64,000 bases of DNA, taken from positions 82,098-146,097 of the forward strand of contig CAZCYO010000004.1 of NCBI GenBank assembly GCA_964503265.1, written 5' to 3'. The notes under the pieces were generated by a model. It saw nothing but the letters and a program-made list of their open reading frames with translations. It was not told the DNA's origin and did not search any database. Origin of the DNA: an uncultured Gammaproteobacteria bacterium. GTDB taxonomy: Bacteria > Patescibacteriota > Microgenomatia > Levybacterales > UBA12049. Positions within the stretch are counted from its first letter, which is position 1. Each line of letters starts with the position of its first letter. The position numbers were made by a program, and so were the translations under genes. Below are positions 1 through 64,000 of the stretch, in pieces.

Positions 1-256
1 TTAAACGAAAACATTCATACCCATGGAAGTCTGTACTATCCAAAAGAACTAACGAAAAAAGTTACAGGAAAAGATCTCGACCCGAAGTATTTTATCGAGT
101 ATCTGAAAGAGAAGTACACAAAACTTTATTCCCTGTAGCTGTCATTCCTGCGAAGGCAGGAATGACAAATGTTTTGTAGAGGCAGGCGTCCGACCCTCAA
201 CTCTCTCTCATATGATAGGCAGAGTAATGAAGGAAATTGTGGATGAAGATGCACGT

Positions 257-832
257 TTACTTTTCGTTTTTTGCTACCTGTCGTTTTATAAATAAATATC
301 CAGCAAAGATAATAACCACCGGTATGACCATAAACAGTGCAAATGTATGATGTGCATTAAATAACACGAGTGCACGTGGCCCGACTTTTCTTCCAAGTGA
401 AAGATAAAAAAGAATCCACGGGATCACAGAGATACATGAACTAATAAAAAATTTCCAGTATGGTATCTCAGATATCCCAGCAAAAATAACTGTGGGAATA
501 CGAAGTCCAGGGATATGACGAGCGACGATAATGGCCCAAATTCCATATTTTTTGAAAAGACCTTCCATTGCATCTAATTCTTTTTTAGAGATATGAATAT
601 ATTTTCCGATCTTTAAAATGATCTTCTCACCATACCTACTTGCAAGAGCATATAATATCGTCGTTCCCAGCATCACAGCGGTAAATAATAATAAAAAAGC
701 TAGGAAGTACGGTATGTGTCCCTTTGATACATGATATCCAAAAAGCAAAATCACGAAATCACCTGGAACGAAAAGCTCAATTCCAGCTTCTTCGATAAAG
801 AGGAGGAGTAACGGCAAAAGATAGAGACTCAC
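257..832 (-). CDS. DedA/SNARE-associated (TVP38/TMEM64) family membrane protein
   Basis: Multi-TM 191-aa ORF. It carries a DedA-like core (…GDFVILLFGY…, …ARHIPGLRIPTVIFAGISEIPYWKFF…) typical of the DedA/TVP38 family. Confidence 0.55.
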   Translation of the reverse strand: MSLYLLPLLLLFIEEAGIELFVPGDFVILLFGYHVSKGHIPYFLAFLLLFTAVMLGTTILYALASRYGEKIILKIGKYIHISKKELDAMEGLFKKYGIWAIIVARHIPGLRIPTVIFAGISEIPYWKFFISSCISVIPWILFYLSLGRKVGPRALVLFNAHHTFALFMVIPVVIIFAGYLFIKRQVAKNEK

Positions 833-863
833 CTTCGTATCATAGCAGAAAGCACCATTCGAG

Positions 864-1400
864 CTAGTAACGCTTCAACAGTACATCAAGCGCATCACTA
901 TTTTCTTTTTGTTCAATAATTTCTTTGGCACGCGTAATACTCATCCATTTCGCATCATAAAATTCTCGCTGTTCATAAACAAACGGTATTTCTTCTTCAA
1001 AAAATACTGCATACCAAATACTATAGTGTCTACGGCATGCTCTACCTGGACTGAACACATCGTGAACTGACAGGAAAAACGGTTCACTAATTTGATCACG
1101 TGAAAGTTCTATACCCAACTCTTCACGAGATTCTTGCATAACAGTTGCAATAGGACTGTCGTGTTCTGGTTCTATGTGTCCACCCGGCGCGATCCATGAA
1201 TTTGCTTTTTTGTGATGACCGAGAAATACGTTCGCTTTACTACGAATAAATGGAATCATGTAGACACAAAAATGTGAAACAGGGTCTTCACTCCGAAGCA
1301 CATTTCCAGCTGTAACACGAGTTAGAAAATCTGTTTTCACACGAGCTTCAATAGGAAAAGGAAGAGAAATAAGTGAGGCTAACTGTAAGGCAATAGTCAT
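864..1400 (-). CDS. NUDIX hydrolase
   Basis: Nudix box GX5EX7REUXEEXGU is recognisable: GGHIEPEHDSPIATVMQESREELGIE. Confidence 0.65.
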   Translation of the reverse strand: MTIALQLASLISLPFPIEARVKTDFLTRVTAGNVLRSEDPVSHFCVYMIPFIRSKANVFLGHHKKANSWIAPGGHIEPEHDSPIATVMQESREELGIELSRDQISEPFFLSVHDVFSPGRACRRHYSIWYAVFFEEEIPFVYEQREFYDAKWMSITRAKEIIEQKENSDALDVLLKRY

Positions 1401-1409
1401 GATACCTAA

Positions 1410-2360
1410 TTATAGCTCTCTAGTAGAGAAAAGTGTTCTCGAAGGAGCAATTTGCTGTTTAGCTAGATGTGGGTCCACTGAAAAAAGCGAGTCAGGAGCC
1501 ATCTGATTTCGAACGAGCTGAATACCACAGGTAAGAAGTCTCGCATCCATACCAGGCGTATTATGCCATGCTGTTATCATTTTTTGTTTTTTTAGTTCTT
1601 CAAATCCAGGCAAAAAATACAATCGTTTTGCCCTATCTTCACTTTTTACTCGAGTAATCGTTTGTGCGACTAGCATACCACCATCATGACTAAGAACATC
1701 CCACATCTGTTGGAGTATATATCCATGGACGTTGGGATTTTCAGTAATATACTGTAGTCCACCATCTGCTGCCGACATAACCAGACTAAATCCAGTATGT
1801 ATTTCTTGTTGGCGCATTACTTCCTGCACTCTTCCCCACGTTGACGGAAGTAACACGTCCCCTTCAACCATATGAATATTCTTTGCTGCATCATCTTCTT
1901 TTTGTTCAGAAGATCTTCCGTCATACATCCCTACTGCAATTCCAGGTGCTACGAGTGACCGAATTGCAGAGGGATCGGCACCCACGTCAAGCACATATGG
2001 TGTTATCCCTTTTTTTCGACGTTGCTCAACAAACCGCTGCAAGGTTAACTCAGGAAGTCCTAACTCATCATCATACTGAAACGCCTTTCGACCATAATGC
2101 TTCCATTGAGATTTGTGTTCTTGGGAAAATCTCATTTCTTCTTCACGCCCACGCACGTTTTCTCTGACTTGCTGAAGCATCTTACTGACACCTGGCGCAC
2201 CTTGTTCTATGTGAATCATTTGAGCGAATAATACTGCTATTTGGATCGAATGTAAAGATACAAAGCCATAAGACTTGACGAGTAGACTTAATGTTGAAAT
2301 ACTTACACTATGGAAAAAGAAATATCCCCTATAACAGCTATCGCTACAGAGAATAACCAA
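1410..2360 (-). CDS. Hypothetical protein, possible class I SAM-dependent methyltransferase fold
   Basis: The ORF carries a motif-I-like stretch (ITPYVLDVGADPSA) followed by acidic-loop motifs. The true start is probably an internal Met (about 2216), because the annotated N-terminus overlaps the divergent gene that starts at 2310. Confidence 0.3.
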   Translation of the reverse strand: MVILCSDSCYRGYFFFHSVSISTLSLLVKSYGFVSLHSIQIAVLFAQMIHIEQGAPGVSKMLQQVRENVRGREEEMRFSQEHKSQWKHYGRKAFQYDDELGLPELTLQRFVEQRRKKGITPYVLDVGADPSAIRSLVAPGIAVGMYDGRSSEQKEDDAAKNIHMVEGDVLLPSTWGRVQEVMRQQEIHTGFSLVMSAADGGLQYITENPNVHGYILQQMWDVLSHDGGMLVAQTITRVKSEDRAKRLYFLPGFEELKKQKMITAWHNTPGMDARLLTCGIQLVRNQMAPDSLFSVDPHLAKQQIAPSRTLFSTREL

Positions 2361-3296
2361 CCAGAATTATTCATATATGGTTCGTTTGGAAAAAGGATTC
2401 TTGCCCTTATTATCGATGGACTGATTATCTTCTTTGCGACAGGATTGCTCAGTATTCTCATTAGCCTTATTAGTAACGGCCATGATATAACAAGCCAGAC
2501 GATTCATATAGTTCTTCAATTAGCTCTCTATATCATGGCACCGATTTATATGGTGTATTTTCTCTATCACTACGGTGCGACCCCAGGGAAAATGGCGCTT
2601 CATTTAAAAGTAATAAGCACATCACCTGATAAACCTTCTGTCGGAAGACTCATCCTCCGTGAAGTTATTGGGAAATTTTTATCACGATTTTTTGGCGATG
2701 TCGGATTTCTCTGGGCACTATTTGATGAGAAACGACAGACATGGCACGATCACATTGCGTCCACAGTGGTCATCAATACAAAAGCAGTCACAAAAGACGA
2801 ATACGACGCGTGGCTTGCAAAACAAAAAAGCTATCTCCCTCATGTTCTTCTTACAACAGCAATTTTCCCACTGCTCGCAGGACTTGCGGTATACGGACTA
2901 TCACGGACACCGCTTACCCCATTTCTTATGACCTACTTTAAGGATGTAAACACTATCATTATGATCATTCTTATCTTTTGTATCACATCATCATTTATCC
3001 ATACATTAACATCGATATTACTGTTTAATAAACAAACCTATTCTCCATTTCTGAAAGGAACACCAATGAAAGTTGGTGTAGGAGTATATATCGGAATGCA
3101 AATAGCGACATTTCTAGCAATTGTTCTTATTAGCATTTATGGCGTTGTGTTATATACGAAGAATCCATATATTTTGCCAGTGCAACCTCAAATGATAACG
3201 CCGACCGATACCTATTTTAACTTTGAACAAGACACATCGCCTCGCATGATGAATAAGATTAAACCAACCTCCTCTCCTAACATAAAATCGACCTAA
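2310..3296 (+). CDS. RDD family membrane protein
   Basis: RDD-domain hallmarks: the N-terminal TM segments, YHYGATPGKMALHLKV, and EKRQTWHDHIASTVVI. There is an extra C-terminal TM region. Confidence 0.55.
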   Translation: MEKEISPITAIATENNQPELFIYGSFGKRILALIIDGLIIFFATGLLSILISLISNGHDITSQTIHIVLQLALYIMAPIYMVYFLYHYGATPGKMALHLKVISTSPDKPSVGRLILREVIGKFLSRFFGDVGFLWALFDEKRQTWHDHIASTVVINTKAVTKDEYDAWLAKQKSYLPHVLLTTAIFPLLAGLAVYGLSRTPLTPFLMTYFKDVNTIIMIILIFCITSSFIHTLTSILLFNKQTYSPFLKGTPMKVGVGVYIGMQIATFLAIVLISIYGVVLYTKNPYILPVQPQMITPTDTYFNFEQDTSPRMMNKIKPTSSPNIKST

Positions 3297-3317
3297 ATAA
3301 AGGCGTATAATAGAGAA

Positions 3318-4193
3318 GTGAAAAAAATCATCTTCCTAAGCGTTTTGTTTATTACTCTTTTTTTCCCAGCGAAACTATTTGCACATGCAGAAGAATCTGC
3401 TTTTGTAACCGTCAATGGTGAACTCGCGCAAACTAATCCCTACTATCAAGGGACATCGAGTATCAACGTTCCCCAAGATATTCTTAAAACACAGTTTCTC
3501 CCCCAGGAACAAATCACGTTTGCCATTGATTCATCAAAGCTCTCCATTCCCCAATCGATTATTTCACAAGGAGAATTTACGTGGCTATTTTTTGAGGGAG
3601 AAAATTTTCTTTCCCAAATTGGAGAAGTTGAAAAAGGAACAACTATTACACACACGTTTACTAAACCAGGCTCATATCTTGTGAATGTGTATTTTACATA
3701 CGAAAATGATCCACAACTATTTGATACTATCCAACTTAATGTCCTTCCATATAAAGGATATGTCTCACCATCAGCCCACGTAAACATTAATCAAGTTGAG
3801 AACACGGTATATTATCTATCTAACCCGAATGTCGATCCAAAGAATTCTGTACTATCTTCTTTTTGGGATTTAGGGGATGGAACTATTATAAAAGGAACAA
3901 ATCAATCACTTCCTCACACATATGAGGTAAGTAGCTTTGTAACATACGTGTACCACCGGGTCATTGATGAAAATAATCTCAGCACCGATGTTGGATTCCA
4001 GGTACAAGGAATTAATGGTAAGATTTCATTTGTTCCTTTTCCAAATGACACGACTACCCCATTTACGCTCTCTATCACAAAAGCACCATATACATTTATT
4101 CCAGACAGTATTCTCGTATGGAGTGTTTCACTAGGTATCGTTCTCCTCCTTATCTTTATCTTTCTGAAATATAAAATTCGTGTTGTTCGATAA
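3318..4193 (+). CDS. Secreted PKD-domain protein with C-terminal TM anchor
   Basis: It has a signal peptide (…KLFA/HAEE) and a PKD-like motif (FWDLGDGTIIKGTNQSLPHTYE). A C-terminal hydrophobic helix is followed by a basic tail (KYKIRVVR). Confidence 0.5.
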   Translation: MKKIIFLSVLFITLFFPAKLFAHAEESAFVTVNGELAQTNPYYQGTSSINVPQDILKTQFLPQEQITFAIDSSKLSIPQSIISQGEFTWLFFEGENFLSQIGEVEKGTTITHTFTKPGSYLVNVYFTYENDPQLFDTIQLNVLPYKGYVSPSAHVNINQVENTVYYLSNPNVDPKNSVLSSFWDLGDGTIIKGTNQSLPHTYEVSSFVTYVYHRVIDENNLSTDVGFQVQGINGKISFVPFPNDTTTPFTLSITKAPYTFIPDSILVWSVSLGIVLLLIFIFLKYKIRVVR

Positions 4194-4201
4194 TATGCGA
4201 A

Positions 4202-4235
4202 AAAGGAGACGAAAGGTACGTCTCCTTTTATTTAA
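4202..4235. terminator. Bidirectional rho-independent terminator between convergent genes
   Basis: Hairpin aaggagacg-aaaggta-cgtctcctt. It has a T-run on the + strand and an A-run on the - strand. It lies between the stop at 4193 and the stop of the minus-strand gene at 4256. Confidence 0.5.
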
Positions 4236-4255
4236 AGTACTATATTAATTCTTCT

Positions 4256-4903
4256 CTACACTCTTTTCCGCAACTGTATTCCAATTGAGAGAACAGATAA
4301 TACAAGTGCTAGCATAGTTAATGATTGCCATGCTCGATCTGTATGAATTTCGTTTTTTTGTGTTGTAACAACTGCTGCTGCATTTGCTAAGTCGTTAATA
4401 ACTTTCGTCGTTGAGTAAGGCATAACTTTTTCACTGTCTGAATCAGTTGGTTCCTGATCCCATGACACGACATCTCCATTCTGATACGTTTGGTATGCTT
4501 TCCAAATGAGTGTACTTTCAGACGCTGGAACTTGAGCGCTAAAGACGAAATCGTCACGTTGTCCAGGTGGGATAGTTCCACCAGACCAATCGATCTGAGT
4601 AACTTTCGCTGAATCTCCTTCTCCACTTTTCTTAATCGTAATCGTCCATCCTGGTTTCACATTTGGTGAAACATAATTAAGTCCCTCAGGAATAATAAGT
4701 TTCACAAAAACAGTCGGAGTATCTTTTTCATTTGGCACACCCACACTAAATGTTTGAAATGCACCAACACCAACTGATGTAGGTTTTACAACTACGTGAG
4801 CAAATGCTGGAACAAAAGATACGAGTAGTCCAACAACACTTACGACTCCTGTTTGAAAAAATTTTATTAATACGTGTTTCATATTATATCCACCTCCTTT
4901 CAC
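4256..4903 (-). CDS. YcnI-like (DUF1775) secreted copper-associated protein with C-terminal TM anchor
   Basis: A signal peptide ends …PAFA and is followed by an N-terminal His (HVVVKPTSVGVGAFQTFSVGVPNE…LIIPEGL…VKPGWT). This matches the DUF1775/YcnI pattern. There is a C-terminal TM helix plus an RKRV tail. Confidence 0.5.
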   Translation of the reverse strand: MKGGGYNMKHVLIKFFQTGVVSVVGLLVSFVPAFAHVVVKPTSVGVGAFQTFSVGVPNEKDTPTVFVKLIIPEGLNYVSPNVKPGWTITIKKSGEGDSAKVTQIDWSGGTIPPGQRDDFVFSAQVPASESTLIWKAYQTYQNGDVVSWDQEPTDSDSEKVMPYSTTKVINDLANAAAVVTTQKNEIHTDRAWQSLTMLALVLSVLSIGIQLRKRV

Positions 4904-4968
4904 TACTTGTCATTCTGAACCAAGTAAATAACCTTTACAAGATCATTCGATACATATCGATCAGAACA

Positions 4969-5511
4969 CTACACTTTTTTTGTAACGGATTTCTTATTGT
5001 GTCTTTTTTCTCTCATCACAAGCCATATTAATATGATAAATCCTATCACAAATATCCCGTAATGCACGATATGATAGATTATTGTTGCACCAAGAGATGT
5101 CGTTTGACGTGGTGAAGCACTTTCCCTGTCTACTCTTACTACATATGATAACGTGAATGGATTAAAACGGTGGCTTATCGAAGCACCAGTAACACGTATT
5201 GTATAAACCCCTCTCTCAGGAAATACAAAGGTAACTACTGGAGTTGTGTTAAGTGTGGTTTTATATATCGTATTAGCATTTGAATCAATAGCTACTGTAC
5301 ATATGCAATCAGCAAGTGAGAATATATGGGAAGTATCTTTAAATTCAAAGAAAAACGAACTATCTTCTTTTGCAACTGGATCATCATCAGGATCTACATG
5401 AAGGACTGCACCAATCGTTCCATCTGCTTGCAGCACATGCGCTAATACGGGCATGGTAACAAATATCCAACTAAACGCAATTATGAGAAATATTACTACA
5501 AAATGTTTCAT
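4969..5511 (-). CDS. Secreted hypothetical protein with N-terminal His after signal cleavage and C-terminal TM anchor
   Basis: Signal peptide …PVLA, then HVLQADGTIGAVLHVDPDDDP. A C-terminal TM is followed by a basic tail. It is co-located with the YcnI-like gene. Confidence 0.4.
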   Translation of the reverse strand: MKHFVVIFLIIAFSWIFVTMPVLAHVLQADGTIGAVLHVDPDDDPVAKEDSSFFFEFKDTSHIFSLADCICTVAIDSNANTIYKTTLNTTPVVTFVFPERGVYTIRVTGASISHRFNPFTLSYVVRVDRESASPRQTTSLGATIIYHIVHYGIFVIGFIILIWLVMREKRHNKKSVTKKV

Positions 5512-5538
5512 TCCAGATGTAATGTAAAATCCATACTG

Positions 5539-7104
5539 TTACTTGTCAACTTTCACCGTAAAATCAGCGAGTATAAGTGTACCATCAGGATTGAATTGTG
5601 CAAAGACTCGGTACGTCCCAGCTGTAAACGGACCATAGATACCAATGGGTAAAAAATCTACAACCGGCCCCCCAGTTGCTGTTTCAGGCAGAATAGTCAG
5701 GTTACTTGGATGCACATGCATATAGCTATAATCTTCTTTTCGAATCATAACAAGATGTCCCAGTGCGCCCAGATATGGTGTTATATTCGTTACAGACTTT
5801 TTCGTTTTCGTATCAGTAAGTGTGAATGAAATTGTTTGCTGCCCGACAGACATCAAACGAGCACTGAGTTTTCCGTGTGTATTAATAGCAATAGTGTATG
5901 GACCCACCTCTTTCGTTTGTGCTGTATCTTCTTTTGCACTAACTAGTTGCTCATCGCCAGTAACAGATATGGTAAATCCTATTTGCTGTTCAATTCCTCC
6001 ATATGGCTGAAAATCCAAATACATATGATAGATGCCACTGTGAGGAAATTGTGTTGTGATAGTAAATCCATTATCTTGTTGTGTTGGGTGAACATGAGAA
6101 AAATAACGAAGACTACTATCAACAATCACGAGATGTGCTATTTTTGTATATACCGTTTTAAATGCTCCAACGGGATTTCCGGTTGCAGCGTTAAAGACAC
6201 TAAAGACAAGTACGGTATCCTCGTTAGGATTAATTTGATCTGGCTTTGATAGACTGACAGTATATCGAAGAGAACGATCACCATCTAACCCAGGAATTGT
6301 ACTCGATGATTGTGGATTTTGTGATTGAGCTTCTTGTGCCAGTCTAATATGCGCTGAGTGAATTCCAAATGACACGTGTCCGTTCTGGACAGAATACATT
6401 GGATTAATAACAAACAGTAATACAAAAAGTAAACTACCAAGGGTTATCGAAGTTATAAGTCCAAGTTGAATTCCAAATCCATATGACTCTTTAAGAAAGA
6501 AATCCATCCGTTTTGCATTAAGGAACAGCAGAAATGAGACGGCCAAAAATAACACTTCAGATGGTATCCCAGATACGTCAGTAAAGTGCGTTCCTAGCAT
6601 CAATACGTGAATAAGTACAAATACACCTCCCACATATGTCAGCCGGTGCAGCAATTTCCAGTTAGTAAAGCCCAGTGTGCGAACAGCCAAATCAACAGAA
6701 GTCAGCGTAAGGATAACTAAGATACTAAGACTGATGCACCCAAGCAGTAAGGCAATTACGTACGAGTTACTTAAGTACGCAATTCCAGAAAACCCCTTGA
6801 GTTGCTCAAAAAATGTCACATACGTATGGAGTATTGCAAAATAACATGAAGATACACCAATCGCTCGTCGCATATGCTTCCATATCTCGCCGCCACTAAC
6901 GCGTGGGAATTGATAGAAAAATGGGCCAATCAGTAAAGAAATATAGAGATACATTATACTTGCCAGTCCACACAACTGTTCAAAGCGAATATTTTGTAAT
7001 ATACCAACTGGAATATAGAAGTAGGAATATAGTGCAAACAGGAGAGACAAAAGTACACTACTTATCAGAACATACAAGCGACTGTTACGAAAAAGCCCAG
7101 ACAT
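5539..7104 (-). CDS. Membrane protein: ferric-reductase-like TM domain fused to two extracytoplasmic Ig-like HxHP-motif domains
   Basis: The N-terminal half has 6 TM segments with conserved His residues (AILHTYVTFF; WKLLHRLTYVGGVFVLIHVLMLG), resembling the YedZ/MsrQ ferric reductase domain. The C-terminal half has two similar domains, each ending in a (L/I)xHL(V/I)h…SY(F/M)(S/H)VHP motif. Confidence 0.45.
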   Translation of the reverse strand: MSGLFRNSRLYVLISSVLLSLLFALYSYFYIPVGILQNIRFEQLCGLASIMYLYISLLIGPFFYQFPRVSGGEIWKHMRRAIGVSSCYFAILHTYVTFFEQLKGFSGIAYLSNSYVIALLLGCISLSILVILTLTSVDLAVRTLGFTNWKLLHRLTYVGGVFVLIHVLMLGTHFTDVSGIPSEVLFLAVSFLLFLNAKRMDFFLKESYGFGIQLGLITSITLGSLLFVLLFVINPMYSVQNGHVSFGIHSAHIRLAQEAQSQNPQSSSTIPGLDGDRSLRYTVSLSKPDQINPNEDTVLVFSVFNAATGNPVGAFKTVYTKIAHLVIVDSSLRYFSHVHPTQQDNGFTITTQFPHSGIYHMYLDFQPYGGIEQQIGFTISVTGDEQLVSAKEDTAQTKEVGPYTIAINTHGKLSARLMSVGQQTISFTLTDTKTKKSVTNITPYLGALGHLVMIRKEDYSYMHVHPSNLTILPETATGGPVVDFLPIGIYGPFTAGTYRVFAQFNPDGTLILADFTVKVDK

Positions 7105-7138
7105 GGAGCTATTATACTCTACTGATATGAGATACTAA

Positions 7139-7804
7139 TCACACTGCTCGGGGGTGGTTATATGGCAAAAGGAATAAACTACCAAGTAATCCAAAAGATA
7201 GTCCTAACAGACCTCCTCCAATCACATCCGTTGCCCAATGTTCACCTAAATAAACACGCGAGATTACCATAATAGCTGTATATCCACATAGCAGCGCCGT
7301 AATTATCGTTTTCCAAAGAATTGATAATCTGGGAGAATTCCAAACCACAACCAGGATGAGTGAAAGAAGAAACATCGTTCGTCCACTGTGTCCTGATGGA
7401 TATGAAAAATCTGCACTAACATAAAATTGCGGCATATCGACAGGATGGACAGTTCTAAGCATAAACTGTGGTGGTGGTGGATGATTAACAAAATATTTTC
7501 CAAATATTTCAATTAAGTGAAATATACCAAATAATCCAAAAGAAATAATTCCAAGTAGCTTTCGCTGAAAGATGAGAAATAATACGAGCACGATAACCAT
7601 CACTTCAAAATTCCCAAAAAGACTAAAGAGTGAAAAAAGGTCATCTACCCTTCTTGACAGAAAGTCTTGCAGACGTACGGTGGTATTAAAATCAAATTGG
7701 GTGAGCTTATCTTTATGAACGAGGTAAGAGAAAAGAAGAAAAGAGAAAAATGCTAGAGTACTTGTTAAAAAGATAATGATCCGCTCCTTTGTAACAAAGT
7801 TCAT
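7139..7804 (-). CDS. PAP2-family phosphatase (undecaprenyl-/phosphatidic-acid phosphatase-like)
   Basis: PAP2 signature motifs are present: SYPSGHS and SRVYLGEHWATDV. It is a multi-TM protein. Confidence 0.65.
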   Translation of the reverse strand: MNFVTKERIIIFLTSTLAFFSFLLFSYLVHKDKLTQFDFNTTVRLQDFLSRRVDDLFSLFSLFGNFEVMVIVLVLFLIFQRKLLGIISFGLFGIFHLIEIFGKYFVNHPPPPQFMLRTVHPVDMPQFYVSADFSYPSGHSGRTMFLLSLILVVVWNSPRLSILWKTIITALLCGYTAIMVISRVYLGEHWATDVIGGGLLGLSFGLLGSLFLLPYNHPRAV

Positions 7805-7871
7805 TATACGTATCTTATCACGAACAAAACAATCAAGAAATAACGAAACGAAAGACGATACGTTCTAAACG

Positions 7872-8765
7872 CTATATTTTGAGGCTTTTGAGGTATTCAC
7901 GGAAATGTTCGCCTACTTCACCATGGTCCATACCAAATTCAACGACTGTTTTTAAATATTCAAGCTTATTTCCTGTATCATAATATCGTCCACCTTTAAT
8001 TTCTGCTGCTAGCACATGTTTTTTATCTTCGATCATCAGTTTTAGTGCATCATTATAGTAAAGCTCTTTTCCATCTTCAAGAGTTTCGTTTGCTCGATCG
8101 AGATAGTCAAAAATATCCGGATTAAATACAAACCCACTCACATTGGCAAGATCTGAAGGAGCGTTATCTTTCCCAGGTTTCTCAACGATCGATTCTACAT
8201 CAATAATCCCATCTCGCAGTTCCTGGCCCGCTGCAAATCCATATCGATCATAATCTTCTGGTTTGGTCGCTTTAATACTTGCGAGTACTGGCCAACCAAA
8301 TTCTTCATACACTTCAATAAGTTGTTTAAAGCGAGACTGTGGTTCTGCTTTAATAAAATCATCGCTCCACGTATAAATAAATGGTTCGTCTCCGATAATT
8401 TGCCGAACATTCAGTAGTGGGGTCCCATTTCCATATGGTCCTTTTTGCCTTACATAGACAAAATTAGCCATATTTCCGACAGCTTCTGTGAGTTCAATAA
8501 GTGGTTTTTTCTTTTCCCCACCCATTCGGAGATTTTCGATAAGTTCAAGTGAAGGACGATCGAAATGATCCTCGATCGAACGTTTGTGGTATCCAGTCAC
8601 GATAATGATATCTTCAATACCAGCATCAACTAATTCCTCGACAATGTACTGGATGATAGGCTTATCGACAACTGGAAGCATTTCCTTCGGCATAGCCTTG
8701 GTTTGTGGGAGAAATCGAGTGCCAAATCCGGCAGCTGGAATGACTGCTTTTCTAATTTTCTTCAT
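7872..8765 (-). CDS. galU: UTP--glucose-1-phosphate uridylyltransferase
   Basis: The N-terminus KAVIPAAGFGTRFLPQTKAMPKEMLPVVDKPIIQYIVEE is a classic GalU signature, and the 297-aa length fits. Confidence 0.85.
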   Translation of the reverse strand: MKKIRKAVIPAAGFGTRFLPQTKAMPKEMLPVVDKPIIQYIVEELVDAGIEDIIIVTGYHKRSIEDHFDRPSLELIENLRMGGEKKKPLIELTEAVGNMANFVYVRQKGPYGNGTPLLNVRQIIGDEPFIYTWSDDFIKAEPQSRFKQLIEVYEEFGWPVLASIKATKPEDYDRYGFAAGQELRDGIIDVESIVEKPGKDNAPSDLANVSGFVFNPDIFDYLDRANETLEDGKELYYNDALKLMIEDKKHVLAAEIKGGRYYDTGNKLEYLKTVVEFGMDHGEVGEHFREYLKSLKI

Positions 8766-8864
8766 GAATAACGCAATTATATAAGAAGAGCTTTCTGATT
8801 TGCAATATGTTTACAAAAATCTTGCATTGTCTACGGACGATCTGGTTTAATAATACTACGTACC

Positions 8865-11765
8865 ATGGATAATCCACAGGCTGATTTACATACTAGTGAG
8901 AATGAAGAAAAAATTGTTTTGGCTAAACCTCCTATTCCAACTCGTTTTGGAACCATAAAAGAAAAAGTTACATCTCTATCAAAAAATAGATCTCTCCAGC
9001 TTGGTCTGGGTTTATTACTTGTTGCAACTGTTCCATTTACGATCCTTCAAAGCTTTAAACAACAAGATATTCAACAACATGCTGCAGCTACTACTGGATA
9101 CGATATGGCAACTTGGAAACTTCCAGAATTTACAACACTTGAACAGCTTGAGACCGAACTAAGCAAATCTGTAGATGGTGGACAGTATCCAATTGGACTT
9201 GATGATTATCTTAAATGTCCGGTAGCAGCACCCTATCATGATACCAGTAACCCTGGAAGAACAAGCGATTGTGACCAAAAAGGTGTTATTTGGGGAAATC
9301 CGGCTATCCCTCCAGGAACGCTTAACCAAGAAGAGGCTCATTGTAAGGCAAATCAATATGCTGGTGGACCTAACGGAGGGGGGGCATGTGAAAATGACAC
9401 AACCCCAAATGATCCATGGTATTTTTTCGGAACTGTCGGAGATAGTACGAGCACAAATGATATTTTCTACACTGTTGGTCAAGCGAATTATGAGGCAAGG
9501 CTTGCAGGAAGTTGTATTTTTAGATCAGCTCATTGCCGAGATCGTGGATGTATGTATTATGCAGTTGATGGCCCAGATGATACATGGGCCGGAGGATGGC
9601 ATTATCAGAGAAGTAAAGATAGTGCATGTTGGGGCATAAGTACATGGTCTTGTGCCCGAAGTGGCTGGTCACGTGCGATGGGATGGGCCCAAACACGATG
9701 GAGACAGTATGCTGAAAAGAAGACTCCAGGCTGGTCATCTGGAAAACCTTTCACCGTATTTCCAGATCGACGGTGTATCTTATCACTCGCCGTCATGGAA
9801 GTTCGATCTGAATGTAAACGAGCTGAAAATGGTGAATGTGGTGAAGGTAGTGATAAAAACGTCGCAAATGTAGGGTTTTTCCTTGACCCTACCACCCCCC
9901 GTTCTGCTGGAGGGTCTTCAAAGGCTGTTGCGTTAGTTATGCAAACCGCAGCATCAGATAAATCATCGTGTGAAAAGACCGATACACATTTTACTGATTT
10001 AACCCCAGGTGATAGTTGTCTAGAAAAAGCAGTCACAGCACTTAGCACTTCGACAGGCACCTCTCCTGCGTGTACGGCTCGTGGCTATGGTGGGGGTATA
10101 TTCGCACCTGCCAACCCAGTAACTCGCGAAGAATTCCTCGCGTTTATCACGAGATATCATGTCTATGTAGCAAAGGACTGGAAATATATCGATGTCTCAA
10201 GTACGACAGATCTTCCTGATAGTAAGCTTTACTCTGATGTCCCCAGAAACCACCCCCAAGCACTTAACATTTACACAGCAGCGCTGAAAGGATTTACTGA
10301 TACAGACGTTGGGAAAGAGTATAAACCAGCCGACCCATGGAACTGGAAATGGAGTGCAAGCAGTGGCATTGACAAAGTTGACAAGGCAGCACAGGCTTCT
10401 ATAACGAGAGGTGAGGTCGTTGTCGGGCTATATAACTATGGTATTGGGAAGCAACAACTTACAGGTGTAGCATGTAATGCTGTGGCAGCGACTGCAGAAA
10501 AACCACCTGCTCCATTTACAGAAGGTGTCGACCAAGAGGATGAAGCTAAAGCTGCTGCCCGAAGAGCAGTATGTGGAAAAAATGATAGTAATCCGACGAC
10601 AGAATCGTCTCTTCTCAATGGATTTATTGTCAGCGCCCCAACAGTTACTGCTTTTAACGATAGAATCTTACTTTTCGCCAAAGGCAAAGAAAATAAACTA
10701 TATATGCGAACATTTGGTGTTAGTAAAGGAAGAATTACCGATTTAGCAAGTAGTCCTTGGATTGATTTAGGAAAAACAGTAAATAATACTCCAATAACAG
10801 CCTATACCAACACGTCAAAAACACTCTTTGTAATCGTAACAGGTGCGGATGGGAAACTATATTCACGCTCAACCAAAACAGGTACTACGCTTTCTGACTG
10901 GAGTGACTGGACCAACTCTATTCCTGAAGGATATATTCCTGGAAAGGCAGATACGGACGGTATTGCTGTTCTTGACCAATTTACATATAGCTTTACCAAA
11001 GGAATTGGAGATTCTGTGCCAAATAATGTATGTCTTTCTTTCATTGCTGCTCCTGGATTTGTGAGTGGTGGATCAGGAGCAGTCCCAGGAGGTGGAGGAA
11101 GTCAGCCAGCAACTCCCGCACCAAAAGTACCGACGATTACACCGGCTAATCCGTCAACGACATATGTTATCGGCGGTGCATACTATGAAGTTCCTCCATT
11201 CCCAGATGATCTTACATTCTACGCAAAACCAATTCCACCTACGACCTTTACTCCTGATCCAGTAAAAGCAAAAGGACAAGTGTTTCAGTTTCTCAAAGTT
11301 CCAGCCGGAACATATCGAATATATGCAGAGACAGTGCCAAACTTTTTGCAAACATTGCCTCCTACCACAAACGATGTAAATACGAATTATAGCTATGTTG
11401 TAACTGCAGGTCCTGGTTGCACGATAAGTCCTAAGCGTGAGAAGAACGGAGACAAAACAGAATGTGTTTCTAGTGAAAATCCATCCGGGCTTGTGTTCGA
11501 ATTCGACCCAGCAAATACTGATCCAGCTTCTGCCTTTAATTCATGTGTTAATACCTGTCAAAATGACGGTGATGGAGTAAAGACAAGGGATTACTGTGAA
11601 ACAGTTATTTGTAAAGACAAATTACCTCAATCCTCACTTGCACAGCGAACCGCCGAAAACCAGCCTAATTTACTTCAGCAAATGGGATCAGGCGTAGTGG
11701 GTCTCGTTACAACTGTTGTTACAGCTGCTGGTGACGTATTCCACGCAGTAAACCCATTTGACTAA
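8865..11765 (+). CDS. Large cell-surface protein: N-terminal TM anchor with KQQDIQQHAA motif, Cys-rich domain, SLH-like module
   Basis: TM helix followed by the conserved motif FKQQDIQQHAA. There is a Cys-rich region of ~250 aa. An SLH-like segment reads ARGYGGGIFAPANPVTREEFLAFITRYH. Confidence 0.5.
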   Translation: MDNPQADLHTSENEEKIVLAKPPIPTRFGTIKEKVTSLSKNRSLQLGLGLLLVATVPFTILQSFKQQDIQQHAAATTGYDMATWKLPEFTTLEQLETELSKSVDGGQYPIGLDDYLKCPVAAPYHDTSNPGRTSDCDQKGVIWGNPAIPPGTLNQEEAHCKANQYAGGPNGGGACENDTTPNDPWYFFGTVGDSTSTNDIFYTVGQANYEARLAGSCIFRSAHCRDRGCMYYAVDGPDDTWAGGWHYQRSKDSACWGISTWSCARSGWSRAMGWAQTRWRQYAEKKTPGWSSGKPFTVFPDRRCILSLAVMEVRSECKRAENGECGEGSDKNVANVGFFLDPTTPRSAGGSSKAVALVMQTAASDKSSCEKTDTHFTDLTPGDSCLEKAVTALSTSTGTSPACTARGYGGGIFAPANPVTREEFLAFITRYHVYVAKDWKYIDVSSTTDLPDSKLYSDVPRNHPQALNIYTAALKGFTDTDVGKEYKPADPWNWKWSASSGIDKVDKAAQASITRGEVVVGLYNYGIGKQQLTGVACNAVAATAEKPPAPFTEGVDQEDEAKAAARRAVCGKNDSNPTTESSLLNGFIVSAPTVTAFNDRILLFAKGKENKLYMRTFGVSKGRITDLASSPWIDLGKTVNNTPITAYTNTSKTLFVIVTGADGKLYSRSTKTGTTLSDWSDWTNSIPEGYIPGKADTDGIAVLDQFTYSFTKGIGDSVPNNVCLSFIAAPGFVSGGSGAVPGGGGSQPATPAPKVPTITPANPSTTYVIGGAYYEVPPFPDDLTFYAKPIPPTTFTPDPVKAKGQVFQFLKVPAGTYRIYAETVPNFLQTLPPTTNDVNTNYSYVVTAGPGCTISPKREKNGDKTECVSSENPSGLVFEFDPANTDPASAFNSCVNTCQNDGDGVKTRDYCETVICKDKLPQSSLAQRTAENQPNLLQQMGSGVVGLVTTVVTAAGDVFHAVNPFD

Positions 11766-11781
11766 CGAGTCACCCTTCCCC

Positions 11782-11810
11782 TTTACACTCAGTCTCCTAT
11801 CTGATAAAAT
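11782..11810 (+). promoter_or_regulatory. Putative sigma70-type promoter of secE-nusG-rplKA
   Basis: TTTACA (11782-11787), a 17-nt spacer, then TAAAAT (11805-11810), directly upstream of secE. Confidence 0.35.
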
Positions 11811-11847
11811 GTGACACAGCTCAAATTTGTATTTGGGTTACTTGCTA

Positions 11848-12029
11848 TGACGAGCCCTATAACGTTTTTACGAGAGACTTACGATGAACTCCGAAAGGTT
11901 ATATGGCCAACTCGTAATGAAATCATCCGTCTTACAGCAATAGTCGTGATTATTAGCGTCGCTGTCGGAATATACATTGGAGGACTCGATTTCGCACTCG
12001 TTAAAGCAGTCGAATATATCATTAAATAA
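11848..12029 (+). CDS. secE: Preprotein translocase subunit SecE
   Basis: The sequence …RKVIWPTRNEIIRLTAIVVIISVAVGIYIGGLDFALVKAVEYI is a SecE TM helix. The start is taken at ATG 11848; the ORF track extends to a GTG at 11811, so the start is uncertain. Confidence 0.7.
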
Positions 12030-12032
12030 ACA

Positions 12033-12678
12033 TATGTCAGACCAAAATCAAACAGATCAAACCATTGTTGAACCTACAGAAGAAGTCACAGTTGATGAAA
12101 CTGCGGGTGTCGTTGAAAAGACTGACGTGCTTGAAAAAGCACCTATCGACTCTTCGGCTGGCAAATGGTACATCATCCACACCTATGCAGGACATGAGAA
12201 TAAAGTAGCACGATCTCTTAAACAGCGTGTTGAAGCTAATGGATTTGAAAGTAGAATCTTCGATATTATCGTTCCTGTTCGTAAAACAATTAAAGTCGCA
12301 CAAGGTAAAAAAGAAGAAGTTGAAGAAAAGATTTTCCCAGGATACGTTCTCGTTAAGATGATCCTTGATGACGAATCATGGTTACTCACACGCAGTACTC
12401 AGGGTGTAACAGCCTTCATCGGTGCTGGTAACAAACCAACCCCTATCTCAGAAAAAGAAGTAGAAGCTATTCAGAAGTTCATGAAAATGGAAGAACCACT
12501 CTATAAAGCTGCATTCTCTGTGGGTGAAGCAGTTAAAATTACCGATGGGCCATTTGCTGAATTCTTAGGAACAATCGATAACATTGATGAAGGACACGGA
12601 AAACTTCGTGTACTCGTTTCAATCTTCGGTCGAGAAACACCAGTGGAACTTGATTTCCTTCAGGTTAAAAAGATATAA
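12033..12678 (+). CDS. nusG: Transcription termination/antitermination factor NusG (with acidic N-terminal extension)
   Basis: NGN domain (KWYIIHTYAGHENKVARSLKQRV…VPVRKT) and KOW region (KIFPGYVLVKM…GEAVKITDGPFAEFLGTI). The start is taken at the ATG after the secE stop. The track ORF begins further upstream, overlapping secE. Confidence 0.8.
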
Positions 12679-12698
12679 TCAGCAAACTCTAAAAAACT

Positions 12699-13118
12699 AT
12701 GGCTAAAAAGATCAAAACACTCATTAAACTTAATATCCCAGCAGGATCAGCAACACCAGCACCACCTGTCGGACCAGCACTTGGTCAACACGGACTTCCT
12801 ATTATGGAATTCGTTAAAGCATATAATGATCGAACTGCGGATCAAAAAGGAAACATCTTACCAGTCGTTATTACCGTCTACGAAGATCGTACATTTACGT
12901 TCATTACGAAAAAACCACCTGTTGCAGAGATGATCAAAAAAATGATCGGACGAGGCGGAAGTGGTCGACCTAACAAAGAAAAAGTTGGAAAACTTACCAT
13001 GGATCAAGCAAAAGAAATAGCAACAGCAAAACTTGAAGATTTAAATACAGATGATGTCGACATGGCAGCAAGAATTGTCATGGGAACGGCACGAAGTATG
13101 GGAGTGGAGATAAAATAA
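12699..13118 (+). CDS. rplK: 50S ribosomal protein L11
   Basis: [32 protein letters not shown]… is the canonical L11 sequence. Confidence 0.9.
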
Positions 13119-13119
13119 T

Positions 13120-13917
13120 ATGGGGAAAATTAGAGTAAAATCATTTGGAGATACAGAAGCTGAAGCTAAAGACGCAAAGCTCACACAAAAACGTGCTGAT
13201 GCTAAGGCTGCTAAAAAACTAGAACAAACTGCAGGAGAAGCTCCTGAAGCTATGTCTCACGTTGTTGAAGAAAGTGCAACGAAAGAAAAAAAACAAAAAT
13301 ATGCAGTTACCTCTAAAAACCAGAAACACAAATCACCAAAATACCAAGACGCAGCTAAGCTAGTTGAAAAAAGTAAAACATATAAAGTAAAAGACGCACT
13401 CGAACTCCTCCCAAAACTTACTGTCGCAACATTTGATGAAACTGTTGAATTACACATTAATACCACAGCTACAGGAATCGTTGGGAATATGGTACTTCCT
13501 CATGGAACAGGAAAACAAACCAAAGTAGCTATCGCAACAGATGAAATCATCGCTGAAATTGAAAAAGGTATTATCAATTTTGACGTTTTAATCGCTGAAC
13601 CAATGATGATGGCAAAACTCGCTAAAGTAGCTCGAATTTTAGGTCCTCGTGGACTCATGCCAAATCCTAAAAATGGTACTGTTACTCCAAAACCAGAAGA
13701 AGCTGCAAAGAAATTTGAAGGTGGACAAATTAACTTTAAAACAGAATCGAAGTTTCCACTTCTCCACTTAACAGTTGGAAAAGTTTCTTTCGGTGCAGAT
13801 AAACTCCAGGATAACATCAAAGTTGCAATTCAAAGTGTCCAAACAAAAAATATTAAAAATGTTACTCTCAAATCAACTATGTCCCCAGGCATGAAAATTG
13901 ATACCGCTTCTCTCTAA
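13120..13917 (+). CDS. rplA: 50S ribosomal protein L1 (with ~65-aa Lys/Ala-rich N-terminal extension)
   Basis: L1 core (…FDETVELHINT…LPHGTGK…LGPRGLMPNPKNGTV…GKVSFG…). A GGAG-type RBS precedes ATG 13120. An alternative internal start near 13252 is possible. Confidence 0.8.
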   Translation: MGKIRVKSFGDTEAEAKDAKLTQKRADAKAAKKLEQTAGEAPEAMSHVVEESATKEKKQKYAVTSKNQKHKSPKYQDAAKLVEKSKTYKVKDALELLPKLTVATFDETVELHINTTATGIVGNMVLPHGTGKQTKVAIATDEIIAEIEKGIINFDVLIAEPMMMAKLAKVARILGPRGLMPNPKNGTVTPKPEEAAKKFEGGQINFKTESKFPLLHLTVGKVSFGADKLQDNIKVAIQSVQTKNIKNVTLKSTMSPGMKIDTASL

Positions 13918-13965
13918 AAAATCTCCCTTGACAACAATTCATTAAATAACGCACACTAACACTGT

Positions 13966-14937
13966 ATGCGATTTCTTAGTAAATTTCATCCTAAGTTTTT
14001 ATCTCTCATCGTAACTGGTTTTGTGGTTTTAGGACTACCACTTATGGTATTCGTGTCCAGTCAAAAACAAGATAATAGACAACACGCATCAGCTGCGTGT
14101 GTTCCCACTCCTGCTACTCTAACAGCATATACTCCTACTACTTCCTGTGGAACAGATCTCTTTCGATATGTAAAATTTGGTTGTTCAAATGGATACAGTG
14201 GTAGTTTAGGCAGTGATACAAGCTGCAAATCAACAGCAGAATGGAAAAACTATGCATATGAAGAATGTACTAAACAAACTGTCTGTGTTGAACCTACACC
14301 AATAAATTATTGTCCGACTGTAACTGCGAGTACGATATTCGGTGGAAAATCATGCGGAACGAATTTATATGATAGTGTTTCCTATACCTGTAGTGACGGG
14401 TATAAAGGCTATTTTGGAGGCGATACGAGTTGCAAAACCTGGGAGACATGGATTGGGTATGCTCAAAAAGATTGTGCGAGTAGAACAGTATGTAGCTACC
14501 CAACTGCAATGCCAACTCCAATTTCAACGACAATGCCATACCCGACCTCCCTGCCAACCACGATGCCATACCCTACGACTGTCATGACACCAAAACCTAC
14601 ACTCGCTATGCTAACGGGCACATGGATGAAGGCTACACCGTATTCAGCGAAAATCACAGTAAAAGCTGGTGTTTATACGCCTATAAAAGCATTTACTATC
14701 CAGAACGTTTCGGGAAAACCTTCGTTCTGGGCAACAGCCTCGTTAAGTTTGGATAAGCCAGAAAGTTCTCGATTTATTATTATTGATGGTGCTTCACTTT
14801 TTATAAGTACAACTGGTGTTCCAGTAAATATTAAAGCGACAAGCTCTGCAACAGCTGGAGTCTACAGTGGATTTGTAAGTATAAAAAATAGCTACGAACA
14901 GATAACTCTCCCCGTTGAAGTGATAGTGACAAAATAA
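13966..14937 (+). CDS. Secreted protein with TM anchor, KQDNRQHAS motif and two tandem Cys-rich ~75-aa repeats
   Basis: N-terminal TM plus SQKQDNRQHASAA. The tandem repeats are CGTDLFRYVKFGCSNGYSGSLGSDTSCKS…C…C and CGTNLYDSVSYTCSDGYKGYFGGDTSCKT…C…C. A Pro/Thr linker follows. Confidence 0.45.
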   Translation: MRFLSKFHPKFLSLIVTGFVVLGLPLMVFVSSQKQDNRQHASAACVPTPATLTAYTPTTSCGTDLFRYVKFGCSNGYSGSLGSDTSCKSTAEWKNYAYEECTKQTVCVEPTPINYCPTVTASTIFGGKSCGTNLYDSVSYTCSDGYKGYFGGDTSCKTWETWIGYAQKDCASRTVCSYPTAMPTPISTTMPYPTSLPTTMPYPTTVMTPKPTLAMLTGTWMKATPYSAKITVKAGVYTPIKAFTIQNVSGKPSFWATASLSLDKPESSRFIIIDGASLFISTTGVPVNIKATSSATAGVYSGFVSIKNSYEQITLPVEVIVTK

Positions 14938-15029
14938 TAATTCTCCTTTTAAACTTGTACTGATGTTTACTTAATGGGAAATAAGCCACCATCATTGACT
15001 CTTTAAGCCTAATTCTTTACGCTAGAGAT

Positions 15030-17093
15030 ATGTACGTATTAATGAGTAATAAAAGACGATTATTAACCATAATAGTAATTATATTCCTCATTCTGTCACT
15101 CCCAACAATTATGTATGTCATTAGCACCCGACAAGATATCCGCCAACGAGCTTCGGAGAACGTTTCACTTAATCCAGCATTTGGAAAAACCTGTGAAGTG
15201 AATGATATTGACACATTAATATCTTGTTTTGGGAGATTATATTATGGAAACGACCAAGTGGACGTCATTAAGTTCACGGCTATGGTTAACTGTAATGAAT
15301 TAGATAATTGCGAGGTGTCAATACCAAGTATCCGTCGCCCAGTGCTCATATATGGAGATCCGGGAACAGAAGTAGGGATAAAAAGCACAGGTACCAATAG
15401 CTTACACGTTTTTAGTATCACAAATTCTGATAATGTTGATATTAAAAATATTCAGATAATCGGAAATGGTGAGCCCTGTCCAGAAAATAGATCCTGTTCC
15501 AACGGGTTGACCATCGGAGATTCAACTAATATACGAATCGATAATGTCACGGTCAGAAATGCTAAAAGAGGAATAGGTGTGTATTATTCGGACAAGGTTA
15601 CTATTACGAATAGTACTATCACGAATAATGATCAAGAAGGGATTCATGTCCATTCAGCAACAGATACTAATTTGCTCACTCCAACTTCTGGAACAGTATT
15701 TATTGAAAATAATATCATTTCTGATAACAGGAGATATGGCATATTTATTGAAGGCATCTACCCGAGCATTTCTCCAAGTCACATTTCAGGAAACATATTA
15801 GATCATAACCATACAAAAACATATCCAGGATATTGTATATCAGATACACTAACCGCATGTGGGGGTGGCCAAATTACGATCAAAAACTATACTTCGAATA
15901 TCGTTATCGAGAATAACATCATTCGAAATGGAAGTCTTACAACAAGTATTCTCGATACAGGTGTTTCAGGAATTGAATTAGGAAATCGTACTATTCAAAA
16001 TATACAAATACGTTCAAATGATATTCACGATAATAGCTTTTGGGGAATCAGCTCCTATGAAAATACCGACAACATGACAAATAATACAATCCAAGATAAT
16101 CGTATTTATAATAATGCTAAAGGTACACTCTTACCCTCATTCTCCCAACAAGCCAATAACTGTACGACATCCTCATGCCCGGCACCAACTATCACTGGGA
16201 CTATCTCGCCAACTACAAATTTCACTTCCATTAACGCTACTGGTCAATGTCAAACAACCATTTCCTGGTCAACAAACGCTTCTACAGCAAGTATTTATAG
16301 AGAAGAAAATCTTCTTTCAAATACAACAACAGGCTCTCAATTATTGTCAACAATTCCACCAGGAAAAACACGCTTTGATCTCCTATCGGGAACCATTGAT
16401 AAATCTCGGCTCGCAAGTACTGTCGTATACTGTTTTGCAAGCCCTTCAGTAGTAGCTTCAAATGCGCCTTCAAATTCACCAACTCAGGTACCACTACCAA
16501 CAGTCACGCCGACAGTAACACAACCTCTCCCAACACCTACGCTTATTCAAACACTCACACCTGCTAAAGGAACATTTTCACTTTCTGTCATCCTTCATGG
16601 TATTGGAAATAACGGAGACAATACAAATAAAACAGGAGGAAACCTTACACCTCGAACTACAACTCGAACTGTTTCTGTTGAGTTAACTAATACAGAAGGA
16701 TCTGTACTTCCAGCGTTTCCTTCACAAATCACCTACCAATCAGCTACTCAAAAGTTCGTTGGGGAAGCGAGAATTCCTCAGACTATTCCTAATGGTACAT
16801 ATTCCATACGAATAAAAAGCTCTGGATATCTATCTTCACGCATATCAGGATTCGTTACTATCACCGATAATACAGTGCTCACGTTACCAGTGACTACACT
16901 AACCGTAGGAGACACATTTGTGGATAATAAACTCGACATTTTGGATTTTAATATCATTATGACATGCTGGATCACTTCAGAAGTCTGCTCTCCAGAACAA
17001 AAAATACTTTCAGATCTAGACGATGATGGAAATGTCACCGCTATAGATGACAACCTTTTTATTCGAGAAATAACGATTCAACGTGGTTATTAA
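15030..17093 (+). CDS. Surface protein: TM anchor + RQDIRQRAS motif, right-handed parallel beta-helix (PbH1) repeats, dockerin-like C-terminus
   Basis: Repeated NxxIxNNxI(x)G beta-helix rungs (…VDIKNIQIIGNG…IRIDNVTVRNAKRGIGV…ITNSTITNNDQEGIHV…). The C-terminus, LDILDFNII…DLDDDGNVTAIDDNLFIRE, resembles two dockerin Ca-binding repeats. Confidence 0.55.
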   Translation: MYVLMSNKRRLLTIIVIIFLILSLPTIMYVISTRQDIRQRASENVSLNPAFGKTCEVNDIDTLISCFGRLYYGNDQVDVIKFTAMVNCNELDNCEVSIPSIRRPVLIYGDPGTEVGIKSTGTNSLHVFSITNSDNVDIKNIQIIGNGEPCPENRSCSNGLTIGDSTNIRIDNVTVRNAKRGIGVYYSDKVTITNSTITNNDQEGIHVHSATDTNLLTPTSGTVFIENNIISDNRRYGIFIEGIYPSISPSHISGNILDHNHTKTYPGYCISDTLTACGGGQITIKNYTSNIVIENNIIRNGSLTTSILDTGVSGIELGNRTIQNIQIRSNDIHDNSFWGISSYENTDNMTNNTIQDNRIYNNAKGTLLPSFSQQANNCTTSSCPAPTITGTISPTTNFTSINATGQCQTTISWSTNASTASIYREENLLSNTTTGSQLLSTIPPGKTRFDLLSGTIDKSRLASTVVYCFASPSVVASNAPSNSPTQVPLPTVTPTVTQPLPTPTLIQTLTPAKGTFSLSVILHGIGNNGDNTNKTGGNLTPRTTTRTVSVELTNTEGSVLPAFPSQITYQSATQKFVGEARIPQTIPNGTYSIRIKSSGYLSSRISGFVTITDNTVLTLPVTTLTVGDTFVDNKLDILDFNIIMTCWITSEVCSPEQKILSDLDDDGNVTAIDDNLFIREITIQRGY

Positions 17094-17108
17094 CATGTTT
17101 ATGCTGGT

Positions 17109-20100
17109 GTGATATACTCCACGCATAAACTTATGGGGCTTAAGAATATTTTAGTACGTGCCTTTGCTTTCGTGCTTCTAACACTGGGTATCGTTACTGC
17201 TGCCGCAACTCCTGCACACGCAGCACCTCCTCAAGACTTTCAGACACAGCTTCTTGTTGGTTCAGGATTATCTAATACTACCGGGTTTGGAATCGCACCT
17301 GATGGGAGAATTTTTATCTTACAGAGAACAGGAGAAGTAAAAGTCTATAAAAATGGCGCCCTCCTGCCTCAACCCTTTACTACCTTCTCAACCGTGATCA
17401 CTGGAGATCGAGGACTCATAGGGATCGCATTTGATCCAGACTTCTTAACCAATCACTATGTGTATTTTTATTTGACTGGGTCTGATCAATATAACCGAGT
17501 TATCAGACTCGACGCACGAAATGATACAGCAGTTGGTGATCAAATCATTATCTTCCAAACATCAACACCTTCTGAACTTCTTCACGTCGGAGGAACAATC
17601 CAGTTTGGTCCTGATGGAAAGTTATATATCGCAGTCGGCGACAATGGCTATGGCCCAAATGCGCAAGATCTAGGCAATCCTCATGGGAAAATTCTTAGAA
17701 TTAATAAAGATGGAAGTACACCAGGAGACAATCCATTCGTGAATATAGAGGGTGTCGACCCCCAAATTTACGCATATGGACTGAGAAATCCCTTCAGGTT
17801 TCAATTCGATGAAGTTAGCGGCAGAATGTATGAGGGAGATGTCGGAGCTGCAGACTGGGAAGAAATAAATACCATTACTCCGGGTGGAAATTATGGGTGG
17901 CCAGCAGCTGAGGGAAATTGCACAGATTGTCCATATAGTAATCCTATTTTTACCTATAACCATGCAAACCAAAGTTCATCAATAACAGGTGGCCCTGTCT
18001 ATCACAAATCCCTTTTCCCTTCAGAATACCAAAATAATCTCTTTTTTGGCGACTATGCTCGAGGATTTATAAGAAGATTGCAATTTGACGACTCTGGAAA
18101 CGTTCTTGGAGATTATGACTTTGACATGAATGCGGGAAGTGTCGTAGATTTAAAAGTCGGAAACGATGGAGGATTATATTATATAACCTATTTCCCATCT
18201 CGTCTCTATAAAATTACATACTCGACAGGGAACCATTCGCCTATTCCCAATGCAGATGTCGATACTATGAAAGGAATAAGTCCCCTAACTACTCACTTCA
18301 CGAGTAGTGGGACATATGACCCAGATAACGACCCACTCTCCTATTTCTGGAATTTTGGTGATGGAACGAGCAGTTCTGAGGCAAATCCTACAAAAATATA
18401 CACAAAAAACGGTAACTACATAGTCACACTAACTGTAAGAGATAGTAATAATTTATCTAATCAATCTATTCCACTTGTTATTCAGGTTGGACTACCACCA
18501 GCAGTTATTATTGGGAGCCCCAAAGAAGGAGCTACATATCATGCAGGAGACACCATAGCATATACAGCATTTGCAAGTGATGGTGCAGGATTTGACCTTG
18601 GCGATGAAAGCATCTCAACTCAGGTACTTCTTCATCATGATACTCACGCTCATCCTTTCTATGGACCAATAACAGGAAGATCTCATGAATTTACTATCCC
18701 TATAAATGGTGAGCCGTCAGCGAACACTTGGTATGAGATTATTATCACAGCAACTGATGCAAACGGTCTTACAAACACAAAATCTGTCACTATTTTTCCT
18801 ATTAAATCAACCTTCCATTTTACGACCGTTCCAGCCGGAATTTCTCTTAAAATTGACGGCCAGCCATTTGCAACTCCTAAAAACATTCAGGGTGTTTCAG
18901 GTTACCAGCGTGAAATAGAAGCATATTCCCAAGACACAAATGGCCACTCTTACCAATTTAGCCATTGGTCAAATAATGGACCTGCCAGACAAACAATCAC
19001 AACAACTGATCAAGATACAAATTTTATTGCGTACTTTACAGACATAGGTTCAATCGATACTCCAGCCAGTAACCTCCAAGCAGCAGTCCAAGCAAACAAC
19101 GTCACTCTTTCATGGAACCAAAGTAGTGGAATATATATGAATCTTGATGCATCAGATAGTGATCATATTCAAGTGTATACAAATGCTGATTATACAGGAA
19201 CAAACGTTCTTGATGGTGGTGTGGGTGGTGGCATAACATCATGGACAATCCCAATTAATAATTCTGGTACATATAATTCTCTTCAGCCTGGAAGAACATA
19301 TTACGCTCGTGTGTATAGCTGGAATGCACCGTGTAATTGTGCCAATGGGACGACTACATCATTCACCACTTCAGGAACTGCAACAAATGGAGACAAGCCA
19401 CCAACCAATCTTTCTATTACTGGACAAACAAATCAAATAGTCCTTAATTGGTCACCAAGTACTGGAATATATACCAATCGTGATGGTAGTGACCATGATC
19501 ATATTCAGGTCTACTCTAATCCAAACTTTACGGGGACAAACGTGCTCGATGGTGGTGTCGGTGGTGGCATAACATCATGGTCTATCCCAATTAATACCAC
19601 GGGCAGTTATAACTCTGTTCAGCCTGGCAAAACATACTATGCACATATTTACAGCTTTAATGCACCGTGTAATTGTAGTAATGACACAAGAGGTAGCTTT
19701 ACTGTTCCTCAAGCAACTGGAGGGACTGGAGAAAAACCTGCAACGAACCTACAAGTAGCAGTTCAAGAATCAAGCGTTATCCTTTCATGGAACCAAAGTA
19801 GTGGAATATATATGAATCGTGATGCCTCAGATAGTGATCATATTCAGGTGTATACGAACCCTGATTATACAGGAACGAAAGTTCTTGATGGTGGTGTGGG
19901 TGGTGGAAATACTTCATGGACTATTCCTATTAACGATTCAGGTTCATATAATTCTGTTCAACGTGGTAAGACATACTATGCTCGTGTGTATAGCTGGAAC
20001 GCCAGTTGTAACTGCAGCGATGGAACAACGACGAGCTTTACTGTGACTGGAACTACTAATGATCATGGAGCGAGTAATCTCCAAGCTCTTAGCTCAACCA

Positions 20101-20381
20101 GTCAAGTCACTCTTTCCTGGTTACAAAGTTCAGGGATATACATGAATCGTGACGCCTCAGATAGTGATCATATTCAAGTGTATACGAACCCTGATTATAC
20201 AGGAACGAAAGTTCTTGATGGTGGTGTGGGTGGTGGAAATACTTCATGGACTATCCCTATTACTAACTCAGGCGTATATAATTCACTAAATTCTGGAACC
20301 ACCTACTATGCTCGCGTTTATAGCTGGAATGCACCATGCAACTGTAGTACGGGCACTGCAATTAGCTTCATAACCCCATAG
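17109..20381 (+). CDS. Secreted multi-domain protein: PQQ-type soluble sugar dehydrogenase-like beta-propeller + PKD domain + four FN3-like tandem repeats
   Basis: Signal peptide (…PAHA/AP). The glucose/sorbosone dehydrogenase family motif is HVGGTIQFGPDGKLYIAVGDNG. The PKD motif is FWNFGDGTSS. There are four ~110-aa repeats (…LSWNQSSGIYMNRDASDSDHIQVY…LDGGVGGG…YYARVYSWNAPCNCS…). Confidence 0.6.
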   Translation: MIYSTHKLMGLKNILVRAFAFVLLTLGIVTAAATPAHAAPPQDFQTQLLVGSGLSNTTGFGIAPDGRIFILQRTGEVKVYKNGALLPQPFTTFSTVITGDRGLIGIAFDPDFLTNHYVYFYLTGSDQYNRVIRLDARNDTAVGDQIIIFQTSTPSELLHVGGTIQFGPDGKLYIAVGDNGYGPNAQDLGNPHGKILRINKDGSTPGDNPFVNIEGVDPQIYAYGLRNPFRFQFDEVSGRMYEGDVGAADWEEINTITPGGNYGWPAAEGNCTDCPYSNPIFTYNHANQSSSITGGPVYHKSLFPSEYQNNLFFGDYARGFIRRLQFDDSGNVLGDYDFDMNAGSVVDLKVGNDGGLYYITYFPSRLYKITYSTGNHSPIPNADVDTMKGISPLTTHFTSSGTYDPDNDPLSYFWNFGDGTSSSEANPTKIYTKNGNYIVTLTVRDSNNLSNQSIPLVIQVGLPPAVIIGSPKEGATYHAGDTIAYTAFASDGAGFDLGDESISTQVLLHHDTHAHPFYGPITGRSHEFTIPINGEPSANTWYEIIITATDANGLTNTKSVTIFPIKSTFHFTTVPAGISLKIDGQPFATPKNIQGVSGYQREIEAYSQDTNGHSYQFSHWSNNGPARQTITTTDQDTNFIAYFTDIGSIDTPASNLQAAVQANNVTLSWNQSSGIYMNLDASDSDHIQVYTNADYTGTNVLDGGVGGGITSWTIPINNSGTYNSLQPGRTYYARVYSWNAPCNCANGTTTSFTTSGTATNGDKPPTNLSITGQTNQIVLNWSPSTGIYTNRDGSDHDHIQVYSNPNFTGTNVLDGGVGGGITSWSIPINTTGSYNSVQPGKTYYAHIYSFNAPCNCSNDTRGSFTVPQATGGTGEKPATNLQVAVQESSVILSWNQSSGIYMNRDASDSDHIQVYTNPDYTGTKVLDGGVGGGNTSWTIPINDSGSYNSVQRGKTYYARVYSWNASCNCSDGTTTSFTVTGTTNDHGASNLQALSSTSQVTLSWLQSSGIYMNRDASDSDHIQVYTNPDYTGTKVLDGGVGGGNTSWTIPITNSGVYNSLNSGTTYYARVYSWNAPCNCSTGTAISFITP
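19064..20378 (+). repeat. Four near-identical ~330-bp tandem coding repeats (FN3-like modules)
   Basis: Long identical DNA stretches recur, e.g. caagtgtatacgaaccctgattatacaggaacgaaagttcttgatggtggtgtgggtggtggaaatacttcatggactat at ~19841 and ~20171. Confidence 0.7.
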
Positions 20382-20503
20382 GAGATACCTTTTCTCTTCA
20401 CATAGCTAACAGATAGCAAAGAGAAGAAGGTATACAACTCTTTATATGCATTATTGCTTCTTCTCTTGACATTTTAATTTGGCTTTCTCTATGCTATAAA
20501 GAG

Positions 20504-23257
20504 ATGAATTTTATTGTTGAAAGATTAAGCCAATTACTAAGATCAGTTACAAATAAAAAATCACTGACGATTCTTTCTGTCGCACTTGTTCTCATCGCAC
20601 TTCCTCTAACAGTCTACATAGGCCAACAACGACAAGATATCAGACAGCGAGCTTCTGGTGGACCACTTGGATATGCACCAGCTGGTACATGTAGCGATCA
20701 GTCATTTTCAGATCTCACTACAGCTCAAGGCACGGTGACAGATCTTGCACTGGCTGCATCTTGTCTGAATCAATCAGTCTATAACTATTGTGTCGTTCGT
20801 GGATTTGGAGATAATACCTTCCGACCAAATGATAACCTCACCCGAGCAGAATTTGTGGCCTTTATCGTGAGATATCATGGAAATATATTTCCGGCAGGAC
20901 ATCCTCAGCGCTGGGATCTTATGACAACAGCTGAAATAGATAGTCTTCCCGTATTTCCAAATAAAATCACGAATGCAACAACAGGCAAGGAACAATTTCG
21001 CCTCTTAGACATCCCTTCTAGCTACCCGCTTGCACGAGAAATCTATACATCACAGAAATATGGATTTATTAAAGGCTATCAGGATGGCACCTTTCAACCA
21101 AGTGTTACTTGGAATTTTGGCTTTCATGGAATAACCCGAAATGATCAAGGCATTGATCCTAATTATAATGACTCATTTAATAATCCCTATAATTTCGCAG
21201 CTGAGTCCGGTCAAATAAAGCGTGGAGAATTTATAAGTCAGCTTTACCAATACGGGAAAGACCCAGTTCGCGCAATAAACGGACAAATCCAATTAGCAGC
21301 ATGTTTCCAGCCGACAGCTGTACCACCGACAGCGACATCAGTTCCTGTCACACCAACCAATCCTCCAACATCAAGCGGTGGAACAGTAACACAAAATGCT
21401 AGTTGCTCTAATACACTATCTGACGTACCCACATCACTCAACCAAGCCATGGGATGCTACCATAACACGACAGCAAGTGGCTACTGCATCGTTCGAGGAA
21501 ACGGCACGACACTTGGTCCAAATGATAACTTATCCAGAGCTGAGTATGTAGCATTTATCGTTAGATACCATAACCAAGTTTTCCCTGTCGGAAATGCCAA
21601 TCACTGGGACCTCATCACTAGAGCTGAATACGATGCACTTGATGGAACAACAGGTAAAAAGAAATTTCCAGACGTAAATCCAGACACATACTCACTCTGG
21701 CAAGAAATTTATACATCACAGAAATATGGATTTGTTGTCGGACAGCTCGATGGTAACTTCTATCCAAACGATCTCTGGACATTTGGTTTCCATGGAATTA
21801 CCAGAAACGATCAGTGGCCAGCTGGAACAGGATATGATTTTAATACGGCTGGGAATTCTATTAGTAGAGGAACATTTATCCAGCAGCTTTTTGATTATGG
21901 TAAAACCAAAGCACAACTCACCGCCTGCTTCCCAGTCTCTACCACCTATATGATTTCAGGTGTCGTTAGTGGAGTAACCGCAGCGACAAATATGGTATGG
22001 AATGTTCCAAATGGTGCATTACCTCCAGTTCCATTCCAAACAGATGCATCAGGAAATTATGCAATTCGAGATCTGAGCGCTGGTACATATTTAGTATCTG
22101 TTGTCTCACCAAGTGGAAAGACAGCAACCCCTCTATCGTATACAGTTAAAGTGGGAGATGGCTGTACTGTTACACCAGCTGGTGAGAGTTCCTGTGGAGC
22201 AGATGGTAATGCAAGTAAGGTAAACTTCTCTGTTACCCAAACACCTCCAGTGGTAACACTCACCGCTCCAGCGAACTTAAGACCTTCTGGATCAATTACC
22301 GAAGGTCAAACTACAGTACAGTGGGATGCCGTTATTGGTGCAGATTCTTATGAATATTCACTTTTGGATCAGACGCTTAACACTAATTTACCAGGTTGTG
22401 TAGTAAAAGGTGGTACAAATAACGATACTGGATGCGTACTCACATTCCCAGCCACCCAACAGAGTTATAATTTTCTGGCGGGACATACGTATCGCATAGG
22501 TGTAAGCGCCATAACGACTTCTTCATCAGGTGTTATCGCACGTGGGCCTGAATCTTCAGTAATAATTACTGCCGCAGCAGCCGTCAGTCAAACACCATCA
22601 ACATCTCCTACGCAAGCTCGTATCAACCTTGAGGTAATCTTTAGACAACATGGTATTGGACTAGCAGCAGATAATGCTAACCCAAATGCAACACCATTAG
22701 TAGTTAGTGGAACCATCATGCCGTTCCCAACACCGGTAGACCTCTTTAGAAATAGAGCTGTGACTGTCTACCTTTCGACAGGAACATCTCTTAATGACGG
22801 AACGCCACAGTATGAATATCAAAAAACTGGAACAGCATTGTACTCACCTGATAACAGTGGGTTTTATAAAGGAGTTATTGATCTAGGAACAGATGTTCCA
22901 GCAGGACAATATATTGTGGCAGTAAGAACAAGTAATTCTCTTTCTCAACAGGCTACAGGATTTGTAACAATTACACCTACAAACACCGTGATTGTTAACT
23001 TTCCGGCCCTTGTTTCAGGAAATGTTTATGACTCAACAATCGATAATACTACTCCCACCAACGATAACCAACTCGACATTCTCGATTACAATGCAATTAT
23101 GGATAACTGGCTGAATCCAGATCTATGCACTACCAGTAATAACCAGACTGTTTGTAACACCATTCGAACACGAGCCGACCTCAATGCAGATGGAGTAGTC
23201 GATGTACTTGACTATAATCTCTTTATCCGAGAACTCAGTGTTCAACGAGGAAGATAA
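20504..23257 (+). CDS. Surface protein: TM anchor + QRQDIRQRAS motif, multiple SLH-like modules, Ig-like region, dockerin-like C-terminus
   Basis: SLH-like segments (…VVRGFGDNTFRPNDNLTRAEFVAFIVRYH…; …GFIKGYQDGTFQP…; …CIVRGNGTTLGPNDNLSRAEYVAFIVRYH…; …GFVVGQLDGNFYP…). The C-terminus, LDILDYNAIM…DLNADGVVDVLDYNLFIRE, is dockerin-like. Confidence 0.55.
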   Translation: MNFIVERLSQLLRSVTNKKSLTILSVALVLIALPLTVYIGQQRQDIRQRASGGPLGYAPAGTCSDQSFSDLTTAQGTVTDLALAASCLNQSVYNYCVVRGFGDNTFRPNDNLTRAEFVAFIVRYHGNIFPAGHPQRWDLMTTAEIDSLPVFPNKITNATTGKEQFRLLDIPSSYPLAREIYTSQKYGFIKGYQDGTFQPSVTWNFGFHGITRNDQGIDPNYNDSFNNPYNFAAESGQIKRGEFISQLYQYGKDPVRAINGQIQLAACFQPTAVPPTATSVPVTPTNPPTSSGGTVTQNASCSNTLSDVPTSLNQAMGCYHNTTASGYCIVRGNGTTLGPNDNLSRAEYVAFIVRYHNQVFPVGNANHWDLITRAEYDALDGTTGKKKFPDVNPDTYSLWQEIYTSQKYGFVVGQLDGNFYPNDLWTFGFHGITRNDQWPAGTGYDFNTAGNSISRGTFIQQLFDYGKTKAQLTACFPVSTTYMISGVVSGVTAATNMVWNVPNGALPPVPFQTDASGNYAIRDLSAGTYLVSVVSPSGKTATPLSYTVKVGDGCTVTPAGESSCGADGNASKVNFSVTQTPPVVTLTAPANLRPSGSITEGQTTVQWDAVIGADSYEYSLLDQTLNTNLPGCVVKGGTNNDTGCVLTFPATQQSYNFLAGHTYRIGVSAITTSSSGVIARGPESSVIITAAAAVSQTPSTSPTQARINLEVIFRQHGIGLAADNANPNATPLVVSGTIMPFPTPVDLFRNRAVTVYLSTGTSLNDGTPQYEYQKTGTALYSPDNSGFYKGVIDLGTDVPAGQYIVAVRTSNSLSQQATGFVTITPTNTVIVNFPALVSGNVYDSTIDNTTPTNDNQLDILDYNAIMDNWLNPDLCTTSNNQTVCNTIRTRADLNADGVVDVLDYNLFIRELSVQRGR

Positions 23258-23327
23258 TTGCTGTGCTTGACAAAAAAATCACTCTGTGTTTAAATCTCAA
23301 TTAAGGTTGTACGACCTATAAATTAAA

Positions 23328-26300
23328 ATGAAGCACACAAAGCGGCCAGATAGTCGCTTTTTTTTCAAGCTGTTCAGTAAATATAGTAAAAACTATAATG
23401 AACATGTGATTTGGGAAAATCCGTTTAAAACGCGGAGAATTGTAACGAGACTTTTCCTCCTCTCTCTCCCCGTCCTCCTCTTCACCCTCTATCACGTTTA
23501 CACCCTAGTAACAAATGCAGCAGTCAACACGTCATACGATGTAGTTGTCGTCGGAGGTGGAACAGGTGGAGTGAGTGCGGCTATTCAAGCCGCTCGCCAA
23601 GGTGTTCGAGTCGGCCTGATCGAGTCGACCGACTGGCTAGGCGGACAAGCAGCTGCAGCAGGAGTTTCGAACATGGATGAGGGCGCTAACGAGCGCTCTT
23701 CTGGTATATATAGCGAGTTTGTGAATAGAGTCGCATCAAAATATGGCGGAGCACAGTATATTCATAAATGCTATTTTGGGGGTAATAATATTTGTCCTGA
23801 ACCACACGTCGTGAGACAAGTACTTGAAGAAATGGTCGCTGGTACTGGAAGAATTGATGTTTATTATCGCCACAGCGTGACATCGGTACTCAAGTCAGGA
23901 AATATCGTGACGGGTGTGACAACTCACTCTTCTGTCGATAACGCAAACAATCAGTTTGGAGCAAAAGTTATAATTGATGCGACTGAATATGGTGATCTCC
24001 TTCCAAAAGCTGGTATTGCCTATAGAATCGGCAGTCAAAATTCAGGAAGTATCAATACTGCTGCCTGTATACAAGATATAACCTATACAGCAGTCGTTAA
24101 ACGATATGATGGAGGTATCCCCTCATACCTTCAGATCACCACAGCACCACCTGGATACAACAGTACAATTGAGTCAAGATTCTCAGAGATGGTGACAAGT
24201 AGTGGTGCACGAGATAATGGAAATGCTCCATATTACTGGAGCTGGATTCACCATAATGCATATCGTGGAATGGCAGATTCTACTCGCCCGTCCACTACAG
24301 ATGCTGGATCTGGCGCAGCTTCTATCACAAAAACAGGTATTAACTTCGCCAATGACTATCCAGCTGAAAAGCCATATAACAATACTGCTGGCAATACAAC
24401 ACTTTCAGTTCGGTATATCGAAGATACAGCATATCGTAAACAAGCTGACTGTGATGCTAAATTAAAAACAATTCAATTCATTTACTACATGCAAAAAAGT
24501 GGACAAAACTGGTCAGTAGCTGATGATGAAGGATTTGATACATCATATAATCAATCAGAAAATTCATGTAGTAATATCCCCACAGCGTTTAAAGAAATCG
24601 AAAAGCGCCTCCCAGTTATGCCATATGTTAGGGAATCACGACGGATGATTGGAGTAACGACATATACATCATCACAGCTTCGTGCTCAAAAACAGTCAAA
24701 TCGACTAGACGGAAGTTCTGTTAAAGCGGTAAATTTCTCAAATAGTATCGCTATTGGTGGATACGATGATGACTTACATAACTGTAATGATGCATCGACT
24801 CTAGATAGTAGTATTGATTTGATCTCAGATAAAGGCATGGGCGGTGGGACCTTTCAAATACCTCTTGAAGCACTCATCCCACAAAGTGTCGATGGCTTTA
24901 TCGCAGCTGAAAAAAATATATCCCAATCCCGACTCGTTAATGGAGCGACTCGTCTCCAGCCAATCACAATGCTAACTGGTCAAGCAGCCGGAGCACTCGG
25001 AGCAATCTCTGCACAATCAAATAGACAGCCACGAACAATTAAACCAATTGAAGTACAGCTCGCACTCGCAAATGCAAAAAGCTACCTCGCACTCGCGCAG
25101 TTTAATGATGTTACTCCAGGAAACGCATATTTTGCCGGCGTACAAATAGCATCTTTATATAACGTTTTTTATGGTGATGGATCAGGAAATTTTAACACTT
25201 CAGGAGTACTTACACGTGGAACTGGTGCTATACTCTTAACTCGACTACTCAATATTCCGACTAATGGCACAGAAGATGATGCGATTACTCAAATCAGACT
25301 TCGTGGATATACAACTGCTTCTTCTAATGCCGCATATAATCCCGGAAACACACTCATCAAAGGCGATCTTGCCGTGTTACTTGCTCGCGCTCTTGGGCAA
25401 AGCCCCGGATCAGTAGATGGGGCACTTTCCTCTCTTTCGTCCCTTGGAATTCCTGTTGAATGTACGAATAGTGGCTGTGCTGGGGATTCAGTCACACGTG
25501 GAATATTTGCAAACGCTGCTGCTTATTCACTTAAATACATTCAAAACGGTATCACGCCAACTACCCCAATCCCTCAAGGAAACCCTGCATCAAATCTCCA
25601 AGTAAACACACAGCCAACCCAAGTATCACTGAGTTGGTCTTCAAGTAGTGGAATATATGCAAATACTAATGCATCAGACGGAGACCATATCCAAATTTAT
25701 TCAAACTCGAACTTTACCGGGACTAGGGTATTAGATGGCGGTGTTGGCGATGGCACACAGAGCTGGACAATCCCAGTCAACAATTCTGGTGAATATAATT
25801 CGGTTCAACCAGGCAAAACGTATTATGCTCGAATCTATACCTTTAATGCACCGTGTAATTGTAGTGATGGAGTAATGGGCAGCTTTACTGTTCCAAACGC
25901 ACCCATTATAGGTGAGGTTGCACAACCAGCATCAGACCTAAGTATTTCTGCACAAGCAGCCCAAATCTCACTGACATGGACTGCAAGTAGTGGGAAATAC
26001 ACGAACACTAACGCAAATGATAATGACCATATCCAAGTCTATTCTAATCCCAACTTTACTGGAACAAAAGTTCTTGATGGTGGTGTCGGTGGTGGCACAC
26101 AGAGCTGGACAATCCCAGTCAACAATTCTGGCGCATATAATTCTGTTCAACCGGGCAAAACGTATTATGCTCGGATTTATAGCTTTAATGCTCCCTGTAA
26201 TTGTAGTGACGGAACCACTGGCTCATTTACTGTTCCAGGAAATTCTCCAACAACTGACAAACCAGCATCAAATCTATCAATCAATGCACAAAGTTCACAA

Positions 26301-27245
26301 GTAAGTATATCCTGGTCTCCAAGTACAGGCAGTTATACCAACAGAGATTTCAGCGATAACGATCATATCCAGATTTATTCTAACTCGAACTTTACGGGAA
26401 CGAAAATACTTGATGGCGGTGTGGGTGGAGGTACAACATCATGGAATATTCCAGTGAATACTTCTGGTTCATATAATTCTGTCAAACCAGGCCTAACATA
26501 TTACGCTCGCATCTACAGTTTCAACGCTCCTTGTAACTGTAGTAACGGAACAAATGGCTCCTTTACCGTACCTGGCACAAATGGTGGAAGTGGTGACTCT
26601 CCTGCCACCAATCTTCAAGCAGGAGTACAGTCCTCTCAAGTTACTTTATCCTGGTCACAAAGCAAAGGAGTATATATGAATCGTGATACTTCAGACAGTG
26701 ACCATATCCAAGTCTACTCGAATTCGAATTTTACCGGGACGAAAGTTCTTGATGGTGGTGTCGGTGGTGGCACACAGAGCTGGACAATCCCAGTCAACAA
26801 TTCTGGCGCATATAATTCTGTTCAACCGGGCAAAACGTATTATGCTCGGATTTATAGCTTTAATGCTCCCTGTAATTGTAGTGACGGAACAACGACGAGC
26901 TTTACAGTAAACGGCACAACGAACGATCATGCTGCAAGTAATCTTCAAGCGGCAGTGCAATCGAACCAAGTCGTTTTAAGCTGGGCACAAAGTAGTGGTA
27001 CGTATATGAATCGTGACACATCAGATAGTGATCATATTCAGGTATATACAAATCCTGACTTCAGTGGCACAAAAGTATTAGATGGTGGTGTGGGTGGTGG
27101 AACGCAAAGCTGGTCAATTCCTATTACTAACTCAGGTACATACAATTCACTTAACTCGGGAACGACGTACTACGCTCGGATTTATAGCTTTAATGCTCCT
27201 TGTAACTGCAGTAGTGGTACCACTACAAGCTTCAGGACCCCCTAA
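23328..27245 (+). CDS. Surface FAD-dependent oxidoreductase-domain protein (PF12831-like) fused to five FN3-like tandem repeats
   Basis: N-terminal TM, then the FAD Rossmann motif DVVVVGGGTGGVSAAIQAARQGVRVGLIESTDWLGGQ. Five ~110-aa repeats follow, homologous to those in the 17109 gene. Confidence 0.6.
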   Translation: MKHTKRPDSRFFFKLFSKYSKNYNEHVIWENPFKTRRIVTRLFLLSLPVLLFTLYHVYTLVTNAAVNTSYDVVVVGGGTGGVSAAIQAARQGVRVGLIESTDWLGGQAAAAGVSNMDEGANERSSGIYSEFVNRVASKYGGAQYIHKCYFGGNNICPEPHVVRQVLEEMVAGTGRIDVYYRHSVTSVLKSGNIVTGVTTHSSVDNANNQFGAKVIIDATEYGDLLPKAGIAYRIGSQNSGSINTAACIQDITYTAVVKRYDGGIPSYLQITTAPPGYNSTIESRFSEMVTSSGARDNGNAPYYWSWIHHNAYRGMADSTRPSTTDAGSGAASITKTGINFANDYPAEKPYNNTAGNTTLSVRYIEDTAYRKQADCDAKLKTIQFIYYMQKSGQNWSVADDEGFDTSYNQSENSCSNIPTAFKEIEKRLPVMPYVRESRRMIGVTTYTSSQLRAQKQSNRLDGSSVKAVNFSNSIAIGGYDDDLHNCNDASTLDSSIDLISDKGMGGGTFQIPLEALIPQSVDGFIAAEKNISQSRLVNGATRLQPITMLTGQAAGALGAISAQSNRQPRTIKPIEVQLALANAKSYLALAQFNDVTPGNAYFAGVQIASLYNVFYGDGSGNFNTSGVLTRGTGAILLTRLLNIPTNGTEDDAITQIRLRGYTTASSNAAYNPGNTLIKGDLAVLLARALGQSPGSVDGALSSLSSLGIPVECTNSGCAGDSVTRGIFANAAAYSLKYIQNGITPTTPIPQGNPASNLQVNTQPTQVSLSWSSSSGIYANTNASDGDHIQIYSNSNFTGTRVLDGGVGDGTQSWTIPVNNSGEYNSVQPGKTYYARIYTFNAPCNCSDGVMGSFTVPNAPIIGEVAQPASDLSISAQAAQISLTWTASSGKYTNTNANDNDHIQVYSNPNFTGTKVLDGGVGGGTQSWTIPVNNSGAYNSVQPGKTYYARIYSFNAPCNCSDGTTGSFTVPGNSPTTDKPASNLSINAQSSQVSISWSPSTGSYTNRDFSDNDHIQIYSNSNFTGTKILDGGVGGGTTSWNIPVNTSGSYNSVKPGLTYYARIYSFNAPCNCSNGTNGSFTVPGTNGGSGDSPATNLQAGVQSSQVTLSWSQSKGVYMNRDTSDSDHIQVYSNSNFTGTKVLDGGVGGGTQSWTIPVNNSGAYNSVQPGKTYYARIYSFNAPCNCSDGTTTSFTVNGTTNDHAASNLQAAVQSNQVVLSWAQSSGTYMNRDTSDSDHIQVYTNPDFSGTKVLDGGVGGGTQSWSIPITNSGTYNSLNSGTTYYARIYSFNAPCNCSSGTTTSFRTP
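25582..27242 (+). repeat. Five tandem ~330-bp coding repeats, with a ~150-bp perfect duplicate at ~26071 and ~26741
   Basis: Identical segments ttcttgatggtggtgtcggtggtggcacacagagctggacaatcccagtcaacaattctggcgcatataattctgttcaaccgggcaaaacgtattatgctcggatttatagctttaatgctccctgtaattgtagtgacggaac occur twice. These account for the spurious antisense ORFs in the track. Confidence 0.7.
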
Positions 27246-27260
27246 TAATAGCGCATACTG

Positions 27261-30200
27261 TATGAAAAAACATATTCACCACAGATTTCAATTTGCTCAT
27301 CTTTTGGTAAATTCGTTGTTATCGATAAAAAGGTTCCCCATAAAAAAAAATCACCACTATACACTCTGGGAAAATCCATTTACTTATAAAAAAATTGTTC
27401 GCACACTTTCTCTGTTTATCCTCCCTATACTTATTTTTACTGGCTACCATACATTCACTACACATAGTCTTGCTGATAGTTCTCGTTCATTTGATGTTGT
27501 TGTTGTAGGTGGTGGGACTGGTGGTGTAAGTGCTGCTATCCAAGCAGCTCGTAATGGTGCAAGCGTTGCTATTGTCGAAGAAACGGACTGGATCGGAGGA
27601 CAAATGACTGCTGGTGGAGTCGGAACACTTGATGAAGGAATGGACTGGTCGACAAACCCAGCAACAGGATACGAAAGAAACTCTGGTATCTATAAAGAAT
27701 TTCTTGATCAAATAACGGCAAAATACGGTGGTATCCAAAACTTACATAAATGTTACTATGGAAATTTTGCAATTTGTTTTGAACCAAAAGTAGGTCAAGA
27801 CGTACTTAGTAGTATGCTTTCAAACGCTGGCGTTCAGGTCTTTACTCGTGAGAAAGTAACAAGTGCATTGAAATCTGGAACTACTGTAACCGGGATTGTT
27901 GCACATAATACACTGACCAATAGTACTGATCAATTTAACGCAAAAGTTGTCATCGATGCAACTGAATATGGTGATGTGATTCCACTCACCGGCGCTGCTT
28001 ATCGAGCCGGAAAATCAACTTCAAGCGCACTTGATCTCAACGCCCCAATTCAAGATATAACCTACAAGTTAGTGATGAAACGATATGACACAGGTATTCC
28101 AGCAAACTTAAAGATAACCCAGGAACCACCTAACTATCAAGCCGTTAAACCGCTCTTTGCGGGGTATCTCTCCCAATCAGCACCAATTAGAGACTGGGGT
28201 GATGGAGTCACAAGTCCCTATACAAATCCGCGGTCTTGGGTACAGTACATTGCATATCGCGGAATAGCTGACTCTAGTCATCCATCATCACTCACAGTAG
28301 GTTCATTTGCTGATGCAGCAGCGCTCACAAAATCAGGAATTAATCTCGCCAATGACTATCCAGCAACAGTAAGATTTTTAGAAGATCCAGCGAACCGTAC
28401 ACAAGTCACCTGCGAAGCAAAGTTACGAACGATTCAAATGCTTTATTACATCCAGCAGGAAATGGCACAAAACTGGTCTGTCGACACAGATGAGGGATTC
28501 GATACATCGTATAACCAAACCCAAAACAACTGTGCAAACATCCCCGCAGCCTTTAAAGAAATCGAAAAACGTATGCCACTGATTCCCTACGTTCGAGAAA
28601 GTCGACGAATAATTGGCGTTTCAACGATAACAAGTGCATCGATGAGAGCACAAAAAACAATCAATAGAAGTGATTCTGCAGCAGTAAATGCAGTTGATGA
28701 TCAGACGTCTATCGCACTTGGTGGATATACAACTGACCTTCACTGTATGAACGGTAATCCTTGTACACAAGACCAATTTGATAGCAGTATTGATAGTATT
28801 TCAGATATGCTTCCTGACACACATTCACTCTTTCAAGTTCCACTTGGCGCACTTATTCCACAAACAATTGATGGATTTATCGCAGCTGAGAAGAACATTT
28901 CCCAAGGGCGCATTCCAGCCGGTGCAACAAGACTGCAACCCATAACGATTCTAACAGGACAGGCCGCCGGAGCACTCGCAGCAATTGCTGCTAAATCAAA
29001 TAGACAACCACGAACAGTCACCGCGCTTGAAGTACAGCAAGTATTACTCGCAGCAAATGATCCGCTGACACTCTATAAATTTAACGATGCACCTCAGGGA
29101 GGCGCATTCTGGCAGTCAATTCATATAGCATCACTCTATGGCATTATGACTGGCAATGGTGGGAATTTTAATACTCCAGACACACTCGACCGAGGAACAG
29201 CTGCTATCATTCTGACTCGGTTATTTAACATCACAACAAACGGCACTACAGAAGATGCAATCACTCAGCTTCGAAATAGAGGTATTTCTAAAGCAACGTC
29301 TAATACAGACTTCGCCGCACAAAATCCACTCTTAAAAGGCCAGCTTGCCTTATTTATCGCGAGAGGACTTGGGAAAAATCCTGCTGACGCAACTGCTGCA
29401 TTTACGTGGACTGTCAGTCAAGGTATTTCTGTTGGATGTCAAAGTAGTGCGTGTGAGCAGGAAAGTGTCAGTCGTGGACAAATGGCTGAAACAGTGACAA
29501 CTTCCCTTCCTTTTATCGGCAGTGCTGTCACTCCAGTGACACTTCCTCCACCGACACAAGTACAACCAACTCCCACAACTATCCCGACAACGACAGCAAA
29601 TGATCCAATTGGTAATATGGACGGCATTAGTACAACAGGACAAGTAACTGGTTGGGGTTGTGATGTTGACGCAACAAATCATACAACAGATATTCACTTT
29701 TATGCGGATGGCGGTGGATTCGGAACCTTTCTGGGAGTGATAACGGCTAAGCAAACAGGCGAAGCCGCACTCGCTCCATTTTGTGCAGAATCGACTTCCC
29801 ATCGATTTACATTTGATCTTCCGACAACGGTTAAAGATGGCAAACCACATAACATATATGCTTACGCAATTGGCGTCGGTGGAGGCGCTGCATATAAACT
29901 ACTTTCAAATGCACCAAGATACTTCCAAAACGGTGGAAATGCTATTCCAAGTAACACAAGTCCTCAGTTAACCGGCTGGCAAGACTATGTTACACCGACT
30001 GGCGATTTGGTTGGGTGGGCCTGTGATAAAGCAAATAACAGTTCACCTGTTAGAATTGATATTTATATCGACGGTGGCGGATTTGGTCAGTTCATCGGCT
30101 CAACAACTGCTGATAAACAAGGTGATGACTCTGCTACGCTAGTCGGACTCTGTGGTGGCGGAAATGGAAACAGACGATACATTTTCCCTCTTCCAGATTC

Positions 30201-30663
30201 AATGAGAAATACCGGCAATCATACCATCTACACCTATGCAATTAGCGCTGGAGATGTAACACACATCCTCATTCCAAATTCAGGGCAAGCTTTTTCACTT
30301 GGGAATAAAGATCCATATGGCTTTCCTGACTATGTTGATACCACCGGACGAGCACTCGGGTGGGTTTGTGACCCAGATGATTTTAACCAAGCAGTCACCG
30401 TTCATTTCTACCTCGACGGCCCAGTTGGGCAAGGAACGTTTATCGGGCAAGCTACTGCGAGTATTCCAGATGAGAAAGCAGTTGGCTACTTCTGTGGTGG
30501 AGTAAATGCACATCGTTTCGCTTGGACACTCCCAGAAAGCGCGCTCACTGGATCACATCAACTTTATGTATATGGCAGTAATATTGGAACTGGAAATACA
30601 CAGCTCCTTGGTGGAGGCCCTATTTCAACAACTGATCGTAAGCAAGCCCCAGCGGGACTATAA
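27261..30663 (+). CDS. Surface FAD-dependent oxidoreductase-domain protein (paralogue 2) with three C-terminal ~120-aa GW(G/A/V)CD repeats
   Basis: The start is taken at MKKHIHH… after the upstream stop; the track ORF 27082 overlaps the previous gene. It has the same TM + DVVVVGGGTGGVSAAIQAAR…WIGGQ domain as 23328. The C-terminal repeats are GWGCDVDATNH…FYADGGGFGTF…, GWACDKANNS…IYIDGGGFGQF…, GWVCDPDDFNQ…FYLDGPVGQGTF…. Confidence 0.6.
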
Positions 30664-30709
30664 ATAGTAAATAAAGCTTGACAAATAAAGACAATTTTCT
30701 CATGATAGA

Positions 30710-33616
30710 GTGAGCGCGATAACCTATATTAGCATGATTGATAGACATACGTTTAAACATCTTCCAGCACTAGTAAAAAAAGCTAAATATTATCCATTCG
30801 TTACACGCCATAAAAAATCTAGTTTATTTATCCTCCTTCTCCTAGTAACTATTCTTCCGATAAGTATTCTCTTCTCACTTCAACGAACAAGAATTTCAAG
30901 TAATGCAAACAGTACGCTCTCGTACGATATCGTCATCGTTGGCGGTGGAACTGGTGGTGTGAGTGCTGCAATTCAAGCTGCCAGACAAGGAACACGTGTC
31001 GCTATCGTTGAACCAACTGATTGGCTAGGTGGACAAATGAGTGCTGCTGGCGTATCCACTATGGATGAAGGATACAGTCGATCTGGTGTAATCATTGAAA
31101 GAAGTTCAGGAATTTATCGTGAATTTACCCAAAAAGTAATTAGTAAATATAATGGACTCGCATATATGCATAAATGTTATTGGGCCGCTGATTCACTTTG
31201 TATTGAACCAAGTGTCGCGAAAAATGTATTAGGAGAAATGGTAACGAGTACCGGTAATATTGATATCTATTACCGAACGAAAGTTACGCAAGTCCAGAAG
31301 ACTGGTAATACAATAACTGGTGTGCTGACTCACTCAACTGCCTCAAACGATGATAATATTCTTGAGGCAAAAATTGTAATCGACGCAACAGAATATGGAG
31401 ATGTTATACCATTAACAGGAGCTGATTATCGTCTTGGCAAATATGTCGCAAGTAGTGGTATTAACGAAAGCGTCTTAAATACATGTATGCAGGACATTAC
31501 CTATCCTGCGACAATTAAACGCTACGATAATGGCATTCCAGCAAATTTACAGATTACACAAGAGCCACCTAACTACCAAGCTGCACGATCACTCTTTATA
31601 CAAGATGTCTCTAAATCTACAGCGCCGGGAGTATCTGATAATCCTCCCTGGTCTTTCACCCAGTTTTTAGGGTACAGAGGCATACCAGATAAATCTCGAC
31701 CGTCTACATCAACACCCACGACAGTCGCAGGACTACAAAGCATTACAAAGACAGGGATAAATGTATCAGGAAATGACATCGCTGAGTCCCTTCGATTTAT
31801 CCAAGATACTACTTTTAGACAAAACCAAAGTTGCGAAGCAAAATTGCGAACGATTCAATATATTTATTACATTCAAAAAGAACTAAACCAACCATGGTCA
31901 GTCGCAGATGATGAGGGGTTTGATACGCTATATAACACTACAGATAACAACTGCACGAATATTCCAGCTGCATTTAAAGAAATTGAGAAGCGCTTACCAC
32001 TTGCACCATACGTTCGAGAAAGCAGGCGCATTATTGGACTAACTACATTAACCTCATATCAGATTCAAGCACAAAAAGACTCTGACCATAAAACAGTCGC
32101 ATCTGTTAAGCCAACTTCATTTGAAAATAGTATCGCCGTTGGTGGATATAATATGGATTTACATAATTGTAATACCTCATCTACCATCGATCCATCAATT
32201 GATAGCACAGGCAGTGTGAATGGTAATCATGAAAAGTTCCAAGTTCCCCTTGAATCACTCATTCCAGCCTCAATTGATGGTTTTTTAGTTGCAGAGAAAA
32301 ATATATCTCAAAGTAGAATAGCAAACGGTGCAACCAGACTTCAGCCAATTACGATGTTGACTGGACAGGCTGCCGGAGCGCTTGCTGCAATTTCCGTTAA
32401 AACTAACCGTCAACCACGTTCTGTTGTCCCAATTGAAGTACAGAGTATTCTTCTTGATGGGAAAGCGCCAATTTCCCTCTATGACACAGTCGATGTAACA
32501 CCAGATAACACTCGCTGGAAAGCAATCCAGATCATCTCTAACTATAATATTATGGTAGGCTATGGTGATGGGAGGTTTGGTCCAGATGACGCAATGACTC
32601 GTGGAACAATGGCGATTGTGTTAACCCGTCTCCTGCAAATCCCAACAGATAATACACCTCTTGATGCATACAATAAATTAAAAGAGAAAGGCATTACCAC
32701 TGCTGCATCATACACAGAATTTGGACCAAATAGTCAGCTCTTAAAAGGTGAACTAGCACTTTTCATAGCCAGAAGCTTAAATCAATTCCCAGCAGATGGA
32801 CCTGAAGCCATAACATACCTACAAACACTCGGGATTACGCTCGGTTGCAATGGAGCAACTCCTTCATCATGCAACACTCAAACAAGTAGTAGAGCTGACA
32901 TGGCAGAAGCAGTATCTGCTACATTAATCTATATCAAAATTAATAAAGGAACTGGAGAAATCACACCACAACCGACACAAGTCGTTAGTACTCCAGTTCC
33001 CACAACAATCAGTATCAGTCCAACTACAGAACCAACAACAGCTATCGCTTGCCCAACTGAGATTCAAGGATTTTATGATGTCCCATCAGACTACCAACCT
33101 GCAACGAAATGTTTTAATGAACGCTATTGTATCGTTCGTGGATTTTCAGCACACATGCTTGGACCTGATGACATCTTAACTCGTGCTCAGTATGTGGCAT
33201 TTATCTTACGATATCACGATCAAATTGTCGGAGACTGGTCGCTTATGGGTCAAAATGAAGTAAACGCATTACCTAAATATCCTAATAAAATAACAAATCT
33301 AGAAACTGGTAAACAACAATTTCTCTTTTCTGATGTCGATCCATCAAATTCACTTGCGCGCGAAATCTATACCTCACAAAAATATGGATTCATCCAAGGA
33401 TACCAAGATGGAACATTTCTCCCTGATGAACAGTGGTATTTTGGTTTCCACGGCGTAACGCGAAATGACGAATGGCCACTTGGATCACCGTATACATTCA
33501 CTCAAGTAGGGGATCGTGTAAAACGAATCGACTTTCTACGAGGTCTTTATACCTATGGTAAGTATCACAATACGCTTCCTGCCTGTAATGATCTTCCAAC
33601 TATCCAATATCCGTAG
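30710..33616 (+). CDS. Surface FAD-dependent oxidoreductase-domain protein (paralogue 3) with C-terminal SLH-like modules
   Basis: TM + DIVIVGGGTGGVSAAIQAARQGTRVAIVEPTDWLGGQ. The C-terminus has CIVRGFSAHMLGPDDILTRAQYVAFILRYH and GFIQGYQDGTFLP (SLH-like), homologous to the C-terminal part of 20504. Confidence 0.6.
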   Translation: MSAITYISMIDRHTFKHLPALVKKAKYYPFVTRHKKSSLFILLLLVTILPISILFSLQRTRISSNANSTLSYDIVIVGGGTGGVSAAIQAARQGTRVAIVEPTDWLGGQMSAAGVSTMDEGYSRSGVIIERSSGIYREFTQKVISKYNGLAYMHKCYWAADSLCIEPSVAKNVLGEMVTSTGNIDIYYRTKVTQVQKTGNTITGVLTHSTASNDDNILEAKIVIDATEYGDVIPLTGADYRLGKYVASSGINESVLNTCMQDITYPATIKRYDNGIPANLQITQEPPNYQAARSLFIQDVSKSTAPGVSDNPPWSFTQFLGYRGIPDKSRPSTSTPTTVAGLQSITKTGINVSGNDIAESLRFIQDTTFRQNQSCEAKLRTIQYIYYIQKELNQPWSVADDEGFDTLYNTTDNNCTNIPAAFKEIEKRLPLAPYVRESRRIIGLTTLTSYQIQAQKDSDHKTVASVKPTSFENSIAVGGYNMDLHNCNTSSTIDPSIDSTGSVNGNHEKFQVPLESLIPASIDGFLVAEKNISQSRIANGATRLQPITMLTGQAAGALAAISVKTNRQPRSVVPIEVQSILLDGKAPISLYDTVDVTPDNTRWKAIQIISNYNIMVGYGDGRFGPDDAMTRGTMAIVLTRLLQIPTDNTPLDAYNKLKEKGITTAASYTEFGPNSQLLKGELALFIARSLNQFPADGPEAITYLQTLGITLGCNGATPSSCNTQTSSRADMAEAVSATLIYIKINKGTGEITPQPTQVVSTPVPTTISISPTTEPTTAIACPTEIQGFYDVPSDYQPATKCFNERYCIVRGFSAHMLGPDDILTRAQYVAFILRYHDQIVGDWSLMGQNEVNALPKYPNKITNLETGKQQFLFSDVDPSNSLAREIYTSQKYGFIQGYQDGTFLPDEQWYFGFHGVTRNDEWPLGSPYTFTQVGDRVKRIDFLRGLYTYGKYHNTLPACNDLPTIQYP

Positions 33617-34655
33617 GTTCTAAGGAACACTCATTCTCATATCTGCTGATTTCATATGTGACGCACATATAGCAGTTCCATCTAGCCTTAAGTATATCTC
33701 CCTTTACGTATGGTGCTACTTTTAGTACAAGTGAAGAGTAATAATTACAATAAATAAATTACAAGTACATATCGGGATCTAAAATTCCGCTGAATCTAGC
33801 GTAACTAATGATACTAACGTTTGTCAATTCTCATTAGGCCCAAATAATCCATGTCGCAGAATGTTATATTTTTCATGAAAAGTTATGTTACATTAACATT
33901 TTTTTATGTTTCTGGTTTTATAGATTGCTGCTATTTTACAAACCATATTCGATTACTCATCTCTATACATATCAGTAATCCAAAATCGCTATTTATATTC
34001 TGCGACATGAGAATATGAGGCATCTTGGGGAAGTCAGAGTAGGCTATTTACACAGAGAGTCTTTCGTTATTGCTATTTTTAATATGTAAAATCATCATTC
34101 ACCACTTAATTCGTCTTCATGTATCGTTTTTAAGGCATGATGCATTGAGATATGGTTAAATTTATCTACGTACTTGGTCATCTATCCTTGCTTTCGTTAT
34201 TTCTAGGGCATTTGGTGACGTCGACGTTTTTCAGGCACAGTTTCGCAATAAACTATGGCTATAAATAGCGCCGAACATAATTAATGCTCAGAAATGCACT
34301 GTGTGAAAATTGCGAACATTAAATGTGTCCAGAGTAAAACTAGACATTTCACGTTACTGCATATACGAGATGTGTTATATGTTCAGAAATTACCAGATGT
34401 AAAAAGTATTCCGCACAAAAAAACATTTTTTCTAGAAGCGACTTCTCCGATTTTATATTTAATTTTTCACACGCCTTTCATTACGCGTTTTGTGCGTCTA
34501 GGAGAAAGAAAAGGAGAAATTTAGGCACAAGAAAATCCCAGAGTACTCCCCTCTCAAAGTTATCCACATTTCCCTGTGAATAACATTTAAGATATAGTAT
34601 TATTAGGCTCGCCATCCCTGTTGCTTTCGAAAAGCAAGCATACAGCTTCGCACGC

Positions 34656-34685
34656 TTGACTCTTCCCCGCACTCTCTGCTATACT
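34656..34685 (+). promoter_or_regulatory. Putative sigma70-type promoter for rplJ-rplL
   Basis: TTGACT (34656-34661), an 18-nt spacer, then TATACT (34680-34685). Confidence 0.5.
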
Positions 34686-34691
34686 CTCTTC

Positions 34692-34941
34692 ATTCCAAAG
34701 ACAGTAACTCTTGGTTTAAACCAAGCTAAGCTGAATAATCAGAGTTACCGAGGGGCACAAATTAGTTACCGGTTATTAGTTATACGTTATTAGACAAAAT
34801 GTACGTCCAATATTCATTACTAATCACCAATAACCACATATGGCACCTCGAAAGGGTGTCTTTTTTGTTTTAGCTTTGCTAAAACAACCCCTAACGGAGC
34901 CTGAAGGGCGAAGTGGGGTAAAACTATTAAGGAGTTTACCT
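34692..34941 (+). promoter_or_regulatory. Long 5' leader of rplJ (candidate L10(L12)4 autoregulatory leader)
   Basis: ~250-nt untranslated region between the promoter and the rplJ ATG, with RBS aaggag at 34929-34934. L10 leaders are a known autoregulatory element in bacteria. Its structure was not verified here. Confidence 0.4.
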
Positions 34942-35490
34942 ATGAACAATACATCTGAACCAAAAGTAAGTGCTAATAAAGCGAAAAAAGAAGTAATTAT
35001 CGCAGAAATGACCGATATGGTCACTCGTAGTAAAGGGATGGTCTTTACGAACTACACAGGGCTTACGCATCAACAACTAGAAACGATTAAGCGCGCTGTT
35101 AAGAAGCTAGACGGGAATTACGTCGCTGTTAAGAATACACTTCTTCTACGAGCACTTGGTGACGTTACACTCTCAGATGATGATAAGAAAAAGTTTGAAA
35201 ATCCTACAGCTGCTCTCTTCATGTATAACGATGTAGTGGAACCGTTAAAAGTTCTTTCAAAGATGATGAAAGAAACTGAAAAACCTACGATCAAACTTGG
35301 TATTTTCGAAAGCATTGCAGTATCAGATAAAGATGTTCTGAGAATCTCAACACTTCCATCAAAAGACGTACTTCGAGCACAGCTACTTGGTCAAATGATG
35401 TCACCAATCCAAGGACTACATCGAGCATTATCATGGAACATGCAAAAATTTGTAATGACACTGAGTGCTATTGCGAGCAAAAAAGCATAA
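34942..35490 (+). CDS. rplJ: 50S ribosomal protein L10
   Basis: MNNTSEPKVSANKAKKEVIIAEMTDMVTRSKGMVFTNYTGLTHQQLETIKRAV… with an AAGGAG RBS. The track ORF begins further upstream, at 34840, in the leader. Confidence 0.85.
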   Translation: MNNTSEPKVSANKAKKEVIIAEMTDMVTRSKGMVFTNYTGLTHQQLETIKRAVKKLDGNYVAVKNTLLLRALGDVTLSDDDKKKFENPTAALFMYNDVVEPLKVLSKMMKETEKPTIKLGIFESIAVSDKDVLRISTLPSKDVLRAQLLGQMMSPIQGLHRALSWNMQKFVMTLSAIASKKA

Positions 35491-35607
35491 ATCCGAAGCA
35501 CGAAATTCGAAGTTCGAAACAATTGAGAATAACAAAAATTCAAAATAGTTTCGTGTTTCGAAATTCGATTTTCGAACTTACATTTGAAGGGAGGTGAAAC
35601 GAACGTT

Positions 35608-36000
35608 ATGGCAAAAATAAATAAAGAAGATTTAATGAGTGCAATTGAGGAAATGTCCGTACTCGAACTTTCAGACTTAGTGAAAGCTCTTGAGGAGAAA
35701 TTCGGAGTTTCTGCAGCAGCTACAATGATGGCAGCAGCACCAGCAGCAGCTGGAGCAGCAGACGCTGGAGAAGCAGCAGAAGAACAGACAGTATTCAACG
35801 TCGTTCTCACCTCAGCTGGAGCTCAGAAGATTGCTGTTATTAAAGCAATCCGAGAACTCGTCCCAACACTTGGACTTAAGGAAGCTAAAGACCTCGCTGA
35901 CACAGCTCCAAAAGAGATCATGTCTCAGGTTAACAAAGCAACCGCAGAAGAAGCTAAAGCAAAACTTACCGCTGCTGGTGGTACAGTCGAGTTAAAGTAA
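35608..36000 (+). CDS. rplL: 50S ribosomal protein L7/L12
   Basis: [38 protein letters not shown]…Ala/Glu hinge…KEAKDLAD…[17 protein letters not shown] ggaggtg. Confidence 0.9.
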
Positions 36001-36061
36001 CACCTCTGTCATCCTGAACTTGATTCAGGATCCAGATTCGTTAGTACGCGTCTTCACAGAA

Positions 36062-36093
36062 AAAGCATTCGCCAGCTGGCGAATGCTTTTTTA
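36062..36093 (+). terminator. Rho-independent terminator after rplL
   Basis: aaaagcattcgccagctggcgaatgctttttt: a GC-rich 9-bp stem followed by a T-run. Confidence 0.6.
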
Positions 36094-36141
36094 ATGGAAA
36101 TGATCTTGCTTTACTCTCTAAAATCCGCTTAGATAAATTGT

Positions 36142-38046
36142 ATGGCATTTGAAGATAGTGGAAGTGGAGCTTCTGTCCCAAGAACTGATCTCTTAACGGT
36201 TAAATCCGAAGAAGATAGACTTGAAAGTGATGCAGCTGACGTACTGAATGCATTACGAGCACAAGTAACTTCTCCCCTTTTTGACGAACGACAAGGAAAG
36301 ATAATAAAAAGAACGATGGATTCTCTGTATCCACTAGTAAATATCACTGCTCAATTAGGTAACGAACGACATACACGTCAGTTGTCAGAAGATGATATTG
36401 TCCGAAATAGCGAAGCTGCATTAGGAATGGACTTCCTTATTGAAGATAAGCTCGCGTTATTAGATGACCAAATTAAAAAGGCTGGTATTATTGGAGGGAA
36501 AGCAGCCACCTACGTTCCAGTTGTAAGACGGCTATCTTCATTACGTGTAGGCATACCAATTAATGGCGTAACACTTAATGATTTAGTGGTTAACCCAGAT
36601 GCAGTTGAGCCTGAGAACTTATTAGAAGTAATGATAGAACTTGGTCAAAGTGTCGGAAGAAAGCAGACTGAAGCAATGGCTCAAAAACATGCTGCTACCT
36701 ATACAGACTACCTTCAATTTCCCGCCAATTCGAAAATAGCTGCATCACTTTCTCTTGCAGGGTTTCTCGTGGCTGGAATATTAACTGATGACACCATTCG
36801 ACGCCTCCCTATTCCTCGTCAATATGCAGAAGAGGCGGGTAAAAAATTAAAGCAATTATATACAGGGACAAAAGCCGTTCAAGAAAGAGGACTACAAATG
36901 ATGCTTACAGGAGATTCGGATTCTGCGAAAAGAATGAGAGCCACATTGCTTACGAATATAGATACCTTAACTGGTTATGAGTTTATGCAGGCTCTTGGTA
37001 TAAGAAGGCATTCTGATATGCAGGGAATTATTCGCCAACTTGACGATTTACCCAAAGACGATTTTACAACGGCTTTAGAAGCAAGAATATTTTCTGAAGT
37101 AGAAGCACTCAATCCTACTGTGGTTTTTTCGACAGAAGATGCGCTTGATTTAGTAGGAGAAGGATCAGGTCCTAAATCCACTATTTCTCTTGAGCAAGCA
37201 GCAAATGCAGCTTCTAAAAGAATAAAAAATAAAGTTTCAATAGACCCTGCTGCACTTACATGGGGAAACGCTCCTCAGCCTGAAGAGATTATTGTTGAAT
37301 CGGGTAGTAACAGAACAAATGGGAGAATTCTGTCTGTTGGCTACGTTTATGCTGATACTGATATTGAAGGTGAACAAGAAGTATTATACTGCGACTACTT
37401 GCTTGATAAAAAAACTTTTGACTGGTCACTGCTCACCTCTCCTACATCTGAGAAGGGTGCACCGATTGCAGCTCATTTTTCCTCGCTGACTGCTCAAGTA
37501 CTTGATCTAGCAGCGCAACCGAAAGCGACAAGACAAACAGAAGTAGCTCCTGAACCAGCGAAAAAATATTTCGCAGAGGTTACTCCCGATCGAGCAGAAA
37601 AAATTAGAGAGCAAAAAATAAGACCCAGAGTCGAAGCCACAAATGCACAGCTTACAAAAGATACTGAGTTTAAACCTTCTGGTCTGCGTTATGAAGTAGC
37701 TCTACCAGATTTATCTGATGACACTGCGAGAAGAAATTTTGAAGACACTATTTTAGCAAATGTGAAACCACAAGATATACCTGCTGTACTTGAATATTTT
37801 GATAAAATCAATAAAGGTGAAATAAACCCTTCAATTGCTGCACTAACAAGTGTTAAAACGAATAATGGCGAACAAGTATTTAAAGACAAGCTCTATACTC
37901 CAAATGGAAGACTTCGTATTTTACATACTATAGCAACAGGAGAAAACGCTAAGCCAGGAGTTATTCGCCTCGTTCCAGGAATAGTGCGATATAGAAATGA
38001 TGTATCTTATGGAAAACGGGGAAGAAAACAGTTAAGAGAGATGTAA
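36142..38046 (+). CDS. Hypothetical 634-aa soluble acidic protein (orphan, occupies the position where rpoB normally follows rplL)
   Basis: Long ORF with no TM segments and no recognisable catalytic motif. It is slightly higher in GC than its surroundings. Confidence 0.45.
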   Translation: MAFEDSGSGASVPRTDLLTVKSEEDRLESDAADVLNALRAQVTSPLFDERQGKIIKRTMDSLYPLVNITAQLGNERHTRQLSEDDIVRNSEAALGMDFLIEDKLALLDDQIKKAGIIGGKAATYVPVVRRLSSLRVGIPINGVTLNDLVVNPDAVEPENLLEVMIELGQSVGRKQTEAMAQKHAATYTDYLQFPANSKIAASLSLAGFLVAGILTDDTIRRLPIPRQYAEEAGKKLKQLYTGTKAVQERGLQMMLTGDSDSAKRMRATLLTNIDTLTGYEFMQALGIRRHSDMQGIIRQLDDLPKDDFTTALEARIFSEVEALNPTVVFSTEDALDLVGEGSGPKSTISLEQAANAASKRIKNKVSIDPAALTWGNAPQPEEIIVESGSNRTNGRILSVGYVYADTDIEGEQEVLYCDYLLDKKTFDWSLLTSPTSEKGAPIAAHFSSLTAQVLDLAAQPKATRQTEVAPEPAKKYFAEVTPDRAEKIREQKIRPRVEATNAQLTKDTEFKPSGLRYEVALPDLSDDTARRNFEDTILANVKPQDIPAVLEYFDKINKGEINPSIAALTSVKTNNGEQVFKDKLYTPNGRLRILHTIATGENAKPGVIRLVPGIVRYRNDVSYGKRGRKQLREM

Positions 38047-38047
38047 G

Positions 38048-38296
38048 TTACTCGCTTTTCTGTTGGATACCTAGAAGCCAGAGGACGGCTTCTTTTTTGT
38101 AGCGGCGGTCGCCACGACTGTTGATGCGAATGGCTGGAAGCTTACCCCGTTTCCCCCATCTCTTAATAGTTAATGGTGACACTCGGAGCACTTCTGCAAC
38201 CTCGCGAACGGTTAATAGATCTGGTAAGTCTTGTATTGATATCTTTTGATCAGCCATAGCCTTGGGACTAGATATTAGTTGTCTATAAGGTAACAA
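38048..38296 (-). CDS. Helix-turn-helix DNA-binding protein, excisionase/MerR-like (HTH_17) family
   Basis: LLTVREVAEVLRVSPLTIKRWGKRGKLPAIRINSRGDRRYKKEAV matches the excisionase-family HTH pattern. It is a paralogue of the 53827 gene. Confidence 0.55.
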   Translation of the reverse strand: MLPYRQLISSPKAMADQKISIQDLPDLLTVREVAEVLRVSPLTIKRWGKRGKLPAIRINSRGDRRYKKEAVLWLLGIQQKSE

Positions 38297-38859
38297 AGTG
38301 GAACAAAGTTGTCAATGAGGAAAACGTATTTCTTCTCGTTTTTGAGAGAAGAAAGCGAATTTTTAATTTGAAATTTTACATTTTTAATCAAATCTACTTA
38401 TGTTACTTTTTAAACTTTGATTTCAAATTTCAAATTAGAAATTGAATAGTAAGGAAAGGTGTGTTTCCGGGAGACAGATCGGTTGGTGGCGTTTAAATGG
38501 GGCGCAATTCGCCCCACAAATACGTCAGTGGCGAAGCCACTTTCCAAATCCGTCTCCCGGTTACGCTTCCCCTAGGTGGGGCTACTTACAGTCTTCGCAT
38601 CTGATTGATCAGGCTCGCCAGGTTGAGGAACCGTCCGCTCCAAGATAGGCACAGGACCCGGGTCGAAGTCTTCGTGATAGGGTCCATCATGGAACCCTGG
38701 AAGATCTCGAACGGTCATACGCTTAGCTGACACAGCGTCAACCAGTTGCTGTTGAGCACGAGCTGGCCGGTTGGTATCCATAGCATCCTCCATCCGTGAT
38801 GACGTGGGACTTCGTTGTCCCGACGTGCCACATCTCTGTGGCGAAGATCAGATCAGAGG

Positions 38860-39285
38860 CTACTTGATGACCTGCCATGGCCGATCTGGCACTGGCATGA
38901 TCACCGGCAGGTGTTGCCGGGGGTCCGTCAAGCTGCGAATAACAGGCGCTGGGAATTCTCCCAACGGTCGCCTGGGAACAGACGTGAACGAAACGGCAGC
39001 ACTTGGTCCGACAGGGCTTCCCCCACCGTCAAAGGCCTGAATGTGCCCTTCTTTGCCGTCAATAACCAGCAGGTACTCACCTGAATCAGGAATTTCGACT
39101 GTTGCGACAGTCGTACTCCCGATAAGGTAATCAACCCGCCTCACACTCGAGATAACACGGCGGACCACAAGGTCATGTGGACTTTTCCGAACCGGAAGTA
39201 CCACAATGCCCCGAGCTTCAACCGACCGTGTCTGTCCTTCAGATTGAAGTGTGCGCACTACAAGTGCGCATACGACAGTATCCAT
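38860..39285 (-). CDS. Hypothetical protein (GC-rich island), 142 aa
   Basis: Start chosen at MDTVVCALV…, preceded by a GGAGGA RBS. The track ORF is longer. It shares a …LLVIDGK… core with the upstream gene. Confidence 0.3.
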   Translation of the reverse strand: MDTVVCALVVRTLQSEGQTRSVEARGIVVLPVRKSPHDLVVRRVISSVRRVDYLIGSTTVATVEIPDSGEYLLVIDGKEGHIQAFDGGGSPVGPSAAVSFTSVPRRPLGEFPAPVIRSLTDPRQHLPVIMPVPDRPWQVIK

Positions 39286-39367
39286 GATTCCTCCAGATAT
39301 ATGAACATTCAATTGGAGACACCATTGTCTCCTCAAGTCACAGCATCGTGAAGAAGTGGACACTACA

Positions 39368-39951
39368 CTAGGGAACGATGATCGGGAATGCCAATGCCTG
39401 GACTGGGGGCTGAGCGCCCTCGAGATACAGCCAGTACATATCATCCCCATCTTCGGACTCTTCGTAGATGACGCCGATCTCCTGATCGGTGTCGCCGTCG
39501 GTGATGATGAGATCTTCGAGATCTCCCAAGACATGGTAGTGCGGATCGAAATTGATCCTCGTCTGCAGAAGAGCACGCCGGGCGCGCCGTTCCTGACCTT
39601 GGGCCTTGTTGCGCTTTTCGCGCTTCTTCAAATTCTGGTGGGTACCAACCGTGAGCTTGCGACTCACAGATTCCCCGTCCTCCGGCGTGAAGATCACAGT
39701 GATATTCACCGGACCACTCATCGGAATGGGAATAGGCGTCGCCACCCGATGGTTAGACCGAGGGTCAACCATGTCATCGAAGAAGGTCTTCCCGTCGATC
39801 ACGACGAGGGCGTTAGACGGCACACGTGCGGCATTCCGCAGGAGGAGAAAGTGGTTATGGCCATTGTTGTTAGCCACGATACCACAGACACCATTCTGGG
39901 ACGTCCGAACTTCGACCGGCTTGTTGCCACGAAGAACAACAACATACATGA
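39368..39951 (-). CDS. Hypothetical protein (GC-rich island), 194 aa with basic linker and acidic C-terminus
   Basis: Start chosen at MYVVVLRGNKPVEV…, preceded by a GGAGGG RBS. Overlapping ORFs in other frames reflect the high GC content. Confidence 0.35.
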
Positions 39952-40420
39952 GATATTCCCTCCAGAGTAGTCGTGAGGCGCAACTGCGCCTCTTCCGATG
40001 CCACCATGTGCGAGAAATAGATCGTAAGTCTCCTTTCACTAATTGTGTTGTTTAACTGGTGGCTAAAGAGAAAGAAACACCATTTCCTCCCCCATAGCCA
40101 CCAGTCATAATAAATATAAGTAGTAACGTTGCATGAGTAAAAAGAGAGAGAGATTTGTTCGATAACGCATTTGCTATCGAAAAATGATTCCACCTATTCT
40201 GCTCAATACACCGTTAAAGCGTATTGTTAAGGTACAAAAAAAGATACAAAACTGTATCTGTAAGGATATTGTAAGAAATAAGCACGAAGATGTCAACTAT
40301 AGGTTTACTGATGAGGCTGAGAGAAGGTTGTTAGATAGAAGATAGGAGGTAAAAGATAGAAAGGAATACCGCTTATTTACTCCTAGAGCTAACTACCCTC
40401 TACTAACTGCTAGCTACTGA

Positions 40421-41272
40421 TTACTGACTGCTATTTTGTCCGAGTATTACGGTAATCTCTGTATCTGGCTGTGCGACTTCACCTGCTGGAAGTGTTGCGA
40501 CTTTTCCACCAAGTTCTTTTGCTATTTGTTCTGCAGCTGCTTTATGTGCTGTAGATGACGGAATAACGAGTGTCTGAGCATAATCACTTTTTACAGCATT
40601 ATCTTTGACTGTTACTTGTACAAATGGTAGCTTCCCAATAAGTGATGTCTCAATCTTTTTTGTCAGTCCCACGACTGTCGTTCCATTCAGAAGCCCTACT
40701 CGAACAATCGCTGGTGTTGGAGTAGCTGTCGTTTTTGCACCTGCGACTTGTGCGTTTGGCACTCCTGCCTCCCCTGTTATGTTAATCGGTCCAACTTCAA
40801 TAATTTTATTTGATGATGGTCGATACAAAATCGCTTTTTTTGCGTTGGTGTAGATAAGTACTTTGTCTCCATTTTGTGCATTTGCAAAAAATTGCTGACC
40901 TACTAGCTTTGACTTATCCGAAACAGTTGCAAGCGTCGGCGCTTCACCTGTTGGAAGAAGGAGTAATTTTCCGACAGCTGTTGTTACAGATTTTACTTGT
41001 TCCTCTGCAGCAATGGTTGGATCTTTTGCTCGTTGTTGAGCAGACTGGTATTGGTTATAGAAATAATACGCAGGAAGACTTGCCAACATAAGTAATATCA
41101 CGATTATAACGCCTACAATCGCAAGTGATTTAGGGGAAAGCATAGAGAGTCTCTTCGTCACATGTGTCATTTCTACTGGAGAGGTATGCGATTCAATCTT
41201 TACATCATCTTCACCATCAGTAGTCATATGTTCCTGAGATGTTTTTTTTATCCGTAAGTTTTTAAGCCCCAT
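40421..41272 (-). CDS. Membrane-anchored LytR_C (cell-envelope-related) domain protein
   Basis: Single TM, then a C-terminal segment IVRVGLLNGTTVVGLTKKIETSLIGKLPFVQV…TEITVILGQN matching the LytR C-terminal domain pattern. Confidence 0.5.
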   Translation of the reverse strand: MGLKNLRIKKTSQEHMTTDGEDDVKIESHTSPVEMTHVTKRLSMLSPKSLAIVGVIIVILLMLASLPAYYFYNQYQSAQQRAKDPTIAAEEQVKSVTTAVGKLLLLPTGEAPTLATVSDKSKLVGQQFFANAQNGDKVLIYTNAKKAILYRPSSNKIIEVGPINITGEAGVPNAQVAGAKTTATPTPAIVRVGLLNGTTVVGLTKKIETSLIGKLPFVQVTVKDNAVKSDYAQTLVIPSSTAHKAAAEQIAKELGGKVATLPAGEVAQPDTEITVILGQNSSQ

Positions 41273-41344
41273 ACATCTATATTAGCTGTTTTTTTTCTCC
41301 TCCGTCAAGGTGCACACATGTAATCAGTATGCTACGATACTACT

Positions 41345-43681
41345 ATGCCCAAACTTAGAAAAAATAGTATATATATTGTTCTTATTCTCCTTTTCCTCAC
41401 GCAAAGCACCCTCATCTCTTTTGCTCAAACGAGTGTAACTAAAAATACCTCTGTAAGCCTAACCGTTCAACTTCGTGACCAAGATGTTCCAATTTCAATT
41501 TCTCGAGTGTCAGATAACCAAACAGCCGAAGAAGACGAACTCGTTACCTACCAAATCACTTATGGTTCCCTCTTATCTTTTGCTGTGCCACTTACAATTG
41601 AGGCCTCCTGGGCTGATGCAAGTATTAATGGGTCGCTCGTTAATCTCGCTGACTACGTAAACGGCTCAGGAACAGACGCATATAATGGGACACCAGCTGT
41701 AGTAGACACTGTAAACCGTGTCGTATCATGGTCTATCCCCTCAATCCCAGCAAATACAACAAATCAAATCGTTTCTTTTACACTTCGCATGAACTCGAAT
41801 TATACAGGTGACTCAACGGTATCATTTGCTGTAAGCGCAGGTGCGAATAGTAGTGGTGCTACGATAACACCAATTAGCATTATACAATATTATCACCATA
41901 CACAACCCACTACTCCTTCAACCACCAATACTCCTACACCTGCAAGATCTATACCAACTCCCACACCAACAAAACCCCCCGTTGTTAATACGATTTCGTC
42001 AATAGATATTGATACAATATCCTCAAATTCAGCGGTTGCACACGTACTTCTTGCTACCCCTGCAAAACTCACGATTAGATATGGCACCTCTCCTAGCAGC
42101 ATGCTCAAAAATATAAAAGTTTCAGAACTAGTAACTGATTATTCGATAGAATTTCCTGATTTAATTCCCAAAACTCAATATTATTTCTCAATTTTAGCTA
42201 CAACATCGACAGGAACGACATCCTCTGACATCTACACATTTACCACAGCCAAAGGGAGTACGAGTTCTTTTGTAAATCTTACCTCGCTTATTATTACGGC
42301 AAATAATACCATTATCTCATCAGACCCTTTAAGCTTAGAAAAAACACTAAGTGGGGGGAATCAAATCCCTGCGACTGTTATTACGATCAATACTCCATTT
42401 GAATTTCGCTTTGCAGTTTCTGATAGCGAAAAGATCCGAAAAATTGAAGCGCTAGTTCGACAACACAAAAAGGTGCTTGGTATTAATAGTTATTCTCCAA
42501 GTAACACCACAGATGCTAGTTCAGATTCTGTCGAAATAGTTGAAATTTCACATGGTGTTTATAGTGGAAGACTCAAGGCGAAACTGGAGCCTGGTAACTA
42601 TGTGATTTATGCACGTATCACCGACGTTGCTGGTAACATAACAGAACAAGCACTCTCAAGAATGACAATCGTTAACCCGCTCACTATTCTTGACGAAGGG
42701 TCAAAGAATCCTATTGAAAATGCCCGTGTACTCTTTTTTAGAAAAAATCCTCGATCGAATAACTACACACTCCTGTCAGATCAATCTATTGCAACGAAGA
42801 ATCCTGTTTTTTCAAATCCAGATGGAACGATCTCAACAAATCTTATTCAAGGAGACTATAAAATTCAAGTCTCAGCAACTGGATATAAACAACAGGAAAA
42901 TTATTTTACCATCTCGACGACTAGTGAGTCTCAATACCCAACTATCTATTTAAAAAAAGATGCGTATTCAGTTATTAGTACTGTTCAATTTTACTCGGAA
43001 GTCACCGGAGATTTTTTCTCTTCATTTATGACATTTGTTACAACGCTTGGAGTTTCAAATCGGTTATTTAAATTACTATCTCTCGTATCACTCTGTTTTT
43101 TCATTATCGTGACGTTACTTAGTTTTTGTACTCGTTATCATATTCCTGTATCGGCAATCCCTGCATATTTCTTCTCACTGCTTCATTGGCACAGACGAAA
43201 AAACACTCTACGAATGCTTTCAGGAGTTGTCAAAGATGAAGCAAGCGGAGAATTTCCTGTTAATCATGCAATTATTTATTTACTTGATCGAAAACGTAAG
43301 CGAATACTCCTTCATACCCAAACAAATAATCTCGGCATGTTCACGATAACGCTTCCCCCGGCTCCTTCGTACCTTCTATTGATTAAAAAACGCCATTATA
43401 TATCTCTTGAATATATCGTCACTTCACGTGAAGACATTCAGATATACCTCGAAAAGGATCCACGTGCAACAAATCAAATCGTAGCGACAATCAAGTTATT
43501 CTTTCAAAACTTACTCGGACTTTGTTTTGAGATATTATTATTCCTCTCGTTAGTCTTTGAAGCTATTTTTATGGTGAGTTTAGGAGTAGTCACAGTAGCA
43601 CCCTATCTATTCCTCAGTATCGCAAACCTTGTGTTATGGTTATTATTTGTTAAAAACCAACGGTCAATTTACTCTATTTAA
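41345..43681 (+). CDS. Large membrane protein: signal peptide, ~550-aa extracytoplasmic region, C-terminal multi-TM domain
   Basis: N-terminal signal, Thr/Pro-rich linker, Ig/CarboxypepD_reg-like beta-rich segments, then several C-terminal hydrophobic helices. Confidence 0.45.
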   Translation: MPKLRKNSIYIVLILLFLTQSTLISFAQTSVTKNTSVSLTVQLRDQDVPISISRVSDNQTAEEDELVTYQITYGSLLSFAVPLTIEASWADASINGSLVNLADYVNGSGTDAYNGTPAVVDTVNRVVSWSIPSIPANTTNQIVSFTLRMNSNYTGDSTVSFAVSAGANSSGATITPISIIQYYHHTQPTTPSTTNTPTPARSIPTPTPTKPPVVNTISSIDIDTISSNSAVAHVLLATPAKLTIRYGTSPSSMLKNIKVSELVTDYSIEFPDLIPKTQYYFSILATTSTGTTSSDIYTFTTAKGSTSSFVNLTSLIITANNTIISSDPLSLEKTLSGGNQIPATVITINTPFEFRFAVSDSEKIRKIEALVRQHKKVLGINSYSPSNTTDASSDSVEIVEISHGVYSGRLKAKLEPGNYVIYARITDVAGNITEQALSRMTIVNPLTILDEGSKNPIENARVLFFRKNPRSNNYTLLSDQSIATKNPVFSNPDGTISTNLIQGDYKIQVSATGYKQQENYFTISTTSESQYPTIYLKKDAYSVISTVQFYSEVTGDFFSSFMTFVTTLGVSNRLFKLLSLVSLCFFIIVTLLSFCTRYHIPVSAIPAYFFSLLHWHRRKNTLRMLSGVVKDEASGEFPVNHAIIYLLDRKRKRILLHTQTNNLGMFTITLPPAPSYLLLIKKRHYISLEYIVTSREDIQIYLEKDPRATNQIVATIKLFFQNLLGLCFEILLFLSLVFEAIFMVSLGVVTVAPYLFLSIANLVLWLLFVKNQRSIYSI

Positions 43682-44675
43682 TCTTCTTAATACGATGCTC
43701 CACTTCAGTATACACAGCATGTGATATCTTTTGGATAAGCTTAGCTTGTTTCATTGCATCATAACCGCGTGTCATCACACAAATCAAATATGGCTTATTT
43801 GGATAATATACAATTCCACAGTTATGCAGTTGGTTAATTCCCGATGGAAGCTCTCGCTCGCCATATTTATGAGCGATCACAACACCTTTGGGAAGACCCG
43901 AAACAAGTCCTTTGGTAAATTCTGTAGCACGAAGTACTTCAAGCGCTTTCTCAGAATACTCACGACTTAAGTATGACGCGTTATACAGCACACGAAAAAA
44001 CGAAGCATACTGTTTAACTGACAGAAAATCCTCTGCTGTTGTTGCATTTGGCACCGTAATATCTAAGTCTGCTGATACTTTATCGATTAAGCTACCATCA
44101 ATATGCTGTTCAAGCACAGTTAACGCACCATTATCTGATTTCTCTATCATTCTCTCTATTAAATCTTGCACAGCATACGACTTCCCTTTTTCAAGTGAAG
44201 ATGTTGAGAAAATTTGCTGAAGCTCAGGCGTACTTCCCGTAAATGGCACCTTTGTAGGAAGAATCGATGGATCTTTTTCTGCTGCCTTATAATACGCCAT
44301 CATCACCGGGAGTTTCAGTAAACTCGCTGGTGCAAAATCTTCATCAGCATCGATACCAAATGTCGGCCCGTTATTAAGATCACGGAAATAAATAGATACA
44401 TCAGTGACATAGCCAGCCGCCTTTTCATTCGCAATCGTATCCTGCAACCTGCCTTTTAATGACCCGAATTCTTTTTGGTTAAGGAGGACATCCCCTTCTT
44501 CACAGTCCAGAAGTGGGTTAATTAAACTATATCCCCCAGAGCGCATCTGTTTTTCATTAGAAGAAGAGTCCTGCGATACAGGATCATTTCGAGGCACCAT
44601 AAACCACGTCGTACCGCTACCAAGCACAAAACAAAGAACACTTAAAATAATAGTTGTACGCACACTCATATGCAA
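43674..44675 (-). CDS. Class A beta-lactamase-like / D,D-peptidase-family serine hydrolase
   Basis: S-x-x-K (PASLLK) and SDN (EKSDNGAL) motifs, plus a downstream KYGE motif. N-terminal signal/TM. Confidence 0.5.
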   Translation of the reverse strand: MHMSVRTTIILSVLCFVLGSGTTWFMVPRNDPVSQDSSSNEKQMRSGGYSLINPLLDCEEGDVLLNQKEFGSLKGRLQDTIANEKAAGYVTDVSIYFRDLNNGPTFGIDADEDFAPASLLKLPVMMAYYKAAEKDPSILPTKVPFTGSTPELQQIFSTSSLEKGKSYAVQDLIERMIEKSDNGALTVLEQHIDGSLIDKVSADLDITVPNATTAEDFLSVKQYASFFRVLYNASYLSREYSEKALEVLRATEFTKGLVSGLPKGVVIAHKYGERELPSGINQLHNCGIVYYPNKPYLICVMTRGYDAMKQAKLIQKISHAVYTEVEHRIKKIK

Positions 44676-45155
44676 TTCTGCGTGATGTTACTGTATGTTA
44701 CTTTCTTTAAACATACAAGCACATCAGCTATTTTGCAATACCTGTTTTATACAGAAAGACTACTCTTTCTTTCACAATCTATTATTTACTTCGCACTTAC
44801 CCTCTATTTTTCTCTTACTTTTAATAACTAAACCAAAGATGTCGCCCGTTAGCTTGCTTCTAACCGACTTCCCTCGTCTAGGCTAACTTTTTCGTAAATA
44901 GAGTGCAAGCTTGAATCCGTTACCCTTGTGGATTCTCTGTCCAGCTTGGCCTCATCAAAGAACATATATATTTCGTGGCGATGAATACTTACTTTCAAAT
45001 AACTACGAACCGTTTCCGAAGGTAAAGAAGTATTCTTCTTAAAGACCTATGCCTACTCTGTAATCCACTTTTCTATGGCAATTGTGCGTTATAGACGAGT
45101 GCTACTTGTACTAATGGCTCCCTCATTCTTTGCCAGATATGATGAACTAATTCTT

Positions 45156-48100
45156 TCATGGATTATCACCTCCTTTCACGACGCTGTCTGTTGCTGTAGG
45201 TATTTTTCCATTTATAACCTGCATCGCACTCCATGAGAATTGCAATGGCTCTTTTACTTCTCGATCAATAACGATTGTAAATCCTTTCGTCGTTCGTCGA
45301 CTAATAACATATTTACTCATATGGCTGAGTACATCTTGTTCATACGTATCTTGACACTCATCGATAGAGTCATCTTTAGAACACATACCATTTTTTATTT
45401 GTTCCTTTATCTCATCTTCAGTAAGACGATCAACCGTAACTGAGATATTAATAAGAGGTACTGTTTCAAATTCTTTAGAGAATGTAACAGTCGCTGTTTT
45501 CTTTCCTTTTTCAATCGTGATCACACCAGCTGAGTCTTTCGGAAATGTTACTTGATCACTAAAGGATACTTTTCCTTTAAAGAATACGTCGCCAAAGAAG
45601 TTTGATATCCCTGTAACGATAATATTATGTGCTGTAATGCTATCAATAACAGTTAGTACACCTTCAACGAGTGAGTTACCTTTAACACGCATATCAGCTG
45701 AGATACTTGCCAGCCCATCAACTTGCAGACTTGTTAGTGTATATACAGTTGCTGGTCCAGTAGATGACAGGATATTTTGTTTAGTTAGAATATCAGCACT
45801 TGGAGTTGCAGTAATTTTATCTTGTGCAGACAGCACAGCAGAACTCGTCGCATCTGCTTTTTTCTTAAATGCATTTACCGCGTCATCGAGTGACGAAATC
45901 TTGTTTGTTAAGATCTCAAGTCCTTCAATAGAGTCTGCTTTAATTCTTCGAGCAAAAATCGTATCTGCGATAATAGTTGGAGTAATAATCTCAAACGCAG
46001 CACTGAGTCTATCGGTAAAGATTTCAGATTGAACCCCTGTACTAGCATTTTTTGCTTTTAGTTCTTTTAAGAATGAAAGAATATTAAGTTGTGGCTGTGT
46101 GATAACAGGTGCAGTATGACTAAACTGAATCGATGGATCTGAAAGGCCAGCATCCGTGTGGGCACTTGCAACATTAAGTCCCATACTTGAAGGTGTGACA
46201 TCTGTCACATACCCACTATTTTTCATGAGAACGTCAATTGCACTGCCTTGATAGTCTGTGAGATTAACGAACATCATAACTACTCCACAGCTTGTAGTTG
46301 GATTAATTCCAAGTGCTTCTTGCGGACACATTGAAGTTGTATTGAGGTCTTCGAGTGCTTTTCCAAGAGAACGACCACTGGTCGTTGCTTTCATTGCATA
46401 GCCTCTAATTGAAGCGGAGGTAAGGACGTCACCTGCATGAATTGGCCCATTTTCTGTGCTAACTTTGACAGGAACACGTCCAACAAGTGCGATTGGGTAT
46501 GAATTCTCCGTATATGCACCCGCTACAAAACCTGGATCGGTTGAAACAACGCCTAAGATAGTGTTTTGGTATTGTGCTGTTGAACGTTTTACGCTTTTAT
46601 TATCTGTTGAATCAATTTGAACGACTTCGCCTTTTTGCAGAACGTCTTTTGAAGTGTAATTCTCTGCCAAATCAGCCCCTCCTGCATAGAATCCTCCCTG
46701 TTGACCTGCATAGACAGCTCCATATTTATTAACTCTAAACGCATTGACACCGTCATTCTTTAGTGTTAAGAAGTCATATGAATTATTTACTTTATATTCA
46801 AAAACTGTTGGCTGTGAGATAACTTGTGCTGGGAATGCTGAAGTAGCAAGTGAAACATCTTGATTTATGCCATCATATCCAAGGAATCTTCGAGAAAAAT
46901 TAACCTGCACCTGTATCCATTTATCTCCATTACTCGCACCAATTGAGTCACCAGATCGTGAGACACTTCGATAAGAGGCACTGTAGAGTGCGTCTCGAGT
47001 CGGTGCAGTTCTGACTTGAAAGTCTACAAAATCATCGTTTGTTTTTTTCCAAGAAATTGTTGAATCAGTTGTCAGAGTTGTAGCGTATATTTGACCTGAG
47101 AGATATTGTCCATCAGGATACCACCCTGCATCATATAAGTTAACAATGTTACTTCCAGTATGTCCTCCTGCGAGAATTACCCATTTCCCATCAGGACGCT
47201 GAAATGTGACTGAGCCTGCACCTTGAACAAGTATTCCTGGTGTACCAGTGTAATCAATCATGCTAGGTCCAGCAACAGTCGTTCCTATCCCAGCACCCAC
47301 ACCAAACGTCCCTCCCCAAGGCAGATAGATATTTGTCCCGTTTCCATTGATCGTCTGTGTCTGACCTCTGGTAATTAAGAATGTGCCATCTGCTCGTGGA
47401 ATAACGATTGATCCACGCCCGACAGCTGTTGTGAGCGTTGGACCAGCGATATTAGTATTAGACCATGGGTTAATTATTGAAGTAGCAGTTGACTGTGCAC
47501 CAGTCGTACCCCCAGCAGCAGCGACAGTAACCCAGTATCCATCCTGACGCTGAAAAGCGTAAGATCCACATCCATGAGCTCCAGTAAGAGCAGGGCCGGC
47601 TGTGAATTGTTTTGCAACAGCATCGTACATCATAGATGTTGTATTTCCTGTGGCAAATGGGGCAAATCCGACGAACACACGATATGTATCAGCTAGCTGA
47701 CCAGCAAGTGGGATAGCCCATGATCCACAGTTAACAGCAGTAGATGTCGTCGGACCAGTAGAAAGTGTCGAGCCAGCAGGTTTTTTTACATCAGCAAAAG
47801 GATTAAATAGTGTAGTCGTTGTTAATCCTCCACCATGAACGATGGTGTACGTGCCGTCTTTATTAAGAATTGCTTGCGCACCGTAGCCTGCAACCCCTGA
47901 AAGATTTGGTCCCTGGACGAATTGAGAACCTGATGCTGCATTTGGATCATAAATATTCGTTGTCGCAGTTTGTCCCCCCATAACAAGGAGGAATTTACCA
48001 CTAGGAAGCTTTAGCGCAAACGCGCCTGAGCCTGCACCTGTAGTCGGAATATTTCCAGCACCAGACTGGGCAGTAAATTGTGAGGATGCTGGATCGTAGA

Positions 48101-51100
48101 GCGACATATTCGCCGATCCAGAAGCAATAATCGAAATCAATCCACCTGGTCTTTGAATGACTAATGTGCCATCACCTGTTGGTGTTAAAAGTGGTGGATG
48201 AGAACCAATTGAGCCCAAATAGAATCCACCATTTGTACTAATTTGTGTTGGACCAGAAACTTTCCCCCACGGTAACGTTAATCGATCACTCATCGCTTGG
48301 ACACGGGTTAGCGCAGATGAAGATGCCTCCAGTGGATCAGATGCACCCATAGAACTATTCCAATCAAACTGATTACGAACTAAGACAGTAGAGTTGTCAA
48401 TTTTATAATCGTAAAGGGTTGGATCCTGGTAATCTCGGATAAATGTTGTTTTACCATTCCCCATCCACGCACCTCGCTCATCATACAGCTGTTGAGGCAG
48501 TGGACGTGTAAAATTAACGGTAACCCGAACCCATGTATTTCCTTGGCTCGCTTGTATCAAATCCCCGTTGCGTCTAATTGGAATTGATGTGGCAGTCGAA
48601 AGACCTCCTTGGGAAGATGCAGTCTGTACATTTATCTCAAGCCCTGTTTGCGGAAGATCACCCGTTAATGTTGCACTTGATGTACCACTAAATCGCGCTT
48701 CAGCTCCTGCTGTGAACCATATGGTACTATCTGGAGAAAGATTTGTTGTATTTATGTCTTCTGAAACATAACTTCCCCGCATTACTAATTGCGAATCGAA
48801 TTTATTAGTAGTCGTACTTCCTCCGACTATGACTCTCCATGTCCCATCATATTCCTGAATACTATGCGCCCCTGCACCTTGTGTGGAGGTAGATGATGCA
48901 TGAGTTGAATATGTATTTGTGGTTGCATCATAGATATAGACATCAGTCGTACCTGATCCTCGAAAGATTATATATCGTTTATCTTGCATGCGAATTGCAT
49001 GTGCCCCATCAGCCAATGCCGCTGCTGGACCCACATTCTGGCAATTTCCCATCGTATTTGTAGCAGGATCATATTCTACAGACCTCCCCAGTTTTGAAAG
49101 AATAAGATATCGCCCGCTTGGGAGTTGCAGCGCGACAGATCCACCACCGTTTATCTCACAGTTTGTTGGTAATAAGGGACCTGTAGTAAAGCTTCCGATC
49201 GATGCAGCTCCATCAAATGGATTATATAACTGGGTATTGGCTGATGCACCACCTGCCACAATAAGCGCGGTTCCATCTGGACGAGGAAGGACCAATGAAC
49301 CAGCACCCCAGGTAGTCGATCCTGCGGTTGGTCCAGCAACCCAGGTATTGGCAATAACATTATAGATACGAGAAGTTCCAGCAGTGCCTCCATGAACAAG
49401 CAAGTACTGTCCGTTTTGACGTCTATATAAGTTCGTTCCTGCACCATTTAACCCAGTAGCTGTCGGACCAGCTACGGTTGGAACGTTATCCATAGGATCA
49501 ACGATAGACGTCGTTGCAACTGAATTTCCGTGTACAACGAGATATTTTCCATCTGGGCGTGGAATTGCCAAAGATCCAGCACCAGCAGCGGCACTTAACA
49601 CATTTGGTGACGCCGTAAATGTTTCTGCTTTTGAATCATAGATATACATGGTCGTCGTAGCTCCACCACGGATAACTAAATATTTTCCATCAGGTCGAGA
49701 AATTGAATTTGCGCCTGCACCAATTGCAGCTGGAACTGCTGGCTGAGAACCGGTCGTAATTGTGCCATTGCCTGAAACAGAACCAATCGATAAAGCCATA
49801 TCCCCACCAGAGTTATCAAGATTTGTCAAAACAGCACTTGTCGCATTGGCAGTTCGTTGAAAGTCTGAATCAGTAGTATTATTACCGGATGTCGTCTTTA
49901 CAATATCATTTGATCCAGTACGATCGATCGTCACACCACCAGCGATAGAGTTGATGTTTATTGCACCAGTATTTGCGACCGTGAATCTACTCACTCCACT
50001 TGATGATGCCGTCAATACATCTCCAAGTCCAAATTGGTTTACCGAGAGTCCAGCAAACGAGGTGTTAGCAGAGATTGATGCTGTCGCACGTGTTCCGGAC
50101 TGCGTAATGACAAATTCAGCTGAATTAGAAGATGTTCCACCGATCGCAAAATCAAGTGACTGATTTGCGTTATATAATAGTCCATTAACGATATCGAATT
50201 TATCAACAAGCTGTGTTCCACTACAAGAACCCCATGAAGGAGCAGATGACGCACCATTTGATATAAGACACGCACCAGTATTCGTCGTTGTTGCGGCACT
50301 AAGTACACCAGACGCACCTGTGTATAAGACGCTGTTATTATTTGAAGCAATTGCAGGAAGATTTATCGCCTGGCCTGATCTTCCAAGTGTAAGTGTTGTC
50401 GCCGTACTAGCACCAATTTTTAATGTCGTTCCCGTTAATGTATCAATATCTGATGTCTGACCACCCGCGAGAGAAAGCATTCCGCCATTTCCTATAACGA
50501 ATTTCGTAGCGGCGCCAGCCGATGCTGTAAAGATATCAGCACTCGTATTCTGGACCAGCGTCATAAGCGAATTTCCCGTTGTCGTTCCCCTGATATCAAG
50601 GAGACTATTCACTGTCGTTGTCCCGATACCAACATTTCCATTTGCCGCAATTCTCATACGCTCATTTGCAGAAAGTGTCCCACCTGTATGGAATAATATG
50701 TTTTTTCCAGCAGTCTGTGTCCCTACAGCTAAATTCCCACCATTTGTATACAGATATCCGTCCCGTGGACCAACGATAGTAAAGGCTGCATCACTATATC
50801 CAGAGCTGTTAATACCAAAATCAATATAATTTGTTGTATCTGTTCCGTCATTTGCAGTCGCGATAAAATCAGATGATGCTGAAGTTCCAGAGTTTCGATT
50901 TTGAACATTTACTTGAGCATAGCTATTAACATTTCCTGCAAAGTGAGCAATTGTTGAGGAATAGACATTTCCACCCGAGATCGCTCCTGCCACATCAGTT
51001 CCGGCAACTATCGTTCCGCCACCTTGGATCACAAATCGTGGAGTTCCAGAAGAAGAGGCAGTAAAAATATCCGCAGCTGCATTACGCTGATCGACTATAA

Positions 51101-53585
51101 GAGACGCATTCCCGCCTCGCGTATCATTAAGATGAAGGAGTGAGGTTGGATCTGTTGTGGTTCCAATTCCTACCCCTCCTGCAGTTGGATTATAATAAAT
51201 ACTGCTTCCACTCGTCGTCCATTGCGAAGCGGCTCCACAACCACTACACGATCCAACAGTTATTGCACCCGTAAATCGTGCTGTTCCGGTAACATCCAGA
51301 TTATATGCTGAAGGCACACTTTGTCCGATACCGACGTTACCTGATCGATCTATAACAAATTTCGTCGTCGCTGCTGCTGATGCAGTAAATAGGTCTCCTG
51401 TCCCTGTATTTTGAACGACAGTCAACGCAGCATTTCCAGTGGTAGTACCATTTATATAGAGCGTACTTGCAGGAAGTGTCGTTCCAATTCCGATATTTCC
51501 GTTATTCTGAATGGTAAATTTACTTAGTCCCGATGAAGACGCGGTAAAAATATCTCCCGTAATCGTTAGCTGATCTGCTGTGAATAATGCATTTCCTGTC
51601 GTCGTCCCTCGTAGATGAAGCAGTGAGCTAACAGTACTTGTCCCAATCCCCACATTTCCATTATTCTCAATTCTCATTTTCTCAACACCACCCGGAGAAA
51701 AAGTAAATCTTCCACTTCCATTAGATGCCAGCGCCATATCTGTATTTGTAAACGTATTAAATCCAGTCGCTCCAAAGACATAGTTTCCCGACTGGAAATA
51801 ATTATTCGCTTGAATGATATTACTACCAAGAATATCCCCAACAACGGAAAGCTTCACGCTAGGAAGACTCGTCCCAATCCCGACATTCCCATCGTTACGA
51901 ATAGTAAAGCGCGACGTCGCTCCGGCTGAGGCTGTAAAAATATCTGCTGTTCCATTTTGGACTAAACTCATGAGCGAATTACTTGTAATTGTTGATCCAC
52001 GTACATCAAGCAGACTATTTATAGTAGTGGTTCCAATTCCTACATTTCCGTTTGCTTGTATAGCAAATCTGCTCGTACTATTCTGTAATACATTAAGTAA
52101 TCTCCCTACGTTACTACTTCCTGCATTAATTGAAACATAATCACCTGTACTACTCGTTATATACGAGCTAGATCCACCGACTCCGAAGTTATACATCCCG
52201 CCAGAATTATTATTCCCAGAATTTCCAAATGTGACAGCACCAGCACCGGTTATATCTAAGACCTCTCCTGTCTGATTTGAAATATTCATAATTGGAGTTG
52301 AAGCATCAGGGATTACGATTGCAAGCCTTCGAGAAGGAATAGAACTACCAATTCCCAAATTTCCACTATTATTGAAAACAAATTTTGTCACTCCTGAAGC
52401 TGAACCTGTCAAAATATCTGGAGTGTTCGTGCCTCGTTGGTCGATCAGAAGTGCAGCACTCCCCCCCACTTTACCGTAAACATGGAGATCAGTAACTGGC
52501 GATGTTGTACCAATCCCTACTCCGCCTGTCGTGTAGTAAAGATTATTCCCGGCAGTGGTCCATTGCGACGAAGCTCCACATCCACTACATGATGCGACAG
52601 TAATAGCTCCAGTAAATCGGGCTGTTCCTGTCACATCTAGATTAAACGAACTAGTAAGCGTCGTGCCAATTCCCACATTCCCTGAGTTTCCGATAACAAA
52701 CTTTGGCAAACCTGAGGCAGAAGCTGCAAATATGTCATTGGCACTTGCTCCACGCTGATCAAATATTGCCAAGGCATTTCCTCCTTGGTTTCCGCCATAC
52801 ACATGGAGAAAAGAAGCAGGACTAGTCGTACCCAAACCTATTAATCCTGTTCCATTAGGAACAAGCGAAAAATCCTCGTTCGTACCCGTCGTTATATCTG
52901 TGGTTGCACCAGTAAATGTAAGCCCTGTACTTCCGATGATTTTATTAGTCAACGTCTGACTAGTTGTCGTATCAAGGAGGTTAACTGTTCCAGTAGTTGG
53001 AGCGACGAGCGAGGTAGTTCCTGAAGTCGTAATTGTTAAGTCATTTCCAGCAGTTGTCGTGAATGCTCCACCGAATGATATTGTCTTTCCATTTGGGATC
53101 TTGAGTGTTCCAGAGGTTGACGCATTACCACTCTCATCTTGTACGGTCAGTCCAGCTACTTTTTCAGAGTTAAAGGCAAATGGCACAGATGCCATTCTAA
53201 TTCGAGGCGTCATCTCAGCATCAGCTCCTACTTTTATGCCTAAATAGATACCATCCCAGTTAAAGTTGAAGTTTGCAGGAATTGGCGTACTGGAACCGAG
53301 TGCTACTCGGAAAATACCATCGACTGTTGTGACCGATTGAGTCTCAGACCACATGGTTGTTCCACTACTTGAGCGATCGTACAAAGCAAAAACGACTGAG
53401 TATGTCGAGTCAGCGACATTAAGTCCAGCGTTATCAACGAGCTTCCCTTGGAAGTTTATCGTGCGGTTAATGCCGGTTGCAGCATACACTGACTGAGAAA
53501 AACTGATACCCAAGACAATCACTGTGATAACAGCTATTGCGAAAGCAACTTGTAACTTTGTAAAATATGTTAGAACGTATTTCAT
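45156..53585 (-). CDS. Giant (2809 aa) secreted repeat protein with GNVGIGTT-type repeats and Kelch-like beta-propeller blades
   Basis: Signal peptide. There are more than 15 repeats of …F.I.N.GNVGIGTT.P…L.V.G…. The central region has repeated G.G..L..P.G..L..GG…Y(N/D)P blades. The C-terminal globular region is GFYAGGADLAENYTSKD…. Confidence 0.7.
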   Translation of the reverse strand: MKYVLTYFTKLQVAFAIAVITVIVLGISFSQSVYAATGINRTINFQGKLVDNAGLNVADSTYSVVFALYDRSSSGTTMWSETQSVTTVDGIFRVALGSSTPIPANFNFNWDGIYLGIKVGADAEMTPRIRMASVPFAFNSEKVAGLTVQDESGNASTSGTLKIPNGKTISFGGAFTTTAGNDLTITTSGTTSLVAPTTGTVNLLDTTTSQTLTNKIIGSTGLTFTGATTDITTGTNEDFSLVPNGTGLIGLGTTSPASFLHVYGGNQGGNALAIFDQRGASANDIFAASASGLPKFVIGNSGNVGIGTTLTSSFNLDVTGTARFTGAITVASCSGCGASSQWTTAGNNLYYTTGGVGIGTTSPVTDLHVYGKVGGSAALLIDQRGTNTPDILTGSASGVTKFVFNNSGNLGIGSSIPSRRLAIVIPDASTPIMNISNQTGEVLDITGAGAVTFGNSGNNNSGGMYNFGVGGSSSYITSSTGDYVSINAGSSNVGRLLNVLQNSTSRFAIQANGNVGIGTTTINSLLDVRGSTITSNSLMSLVQNGTADIFTASAGATSRFTIRNDGNVGIGTSLPSVKLSVVGDILGSNIIQANNYFQSGNYVFGATGFNTFTNTDMALASNGSGRFTFSPGGVEKMRIENNGNVGIGTSTVSSLLHLRGTTTGNALFTADQLTITGDIFTASSSGLSKFTIQNNGNIGIGTTLPASTLYINGTTTGNAALTVVQNTGTGDLFTASAAATTKFVIDRSGNVGIGQSVPSAYNLDVTGTARFTGAITVGSCSGCGAASQWTTSGSSIYYNPTAGGVGIGTTTDPTSLLHLNDTRGGNASLIVDQRNAAADIFTASSSGTPRFVIQGGGTIVAGTDVAGAISGGNVYSSTIAHFAGNVNSYAQVNVQNRNSGTSASSDFIATANDGTDTTNYIDFGINSSGYSDAAFTIVGPRDGYLYTNGGNLAVGTQTAGKNILFHTGGTLSANERMRIAANGNVGIGTTTVNSLLDIRGTTTGNSLMTLVQNTSADIFTASAGAATKFVIGNGGMLSLAGGQTSDIDTLTGTTLKIGASTATTLTLGRSGQAINLPAIASNNNSVLYTGASGVLSAATTTNTGACLISNGASSAPSWGSCSGTQLVDKFDIVNGLLYNANQSLDFAIGGTSSNSAEFVITQSGTRATASISANTSFAGLSVNQFGLGDVLTASSSGVSRFTVANTGAININSIAGGVTIDRTGSNDIVKTTSGNNTTDSDFQRTANATSAVLTNLDNSGGDMALSIGSVSGNGTITTGSQPAVPAAIGAGANSISRPDGKYLVIRGGATTTMYIYDSKAETFTASPNVLSAAAGAGSLAIPRPDGKYLVVHGNSVATTSIVDPMDNVPTVAGPTATGLNGAGTNLYRRQNGQYLLVHGGTAGTSRIYNVIANTWVAGPTAGSTTWGAGSLVLPRPDGTALIVAGGASANTQLYNPFDGAASIGSFTTGPLLPTNCEINGGGSVALQLPSGRYLILSKLGRSVEYDPATNTMGNCQNVGPAAALADGAHAIRMQDKRYIIFRGSGTTDVYIYDATTNTYSTHASSTSTQGAGAHSIQEYDGTWRVIVGGSTTTNKFDSQLVMRGSYVSEDINTTNLSPDSTIWFTAGAEARFSGTSSATLTGDLPQTGLEINVQTASSQGGLSTATSIPIRRNGDLIQASQGNTWVRVTVNFTRPLPQQLYDERGAWMGNGKTTFIRDYQDPTLYDYKIDNSTVLVRNQFDWNSSMGASDPLEASSSALTRVQAMSDRLTLPWGKVSGPTQISTNGGFYLGSIGSHPPLLTPTGDGTLVIQRPGGLISIIASGSANMSLYDPASSQFTAQSGAGNIPTTGAGSGAFALKLPSGKFLLVMGGQTATTNIYDPNAASGSQFVQGPNLSGVAGYGAQAILNKDGTYTIVHGGGLTTTTLFNPFADVKKPAGSTLSTGPTTSTAVNCGSWAIPLAGQLADTYRVFVGFAPFATGNTTSMMYDAVAKQFTAGPALTGAHGCGSYAFQRQDGYWVTVAAAGGTTGAQSTATSIINPWSNTNIAGPTLTTAVGRGSIVIPRADGTFLITRGQTQTINGNGTNIYLPWGGTFGVGAGIGTTVAGPSMIDYTGTPGILVQGAGSVTFQRPDGKWVILAGGHTGSNIVNLYDAGWYPDGQYLSGQIYATTLTTDSTISWKKTNDDFVDFQVRTAPTRDALYSASYRSVSRSGDSIGASNGDKWIQVQVNFSRRFLGYDGINQDVSLATSAFPAQVISQPTVFEYKVNNSYDFLTLKNDGVNAFRVNKYGAVYAGQQGGFYAGGADLAENYTSKDVLQKGEVVQIDSTDNKSVKRSTAQYQNTILGVVSTDPGFVAGAYTENSYPIALVGRVPVKVSTENGPIHAGDVLTSASIRGYAMKATTSGRSLGKALEDLNTTSMCPQEALGINPTTSCGVVMMFVNLTDYQGSAIDVLMKNSGYVTDVTPSSMGLNVASAHTDAGLSDPSIQFSHTAPVITQPQLNILSFLKELKAKNASTGVQSEIFTDRLSAAFEIITPTIIADTIFARRIKADSIEGLEILTNKISSLDDAVNAFKKKADATSSAVLSAQDKITATPSADILTKQNILSSTGPATVYTLTSLQVDGLASISADMRVKGNSLVEGVLTVIDSITAHNIIVTGISNFFGDVFFKGKVSFSDQVTFPKDSAGVITIEKGKKTATVTFSKEFETVPLINISVTVDRLTEDEIKEQIKNGMCSKDDSIDECQDTYEQDVLSHMSKYVISRRTTKGFTIVIDREVKEPLQFSWSAMQVINGKIPTATDSVVKGGDNP

Positions 53586-53652
53586 ATATTAATAAGCAAC
53601 GGGCTTATTAATTTAAGATTAGTGCGAAGATGAGGTCAATTTTTCACAAAAT

Positions 53653-53690
53653 TTGCATATAATTATATTATATTGCATAATATTGCATAT
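53653..53690. promoter_or_regulatory. Three direct TTGCATA(T/A) repeats in the divergent promoter region
   Basis: ttgcatat (53653), ttgcataa (53673), ttgcatat (53683). They lie between the giant gene (minus strand) and the HTH gene (plus strand). Confidence 0.3.
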
Positions 53691-53826
53691 ACACTTTTTC
53701 ACACAATTCTTACATATATCATGAGATTGTCTCATCGCTGATTTGTTACATTGCTCAGAATGTAAGAAAAAAATGTTTGTTTATTTCGGTGAGAACATGA
53801 AACAAAAGATCAACTAATAAGACGAT

Positions 53827-54117
53827 ATGGAAAATTTATTTAATGTTAACCAAGCAGCATTTATTTTAAAAGTTCACCCCTTAACGGTAAGACGTTATAT
53901 TAAAGAAGGAAAATTAAAAGCAGTCCGCGCTGGTGGCAGTGTCCGCATTAAAGAGTCAGATCTGCAAGCATTTAATAAAGAGTTTACTCCATATCAACAT
54001 AGCGAGCCAAAATCCCCATTTAGAGTGTTGAAAAATCCGACGTCCAAACAATTCAGCATTGATGATCCGTTTTTACGATTAAAAGGAAGAGGAGCAAGTC
54101 TTCATTTAAGTAGCTAA
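53827..54117 (+). CDS. Helix-turn-helix DNA-binding protein, excisionase/MerR-like (HTH_17) family
   Basis: FNVNQAAFILKVHPLTVRRYIKEGKLKAVRAGGSVRIKESDL is the same HTH pattern as 38048. Confidence 0.55.
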   Translation: MENLFNVNQAAFILKVHPLTVRRYIKEGKLKAVRAGGSVRIKESDLQAFNKEFTPYQHSEPKSPFRVLKNPTSKQFSIDDPFLRLKGRGASLHLSS

Positions 54118-54170
54118 TGTTCCCTTCTCTATAATCGTTTAGATTTAATCTATAAGATAATTCATAACCT

Positions 54171-54596
54171 ATGACGAAAACAGGAAAAAAGGTATTTCTC
54201 TCAGCAGATGTTTTTTTTGCATTTATTGATAGAGCTCATACAAAACACGAGCAAGCATCTGCATACATGCGATATTTTGCCCAGGAAGAGTATTTTCTCT
54301 TTACTGATGTTGTCAGTCTTAATCTCGTCTATGAGCAGATCTATAAAGATATCAGTACATCACTAGCAAAAGACTTTATAAAAACGATTTCGCTAAGCAA
54401 CATCAATATTATCTTTCCTGATGAAAGTGAATTAAAGGCGACGTATAAAACACTGCTTCTTTCTAACTCAACAGAAATCACATTTTTAAAAGCGCTTATT
54501 TCAGTCCTTGCCGAAAAAAGAAGTATTGGTCAAATATGTACCTTTGAATATTTACATCCATTATTTGGCATTTCAATTTTTTACTTACCACTATGA
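54171..54596 (+). CDS. Hypothetical protein, possible PIN-like domain
   Basis: The N-terminus VFLSADVFFAFIDRAHT… resembles the PIN first strand (hhLDTnVhh). Acidic residues are spaced like a PIN fold. The match is weak. Confidence 0.3.
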   Translation: MTKTGKKVFLSADVFFAFIDRAHTKHEQASAYMRYFAQEEYFLFTDVVSLNLVYEQIYKDISTSLAKDFIKTISLSNINIIFPDESELKATYKTLLLSNSTEITFLKALISVLAEKRSIGQICTFEYLHPLFGISIFYLPL

Positions 54597-55681
54597 AAAA
54601 TCCGAAATTCGAATTTACATACTGCACCAGAAAGCTTTCTTTATTTATAGTAATATCTATTTTGATAGCATCATTTCCCACATCTGTATTCGCTGGTCCT
54701 ACTAGTACGAATTATGAGTTAAAAAGTTATGGCTTTGGAGCTGGTGGAGATAGCATGAGCTCAAGTAACTTTAAAGCCAATGGAACAGCTGGCGAGGTGG
54801 AGTTTGGTCAGCTATCATCCGCTTCATATAAAGTAAATAGCGGGCTCACCTTCACGATGCTTGCAAATGAACCTCCTGCTCCAACATTTACTAACCCAGG
54901 AAGTAACTACGACCGGTTAAAGATTGTTATTGCGACAGGAAGTAATGCTTCAGATGCGACATATGCCGTGGCTATTAGTACAGACAATTTCGCAAGTGAC
55001 ACACGGTATGTTCAAAGTGATTTCACTCCGGGAAGTACGCTTGGAACGAGCAGCTTTATGACATATAGCACGTGGGGCAGCGGGAGTGGTGTCTATATCA
55101 CAGGGCTTCTTTCTAATACAACCTACTATGTAAAGGTAAAATCTCGAAAAGGAAATTATACGGAAACTGGATTCGGACCTGTTAGCAGCGCAGCAACGTC
55201 CCTTCCTTCCTTAACGTTTGGACTTGACTCTGCTACGGTCATATTCTCAAATCTTAATTCCGGAAACAGCTATACTGATAGTTCCAAAACATCAGTTCTC
55301 ACAACCTCGACTAATGCATATAACGGCTATGTCATCAACGCTCGAGTCACTGGACCACTTACTTCACCGAGTGACACGATCGCTAATTATGCCAGCTCAA
55401 ACGCAAGCCCAACGACATGGTCTGGAAATGGGTTTGGGTATACGACAGATGATAGTAATCTAACTGGTGGAACAGCAGATCGATTTACAAATGGTGGTCC
55501 TAAATTTGCAGGATTCACGACATCCTCTCCCGGAGACCCTGTCGCAGATCATGCAGGCCCAGTGACCTCGGCTATATCAAATGAGCAATTTACCGTATCA
55601 TATAGGGTCACTTCAGCTTCGACAAATCATGCGGGAAATTATACGACGACAGTATTATATATAGTGGTGCCAACATATTAA
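54593..55681 (+). CDS. Secreted WxL-like (CscB/C-like) surface protein, module 1
   Basis: Signal peptide. The C-terminal domain has …TSTNAYNGYVINARVTG… and the terminal GNYTTTVLYIVVPTY, resembling the two WxL motifs with W/L replaced. It is translationally coupled to the next gene (stop 55681, start 55684). Confidence 0.5.
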   Translation: MKNPKFEFTYCTRKLSLFIVISILIASFPTSVFAGPTSTNYELKSYGFGAGGDSMSSSNFKANGTAGEVEFGQLSSASYKVNSGLTFTMLANEPPAPTFTNPGSNYDRLKIVIATGSNASDATYAVAISTDNFASDTRYVQSDFTPGSTLGTSSFMTYSTWGSGSGVYITGLLSNTTYYVKVKSRKGNYTETGFGPVSSAATSLPSLTFGLDSATVIFSNLNSGNSYTDSSKTSVLTTSTNAYNGYVINARVTGPLTSPSDTIANYASSNASPTTWSGNGFGYTTDDSNLTGGTADRFTNGGPKFAGFTTSSPGDPVADHAGPVTSAISNEQFTVSYRVTSASTNHAGNYTTTVLYIVVPTY

Positions 55682-55683
55682 CT

Positions 55684-56667
55684 ATGAAAATTCAGAATTC
55701 AGAATTCAAAAGTCAAAATCACAGAGTAAAAGGTAAAACTTTTTCATTTTTACTTGTGCTTTTGACTTTTTACTTTTTATTTCTCACCTCTTATTCACCC
55801 ACTGCCCATGCTGCACCAACTCCTCAAGTAATCGATAAAGTTATCCGCATCTCCCCTGTTATCGTGCATCTCAACTTATCACCTGACAAGACCACTACGT
55901 ACGACATGACCATCGAGAATCTTCTCTCAATACCTCTCCCCGTCAAAGCACTCTATAGCGACTTTGACACAACAGCTGAAGACGGTGGGTATGTGTTAAC
56001 AGATAGAAATACTAATTCATTGTTATCGTGGGTGGGGCTTGATAACGAAGAATGGACACTAGCACCTAAAGCCAAACAAAAAATAACATTAACCATCAAA
56101 ACACCTCAAAAGATATCTATAGGTGGCTACTATGGACTTCTTTTCTTTCAACCACTTGTGCCTCAAATAAGTAACCAGACTGCTGTAACTGCAAGAGTCG
56201 GAGTGCTTATGCTTGGAGATATCGGGATTGGTTCTCGAACCGAACACCCAGGAGAGATTATGTCATTTGACCTTCCATTTATTTCACAACAATCGACAAT
56301 GCCCTTTCTCCTTCGAGTCAAAAATACTTCCATGAACTTTTTCACAGCAAAACCAATTCTCAAGATTAAACCACTCATTGGAGAAGTAAAGACACAATTT
56401 ATAGAAGAGAAGCTTATTTTTCCCTCTAAAATCCGCAGATGGCAAAGTGACATTATGCTTGAGCACATAGGAATTGGCATATATACCGTTACCATGCAGG
56501 TTTCAACAGGAAATGGACATATCATAGAGTCCACGCGAACTCTGATTATTTTTCCTTGGGTTCCGGTGCTTTCAATTTCCCTCCTTACAATCATTATTAT
56601 TTGGTCCCTTAAGAATAAACGCCGTCTTAAAAAAGCTGTCGTTGCCCTTATTTCTAAAGAAGATTGA
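55684..56667 (+). CDS. CscA-like (DUF916/DUF3324-like) surface protein with C-terminal TM anchor and basic tail, module 1
   Basis: Signal/TM, ~260-aa beta-rich ectodomain, C-terminal TM (VLSISLLTIIIIWSL) followed by KNKRRLKK. Confidence 0.5.
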   Translation: MKIQNSEFKSQNHRVKGKTFSFLLVLLTFYFLFLTSYSPTAHAAPTPQVIDKVIRISPVIVHLNLSPDKTTTYDMTIENLLSIPLPVKALYSDFDTTAEDGGYVLTDRNTNSLLSWVGLDNEEWTLAPKAKQKITLTIKTPQKISIGGYYGLLFFQPLVPQISNQTAVTARVGVLMLGDIGIGSRTEHPGEIMSFDLPFISQQSTMPFLLRVKNTSMNFFTAKPILKIKPLIGEVKTQFIEEKLIFPSKIRRWQSDIMLEHIGIGIYTVTMQVSTGNGHIIESTRTLIIFPWVPVLSISLLTIIIIWSLKNKRRLKKAVVALISKED

Positions 56668-56724
56668 TTCTACGTCAGAATGATATCTTGACAACTATCT
56701 GAACAATTCCCTAATCTTATATGT

Positions 56725-57855
56725 ATGACTGCCTATTTTTATCGTTATAGTAAATATGTAAAAGTATTTCCGCTCGTTGCATTACTTGTTTTATCATTAG
56801 TCCTTCCTCCTTTTAGTCGAATTTTTGTGGGTAGCGCACAAAGTGCACTCACCTCAACAAAGCTTCAAATAAATAATTCTCAGGCTAGTGCAACAAATGT
56901 AACATATCAATTTTATTTCACCACATCAGTAAGTACTTCGATTAAACAAATCGGAATTAAAGTTTGTACCACTCCTGGTGCATATGGTGATGCTTGTACT
57001 GTACCAACTGCATTTAGTTCGGGAACTCCAACTCTTGCGTCTGATAATCTTGCTGGGACCGGAAGAACGACATCTGATCCAAATTCTTCAGGTGAAAAAT
57101 TTCGAATTGTTGTTACCACTCCTGCATCTCAAGTAACTCAAGGTGTGATTCTCACCTTTACTGGAGTAACTAACTCATCTACAGCTAATTCGCCCTTTTA
57201 TGTCCGAATGAATACGTATTCAGATACAGGAACATCTGTTATCGATTACGGACAGGCTGTCGCTGCGACACTCGACACTTCATCAATTGCTGTTACTGCA
57301 ACAGTTGATCCTAATTTAACATTTGCACTTGCTGGAGTTTCATCAGCAGGAAGTGTTAACAGCTCGACGACAAATATTACAACAACCGCATCAACAATTC
57401 CTTTTGGTACCATGGCAGTTGGTACTCCTAAGATTGGCGCAACTGATGTAACCATTACGACGAATGCAGGAAGTGGATATACAGTCACTGCGTCTCATTC
57501 TGGAACACTTACGACGTCCGCACCGCTTATCTCAGGGTCTAACGATATTGACGCATTTTCAGGAACTAACGCATCCCCAGCGACATGGTCAGCACCAGGT
57601 GGAAGTACAGCGAACACAAATACTGGGTATTTTGGTTACACAACAGAATCATCAAGTCTTTGTACAGGAACTGCTGGAAGATTCGGAAGTAACAAATGGG
57701 CAGGTTCTACGACAAATGGACAAGAAGTCATCTGTTCAGCCACAGGAGTCAGTGCACAAACAACACGTCTGGGTTGGCAGGCTGAAGTTAATGCCATTCA
57801 ACCAGCTGGAACATATACAGGAACTGTTATTCTCATCGCTACACCGACATATTAA
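56725..57855 (+). CDS. Secreted WxL-like (CscB/C-like) surface protein, module 2
   Basis: …STIPFGTMAVGTPKIGATDVTITTNAGSGYTVTASHSG… (compare the enterococcal WxL 'TNAGW.LTV'). The terminal motif is GTYTGTVILIATPTY. Confidence 0.5.
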   Translation: MTAYFYRYSKYVKVFPLVALLVLSLVLPPFSRIFVGSAQSALTSTKLQINNSQASATNVTYQFYFTTSVSTSIKQIGIKVCTTPGAYGDACTVPTAFSSGTPTLASDNLAGTGRTTSDPNSSGEKFRIVVTTPASQVTQGVILTFTGVTNSSTANSPFYVRMNTYSDTGTSVIDYGQAVAATLDTSSIAVTATVDPNLTFALAGVSSAGSVNSSTTNITTTASTIPFGTMAVGTPKIGATDVTITTNAGSGYTVTASHSGTLTTSAPLISGSNDIDAFSGTNASPATWSAPGGSTANTNTGYFGYTTESSSLCTGTAGRFGSNKWAGSTTNGQEVICSATGVSAQTTRLGWQAEVNAIQPAGTYTGTVILIATPTY

Positions 57856-57857
57856 TC

Positions 57858-58793
57858 ATGAATAGCCTCTTGTCTCATACAACGCTCCTACTACGGTCGA
57901 AAAGGATTTCTTATGGAATTATCAGCGTTTTGTTACTTCTCGCTGTATATAAAAGTAACTTCATTACCCAAGGCCAAGTGGCGAGTCAGTCACTTGAAGT
58001 CTCCCCTCCCACACAGGAGATAACTGTCGATCCTGGCAAAACAATTACGGTAAAAGCAAAACTACGTAATAACACACCTCGCAGCCTTCCTATCACAGCT
58101 AAAATAGAAGACTTCACCGCACAGGGAGAAGAAGGCCAAGTAGAATTAAGTAGTTCAAGTAAATGGAGTGTTTCTAAGTGGGCGACGATATCTCCTTCTA
58201 CTTTTAAAATCGCTGGTGGAGAAGAACAAGAAGTAACAGCAACAATCACTATTCCAAAAGAGGCAGCAGGAGGCAGATATGGCTCATTTGTATTTGGAGT
58301 TGATACTGAAAAAACGCCAAATGCAGCAAGTGTCTCACAACAAATTGCTTCACTTTTTTTACTCAGGATCTCAGGTAAAGTTGATGAGGTATTACGACTT
58401 GATTCATTTAGTGCGCCAAACTTCCAAGAATTTGGCCCAGTTCCCTTCTCTCTTACCTTTGCAAACACAGGAAATGTTCACGTGAAGCCATTCGGGCTCA
58501 TCAGTGTCACAGATATGTTTGGACGAAAGACAGCAGATATTGTCGTTAAAGGATCTAATATTTTTCCAGAAGCAAGTCGTGTAATAACATCAAGTCTTCA
58601 TAACAAATTCTTATTTGGTCAATATCATGCAACTGCAGTTATGTACTATGGAGAAGCTAATCAATCGCTCGTGGCAACAACAAGCTTTATCGTATTCCCA
58701 GTCAGAATTGTGGCTGGTGTACTTATTCTCATTATTATTTTCTTACTTCTGAGAAAGCGTTTAGCGCGAGCGTTTAAAGCATTAACTCGTTAA
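57858..58793 (+). CDS. CscA-like surface protein with C-terminal TM anchor, module 2
   Basis: Paralogue of 55684 and 60412 (…FGPVPFSLTFANTGNVHVKPFGLISVTDMFGRK…). C-terminal TM plus LRKRLARAFKALTR. Confidence 0.5.
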   Translation: MNSLLSHTTLLLRSKRISYGIISVLLLLAVYKSNFITQGQVASQSLEVSPPTQEITVDPGKTITVKAKLRNNTPRSLPITAKIEDFTAQGEEGQVELSSSSKWSVSKWATISPSTFKIAGGEEQEVTATITIPKEAAGGRYGSFVFGVDTEKTPNAASVSQQIASLFLLRISGKVDEVLRLDSFSAPNFQEFGPVPFSLTFANTGNVHVKPFGLISVTDMFGRKTADIVVKGSNIFPEASRVITSSLHNKFLFGQYHATAVMYYGEANQSLVATTSFIVFPVRIVAGVLILIIIFLLLRKRLARAFKALTR

Positions 58794-58794
58794 T

Positions 58795-59229
58795 ATGAAG
58801 CTGAGAAGAAGCATTCTGTATCTGTTTCTTTTTTTGTGTGGTTTTTTGACTCATGCACTCCTTTTCCCAGATTTTCTGGCAAATGGTATTGTATTTCAAC
58901 CAGATGCGGTTTTCTCAAATCTAGGATCAGCAGATAAAGCCTCTTCGCAACCAGTCACTCAAGCGACTCATGAAAATGTCATCTCGTTTGATGGCACAAA
59001 ATTTAATAGATCAAATATTACGATCCCACTTACCGATTATATAAGCATTAGAAATGAAAGTACTGAGACACAGATGCACCTCACTTCGGACAATCCAGAG
59101 TTATCTACCCCTCGTGGCTACGCATATAAAGAGCAGGTGCGTACGAGACTTGATAAAGAGGGACAGTTTCATGTGCTTGAGAAGAATGGATCAGGCGCAC
59201 GATTAACTATCACCGTAAAAAAGAAATAG
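58795..59229 (+). CDS. Small membrane-anchored hypothetical protein within the Csc-like array
   Basis: 144 aa with an N-terminal hydrophobic helix. It is coupled to the upstream gene (stop 58793, start 58795). Confidence 0.4.
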   Translation: MKLRRSILYLFLFLCGFLTHALLFPDFLANGIVFQPDAVFSNLGSADKASSQPVTQATHENVISFDGTKFNRSNITIPLTDYISIRNESTETQMHLTSDNPELSTPRGYAYKEQVRTRLDKEGQFHVLEKNGSGARLTITVKKK

Positions 59230-59311
59230 AAGTACATTATTCTTTTGCATCGTACCTCATCCATAGTCTTGACAGCAATCACCTAAATATGACAAGCTTG
59301 ATGTATCTGCC

Positions 59312-60409
59312 ATGAAAAAATTACGTACTTCAAATAAACAATTGACACGCCGCCTAGGAACGCTGGGGCTTATCGGACTCATGATATTTGCAAGTATATT
59401 TAGTTACAGTAGCAAGAAGGCAGAAGCCGCACTTCTTTCCGCAGCTTCAGTTCAAATGAGTGATTCCCGTCCGAGTGGGACAAGCGTTACCTATACAGGC
59501 ACATTTACTTTTCCTGGTACAACCTCAATCAAGTGTATTGATATTATCTTTGGAAGTACTGCAGCGAATATTACTACGACACCCAATCCTGCAACCACTG
59601 CTCCAACAAGCATGACAACAACTTCAGCAGCAAAAGTTTCAGTGTCAGGAGGCGGATTAACGAATGGTAACTGGACACTATATAATTCAACCAATGGTAT
59701 TCTCCAATATGAATATTCGACAGGTAGTTCAACTACCGCTACTGCAGTCACCATCACCACAAGCGGCATTACGAATACAAGTAGTGGAACATTTTATGCG
59801 CAGGTCGCTACGTACTCTTCGTTATCAGGCAATACATGCTCGACACTTGTAGACACAAGTAATGTCATGGCATTAACAACTGTTGCAGGAGTCACAGCAT
59901 CTGTTAGTGTCGATCCAACAGTGTCATTCTCAGTCGCGAACTATGGAAGTGCAGTAAACAGTTCTGGTGACACGTCTCCAGTAACAACAACTTCTAGTAC
60001 TATTCCTTTTGGAACTGTCGCTGCTGGATCAACTTCATGGGGTTCACAGACATTAACGACTTCAACAAACGGTGCCAATGGATATACGCTCTATATTCGA
60101 GATACACAGTCACTCACAAACTCTAATTTAGATACGATTCGAAATCAATCAGGAACTGTTGGATCTCCAGCTTCGTTTGATGGGTCATCATCACAATCTT
60201 CATTTGGCTTTACAACTGACAGTAGTACTGTTTCCATGGGGTCGAATCAATGGGCAGGATTAACGACCTCAAACGTATCAATTCATACTCGAACTTCAGC
60301 TCAAAATGCGGATGCAATTCACGTACAATACAAAGCACAAATTAGTAATACTCAGCCTCCTGGAACCTATTCATCGGTTGTGATATACACTGTTGCACCT
60401 TCATACTAA
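59312..60409 (+). CDS. Secreted WxL-like (CscB/C-like) surface protein, module 3
   Basis: …SSTIPFGTVAAGSTSWGSQTLTTSTNGANGYTLYIRDTQS…. Terminal motif GTYSSVVIYTVAPSY. Confidence 0.5.
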   Translation: MKKLRTSNKQLTRRLGTLGLIGLMIFASIFSYSSKKAEAALLSAASVQMSDSRPSGTSVTYTGTFTFPGTTSIKCIDIIFGSTAANITTTPNPATTAPTSMTTTSAAKVSVSGGGLTNGNWTLYNSTNGILQYEYSTGSSTTATAVTITTSGITNTSSGTFYAQVATYSSLSGNTCSTLVDTSNVMALTTVAGVTASVSVDPTVSFSVANYGSAVNSSGDTSPVTTTSSTIPFGTVAAGSTSWGSQTLTTSTNGANGYTLYIRDTQSLTNSNLDTIRNQSGTVGSPASFDGSSSQSSFGFTTDSSTVSMGSNQWAGLTTSNVSIHTRTSAQNADAIHVQYKAQISNTQPPGTYSSVVIYTVAPSY

Positions 60410-60411
60410 GC

Positions 60412-61323
60412 ATGAAAAAACGATCTATTGTACTGAGTATAGTGTTCTCGCTACTGTTAGGTGTGGTTTTTTATGCCAAACTCCACGCACAGAAATCAAT
60501 TCCAGGACTCGTCGTCCATCCATCAAATCTAGAAATTGCACTCTCCCCTTCTGAATCAATCACGAAAGAAGTATATGTTGAGAATCAAAGCGAAAAAGCT
60601 ATCCAAATCTCAGCAACCTCTCGAAACTTCTCAGCCAGTGGAGAAGAAGGATCTGTCGAGTTCACCGATGAAACATCATCATTTTCTTTGGCTTCTTGGA
60701 TTAAATCAATACCAAAAACTGCCACAATTGCGCCTAAATCTTCTCAGAAATTTATCATAACGATTACTGCGCCTAAAAATGCTGAACCTGGTGGACATTT
60801 CGCCTCAGTTATCTTTGGCACACTTCCAGGAAAAGTAGCTGGTGGAACTGGAGCAGCGATTTCTCAAGAAGTCGCATCCCTCATCCTTGCGAGGGTTCCA
60901 GGAGATGTGAAAGAAGACGCAGCAGTTGAATCATTTGATACGGATAAACCATTTTATGAATTTGGGCCAGTGACATTTGATACACGTGTTTTAAATAAAG
61001 GACGAGTACATATAAAACCTGCTGGTGAAATTCTCATTACTGACATGTTTGGTCGCAAGATTTCAGTGCCTTTTAACAGTAATAACGTGCTTCCAAACGC
61101 AATTCGACGCATGGACACGACATGGAAAACACCATTTCTGATCGGTAAATATTCAGCGAAATTAATCGTCAGTTATGGTAGTAAAAATCAGAATCTGTAT
61201 GCTTCAACTGAATTTTACGCATTTCCAGTTCGATATGGCGCAATTGCACTCGTCGTCCTAGTACTCTTCTTCCTCATGCGACGAAGACTTGGAAAAGCAC
61301 TTAAAGCACTTATCAAGGGCTAA
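60412..61323 (+). CDS. CscA-like surface protein with C-terminal TM anchor, module 3
   Basis: …FGPVTFDTRVLNKGRVHIKPAGEILITDMFGRK… is paralogous to 57858. C-terminal TM plus MRRRLGKALKALIKG. Confidence 0.5.
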   Translation: MKKRSIVLSIVFSLLLGVVFYAKLHAQKSIPGLVVHPSNLEIALSPSESITKEVYVENQSEKAIQISATSRNFSASGEEGSVEFTDETSSFSLASWIKSIPKTATIAPKSSQKFIITITAPKNAEPGGHFASVIFGTLPGKVAGGTGAAISQEVASLILARVPGDVKEDAAVESFDTDKPFYEFGPVTFDTRVLNKGRVHIKPAGEILITDMFGRKISVPFNSNNVLPNAIRRMDTTWKTPFLIGKYSAKLIVSYGSKNQNLYASTEFYAFPVRYGAIALVVLVLFFLMRRRLGKALKALIKG

Positions 61324-61615
61324 GTACTAGCGCGAACAAACACATCCTATAACTTTACTTTTGCCTTTAGCTTCAATATAATCAGTAGATCTTTTATCTC
61401 GCTATACGCTTTTGCTGTAGTTGTGAGGTAAAATATCTTACTTTCTGTTTTCACAGAATAATCTCTTTTGGCACGTTAATAAATGAATCAGTGAAAAAAA
61501 CTCGCTCTTACTCGAGCAAGGTAGCAGGAAGAAAAGAATTTCTTTTTTCTTTCGACTGTCTTGCTTGGGCGGGGCGAGATATGAATGGTGAATTCCCTAT
61601 TCTACGGGAGGTCAC

Positions 61616-61835
61616 AATGAACTCAGACGAACAGCGGACCAACACAAATCTCGATGACGGATTCGTTCTCGCGACTGTCCATTCCAGCTGTTGTCTCAGG
61701 ATTGCCGAATTCGATCTCTCTATCTTGCGGCGCGTCTGCTCAGGCTGTGGCAAGGCGCTGGAAAACAGCGACCTGCTCACTGAAGAGCAGGCTGCTCAGC
61801 AGGCTGTTGAACTCGCCACGCTCGTCGCGGACTAG
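61616..61835 (+). CDS. Small Cys-containing (zinc-ribbon-like) hypothetical protein in GC-rich cassette
   Basis: RBS gggagg 8 nt upstream. MNSDEQRT…SSCC…CSGCGKAL…. The start is chosen internal to track ORF 61491. Confidence 0.3.
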
Positions 61836-61909
61836 TCTCACAGCAACTAATTGACCGATGGGAGAGATCGCCCGCCCACTCTCCCACTCTCTTTCGGAAA
61901 GGCCTGCCT

Positions 61910-62158
61910 ATGCACATATTACTTGCACCATGCAAACCTGATGAATTCAGGAATGCATATAAATGCCCTCTAGTAACATGCATCGAGGGCTGGTTCGAAG
62001 TCAAGCCATGGGCAGTTTCTCAGATGCAACAGATCGCTTCAGAAGCTACAACCGCAGGACATGTAGTCGTTTTCGAGCCCTTTCTCGGGCAAGACTACTA
62101 TCGTCTCTGCGTGTGGAAGCTGCATCGTAAGTCATCGACAAAACTCACCCTGATGTAG
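61910..62158 (+). CDS. Small hypothetical protein in GC-rich cassette
   Basis: 82-aa ORF, same strand as its neighbours. Weak RBS. Confidence 0.2.
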   Translation: MHILLAPCKPDEFRNAYKCPLVTCIEGWFEVKPWAVSQMQQIASEATTAGHVVVFEPFLGQDYYRLCVWKLHRKSSTKLTLM

Positions 62159-62172
62159 ATGAAGGAGGAATC

Positions 62173-62424
62173 ATGTCCGTAACAACAGTTGCCCAGACAT
62201 CCTTCGACAAATTCAAGCCACACCCGACTATGACTGGGGTTTACACCTCTGTCAATCTCAACCCAGAGCAGGTTCAAACAGCTAATCGCAGGAACCTGAC
62301 CATCGTCGCGATAAGTCAATTCCAGCACTGCGTGATCTGGGAAGGCCTCGACAGGGCCGCAGCGCTCGGTATGCACGAGATCTTGACGTTCGAGCAACGT
62401 AAGCGAGAACGAGAGATCATCTAA
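62173..62424 (+). CDS. Small hypothetical protein in GC-rich cassette
   Basis: Strong RBS gaaggagg 5 nt upstream of the ATG. 83 aa. Confidence 0.3.
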   Translation: MSVTTVAQTSFDKFKPHPTMTGVYTSVNLNPEQVQTANRRNLTIVAISQFQHCVIWEGLDRAAALGMHEILTFEQRKREREII

Positions 62425-62613
62425 CTGATTCACTAGCACCAATCCAAGAGAGAGGCGCTGCGAAGAGAAGAACATATTTCCGTTTGGAAACAATTTTGAG
62501 CCACAATGGCGTGACTCACAAATTTCCAAACGCTGTTCTTTCTCTTCCAGCGCCTTTTCGCGTTTAAGTGAGATACTAACAATTTAGCATCTCTTACTTT
62601 TAACTTTTAACTT

Positions 62614-64000
62614 TTAACTAGTCTCATTCCTCCGTCTATTATCACCAGCTGCATGAAGACCATGCTGAATGTTATTTCTCGCCCATTCGTAAATATTATG
62701 TTCATCAAGAAACGAGATCATTTGTTTGATGCGTTCTTTCTTTTCAACAAGCGGCATCTCAAGTGCTTTTTTAATTGCGTGAGAGACTTCTTCAATATCA
62801 TAAGGATTGACTATGATTGATGCTGTTAGATCAAGTGCTGAGCCAGCAAATTGTGACAGGATAAGCATTCCAGGATTTTCTGCGGTCGATGATGCTATGA
62901 CAAACTCTTTAGAAACGAGGTTCATTCCATCATCAAGTGGCGTCACCAAACACGCTGCAGCTTTATTATAAAAGTTAACGATGTCATCCCTTGAAAACGT
63001 CTGATAAATCATTTGTAACGGCTTCCAGACCTTCGTAGCATACTTTTTATTGATATTCTCAGCCAATGTTTCAACTTGTTTTCTAAGAACTTTATATGAA
63101 GGTATTTTCTCTCGTGATGGAGACATAATTCCTAGATAGATTACTTTCTCAATAAATTCCGGATTGTTCGCAAAAAAGGCGTCAAGCGCTTGTAAGCGAT
63201 AGAGTAATCCCTTTGTGTAATCAAGCCTGTCAATACCTAGTAGAACTTGGTATGTTTCAAAATATTGCGTGAAGGGGTCGGCCGTACTTCCCTGCTCTTC
63301 TTGTGTAACTTCAGGGATATCTAATACCTGTCTGATTATGTCTACTAAATAGGTTTGCTTTGGCTGTGGCGTCACGAGCTTTTTGATAACATCGGTATCA
63401 ACACCCATCGGTTGGCTCTCGACCAAGAGTGCATTCTCGTCAAAGTAAACAAGCCCCCGATCACGATCAATACGCGCTTCCATTTCTTGAGCTACGGTAT
63501 CGAGAAAGTTTCTAACTTGATAGTTTCGATGGAAGGCTAAGTAGTCACAGGAAAGAAGGCTCCAGAGAATATCTTTCTTATATGGCATGATTCGAAACGT
63601 CTCCCACGTCGGCCATGGAATATGCCAAAAATATGAAACGACTACATCTTTTTGCTTGCCGAGAAAGGTTGGGACAAGTGACAATTGATAATCATTGATC
63701 CACACGAACGTTTTACCGACGATTTCTTCCTGGATCGCCTCAGCAAACCGCCGATTTACAGCCTGGTAACCTTCATACCATTCTTGGCGAAATATCGGAC
63801 GTTCAAATGTCGTATGACACAGTGGCCACAGCGTTTGATTTGAGAATCCGAAATAATACTCATCAATCTCCTGTTCACTAAAAAAGAGCCGCTTTAATGT
63901 ATAGTCTCCGTCTACTGTCTCTATCTTCACTTTTCCCTGCTCGTTTACTACCTGTTGATCGCCAGATGTTTTACCTCGGGCGATATATGTAGCATTCGTC
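62614..64000 (-). CDS. otsA: Alpha,alpha-trehalose-phosphate synthase (GT20), 5'-partial at window edge
   Basis: NQTLWPLCH, WINDYQLSLVP, FWHIPWP and the …GMNLVSKEF…SQFAGSA… motifs are canonical OtsA. The reading frame stays open past nt 64000. Confidence 0.85.
   Translation of the reverse strand, partial: TNATYIARGKTSGDQQVVNEQGKVKIETVDGDYTLKRLFFSEQEIDEYYFGFSNQTLWPLCHTTFERPIFRQEWYEGYQAVNRRFAEAIQEEIVGKTFVWINDYQLSLVPTFLGKQKDVVVSYFWHIPWPTWETFRIMPYKKDILWSLLSCDYLAFHRNYQVRNFLDTVAQEMEARIDRDRGLVYFDENALLVESQPMGVDTDVIKKLVTPQPKQTYLVDIIRQVLDIPEVTQEEQGSTADPFTQYFETYQVLLGIDRLDYTKGLLYRLQALDAFFANNPEFIEKVIYLGIMSPSREKIPSYKVLRKQVETLAENINKKYATKVWKPLQMIYQTFSRDDIVNFYNKAAACLVTPLDDGMNLVSKEFVIASSTAENPGMLILSQFAGSALDLTASIIVNPYDIEEVSHAIKKALEMPLVEKKERIKQMISFLDEHNIYEWARNNIQHGLHAAGDNRRRNETS

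Follow-up and report, generated by a model that had tools for sequence, protein, structure and literature searches.

A GC-rich orphan operon with conserved structured ends at a candidate gene-replacement site in a Levybacteria chromosome

Compact gene blocks of deviant composition and folded sequences at gene boundaries are known from several systems, among them replacement-type flexible genomic islands, integron cassettes with their attC sites, REP/BIME-type elements together with stabilising 5' and 3' hairpins, and phage 'morons', which are independent promoter-gene-terminator units with a base composition unlike that of their surroundings. How CPR bacteria, whose genomes are tiny, acquire and try out new genes is poorly understood. 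Here we describe a 1.6-kb GC-rich block in the AT-rich chromosome of a member of the Levybacteria (Microgenomates, CPR). With about even confidence, we read it as an acquired accessory operon that sits in a gene-replacement hot spot and carries end and leader structures at the RNA level. On one side of that hot spot lies a LytR_C gene, in relatives LytR_C together with galT, and on the other a conserved HTH gene of BldC-like type.

The window, that is, the whole 64-kb stretch of DNA analysed, contains a single GC island of such height. Bases 38442-40040 have a GC content of 54.3% compared with 41.1% for the window, and other 1.6-kb windows average 40.9% (sd 2.5, maximum 46.3), placing the block at z = 5.4 and bearing out the jump above background described in the initial annotation. 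Base composition shifts abruptly at both edges of the cassette; GC3 is 0.67, 0.51 and 0.47 in its genes and 0.24-0.31 in the flanking host genes. The three genes of the block form an operon on the minus strand and encode P1 (193 aa), P2 (141 aa) and P3 (69 aa), and a GGAGG-type ribosome-binding site precedes each of them (Table 1). The initial annotation had counted at least two genes with such sites; both are real, with the start of P1 off by 2 nt (39951), and the third gene, P3, had been missed.

Table 1. Features of the cassette and its flanks, in order of minus-strand reading.
Feature	Position	Strand	Remarks
Promoter-like site CCTATAG-TTGACA-17 nt-TACAAT	40268..40303	minus	Downstream of LytR_C gene; 11/12 consensus positions
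Hairpin AGAUACA-GUUU-UGUAUCU + U-run	40236..40259	minus	Directly after promoter-like site; read from sequence
Weaker second promoter-like site TTTACT-17-TATATT	40113..40141	minus	9/12 positions, consensus match only
Long 5' hairpin	40055..40105	minus	Inverted repeat; MFE -36 kcal/mol, z = -8.6
Leader before P1	39950..40039	minus	Conserved GUGAAAGGAGA and UGGUGGCAYCGGAAGAG blocks, hairpin, GGAGGG ribosome-binding site; aligned with L002-L006
P1	39368..39949	minus	193 aa; ORF, ribosome-binding site, coding-type GC pattern 0.63/0.37/0.67
Two-hairpin module, copy 1	39286..39367	minus	Between P1 and P2; then GGAGGA ribosome-binding site for P2
P2	38860..39285	minus	141 aa, beta-rich, pI 9.0; ORF and ribosome-binding site
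Two-hairpin module, copy 2	38782..38859	minus	GCCACA-GAGA-UGUGGC and GGGAC-AACGAA-GUCCC; before P3
P3	38572..38781	minus	69 aa; ORF, GGAGGA site 4 nt before second ATG
3' trailer	38467..38581	minus	Hairpin CCCC-ACCUA-GGGG (38581..38569), then 94-nt three-way junction (38560..38467)
AT-rich spacer	38329..38446	minus	~18-33% GC; imperfect palindrome (38358-38446) and terminator-like hairpin (38354..38329)
BldC-like / excisionase-family HTH gene	38048..38257	minus	69 aa; host backbone, outside cassette

All three products of the cassette are real proteins, and the public collections searched contain next to no relatives of them or none. In an AlphaFold2 model, residues 1-102 of P1 are confidently predicted as an Ig-like beta-sandwich; a basic helix (residues 104-131, pI 12) follows, and the acidic tail (pI 4.05) ends in a conserved Q-x-L-x-F-P-I-I. 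Fold searches with this model against the PDB and the BFVD viral structures returned generic Ig-like matches only. A full HMMER scan of 1.84 billion representatives yielded P0002 as the sole relative of P1, aligning end to end with 34% identity (E = 3e-18) and a matching domain layout. A search of 5.8 billion clusters retrieved P1 itself and no other entry, and a profile search with P1 and P0002 produced no further members. An in-frame GTG extension of P1 is not conserved, a stop codon occupying that place in the L002 allele. P2 is missing from the L002-type allele, and its only relative is P0004, a near-identical variant (91%) from the L087 allele. The two P2 genes differ at 31 of 426 nt, 18 of the differences being synonymous and 13 non-synonymous, and the resulting dN/dS of ~0.25 indicates a real coding gene; the AlphaFold2 model of P2 (pLDDT 41) was too poor for use. 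P3, which would comprise 73 aa from an upstream ATG without a ribosome-binding site, is acidic, proline-rich and probably disordered. It carries the motif LPGFHDGPxxEDFD and is weakly similar (32%) to a 58-aa ORF at the equivalent position in L002, and its N-terminal part is strongly diverged in L087. Neither P1, P2, P3 nor P0002 matched Pfam, PHROGs, PADLOC, NCBIfam or PDB sequences, and the PADLOC, Pfam and NCBIfam models of defence or toxin-antitoxin components gave zero matches for these four proteins, an outcome that a system not yet described would also produce. P1 and P2 show no detectable relationship to each other, and the P1 family is unrelated to a pair of paralogues in locus L098 (hhalign probability 0.4%). 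The LLVIDGK core that P1 and P2 were initially said to share is not significant (BLASTP E = 52 for the segment), nor is it kept in relatives, where it reads LLAINGK (L087) or YVTVNG (P0002).

Elsewhere, the cassette was seen in two metagenomic sources only, both times as a divergent allele. The cassette is GC-rich in both divergent alleles, which could reflect selection rather than recent import. Compared with L087, the C-terminal part of P1 has 2 differences in 318 nt, the first intergenic module has none, and the second is 100% identical from the CTGATC at 38851 onward, where it lies between diverged P2 and P3 sequence. Compared with the L002 type, identity is 52% in the coding DNA of P1, 71% in the upstream intergenic flank, and 97% in the promoter and start of the HTH gene. 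The alleles are mosaics with junctions at conserved intergenic modules, and their non-coding parts are far better conserved than their proteins. Upstream of every gene stand a strong ribosome-binding site and a copy of one two-hairpin module; two copies of the intergenic module bracket P2. An alignment of copy 1, copy 2 and the one copy present in L002 shows that each of the 11 predicted pairs persists in two or more of the three sequences, with compensatory changes in two pairs; the fold of copy 1 alone is unexceptional (z = -1.0). In copy 2, a 49-nt core is 88% identical to L002 compared with ~52% for coding DNA. Its predicted fold pairs the P3 ribosome-binding site with an upstream CCUCU; the stem that would hide this site is uncertain because the closing stem is broken in L087.

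The 5' region combines promoter-like sites with hairpins that survive sequence change. The hairpin directly after the stronger site could be the terminator of the LytR_C gene, a 5' attenuator or both; L004 keeps it via changes on both arms (AGCACA / UGUGCU + U7), and in L007 and L008 a different hairpin, then a U-rich stretch, occupies its position. The transcript start predicted from the weaker site coincides with the base of the long 5' hairpin. This hairpin includes the 10-bp inverted repeat that had been proposed as one boundary of the segment; the repeat is real, but it is larger and lies ~10 nt further along, with arms at 40055-40077 and 40083-40105. Compensatory changes preserve the hairpin in L003/L004 (GACUGGUGGCUA / UAGCCACCAGU compared with GACUGAUGGCCA / UGGCCAUCAGUC), and the loop there holds differing AT-rich inserts of roughly 60-100 nt. 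Within the leader, the hairpin GAGGCGC-AGUU-GCGCCUC (39975-39992) is kept through a G-C to A-U change (GAGACGC / GCGUCUC).

At the other edge, the structure at 38442-38600 marks the 3' end of an operon read on the minus strand and is therefore a trailer, not the leader-like element it had been taken for. The three stems named in the initial annotation do exist, and together they form one three-way junction (38467-38560), in which a 14-17-bp closing stem (CCGGGAGACGGAUU / GAUCUGUCUCCCGG) surrounds two inner hairpins. The junction has an MFE of -51.1 kcal/mol (z = -7.0) on the sense strand compared with -47.8 on the antisense strand. It extends from CCGGGAGAC to GUCUCCCGG, with AAAC next, so that its ends read CCGGGAG...CUCCCGG-AAAC. 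The same junction architecture is found in L002, where the inner hairpins have unrelated sequences and the G.U pairs can form on the gene-sense strand only, and elements of the same type end cassettes in L007 (twice, the two cassettes standing in series with closing stems nearly identical to each other) and in L008. The five elements measure 78-103 nt each, lie 12-65 nt after the last stop codon, and all fold better on the sense strand. In the alignment of their closing stems, every one of the 54 cells is paired, compared with 30-51% when the stem is slid, and both sides have changed in 4 of 11 pairs. A pattern search gave 5 real matches versus 0.6 in shuffles, a count that is not independent, as the pattern was written after viewing the elements. 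An RNA model built from the window and L002 returned as its best match in three loci a hairpin of L098 that had not been used in building it (16.9 bits, E = 0.027); with this model the L007 elements could not be told from noise (E = 1.9 and 6.4), and the L008 element went unlisted. A five-element model found nothing in 1.28 Mb of related loci beyond cassette ends at this locus, and missed the short L098 hairpin.

The structure bears no att or attC signature, contrary to the initial suggestion of an att-like site: the attC core sites RYYYAAC / GTTRRRY are absent, with no GTTRRRY at the boundary on either strand. Rfam scans of the window region and of L002, L004, L007 and L098 at permissive E-values returned noise only, in the form of microRNA-precursor models far below threshold (at best 29.6 bits, threshold 80), and no tRNA or tmRNA was found. 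The U-tract of an intrinsic terminator is absent after the junction in four of the five elements (AAACACACC, AAAAUACGC, CACCAACC, AUUCUUCUC); the L008 element is followed by CCUCGCUCUUUUGCUUUU, with a short U-run. A terminator-like hairpin lies ~110 nt beyond the three-way junction, in an AT-rich spacer that cannot be aligned with the L002 spacer, which is equally AT-rich and palindromic. To call this spacer full of TTCAAAT repeats, as had been done, overstates the case; it holds three copies in an AT-rich imperfect palindrome.

Several other candidates were rejected. A relaxed pattern scan for 3' elements gave mostly noise, including two matches in L044 that fall inside a repeat-protein gene, and an 18-nt imperfect inverted repeat (38317-38334 / 40072-40089), not kept in the L002 type, was judged to be due to chance. 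Hammerhead or other ribozymes were set aside for want of core motifs and of an Rfam match; IS200/IS605-type ends, because the 5' structure does not resemble the 3' one and neither TnpA nor TnpB is present; and an RNA-phage or Obelisk-like origin, because a replicase is lacking and chromosomal DNA surrounds the cassette. Nor were the parts of a diversity-generating retroelement found: there is no RT domain, and 37900-40500 holds no long near-identical direct repeat.

The cassette is absent from all 80 species-level relatives that have the neighbouring HTH gene, in agreement with the initial view of the segment as foreign in composition and not ancestral, and the 80 related loci contain neither P1-P3 homologues nor the RNA motifs. 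Scans of viral contigs with P1, P2 and two RNA motifs, blastn against a phage collection, and scans of metagenome contigs with the P1 alignment and then the intergenic motif likewise gave no matches. The searches run identified neither a donor lineage, whether the high-GC one envisaged earlier or any other, nor a recombination enzyme; the proteins are orphans. The closest sister genomes have GC-rich orphan cassettes of their own at this position, unrelated to the one described here, which follow the same promoter-like motif and end in a 3' element of the same type. In the window, L004, L007 and L008, the motif CCTATAGTTGAC[AT], with TACAAT downstream of it, precedes a different GC-rich orphan block each time; in L098, another six orphans lie between galT and the HTH gene. 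The content between LytR_C/galT and the HTH gene differs among the window, the L002 type, L007, L008 and L098, and an all-against-all BLASTP of the cassette proteins recovered only the pair P1-P0002 and the L098 paralogues. Loci L088-L097 are all identical to L008. The locus architecture is shown by four or five genomes only.

We propose that cassettes enter this site and swap by recombination through the conserved flanks and conserved intergenic modules, and that they would be transcribed from the predicted host promoter. The hairpins may act in RNA, the 5' hairpin and the 3' junction protecting or defining the transcript ends, and the intercistronic hairpins may set translation of the downstream gene, possibly via the basic helix of P1. 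As to function, our guess, which draws on orphan status, variability and charge pattern only, is that P1-P3 form a conflict-type system, be it defence, anti-defence or toxin-antitoxin, in which the Ig-like/basic/acidic P1 might work with the acidic, disordered P3.

The initial annotation saw a small horizontally acquired or mobile cassette together with the HTH gene; on this reading the block would be an integrated mobile element of small size, the remnant of a prophage or a satellite, with its excisionase encoded by the adjacent HTH gene. Foreign composition and hairpins at both ends would suit such an element, and the HTH gene is indeed present at 38048-38296 (likely ATG at 38257, giving 69 aa); its product passes the cut-offs of HTH_17 (41 vs 27), TIGR01764 (36.3 vs 28.8) and MerR_1 and matches PHROG excisionase families, the best named match being BldC-like (NCBIfam NF033787, 45.1 bits, below the 77-bit cut-off). 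The gene is, however, 80-96% identical in >378 Microgenomates genomes, belongs to a 90% cluster of 938 members and usually stands directly after rplJ-rplL; it also occurs without the cassette across relatives and so is not a co-varying accessory gene. On conservation and synteny, it is an ordinary conserved host gene and no evidence of mobility, and because of this conservation the mobile-element reading is largely refuted. Furthermore, a Pfam scan of 24 ORFs, those of the locus at 36142-41272 and large ones at 8865-33616, 43677-44675 and 54593-63930 in a window that also has a 2809-aa ORF at 45156-53585 and ORFs at 1-8765, gave no integrase or transposase domain and no domain of a tyrosine recombinase or any other recombinase. 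Pfam and PHROGs revealed no Rep or capsid domain, no direct repeats bridge both edges, and the phage collection, the scanned viral contigs and the viral-structure fold search yielded nothing beyond generic Ig-like matches; we hold this reading to be very unlikely. An equally slim chance attaches to the view that the functional product is a large structured non-coding RNA with incidental ORFs. The non-coding blocks are the best-conserved parts, and GC-rich cassette DNA yields long spurious ORFs on both strands, but the dN/dS of P2, the full-length alignment of P1 with P0002, the confident Ig-like model, and a GGAGG site at the right spacing before each ORF all speak for proteins. That the abrupt change of composition at both edges marks a chimeric assembly, or contaminating DNA fused to the contig, is scarcely credible, since the same junctions occur in the 236.9-kb NCBI contig and in a 37-kb Logan contig of run SRR12487046, and divergent alleles occur in runs from two other accession series, one of them (L002/L004) joined to the same flanks.

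Two further explanations were weighed. The cassette could be an old lineage-specific operon that was never imported, its GC richness kept by selection acting on RNA structure throughout the transcript, its two divergent alleles an ancient polymorphism. Both divergent alleles are GC-rich and occupy the same site in related genomes, billions of proteins contain no donor, and the non-coding structures are strongly conserved. Against this stand the absence from 80 species-level relatives, the closest of which hold other cassettes at the site, the GC3 of P1, which is better explained by a differing mutational background than by local stems, and the contrast between 34% identity of P1 and 71% identity of the non-coding upstream flank between alleles; we consider the old operon unlikely. 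The other explanation, to which we also assign a low probability, takes the cassettes as integron-like: the 3' junction would be a DNA-level recombination site, an attC analogue folded from one strand, and a site-specific recombinase encoded elsewhere would insert cassettes downstream of a fixed promoter. Different cassettes do follow a fixed promoter-like motif in different genomes; a strand-specific folded element, with architecture and closing-stem consensus kept as sequence varies, lies shortly past the last stop in every cassette; and both the serial L007 cassettes and the bracketing of P2 by two modules would fit. However, the scanned ORFs encode no recombinase domain, attC core sites are absent, and neither an empty site nor an excised circle was observed. 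In addition, several cassettes hold two or three genes with their own ribosome-binding sites, AT-rich spacers with promoter-like sites lie between cassettes, and the G.U-dependent strand asymmetry fits RNA equally.

Beyond the acquired accessory operon that we favour, a bolder proposal can be made, although we think it improbable on present evidence: that a clade of Levybacteria possesses an undescribed cassette system, in which a fixed expression site downstream of LytR_C/galT captures and exchanges small GC-rich cassettes from an unsampled pool. Each cassette would be delimited by a conserved three-way junction serving as exchange or processing site, parallel to attC in function yet unrelated in sequence, on which some unknown enzyme would act, if the process did not take place in RNA. 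If confirmed, this would amount to a dedicated gene-sampling route in CPR bacteria, using one site behind one promoter-like motif. It would further imply a new RNA motif or motif family absent from Rfam, and a GC-rich gene pool not represented in current databases, perhaps that of CPR viruses or other elements. Even under a modest reading, a tempting mis-annotation is corrected, in that the island-side 'excisionase' is a conserved core regulator.

The locus thus shares features with each of several known systems. The neighbouring protein, with its ~69 aa and its matches to HTH_17, MerR_1 and TIGR01764, resembles BldC and the excisionase-family small MerR-like HTH proteins, but it is a Microgenomates core gene product encoded next to rplL and not the partner of an integrase. 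Like phage morons, the cassette is compact and of deviant GC, with a promoter-like site upstream, a stem-loop downstream and conserved neighbours; unlike them, it resides in a bacterial chromosome with no phage genes nearby, and its 3' three-way junction, lacking a U-tract, is not a simple terminator. A hairpin module repeated before cistrons, a 5' hairpin and a stable 3' structure, all favouring the sense strand, recall REP/BIME-type elements and stabilising 5' or 3' hairpins, whereas the 3' element here, a three-way junction, is conserved, as is the sequence of its closing stem, and was found at cassette ends of this locus only (1.28 Mb of related loci). With integron cassettes the locus has in common a fixed promoter-like site, interchangeable cassettes and a strand-specific folded end just past the stop codon, whose structure is conserved while its sequence varies, a feature that alone is not specific to attC; it differs in having no IntI-like integrase in the ORFs scanned, no RYYYAAC/GTTRRRY sites, several genes per cassette and no observed recombination event. 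As in replacement-type flexible genomic islands, a fixed site, here between LytR_C/galT and the HTH gene, holds different, compositionally deviant and mostly orphan content in each genome. The blocks at this locus differ in being very small, at 0.4-2.5 kb, and in having both a promoter-like motif and a type of structured end in common, which is, to our knowledge, no described property of such islands.

The segment between 38442 and 40040 has a GC content of 54.3%, compared with 41.1% for the whole window (z = 5.4) and a maximum of 46.3% among other 1.6-kb windows. GC at third codon positions (GC3) is 0.67, 0.51 and 0.47 in the three genes of this island, versus 0.24–0.31 in the host genes on both sides. 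These values bear out the foreign-looking segment of the initial annotation. Its two minus-strand genes with GGAGG ribosome-binding sites, P1 and P2, are present; a third gene, P3, had been overlooked. The GC-rich stems reported at 38442-38600 all exist, but as parts of one three-way junction, and this structure is not leader-like: it is a trailer at the 3' end of the minus-strand operon. The 10-bp inverted repeat is real but merely the outer part of the long 5' hairpin, whose arms measure 23 nt each. The boundary described as full of TTCAAAT is indeed AT-rich, but it holds only three copies and forms an AT-rich imperfect palindrome.

Features of the cassette, of the remaining window and of related loci (window positions unless a locus is named)
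Feature	Position	Strand	Basis
Promoter-like site CCTATAG-TTGACA-17-TACAAT	40303..40268	-	consensus match
Hairpin with U-run	40259..40236	-	read from sequence
Second, weaker promoter-like site	40141..40113	-	consensus match
Long 5' hairpin	40105..40055	-	inverted repeat, folding
Leader (conserved blocks, small hairpin)	between 5' hairpin and P1	-	
P1, 193 aa	39949..39368	-	ORF, GGAGG-type RBS
Two-hairpin module, first copy	between P1 and P2	-	
P2, 141 aa	39285..38860	-	ORF, GGAGG-type RBS
Two-hairpin module, second copy	between P2 and P3	-	
P3	38781..38572	-	ORF, GGAGG-type RBS
Small hairpin	between P3 and junction	-	
Three-way junction, 94 nt	38560..38467	-	folding
AT-rich palindromic spacer	3' of junction	-	
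Terminator-like hairpin in spacer	38354..38329	-	
HTH gene's own upstream region	past spacer, end of cassette layout	-	
rplA	13120-13917		
Surface-type genes	15030-33616	+	
rplJ	34840-35490		
634-aa ORF	36142-38046	+	
2809-aa ORF	45156-53585	-	
Tandem two-gene module	54593-61323	+	
Promoter-like motif with hairpin, window	40236-40303	-	
Same, L004	1-80		
Same, L007	~2985-3105	-	
Same, L008	~12790-12870	-	
Loop insert, L003	~60-160		
Loop insert, L004	~225-300		
Cargo next to HTH gene, L009	11032-12147	-	
Cargo next to HTH gene, L037	10388-11837	+	
Cargo next to HTH gene, L014	10713-11087	+	
Cargo next to HTH gene, L073	10371-11766	+	
Paralogous orphan genes, L098	8973-10339	-	

When 1.84 billion representatives were scanned in full with HMMER, P1 had a sole relative, the 194-aa protein P0002 (34% identity, E = 3e-18), and an indexed search of 5.8 billion clusters with P1 alone or with a P1+P0002 profile returned nothing past these two. 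P2 matched only P0004, a near-identical variant (91% identical), and none of the three proteins found a match in Pfam, PHROGs, PADLOC, NCBIfam or PDB sequences. The LLVIDGK core said to be shared by P1 and P2 is non-significant and lost in relatives. Because P2 differs from its second allele by 18 synonymous and 13 non-synonymous changes (dN/dS ~0.25) and the P1/P0002 alignment spans both proteins end to end, the ORFs of the cassette are real genes rather than chance ORFs. In an AlphaFold2 model, P1 residues 1-102 form an Ig-like beta-sandwich (pLDDT ~80), followed by a basic helix (residues 104-131, pI 12) and then an acidic tail of low confidence (pI 4.05); fold searches gave generic Ig/FN3/CARDB/PapD-like matches only. 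The C-terminal end, Q-x-L-x-F-P-I-I, is kept in P0002. The P2 model was too poor for use. P3, an acidic protein rich in proline, carries the motif LPGFHDGPxxEDFD.

P0002 sits on five short Logan contigs (L002-L006) of one and the same sequence. Joined, they contain, in this order, the promoter-like region known from the window, its 5' hairpin with compensatory changes, its leader blocks and the P1 homologue, then the two-hairpin module in one copy only, a P3-like ORF of 58 aa, the small hairpin, a three-way junction, an unalignable AT-rich spacer and the upstream region and start of the HTH gene. Identity to the window is 52% in the P1 coding DNA, 71% in the upstream intergenic flank and 97% across the upstream region and start of the HTH gene. 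In a third allele (L087), obtained from a further run, the C-terminal part of P1 differs at 2 of 318 nt and P2 at 31 of 426; the first intergenic module is identical, the second is identical from 38851 on, and the N-terminal part of P3 is strongly diverged. Since the differences between the window and L087 are so unevenly spread, the cassette is a mosaic with junctions at conserved non-coding modules. Across alleles, P2 and one module copy behave as a presence/absence unit. Contigs L003 and L004 carry AT-rich palindromic inserts of ~60-100 nt in the 5' hairpin loop, which differ from each other despite the single cassette allele; the window has no insert. Their motif GAATAATGAAT recurs in the 3' spacer of L002. 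The inserts may reflect variation between strains or a small palindrome that is mobile.

The closing stem of the junction is common to the window and L002, with a 3' arm identical over 19 nt, and the inner hairpins occupy the same positions with wholly different sequences. Two differences in the 5' arm give G.U pairs that are workable on the gene-sense strand only, and the sense strand has the more stable fold in all five junction elements. No U-tract follows the junction in the window or in three of the four other elements, so it is no canonical terminator. The remaining elements, two in L007 and one in L008, close the GC-rich blocks of orphan genes in these relatives; they lie on the sense strand 12-65 nt past the last stop codon of the respective block, and their closing stems fit the consensus C-Y-G-R-G-R-G...A-C / G-U...C-Y-C-Y-C-G-G. 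Over the 11-bp closing stem of the five elements, 54 of 54 cells pair (30-51% in slid controls), with four pairs changed on both sides. A search pattern gave 5 matches versus 0.6 in shuffles; because it was composed after the elements had been seen, its specificity does not count as independent support. With a model based on the window and L002 alone, the L007 elements stayed within noise and the L008 element was not listed. The top match of this model (E = 0.027) lies in L098, directly past the first of the orphan genes that follow galT; it is a hairpin of 56 nt that shares the closing stem, and it is the one independent point favouring a family of junction elements. A five-element model run over 1.28 Mb of related loci found no further match. 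In the intergenic module, 11 predicted pairs are kept in three copies, two of them by compensatory changes. Rfam matched no family to the structured end, nor to the other RNA structures of the cassette.

P1-P3 and the RNA motifs are missing from all 80 species-level loci examined in relatives. Nearest to the window are L007 and L008 (96% HTH identity). Both have the motif CCTATAGTTGAC[AT] and, downstream of it, TACAAT, in a position behind LytR_C and galT; from there towards the HTH gene each carries its own GC-rich block of orphan ORFs, different from the others. In four of four genomes (window, L004, L007 and L008) a hairpin lies within ~10-25 nt downstream of the promoter-like motif, with a U-rich stretch behind it. 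This hairpin varies in sequence by genome, with compensatory changes between the window and L004, and could terminate the upstream gene, attenuate the cassette, or do both. More distant relatives hold unrelated GC-rich cargo beside the HTH gene, including a 371-aa Cys-rich protein (GC3 0.76), a 124-aa ORF, a protein of >465 aa and pyrF/pyrE-like genes, the latter labelled by eye without a search. The neighbourhood of the HTH gene seems generally permissive to foreign DNA. Two adjacent orphan genes in the variable region of L098 (194 and 214 aa) are paralogues (27% identity, E = 4e-8) with no detectable relation to P1.

The HTH gene (38048-38257, minus strand) encodes a 69-aa protein with matches to HTH_17, MerR_1 and the excisionase-family domain TIGR01764; its best named family is BldC, with a score below the BldC cut-off. 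The gene occurs in >378 genome loci at 80-96% identity, a conservation that spans Levy-, Woese- and Shapirobacteria; 938 members make up its 90%-identity cluster. The closest relatives are in genomes labelled Levybacteria/Levyibacteriota and in other Microgenomates, so the host is a CPR bacterium with a GC content of ~41%. In this group the protein looks to be a core regulator or nucleoid protein that has escaped study. Most genomes have the gene directly behind rplJ-rplL in the same orientation, whereas the window has it inverted, with an orphan 634-aa gene between it and rplL. This ORF has normal GC, no match in Pfam, NCBIfam or PADLOC and no tblastn match in 80 related loci, and it is a second lineage-specific insertion at the HTH site. 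Elsewhere, the window contains nusG, rplA, rplJ, rplL and surface proteins of the SLH and PKD types. Between rplA and rplJ, the usual nusG-rplKA-rplJL cluster is interrupted by ~19 kb of large genes of surface type, among them those for SLH-domain proteins, a beta-helix protein, a GSDH+PKD protein and three FAD_oxidored paralogues of 968-1305 aa. A two-gene module is present in three tandem copies (A-type 362/376/365 aa, B-type 327/311/303 aa), 24-37% identical among themselves and without Pfam matches, and one ORF extends to 2809 aa.

The reading with the best support is that this island is an accessory cassette, acquired at a replacement hot spot: its composition is foreign, its genes are orphans but real, relatives lack it, content differs between genomes at one site, structures are conserved with compensatory changes, and the alleles are mosaic. 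The acquisition proposed in the initial annotation is supported, but the idea of a mobile element that brings along an excisionase is contradicted: the HTH gene is a core gene in >378 loci and so says nothing about mobility. An assembly chimera is contradicted by junctions that are identical in a 236.9-kb NCBI contig and a 37-kb Logan contig, and specific results likewise speak against an ancestral operon and a pure non-coding RNA. The main rival holds that the junction is a DNA-level attC-like site of an integron-like system; the fixed promoter, the serial cassettes of L007 and the position of the elements past stop codons fit it, but no integrase turned up among the 24 window ORFs scanned with Pfam, and neither attC core sites nor any recombination event was seen. 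Under the acquired-cassette reading, the cassette would be expressed from the promoter-like site conserved in the host, and structures acting at the RNA level would sit at its ends and between its cistrons. The 5' hairpin and 3' junction may protect or process transcript ends, the intercistronic hairpins may control translation, and exchange would proceed through recombination in conserved flanks and modules. As a guess, P1-P3 have a conflict-type function in defence, anti-defence or toxin-antitoxin activity.

The evidence base is limited to four or five genomes. New are a protein family of two known members together with two proteins lacking relatives past near-identical variants, a repeated leader module, a three-way-junction end element missing from Rfam and, for a CPR lineage, an apparent fixed site of expression. 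We consider it unlikely that the locus constitutes a genuinely new cassette-exchange system; small, horizontally exchanged hot-spot islands of 'moron'-like layout are a known kind, and the cassette is alike in layout.
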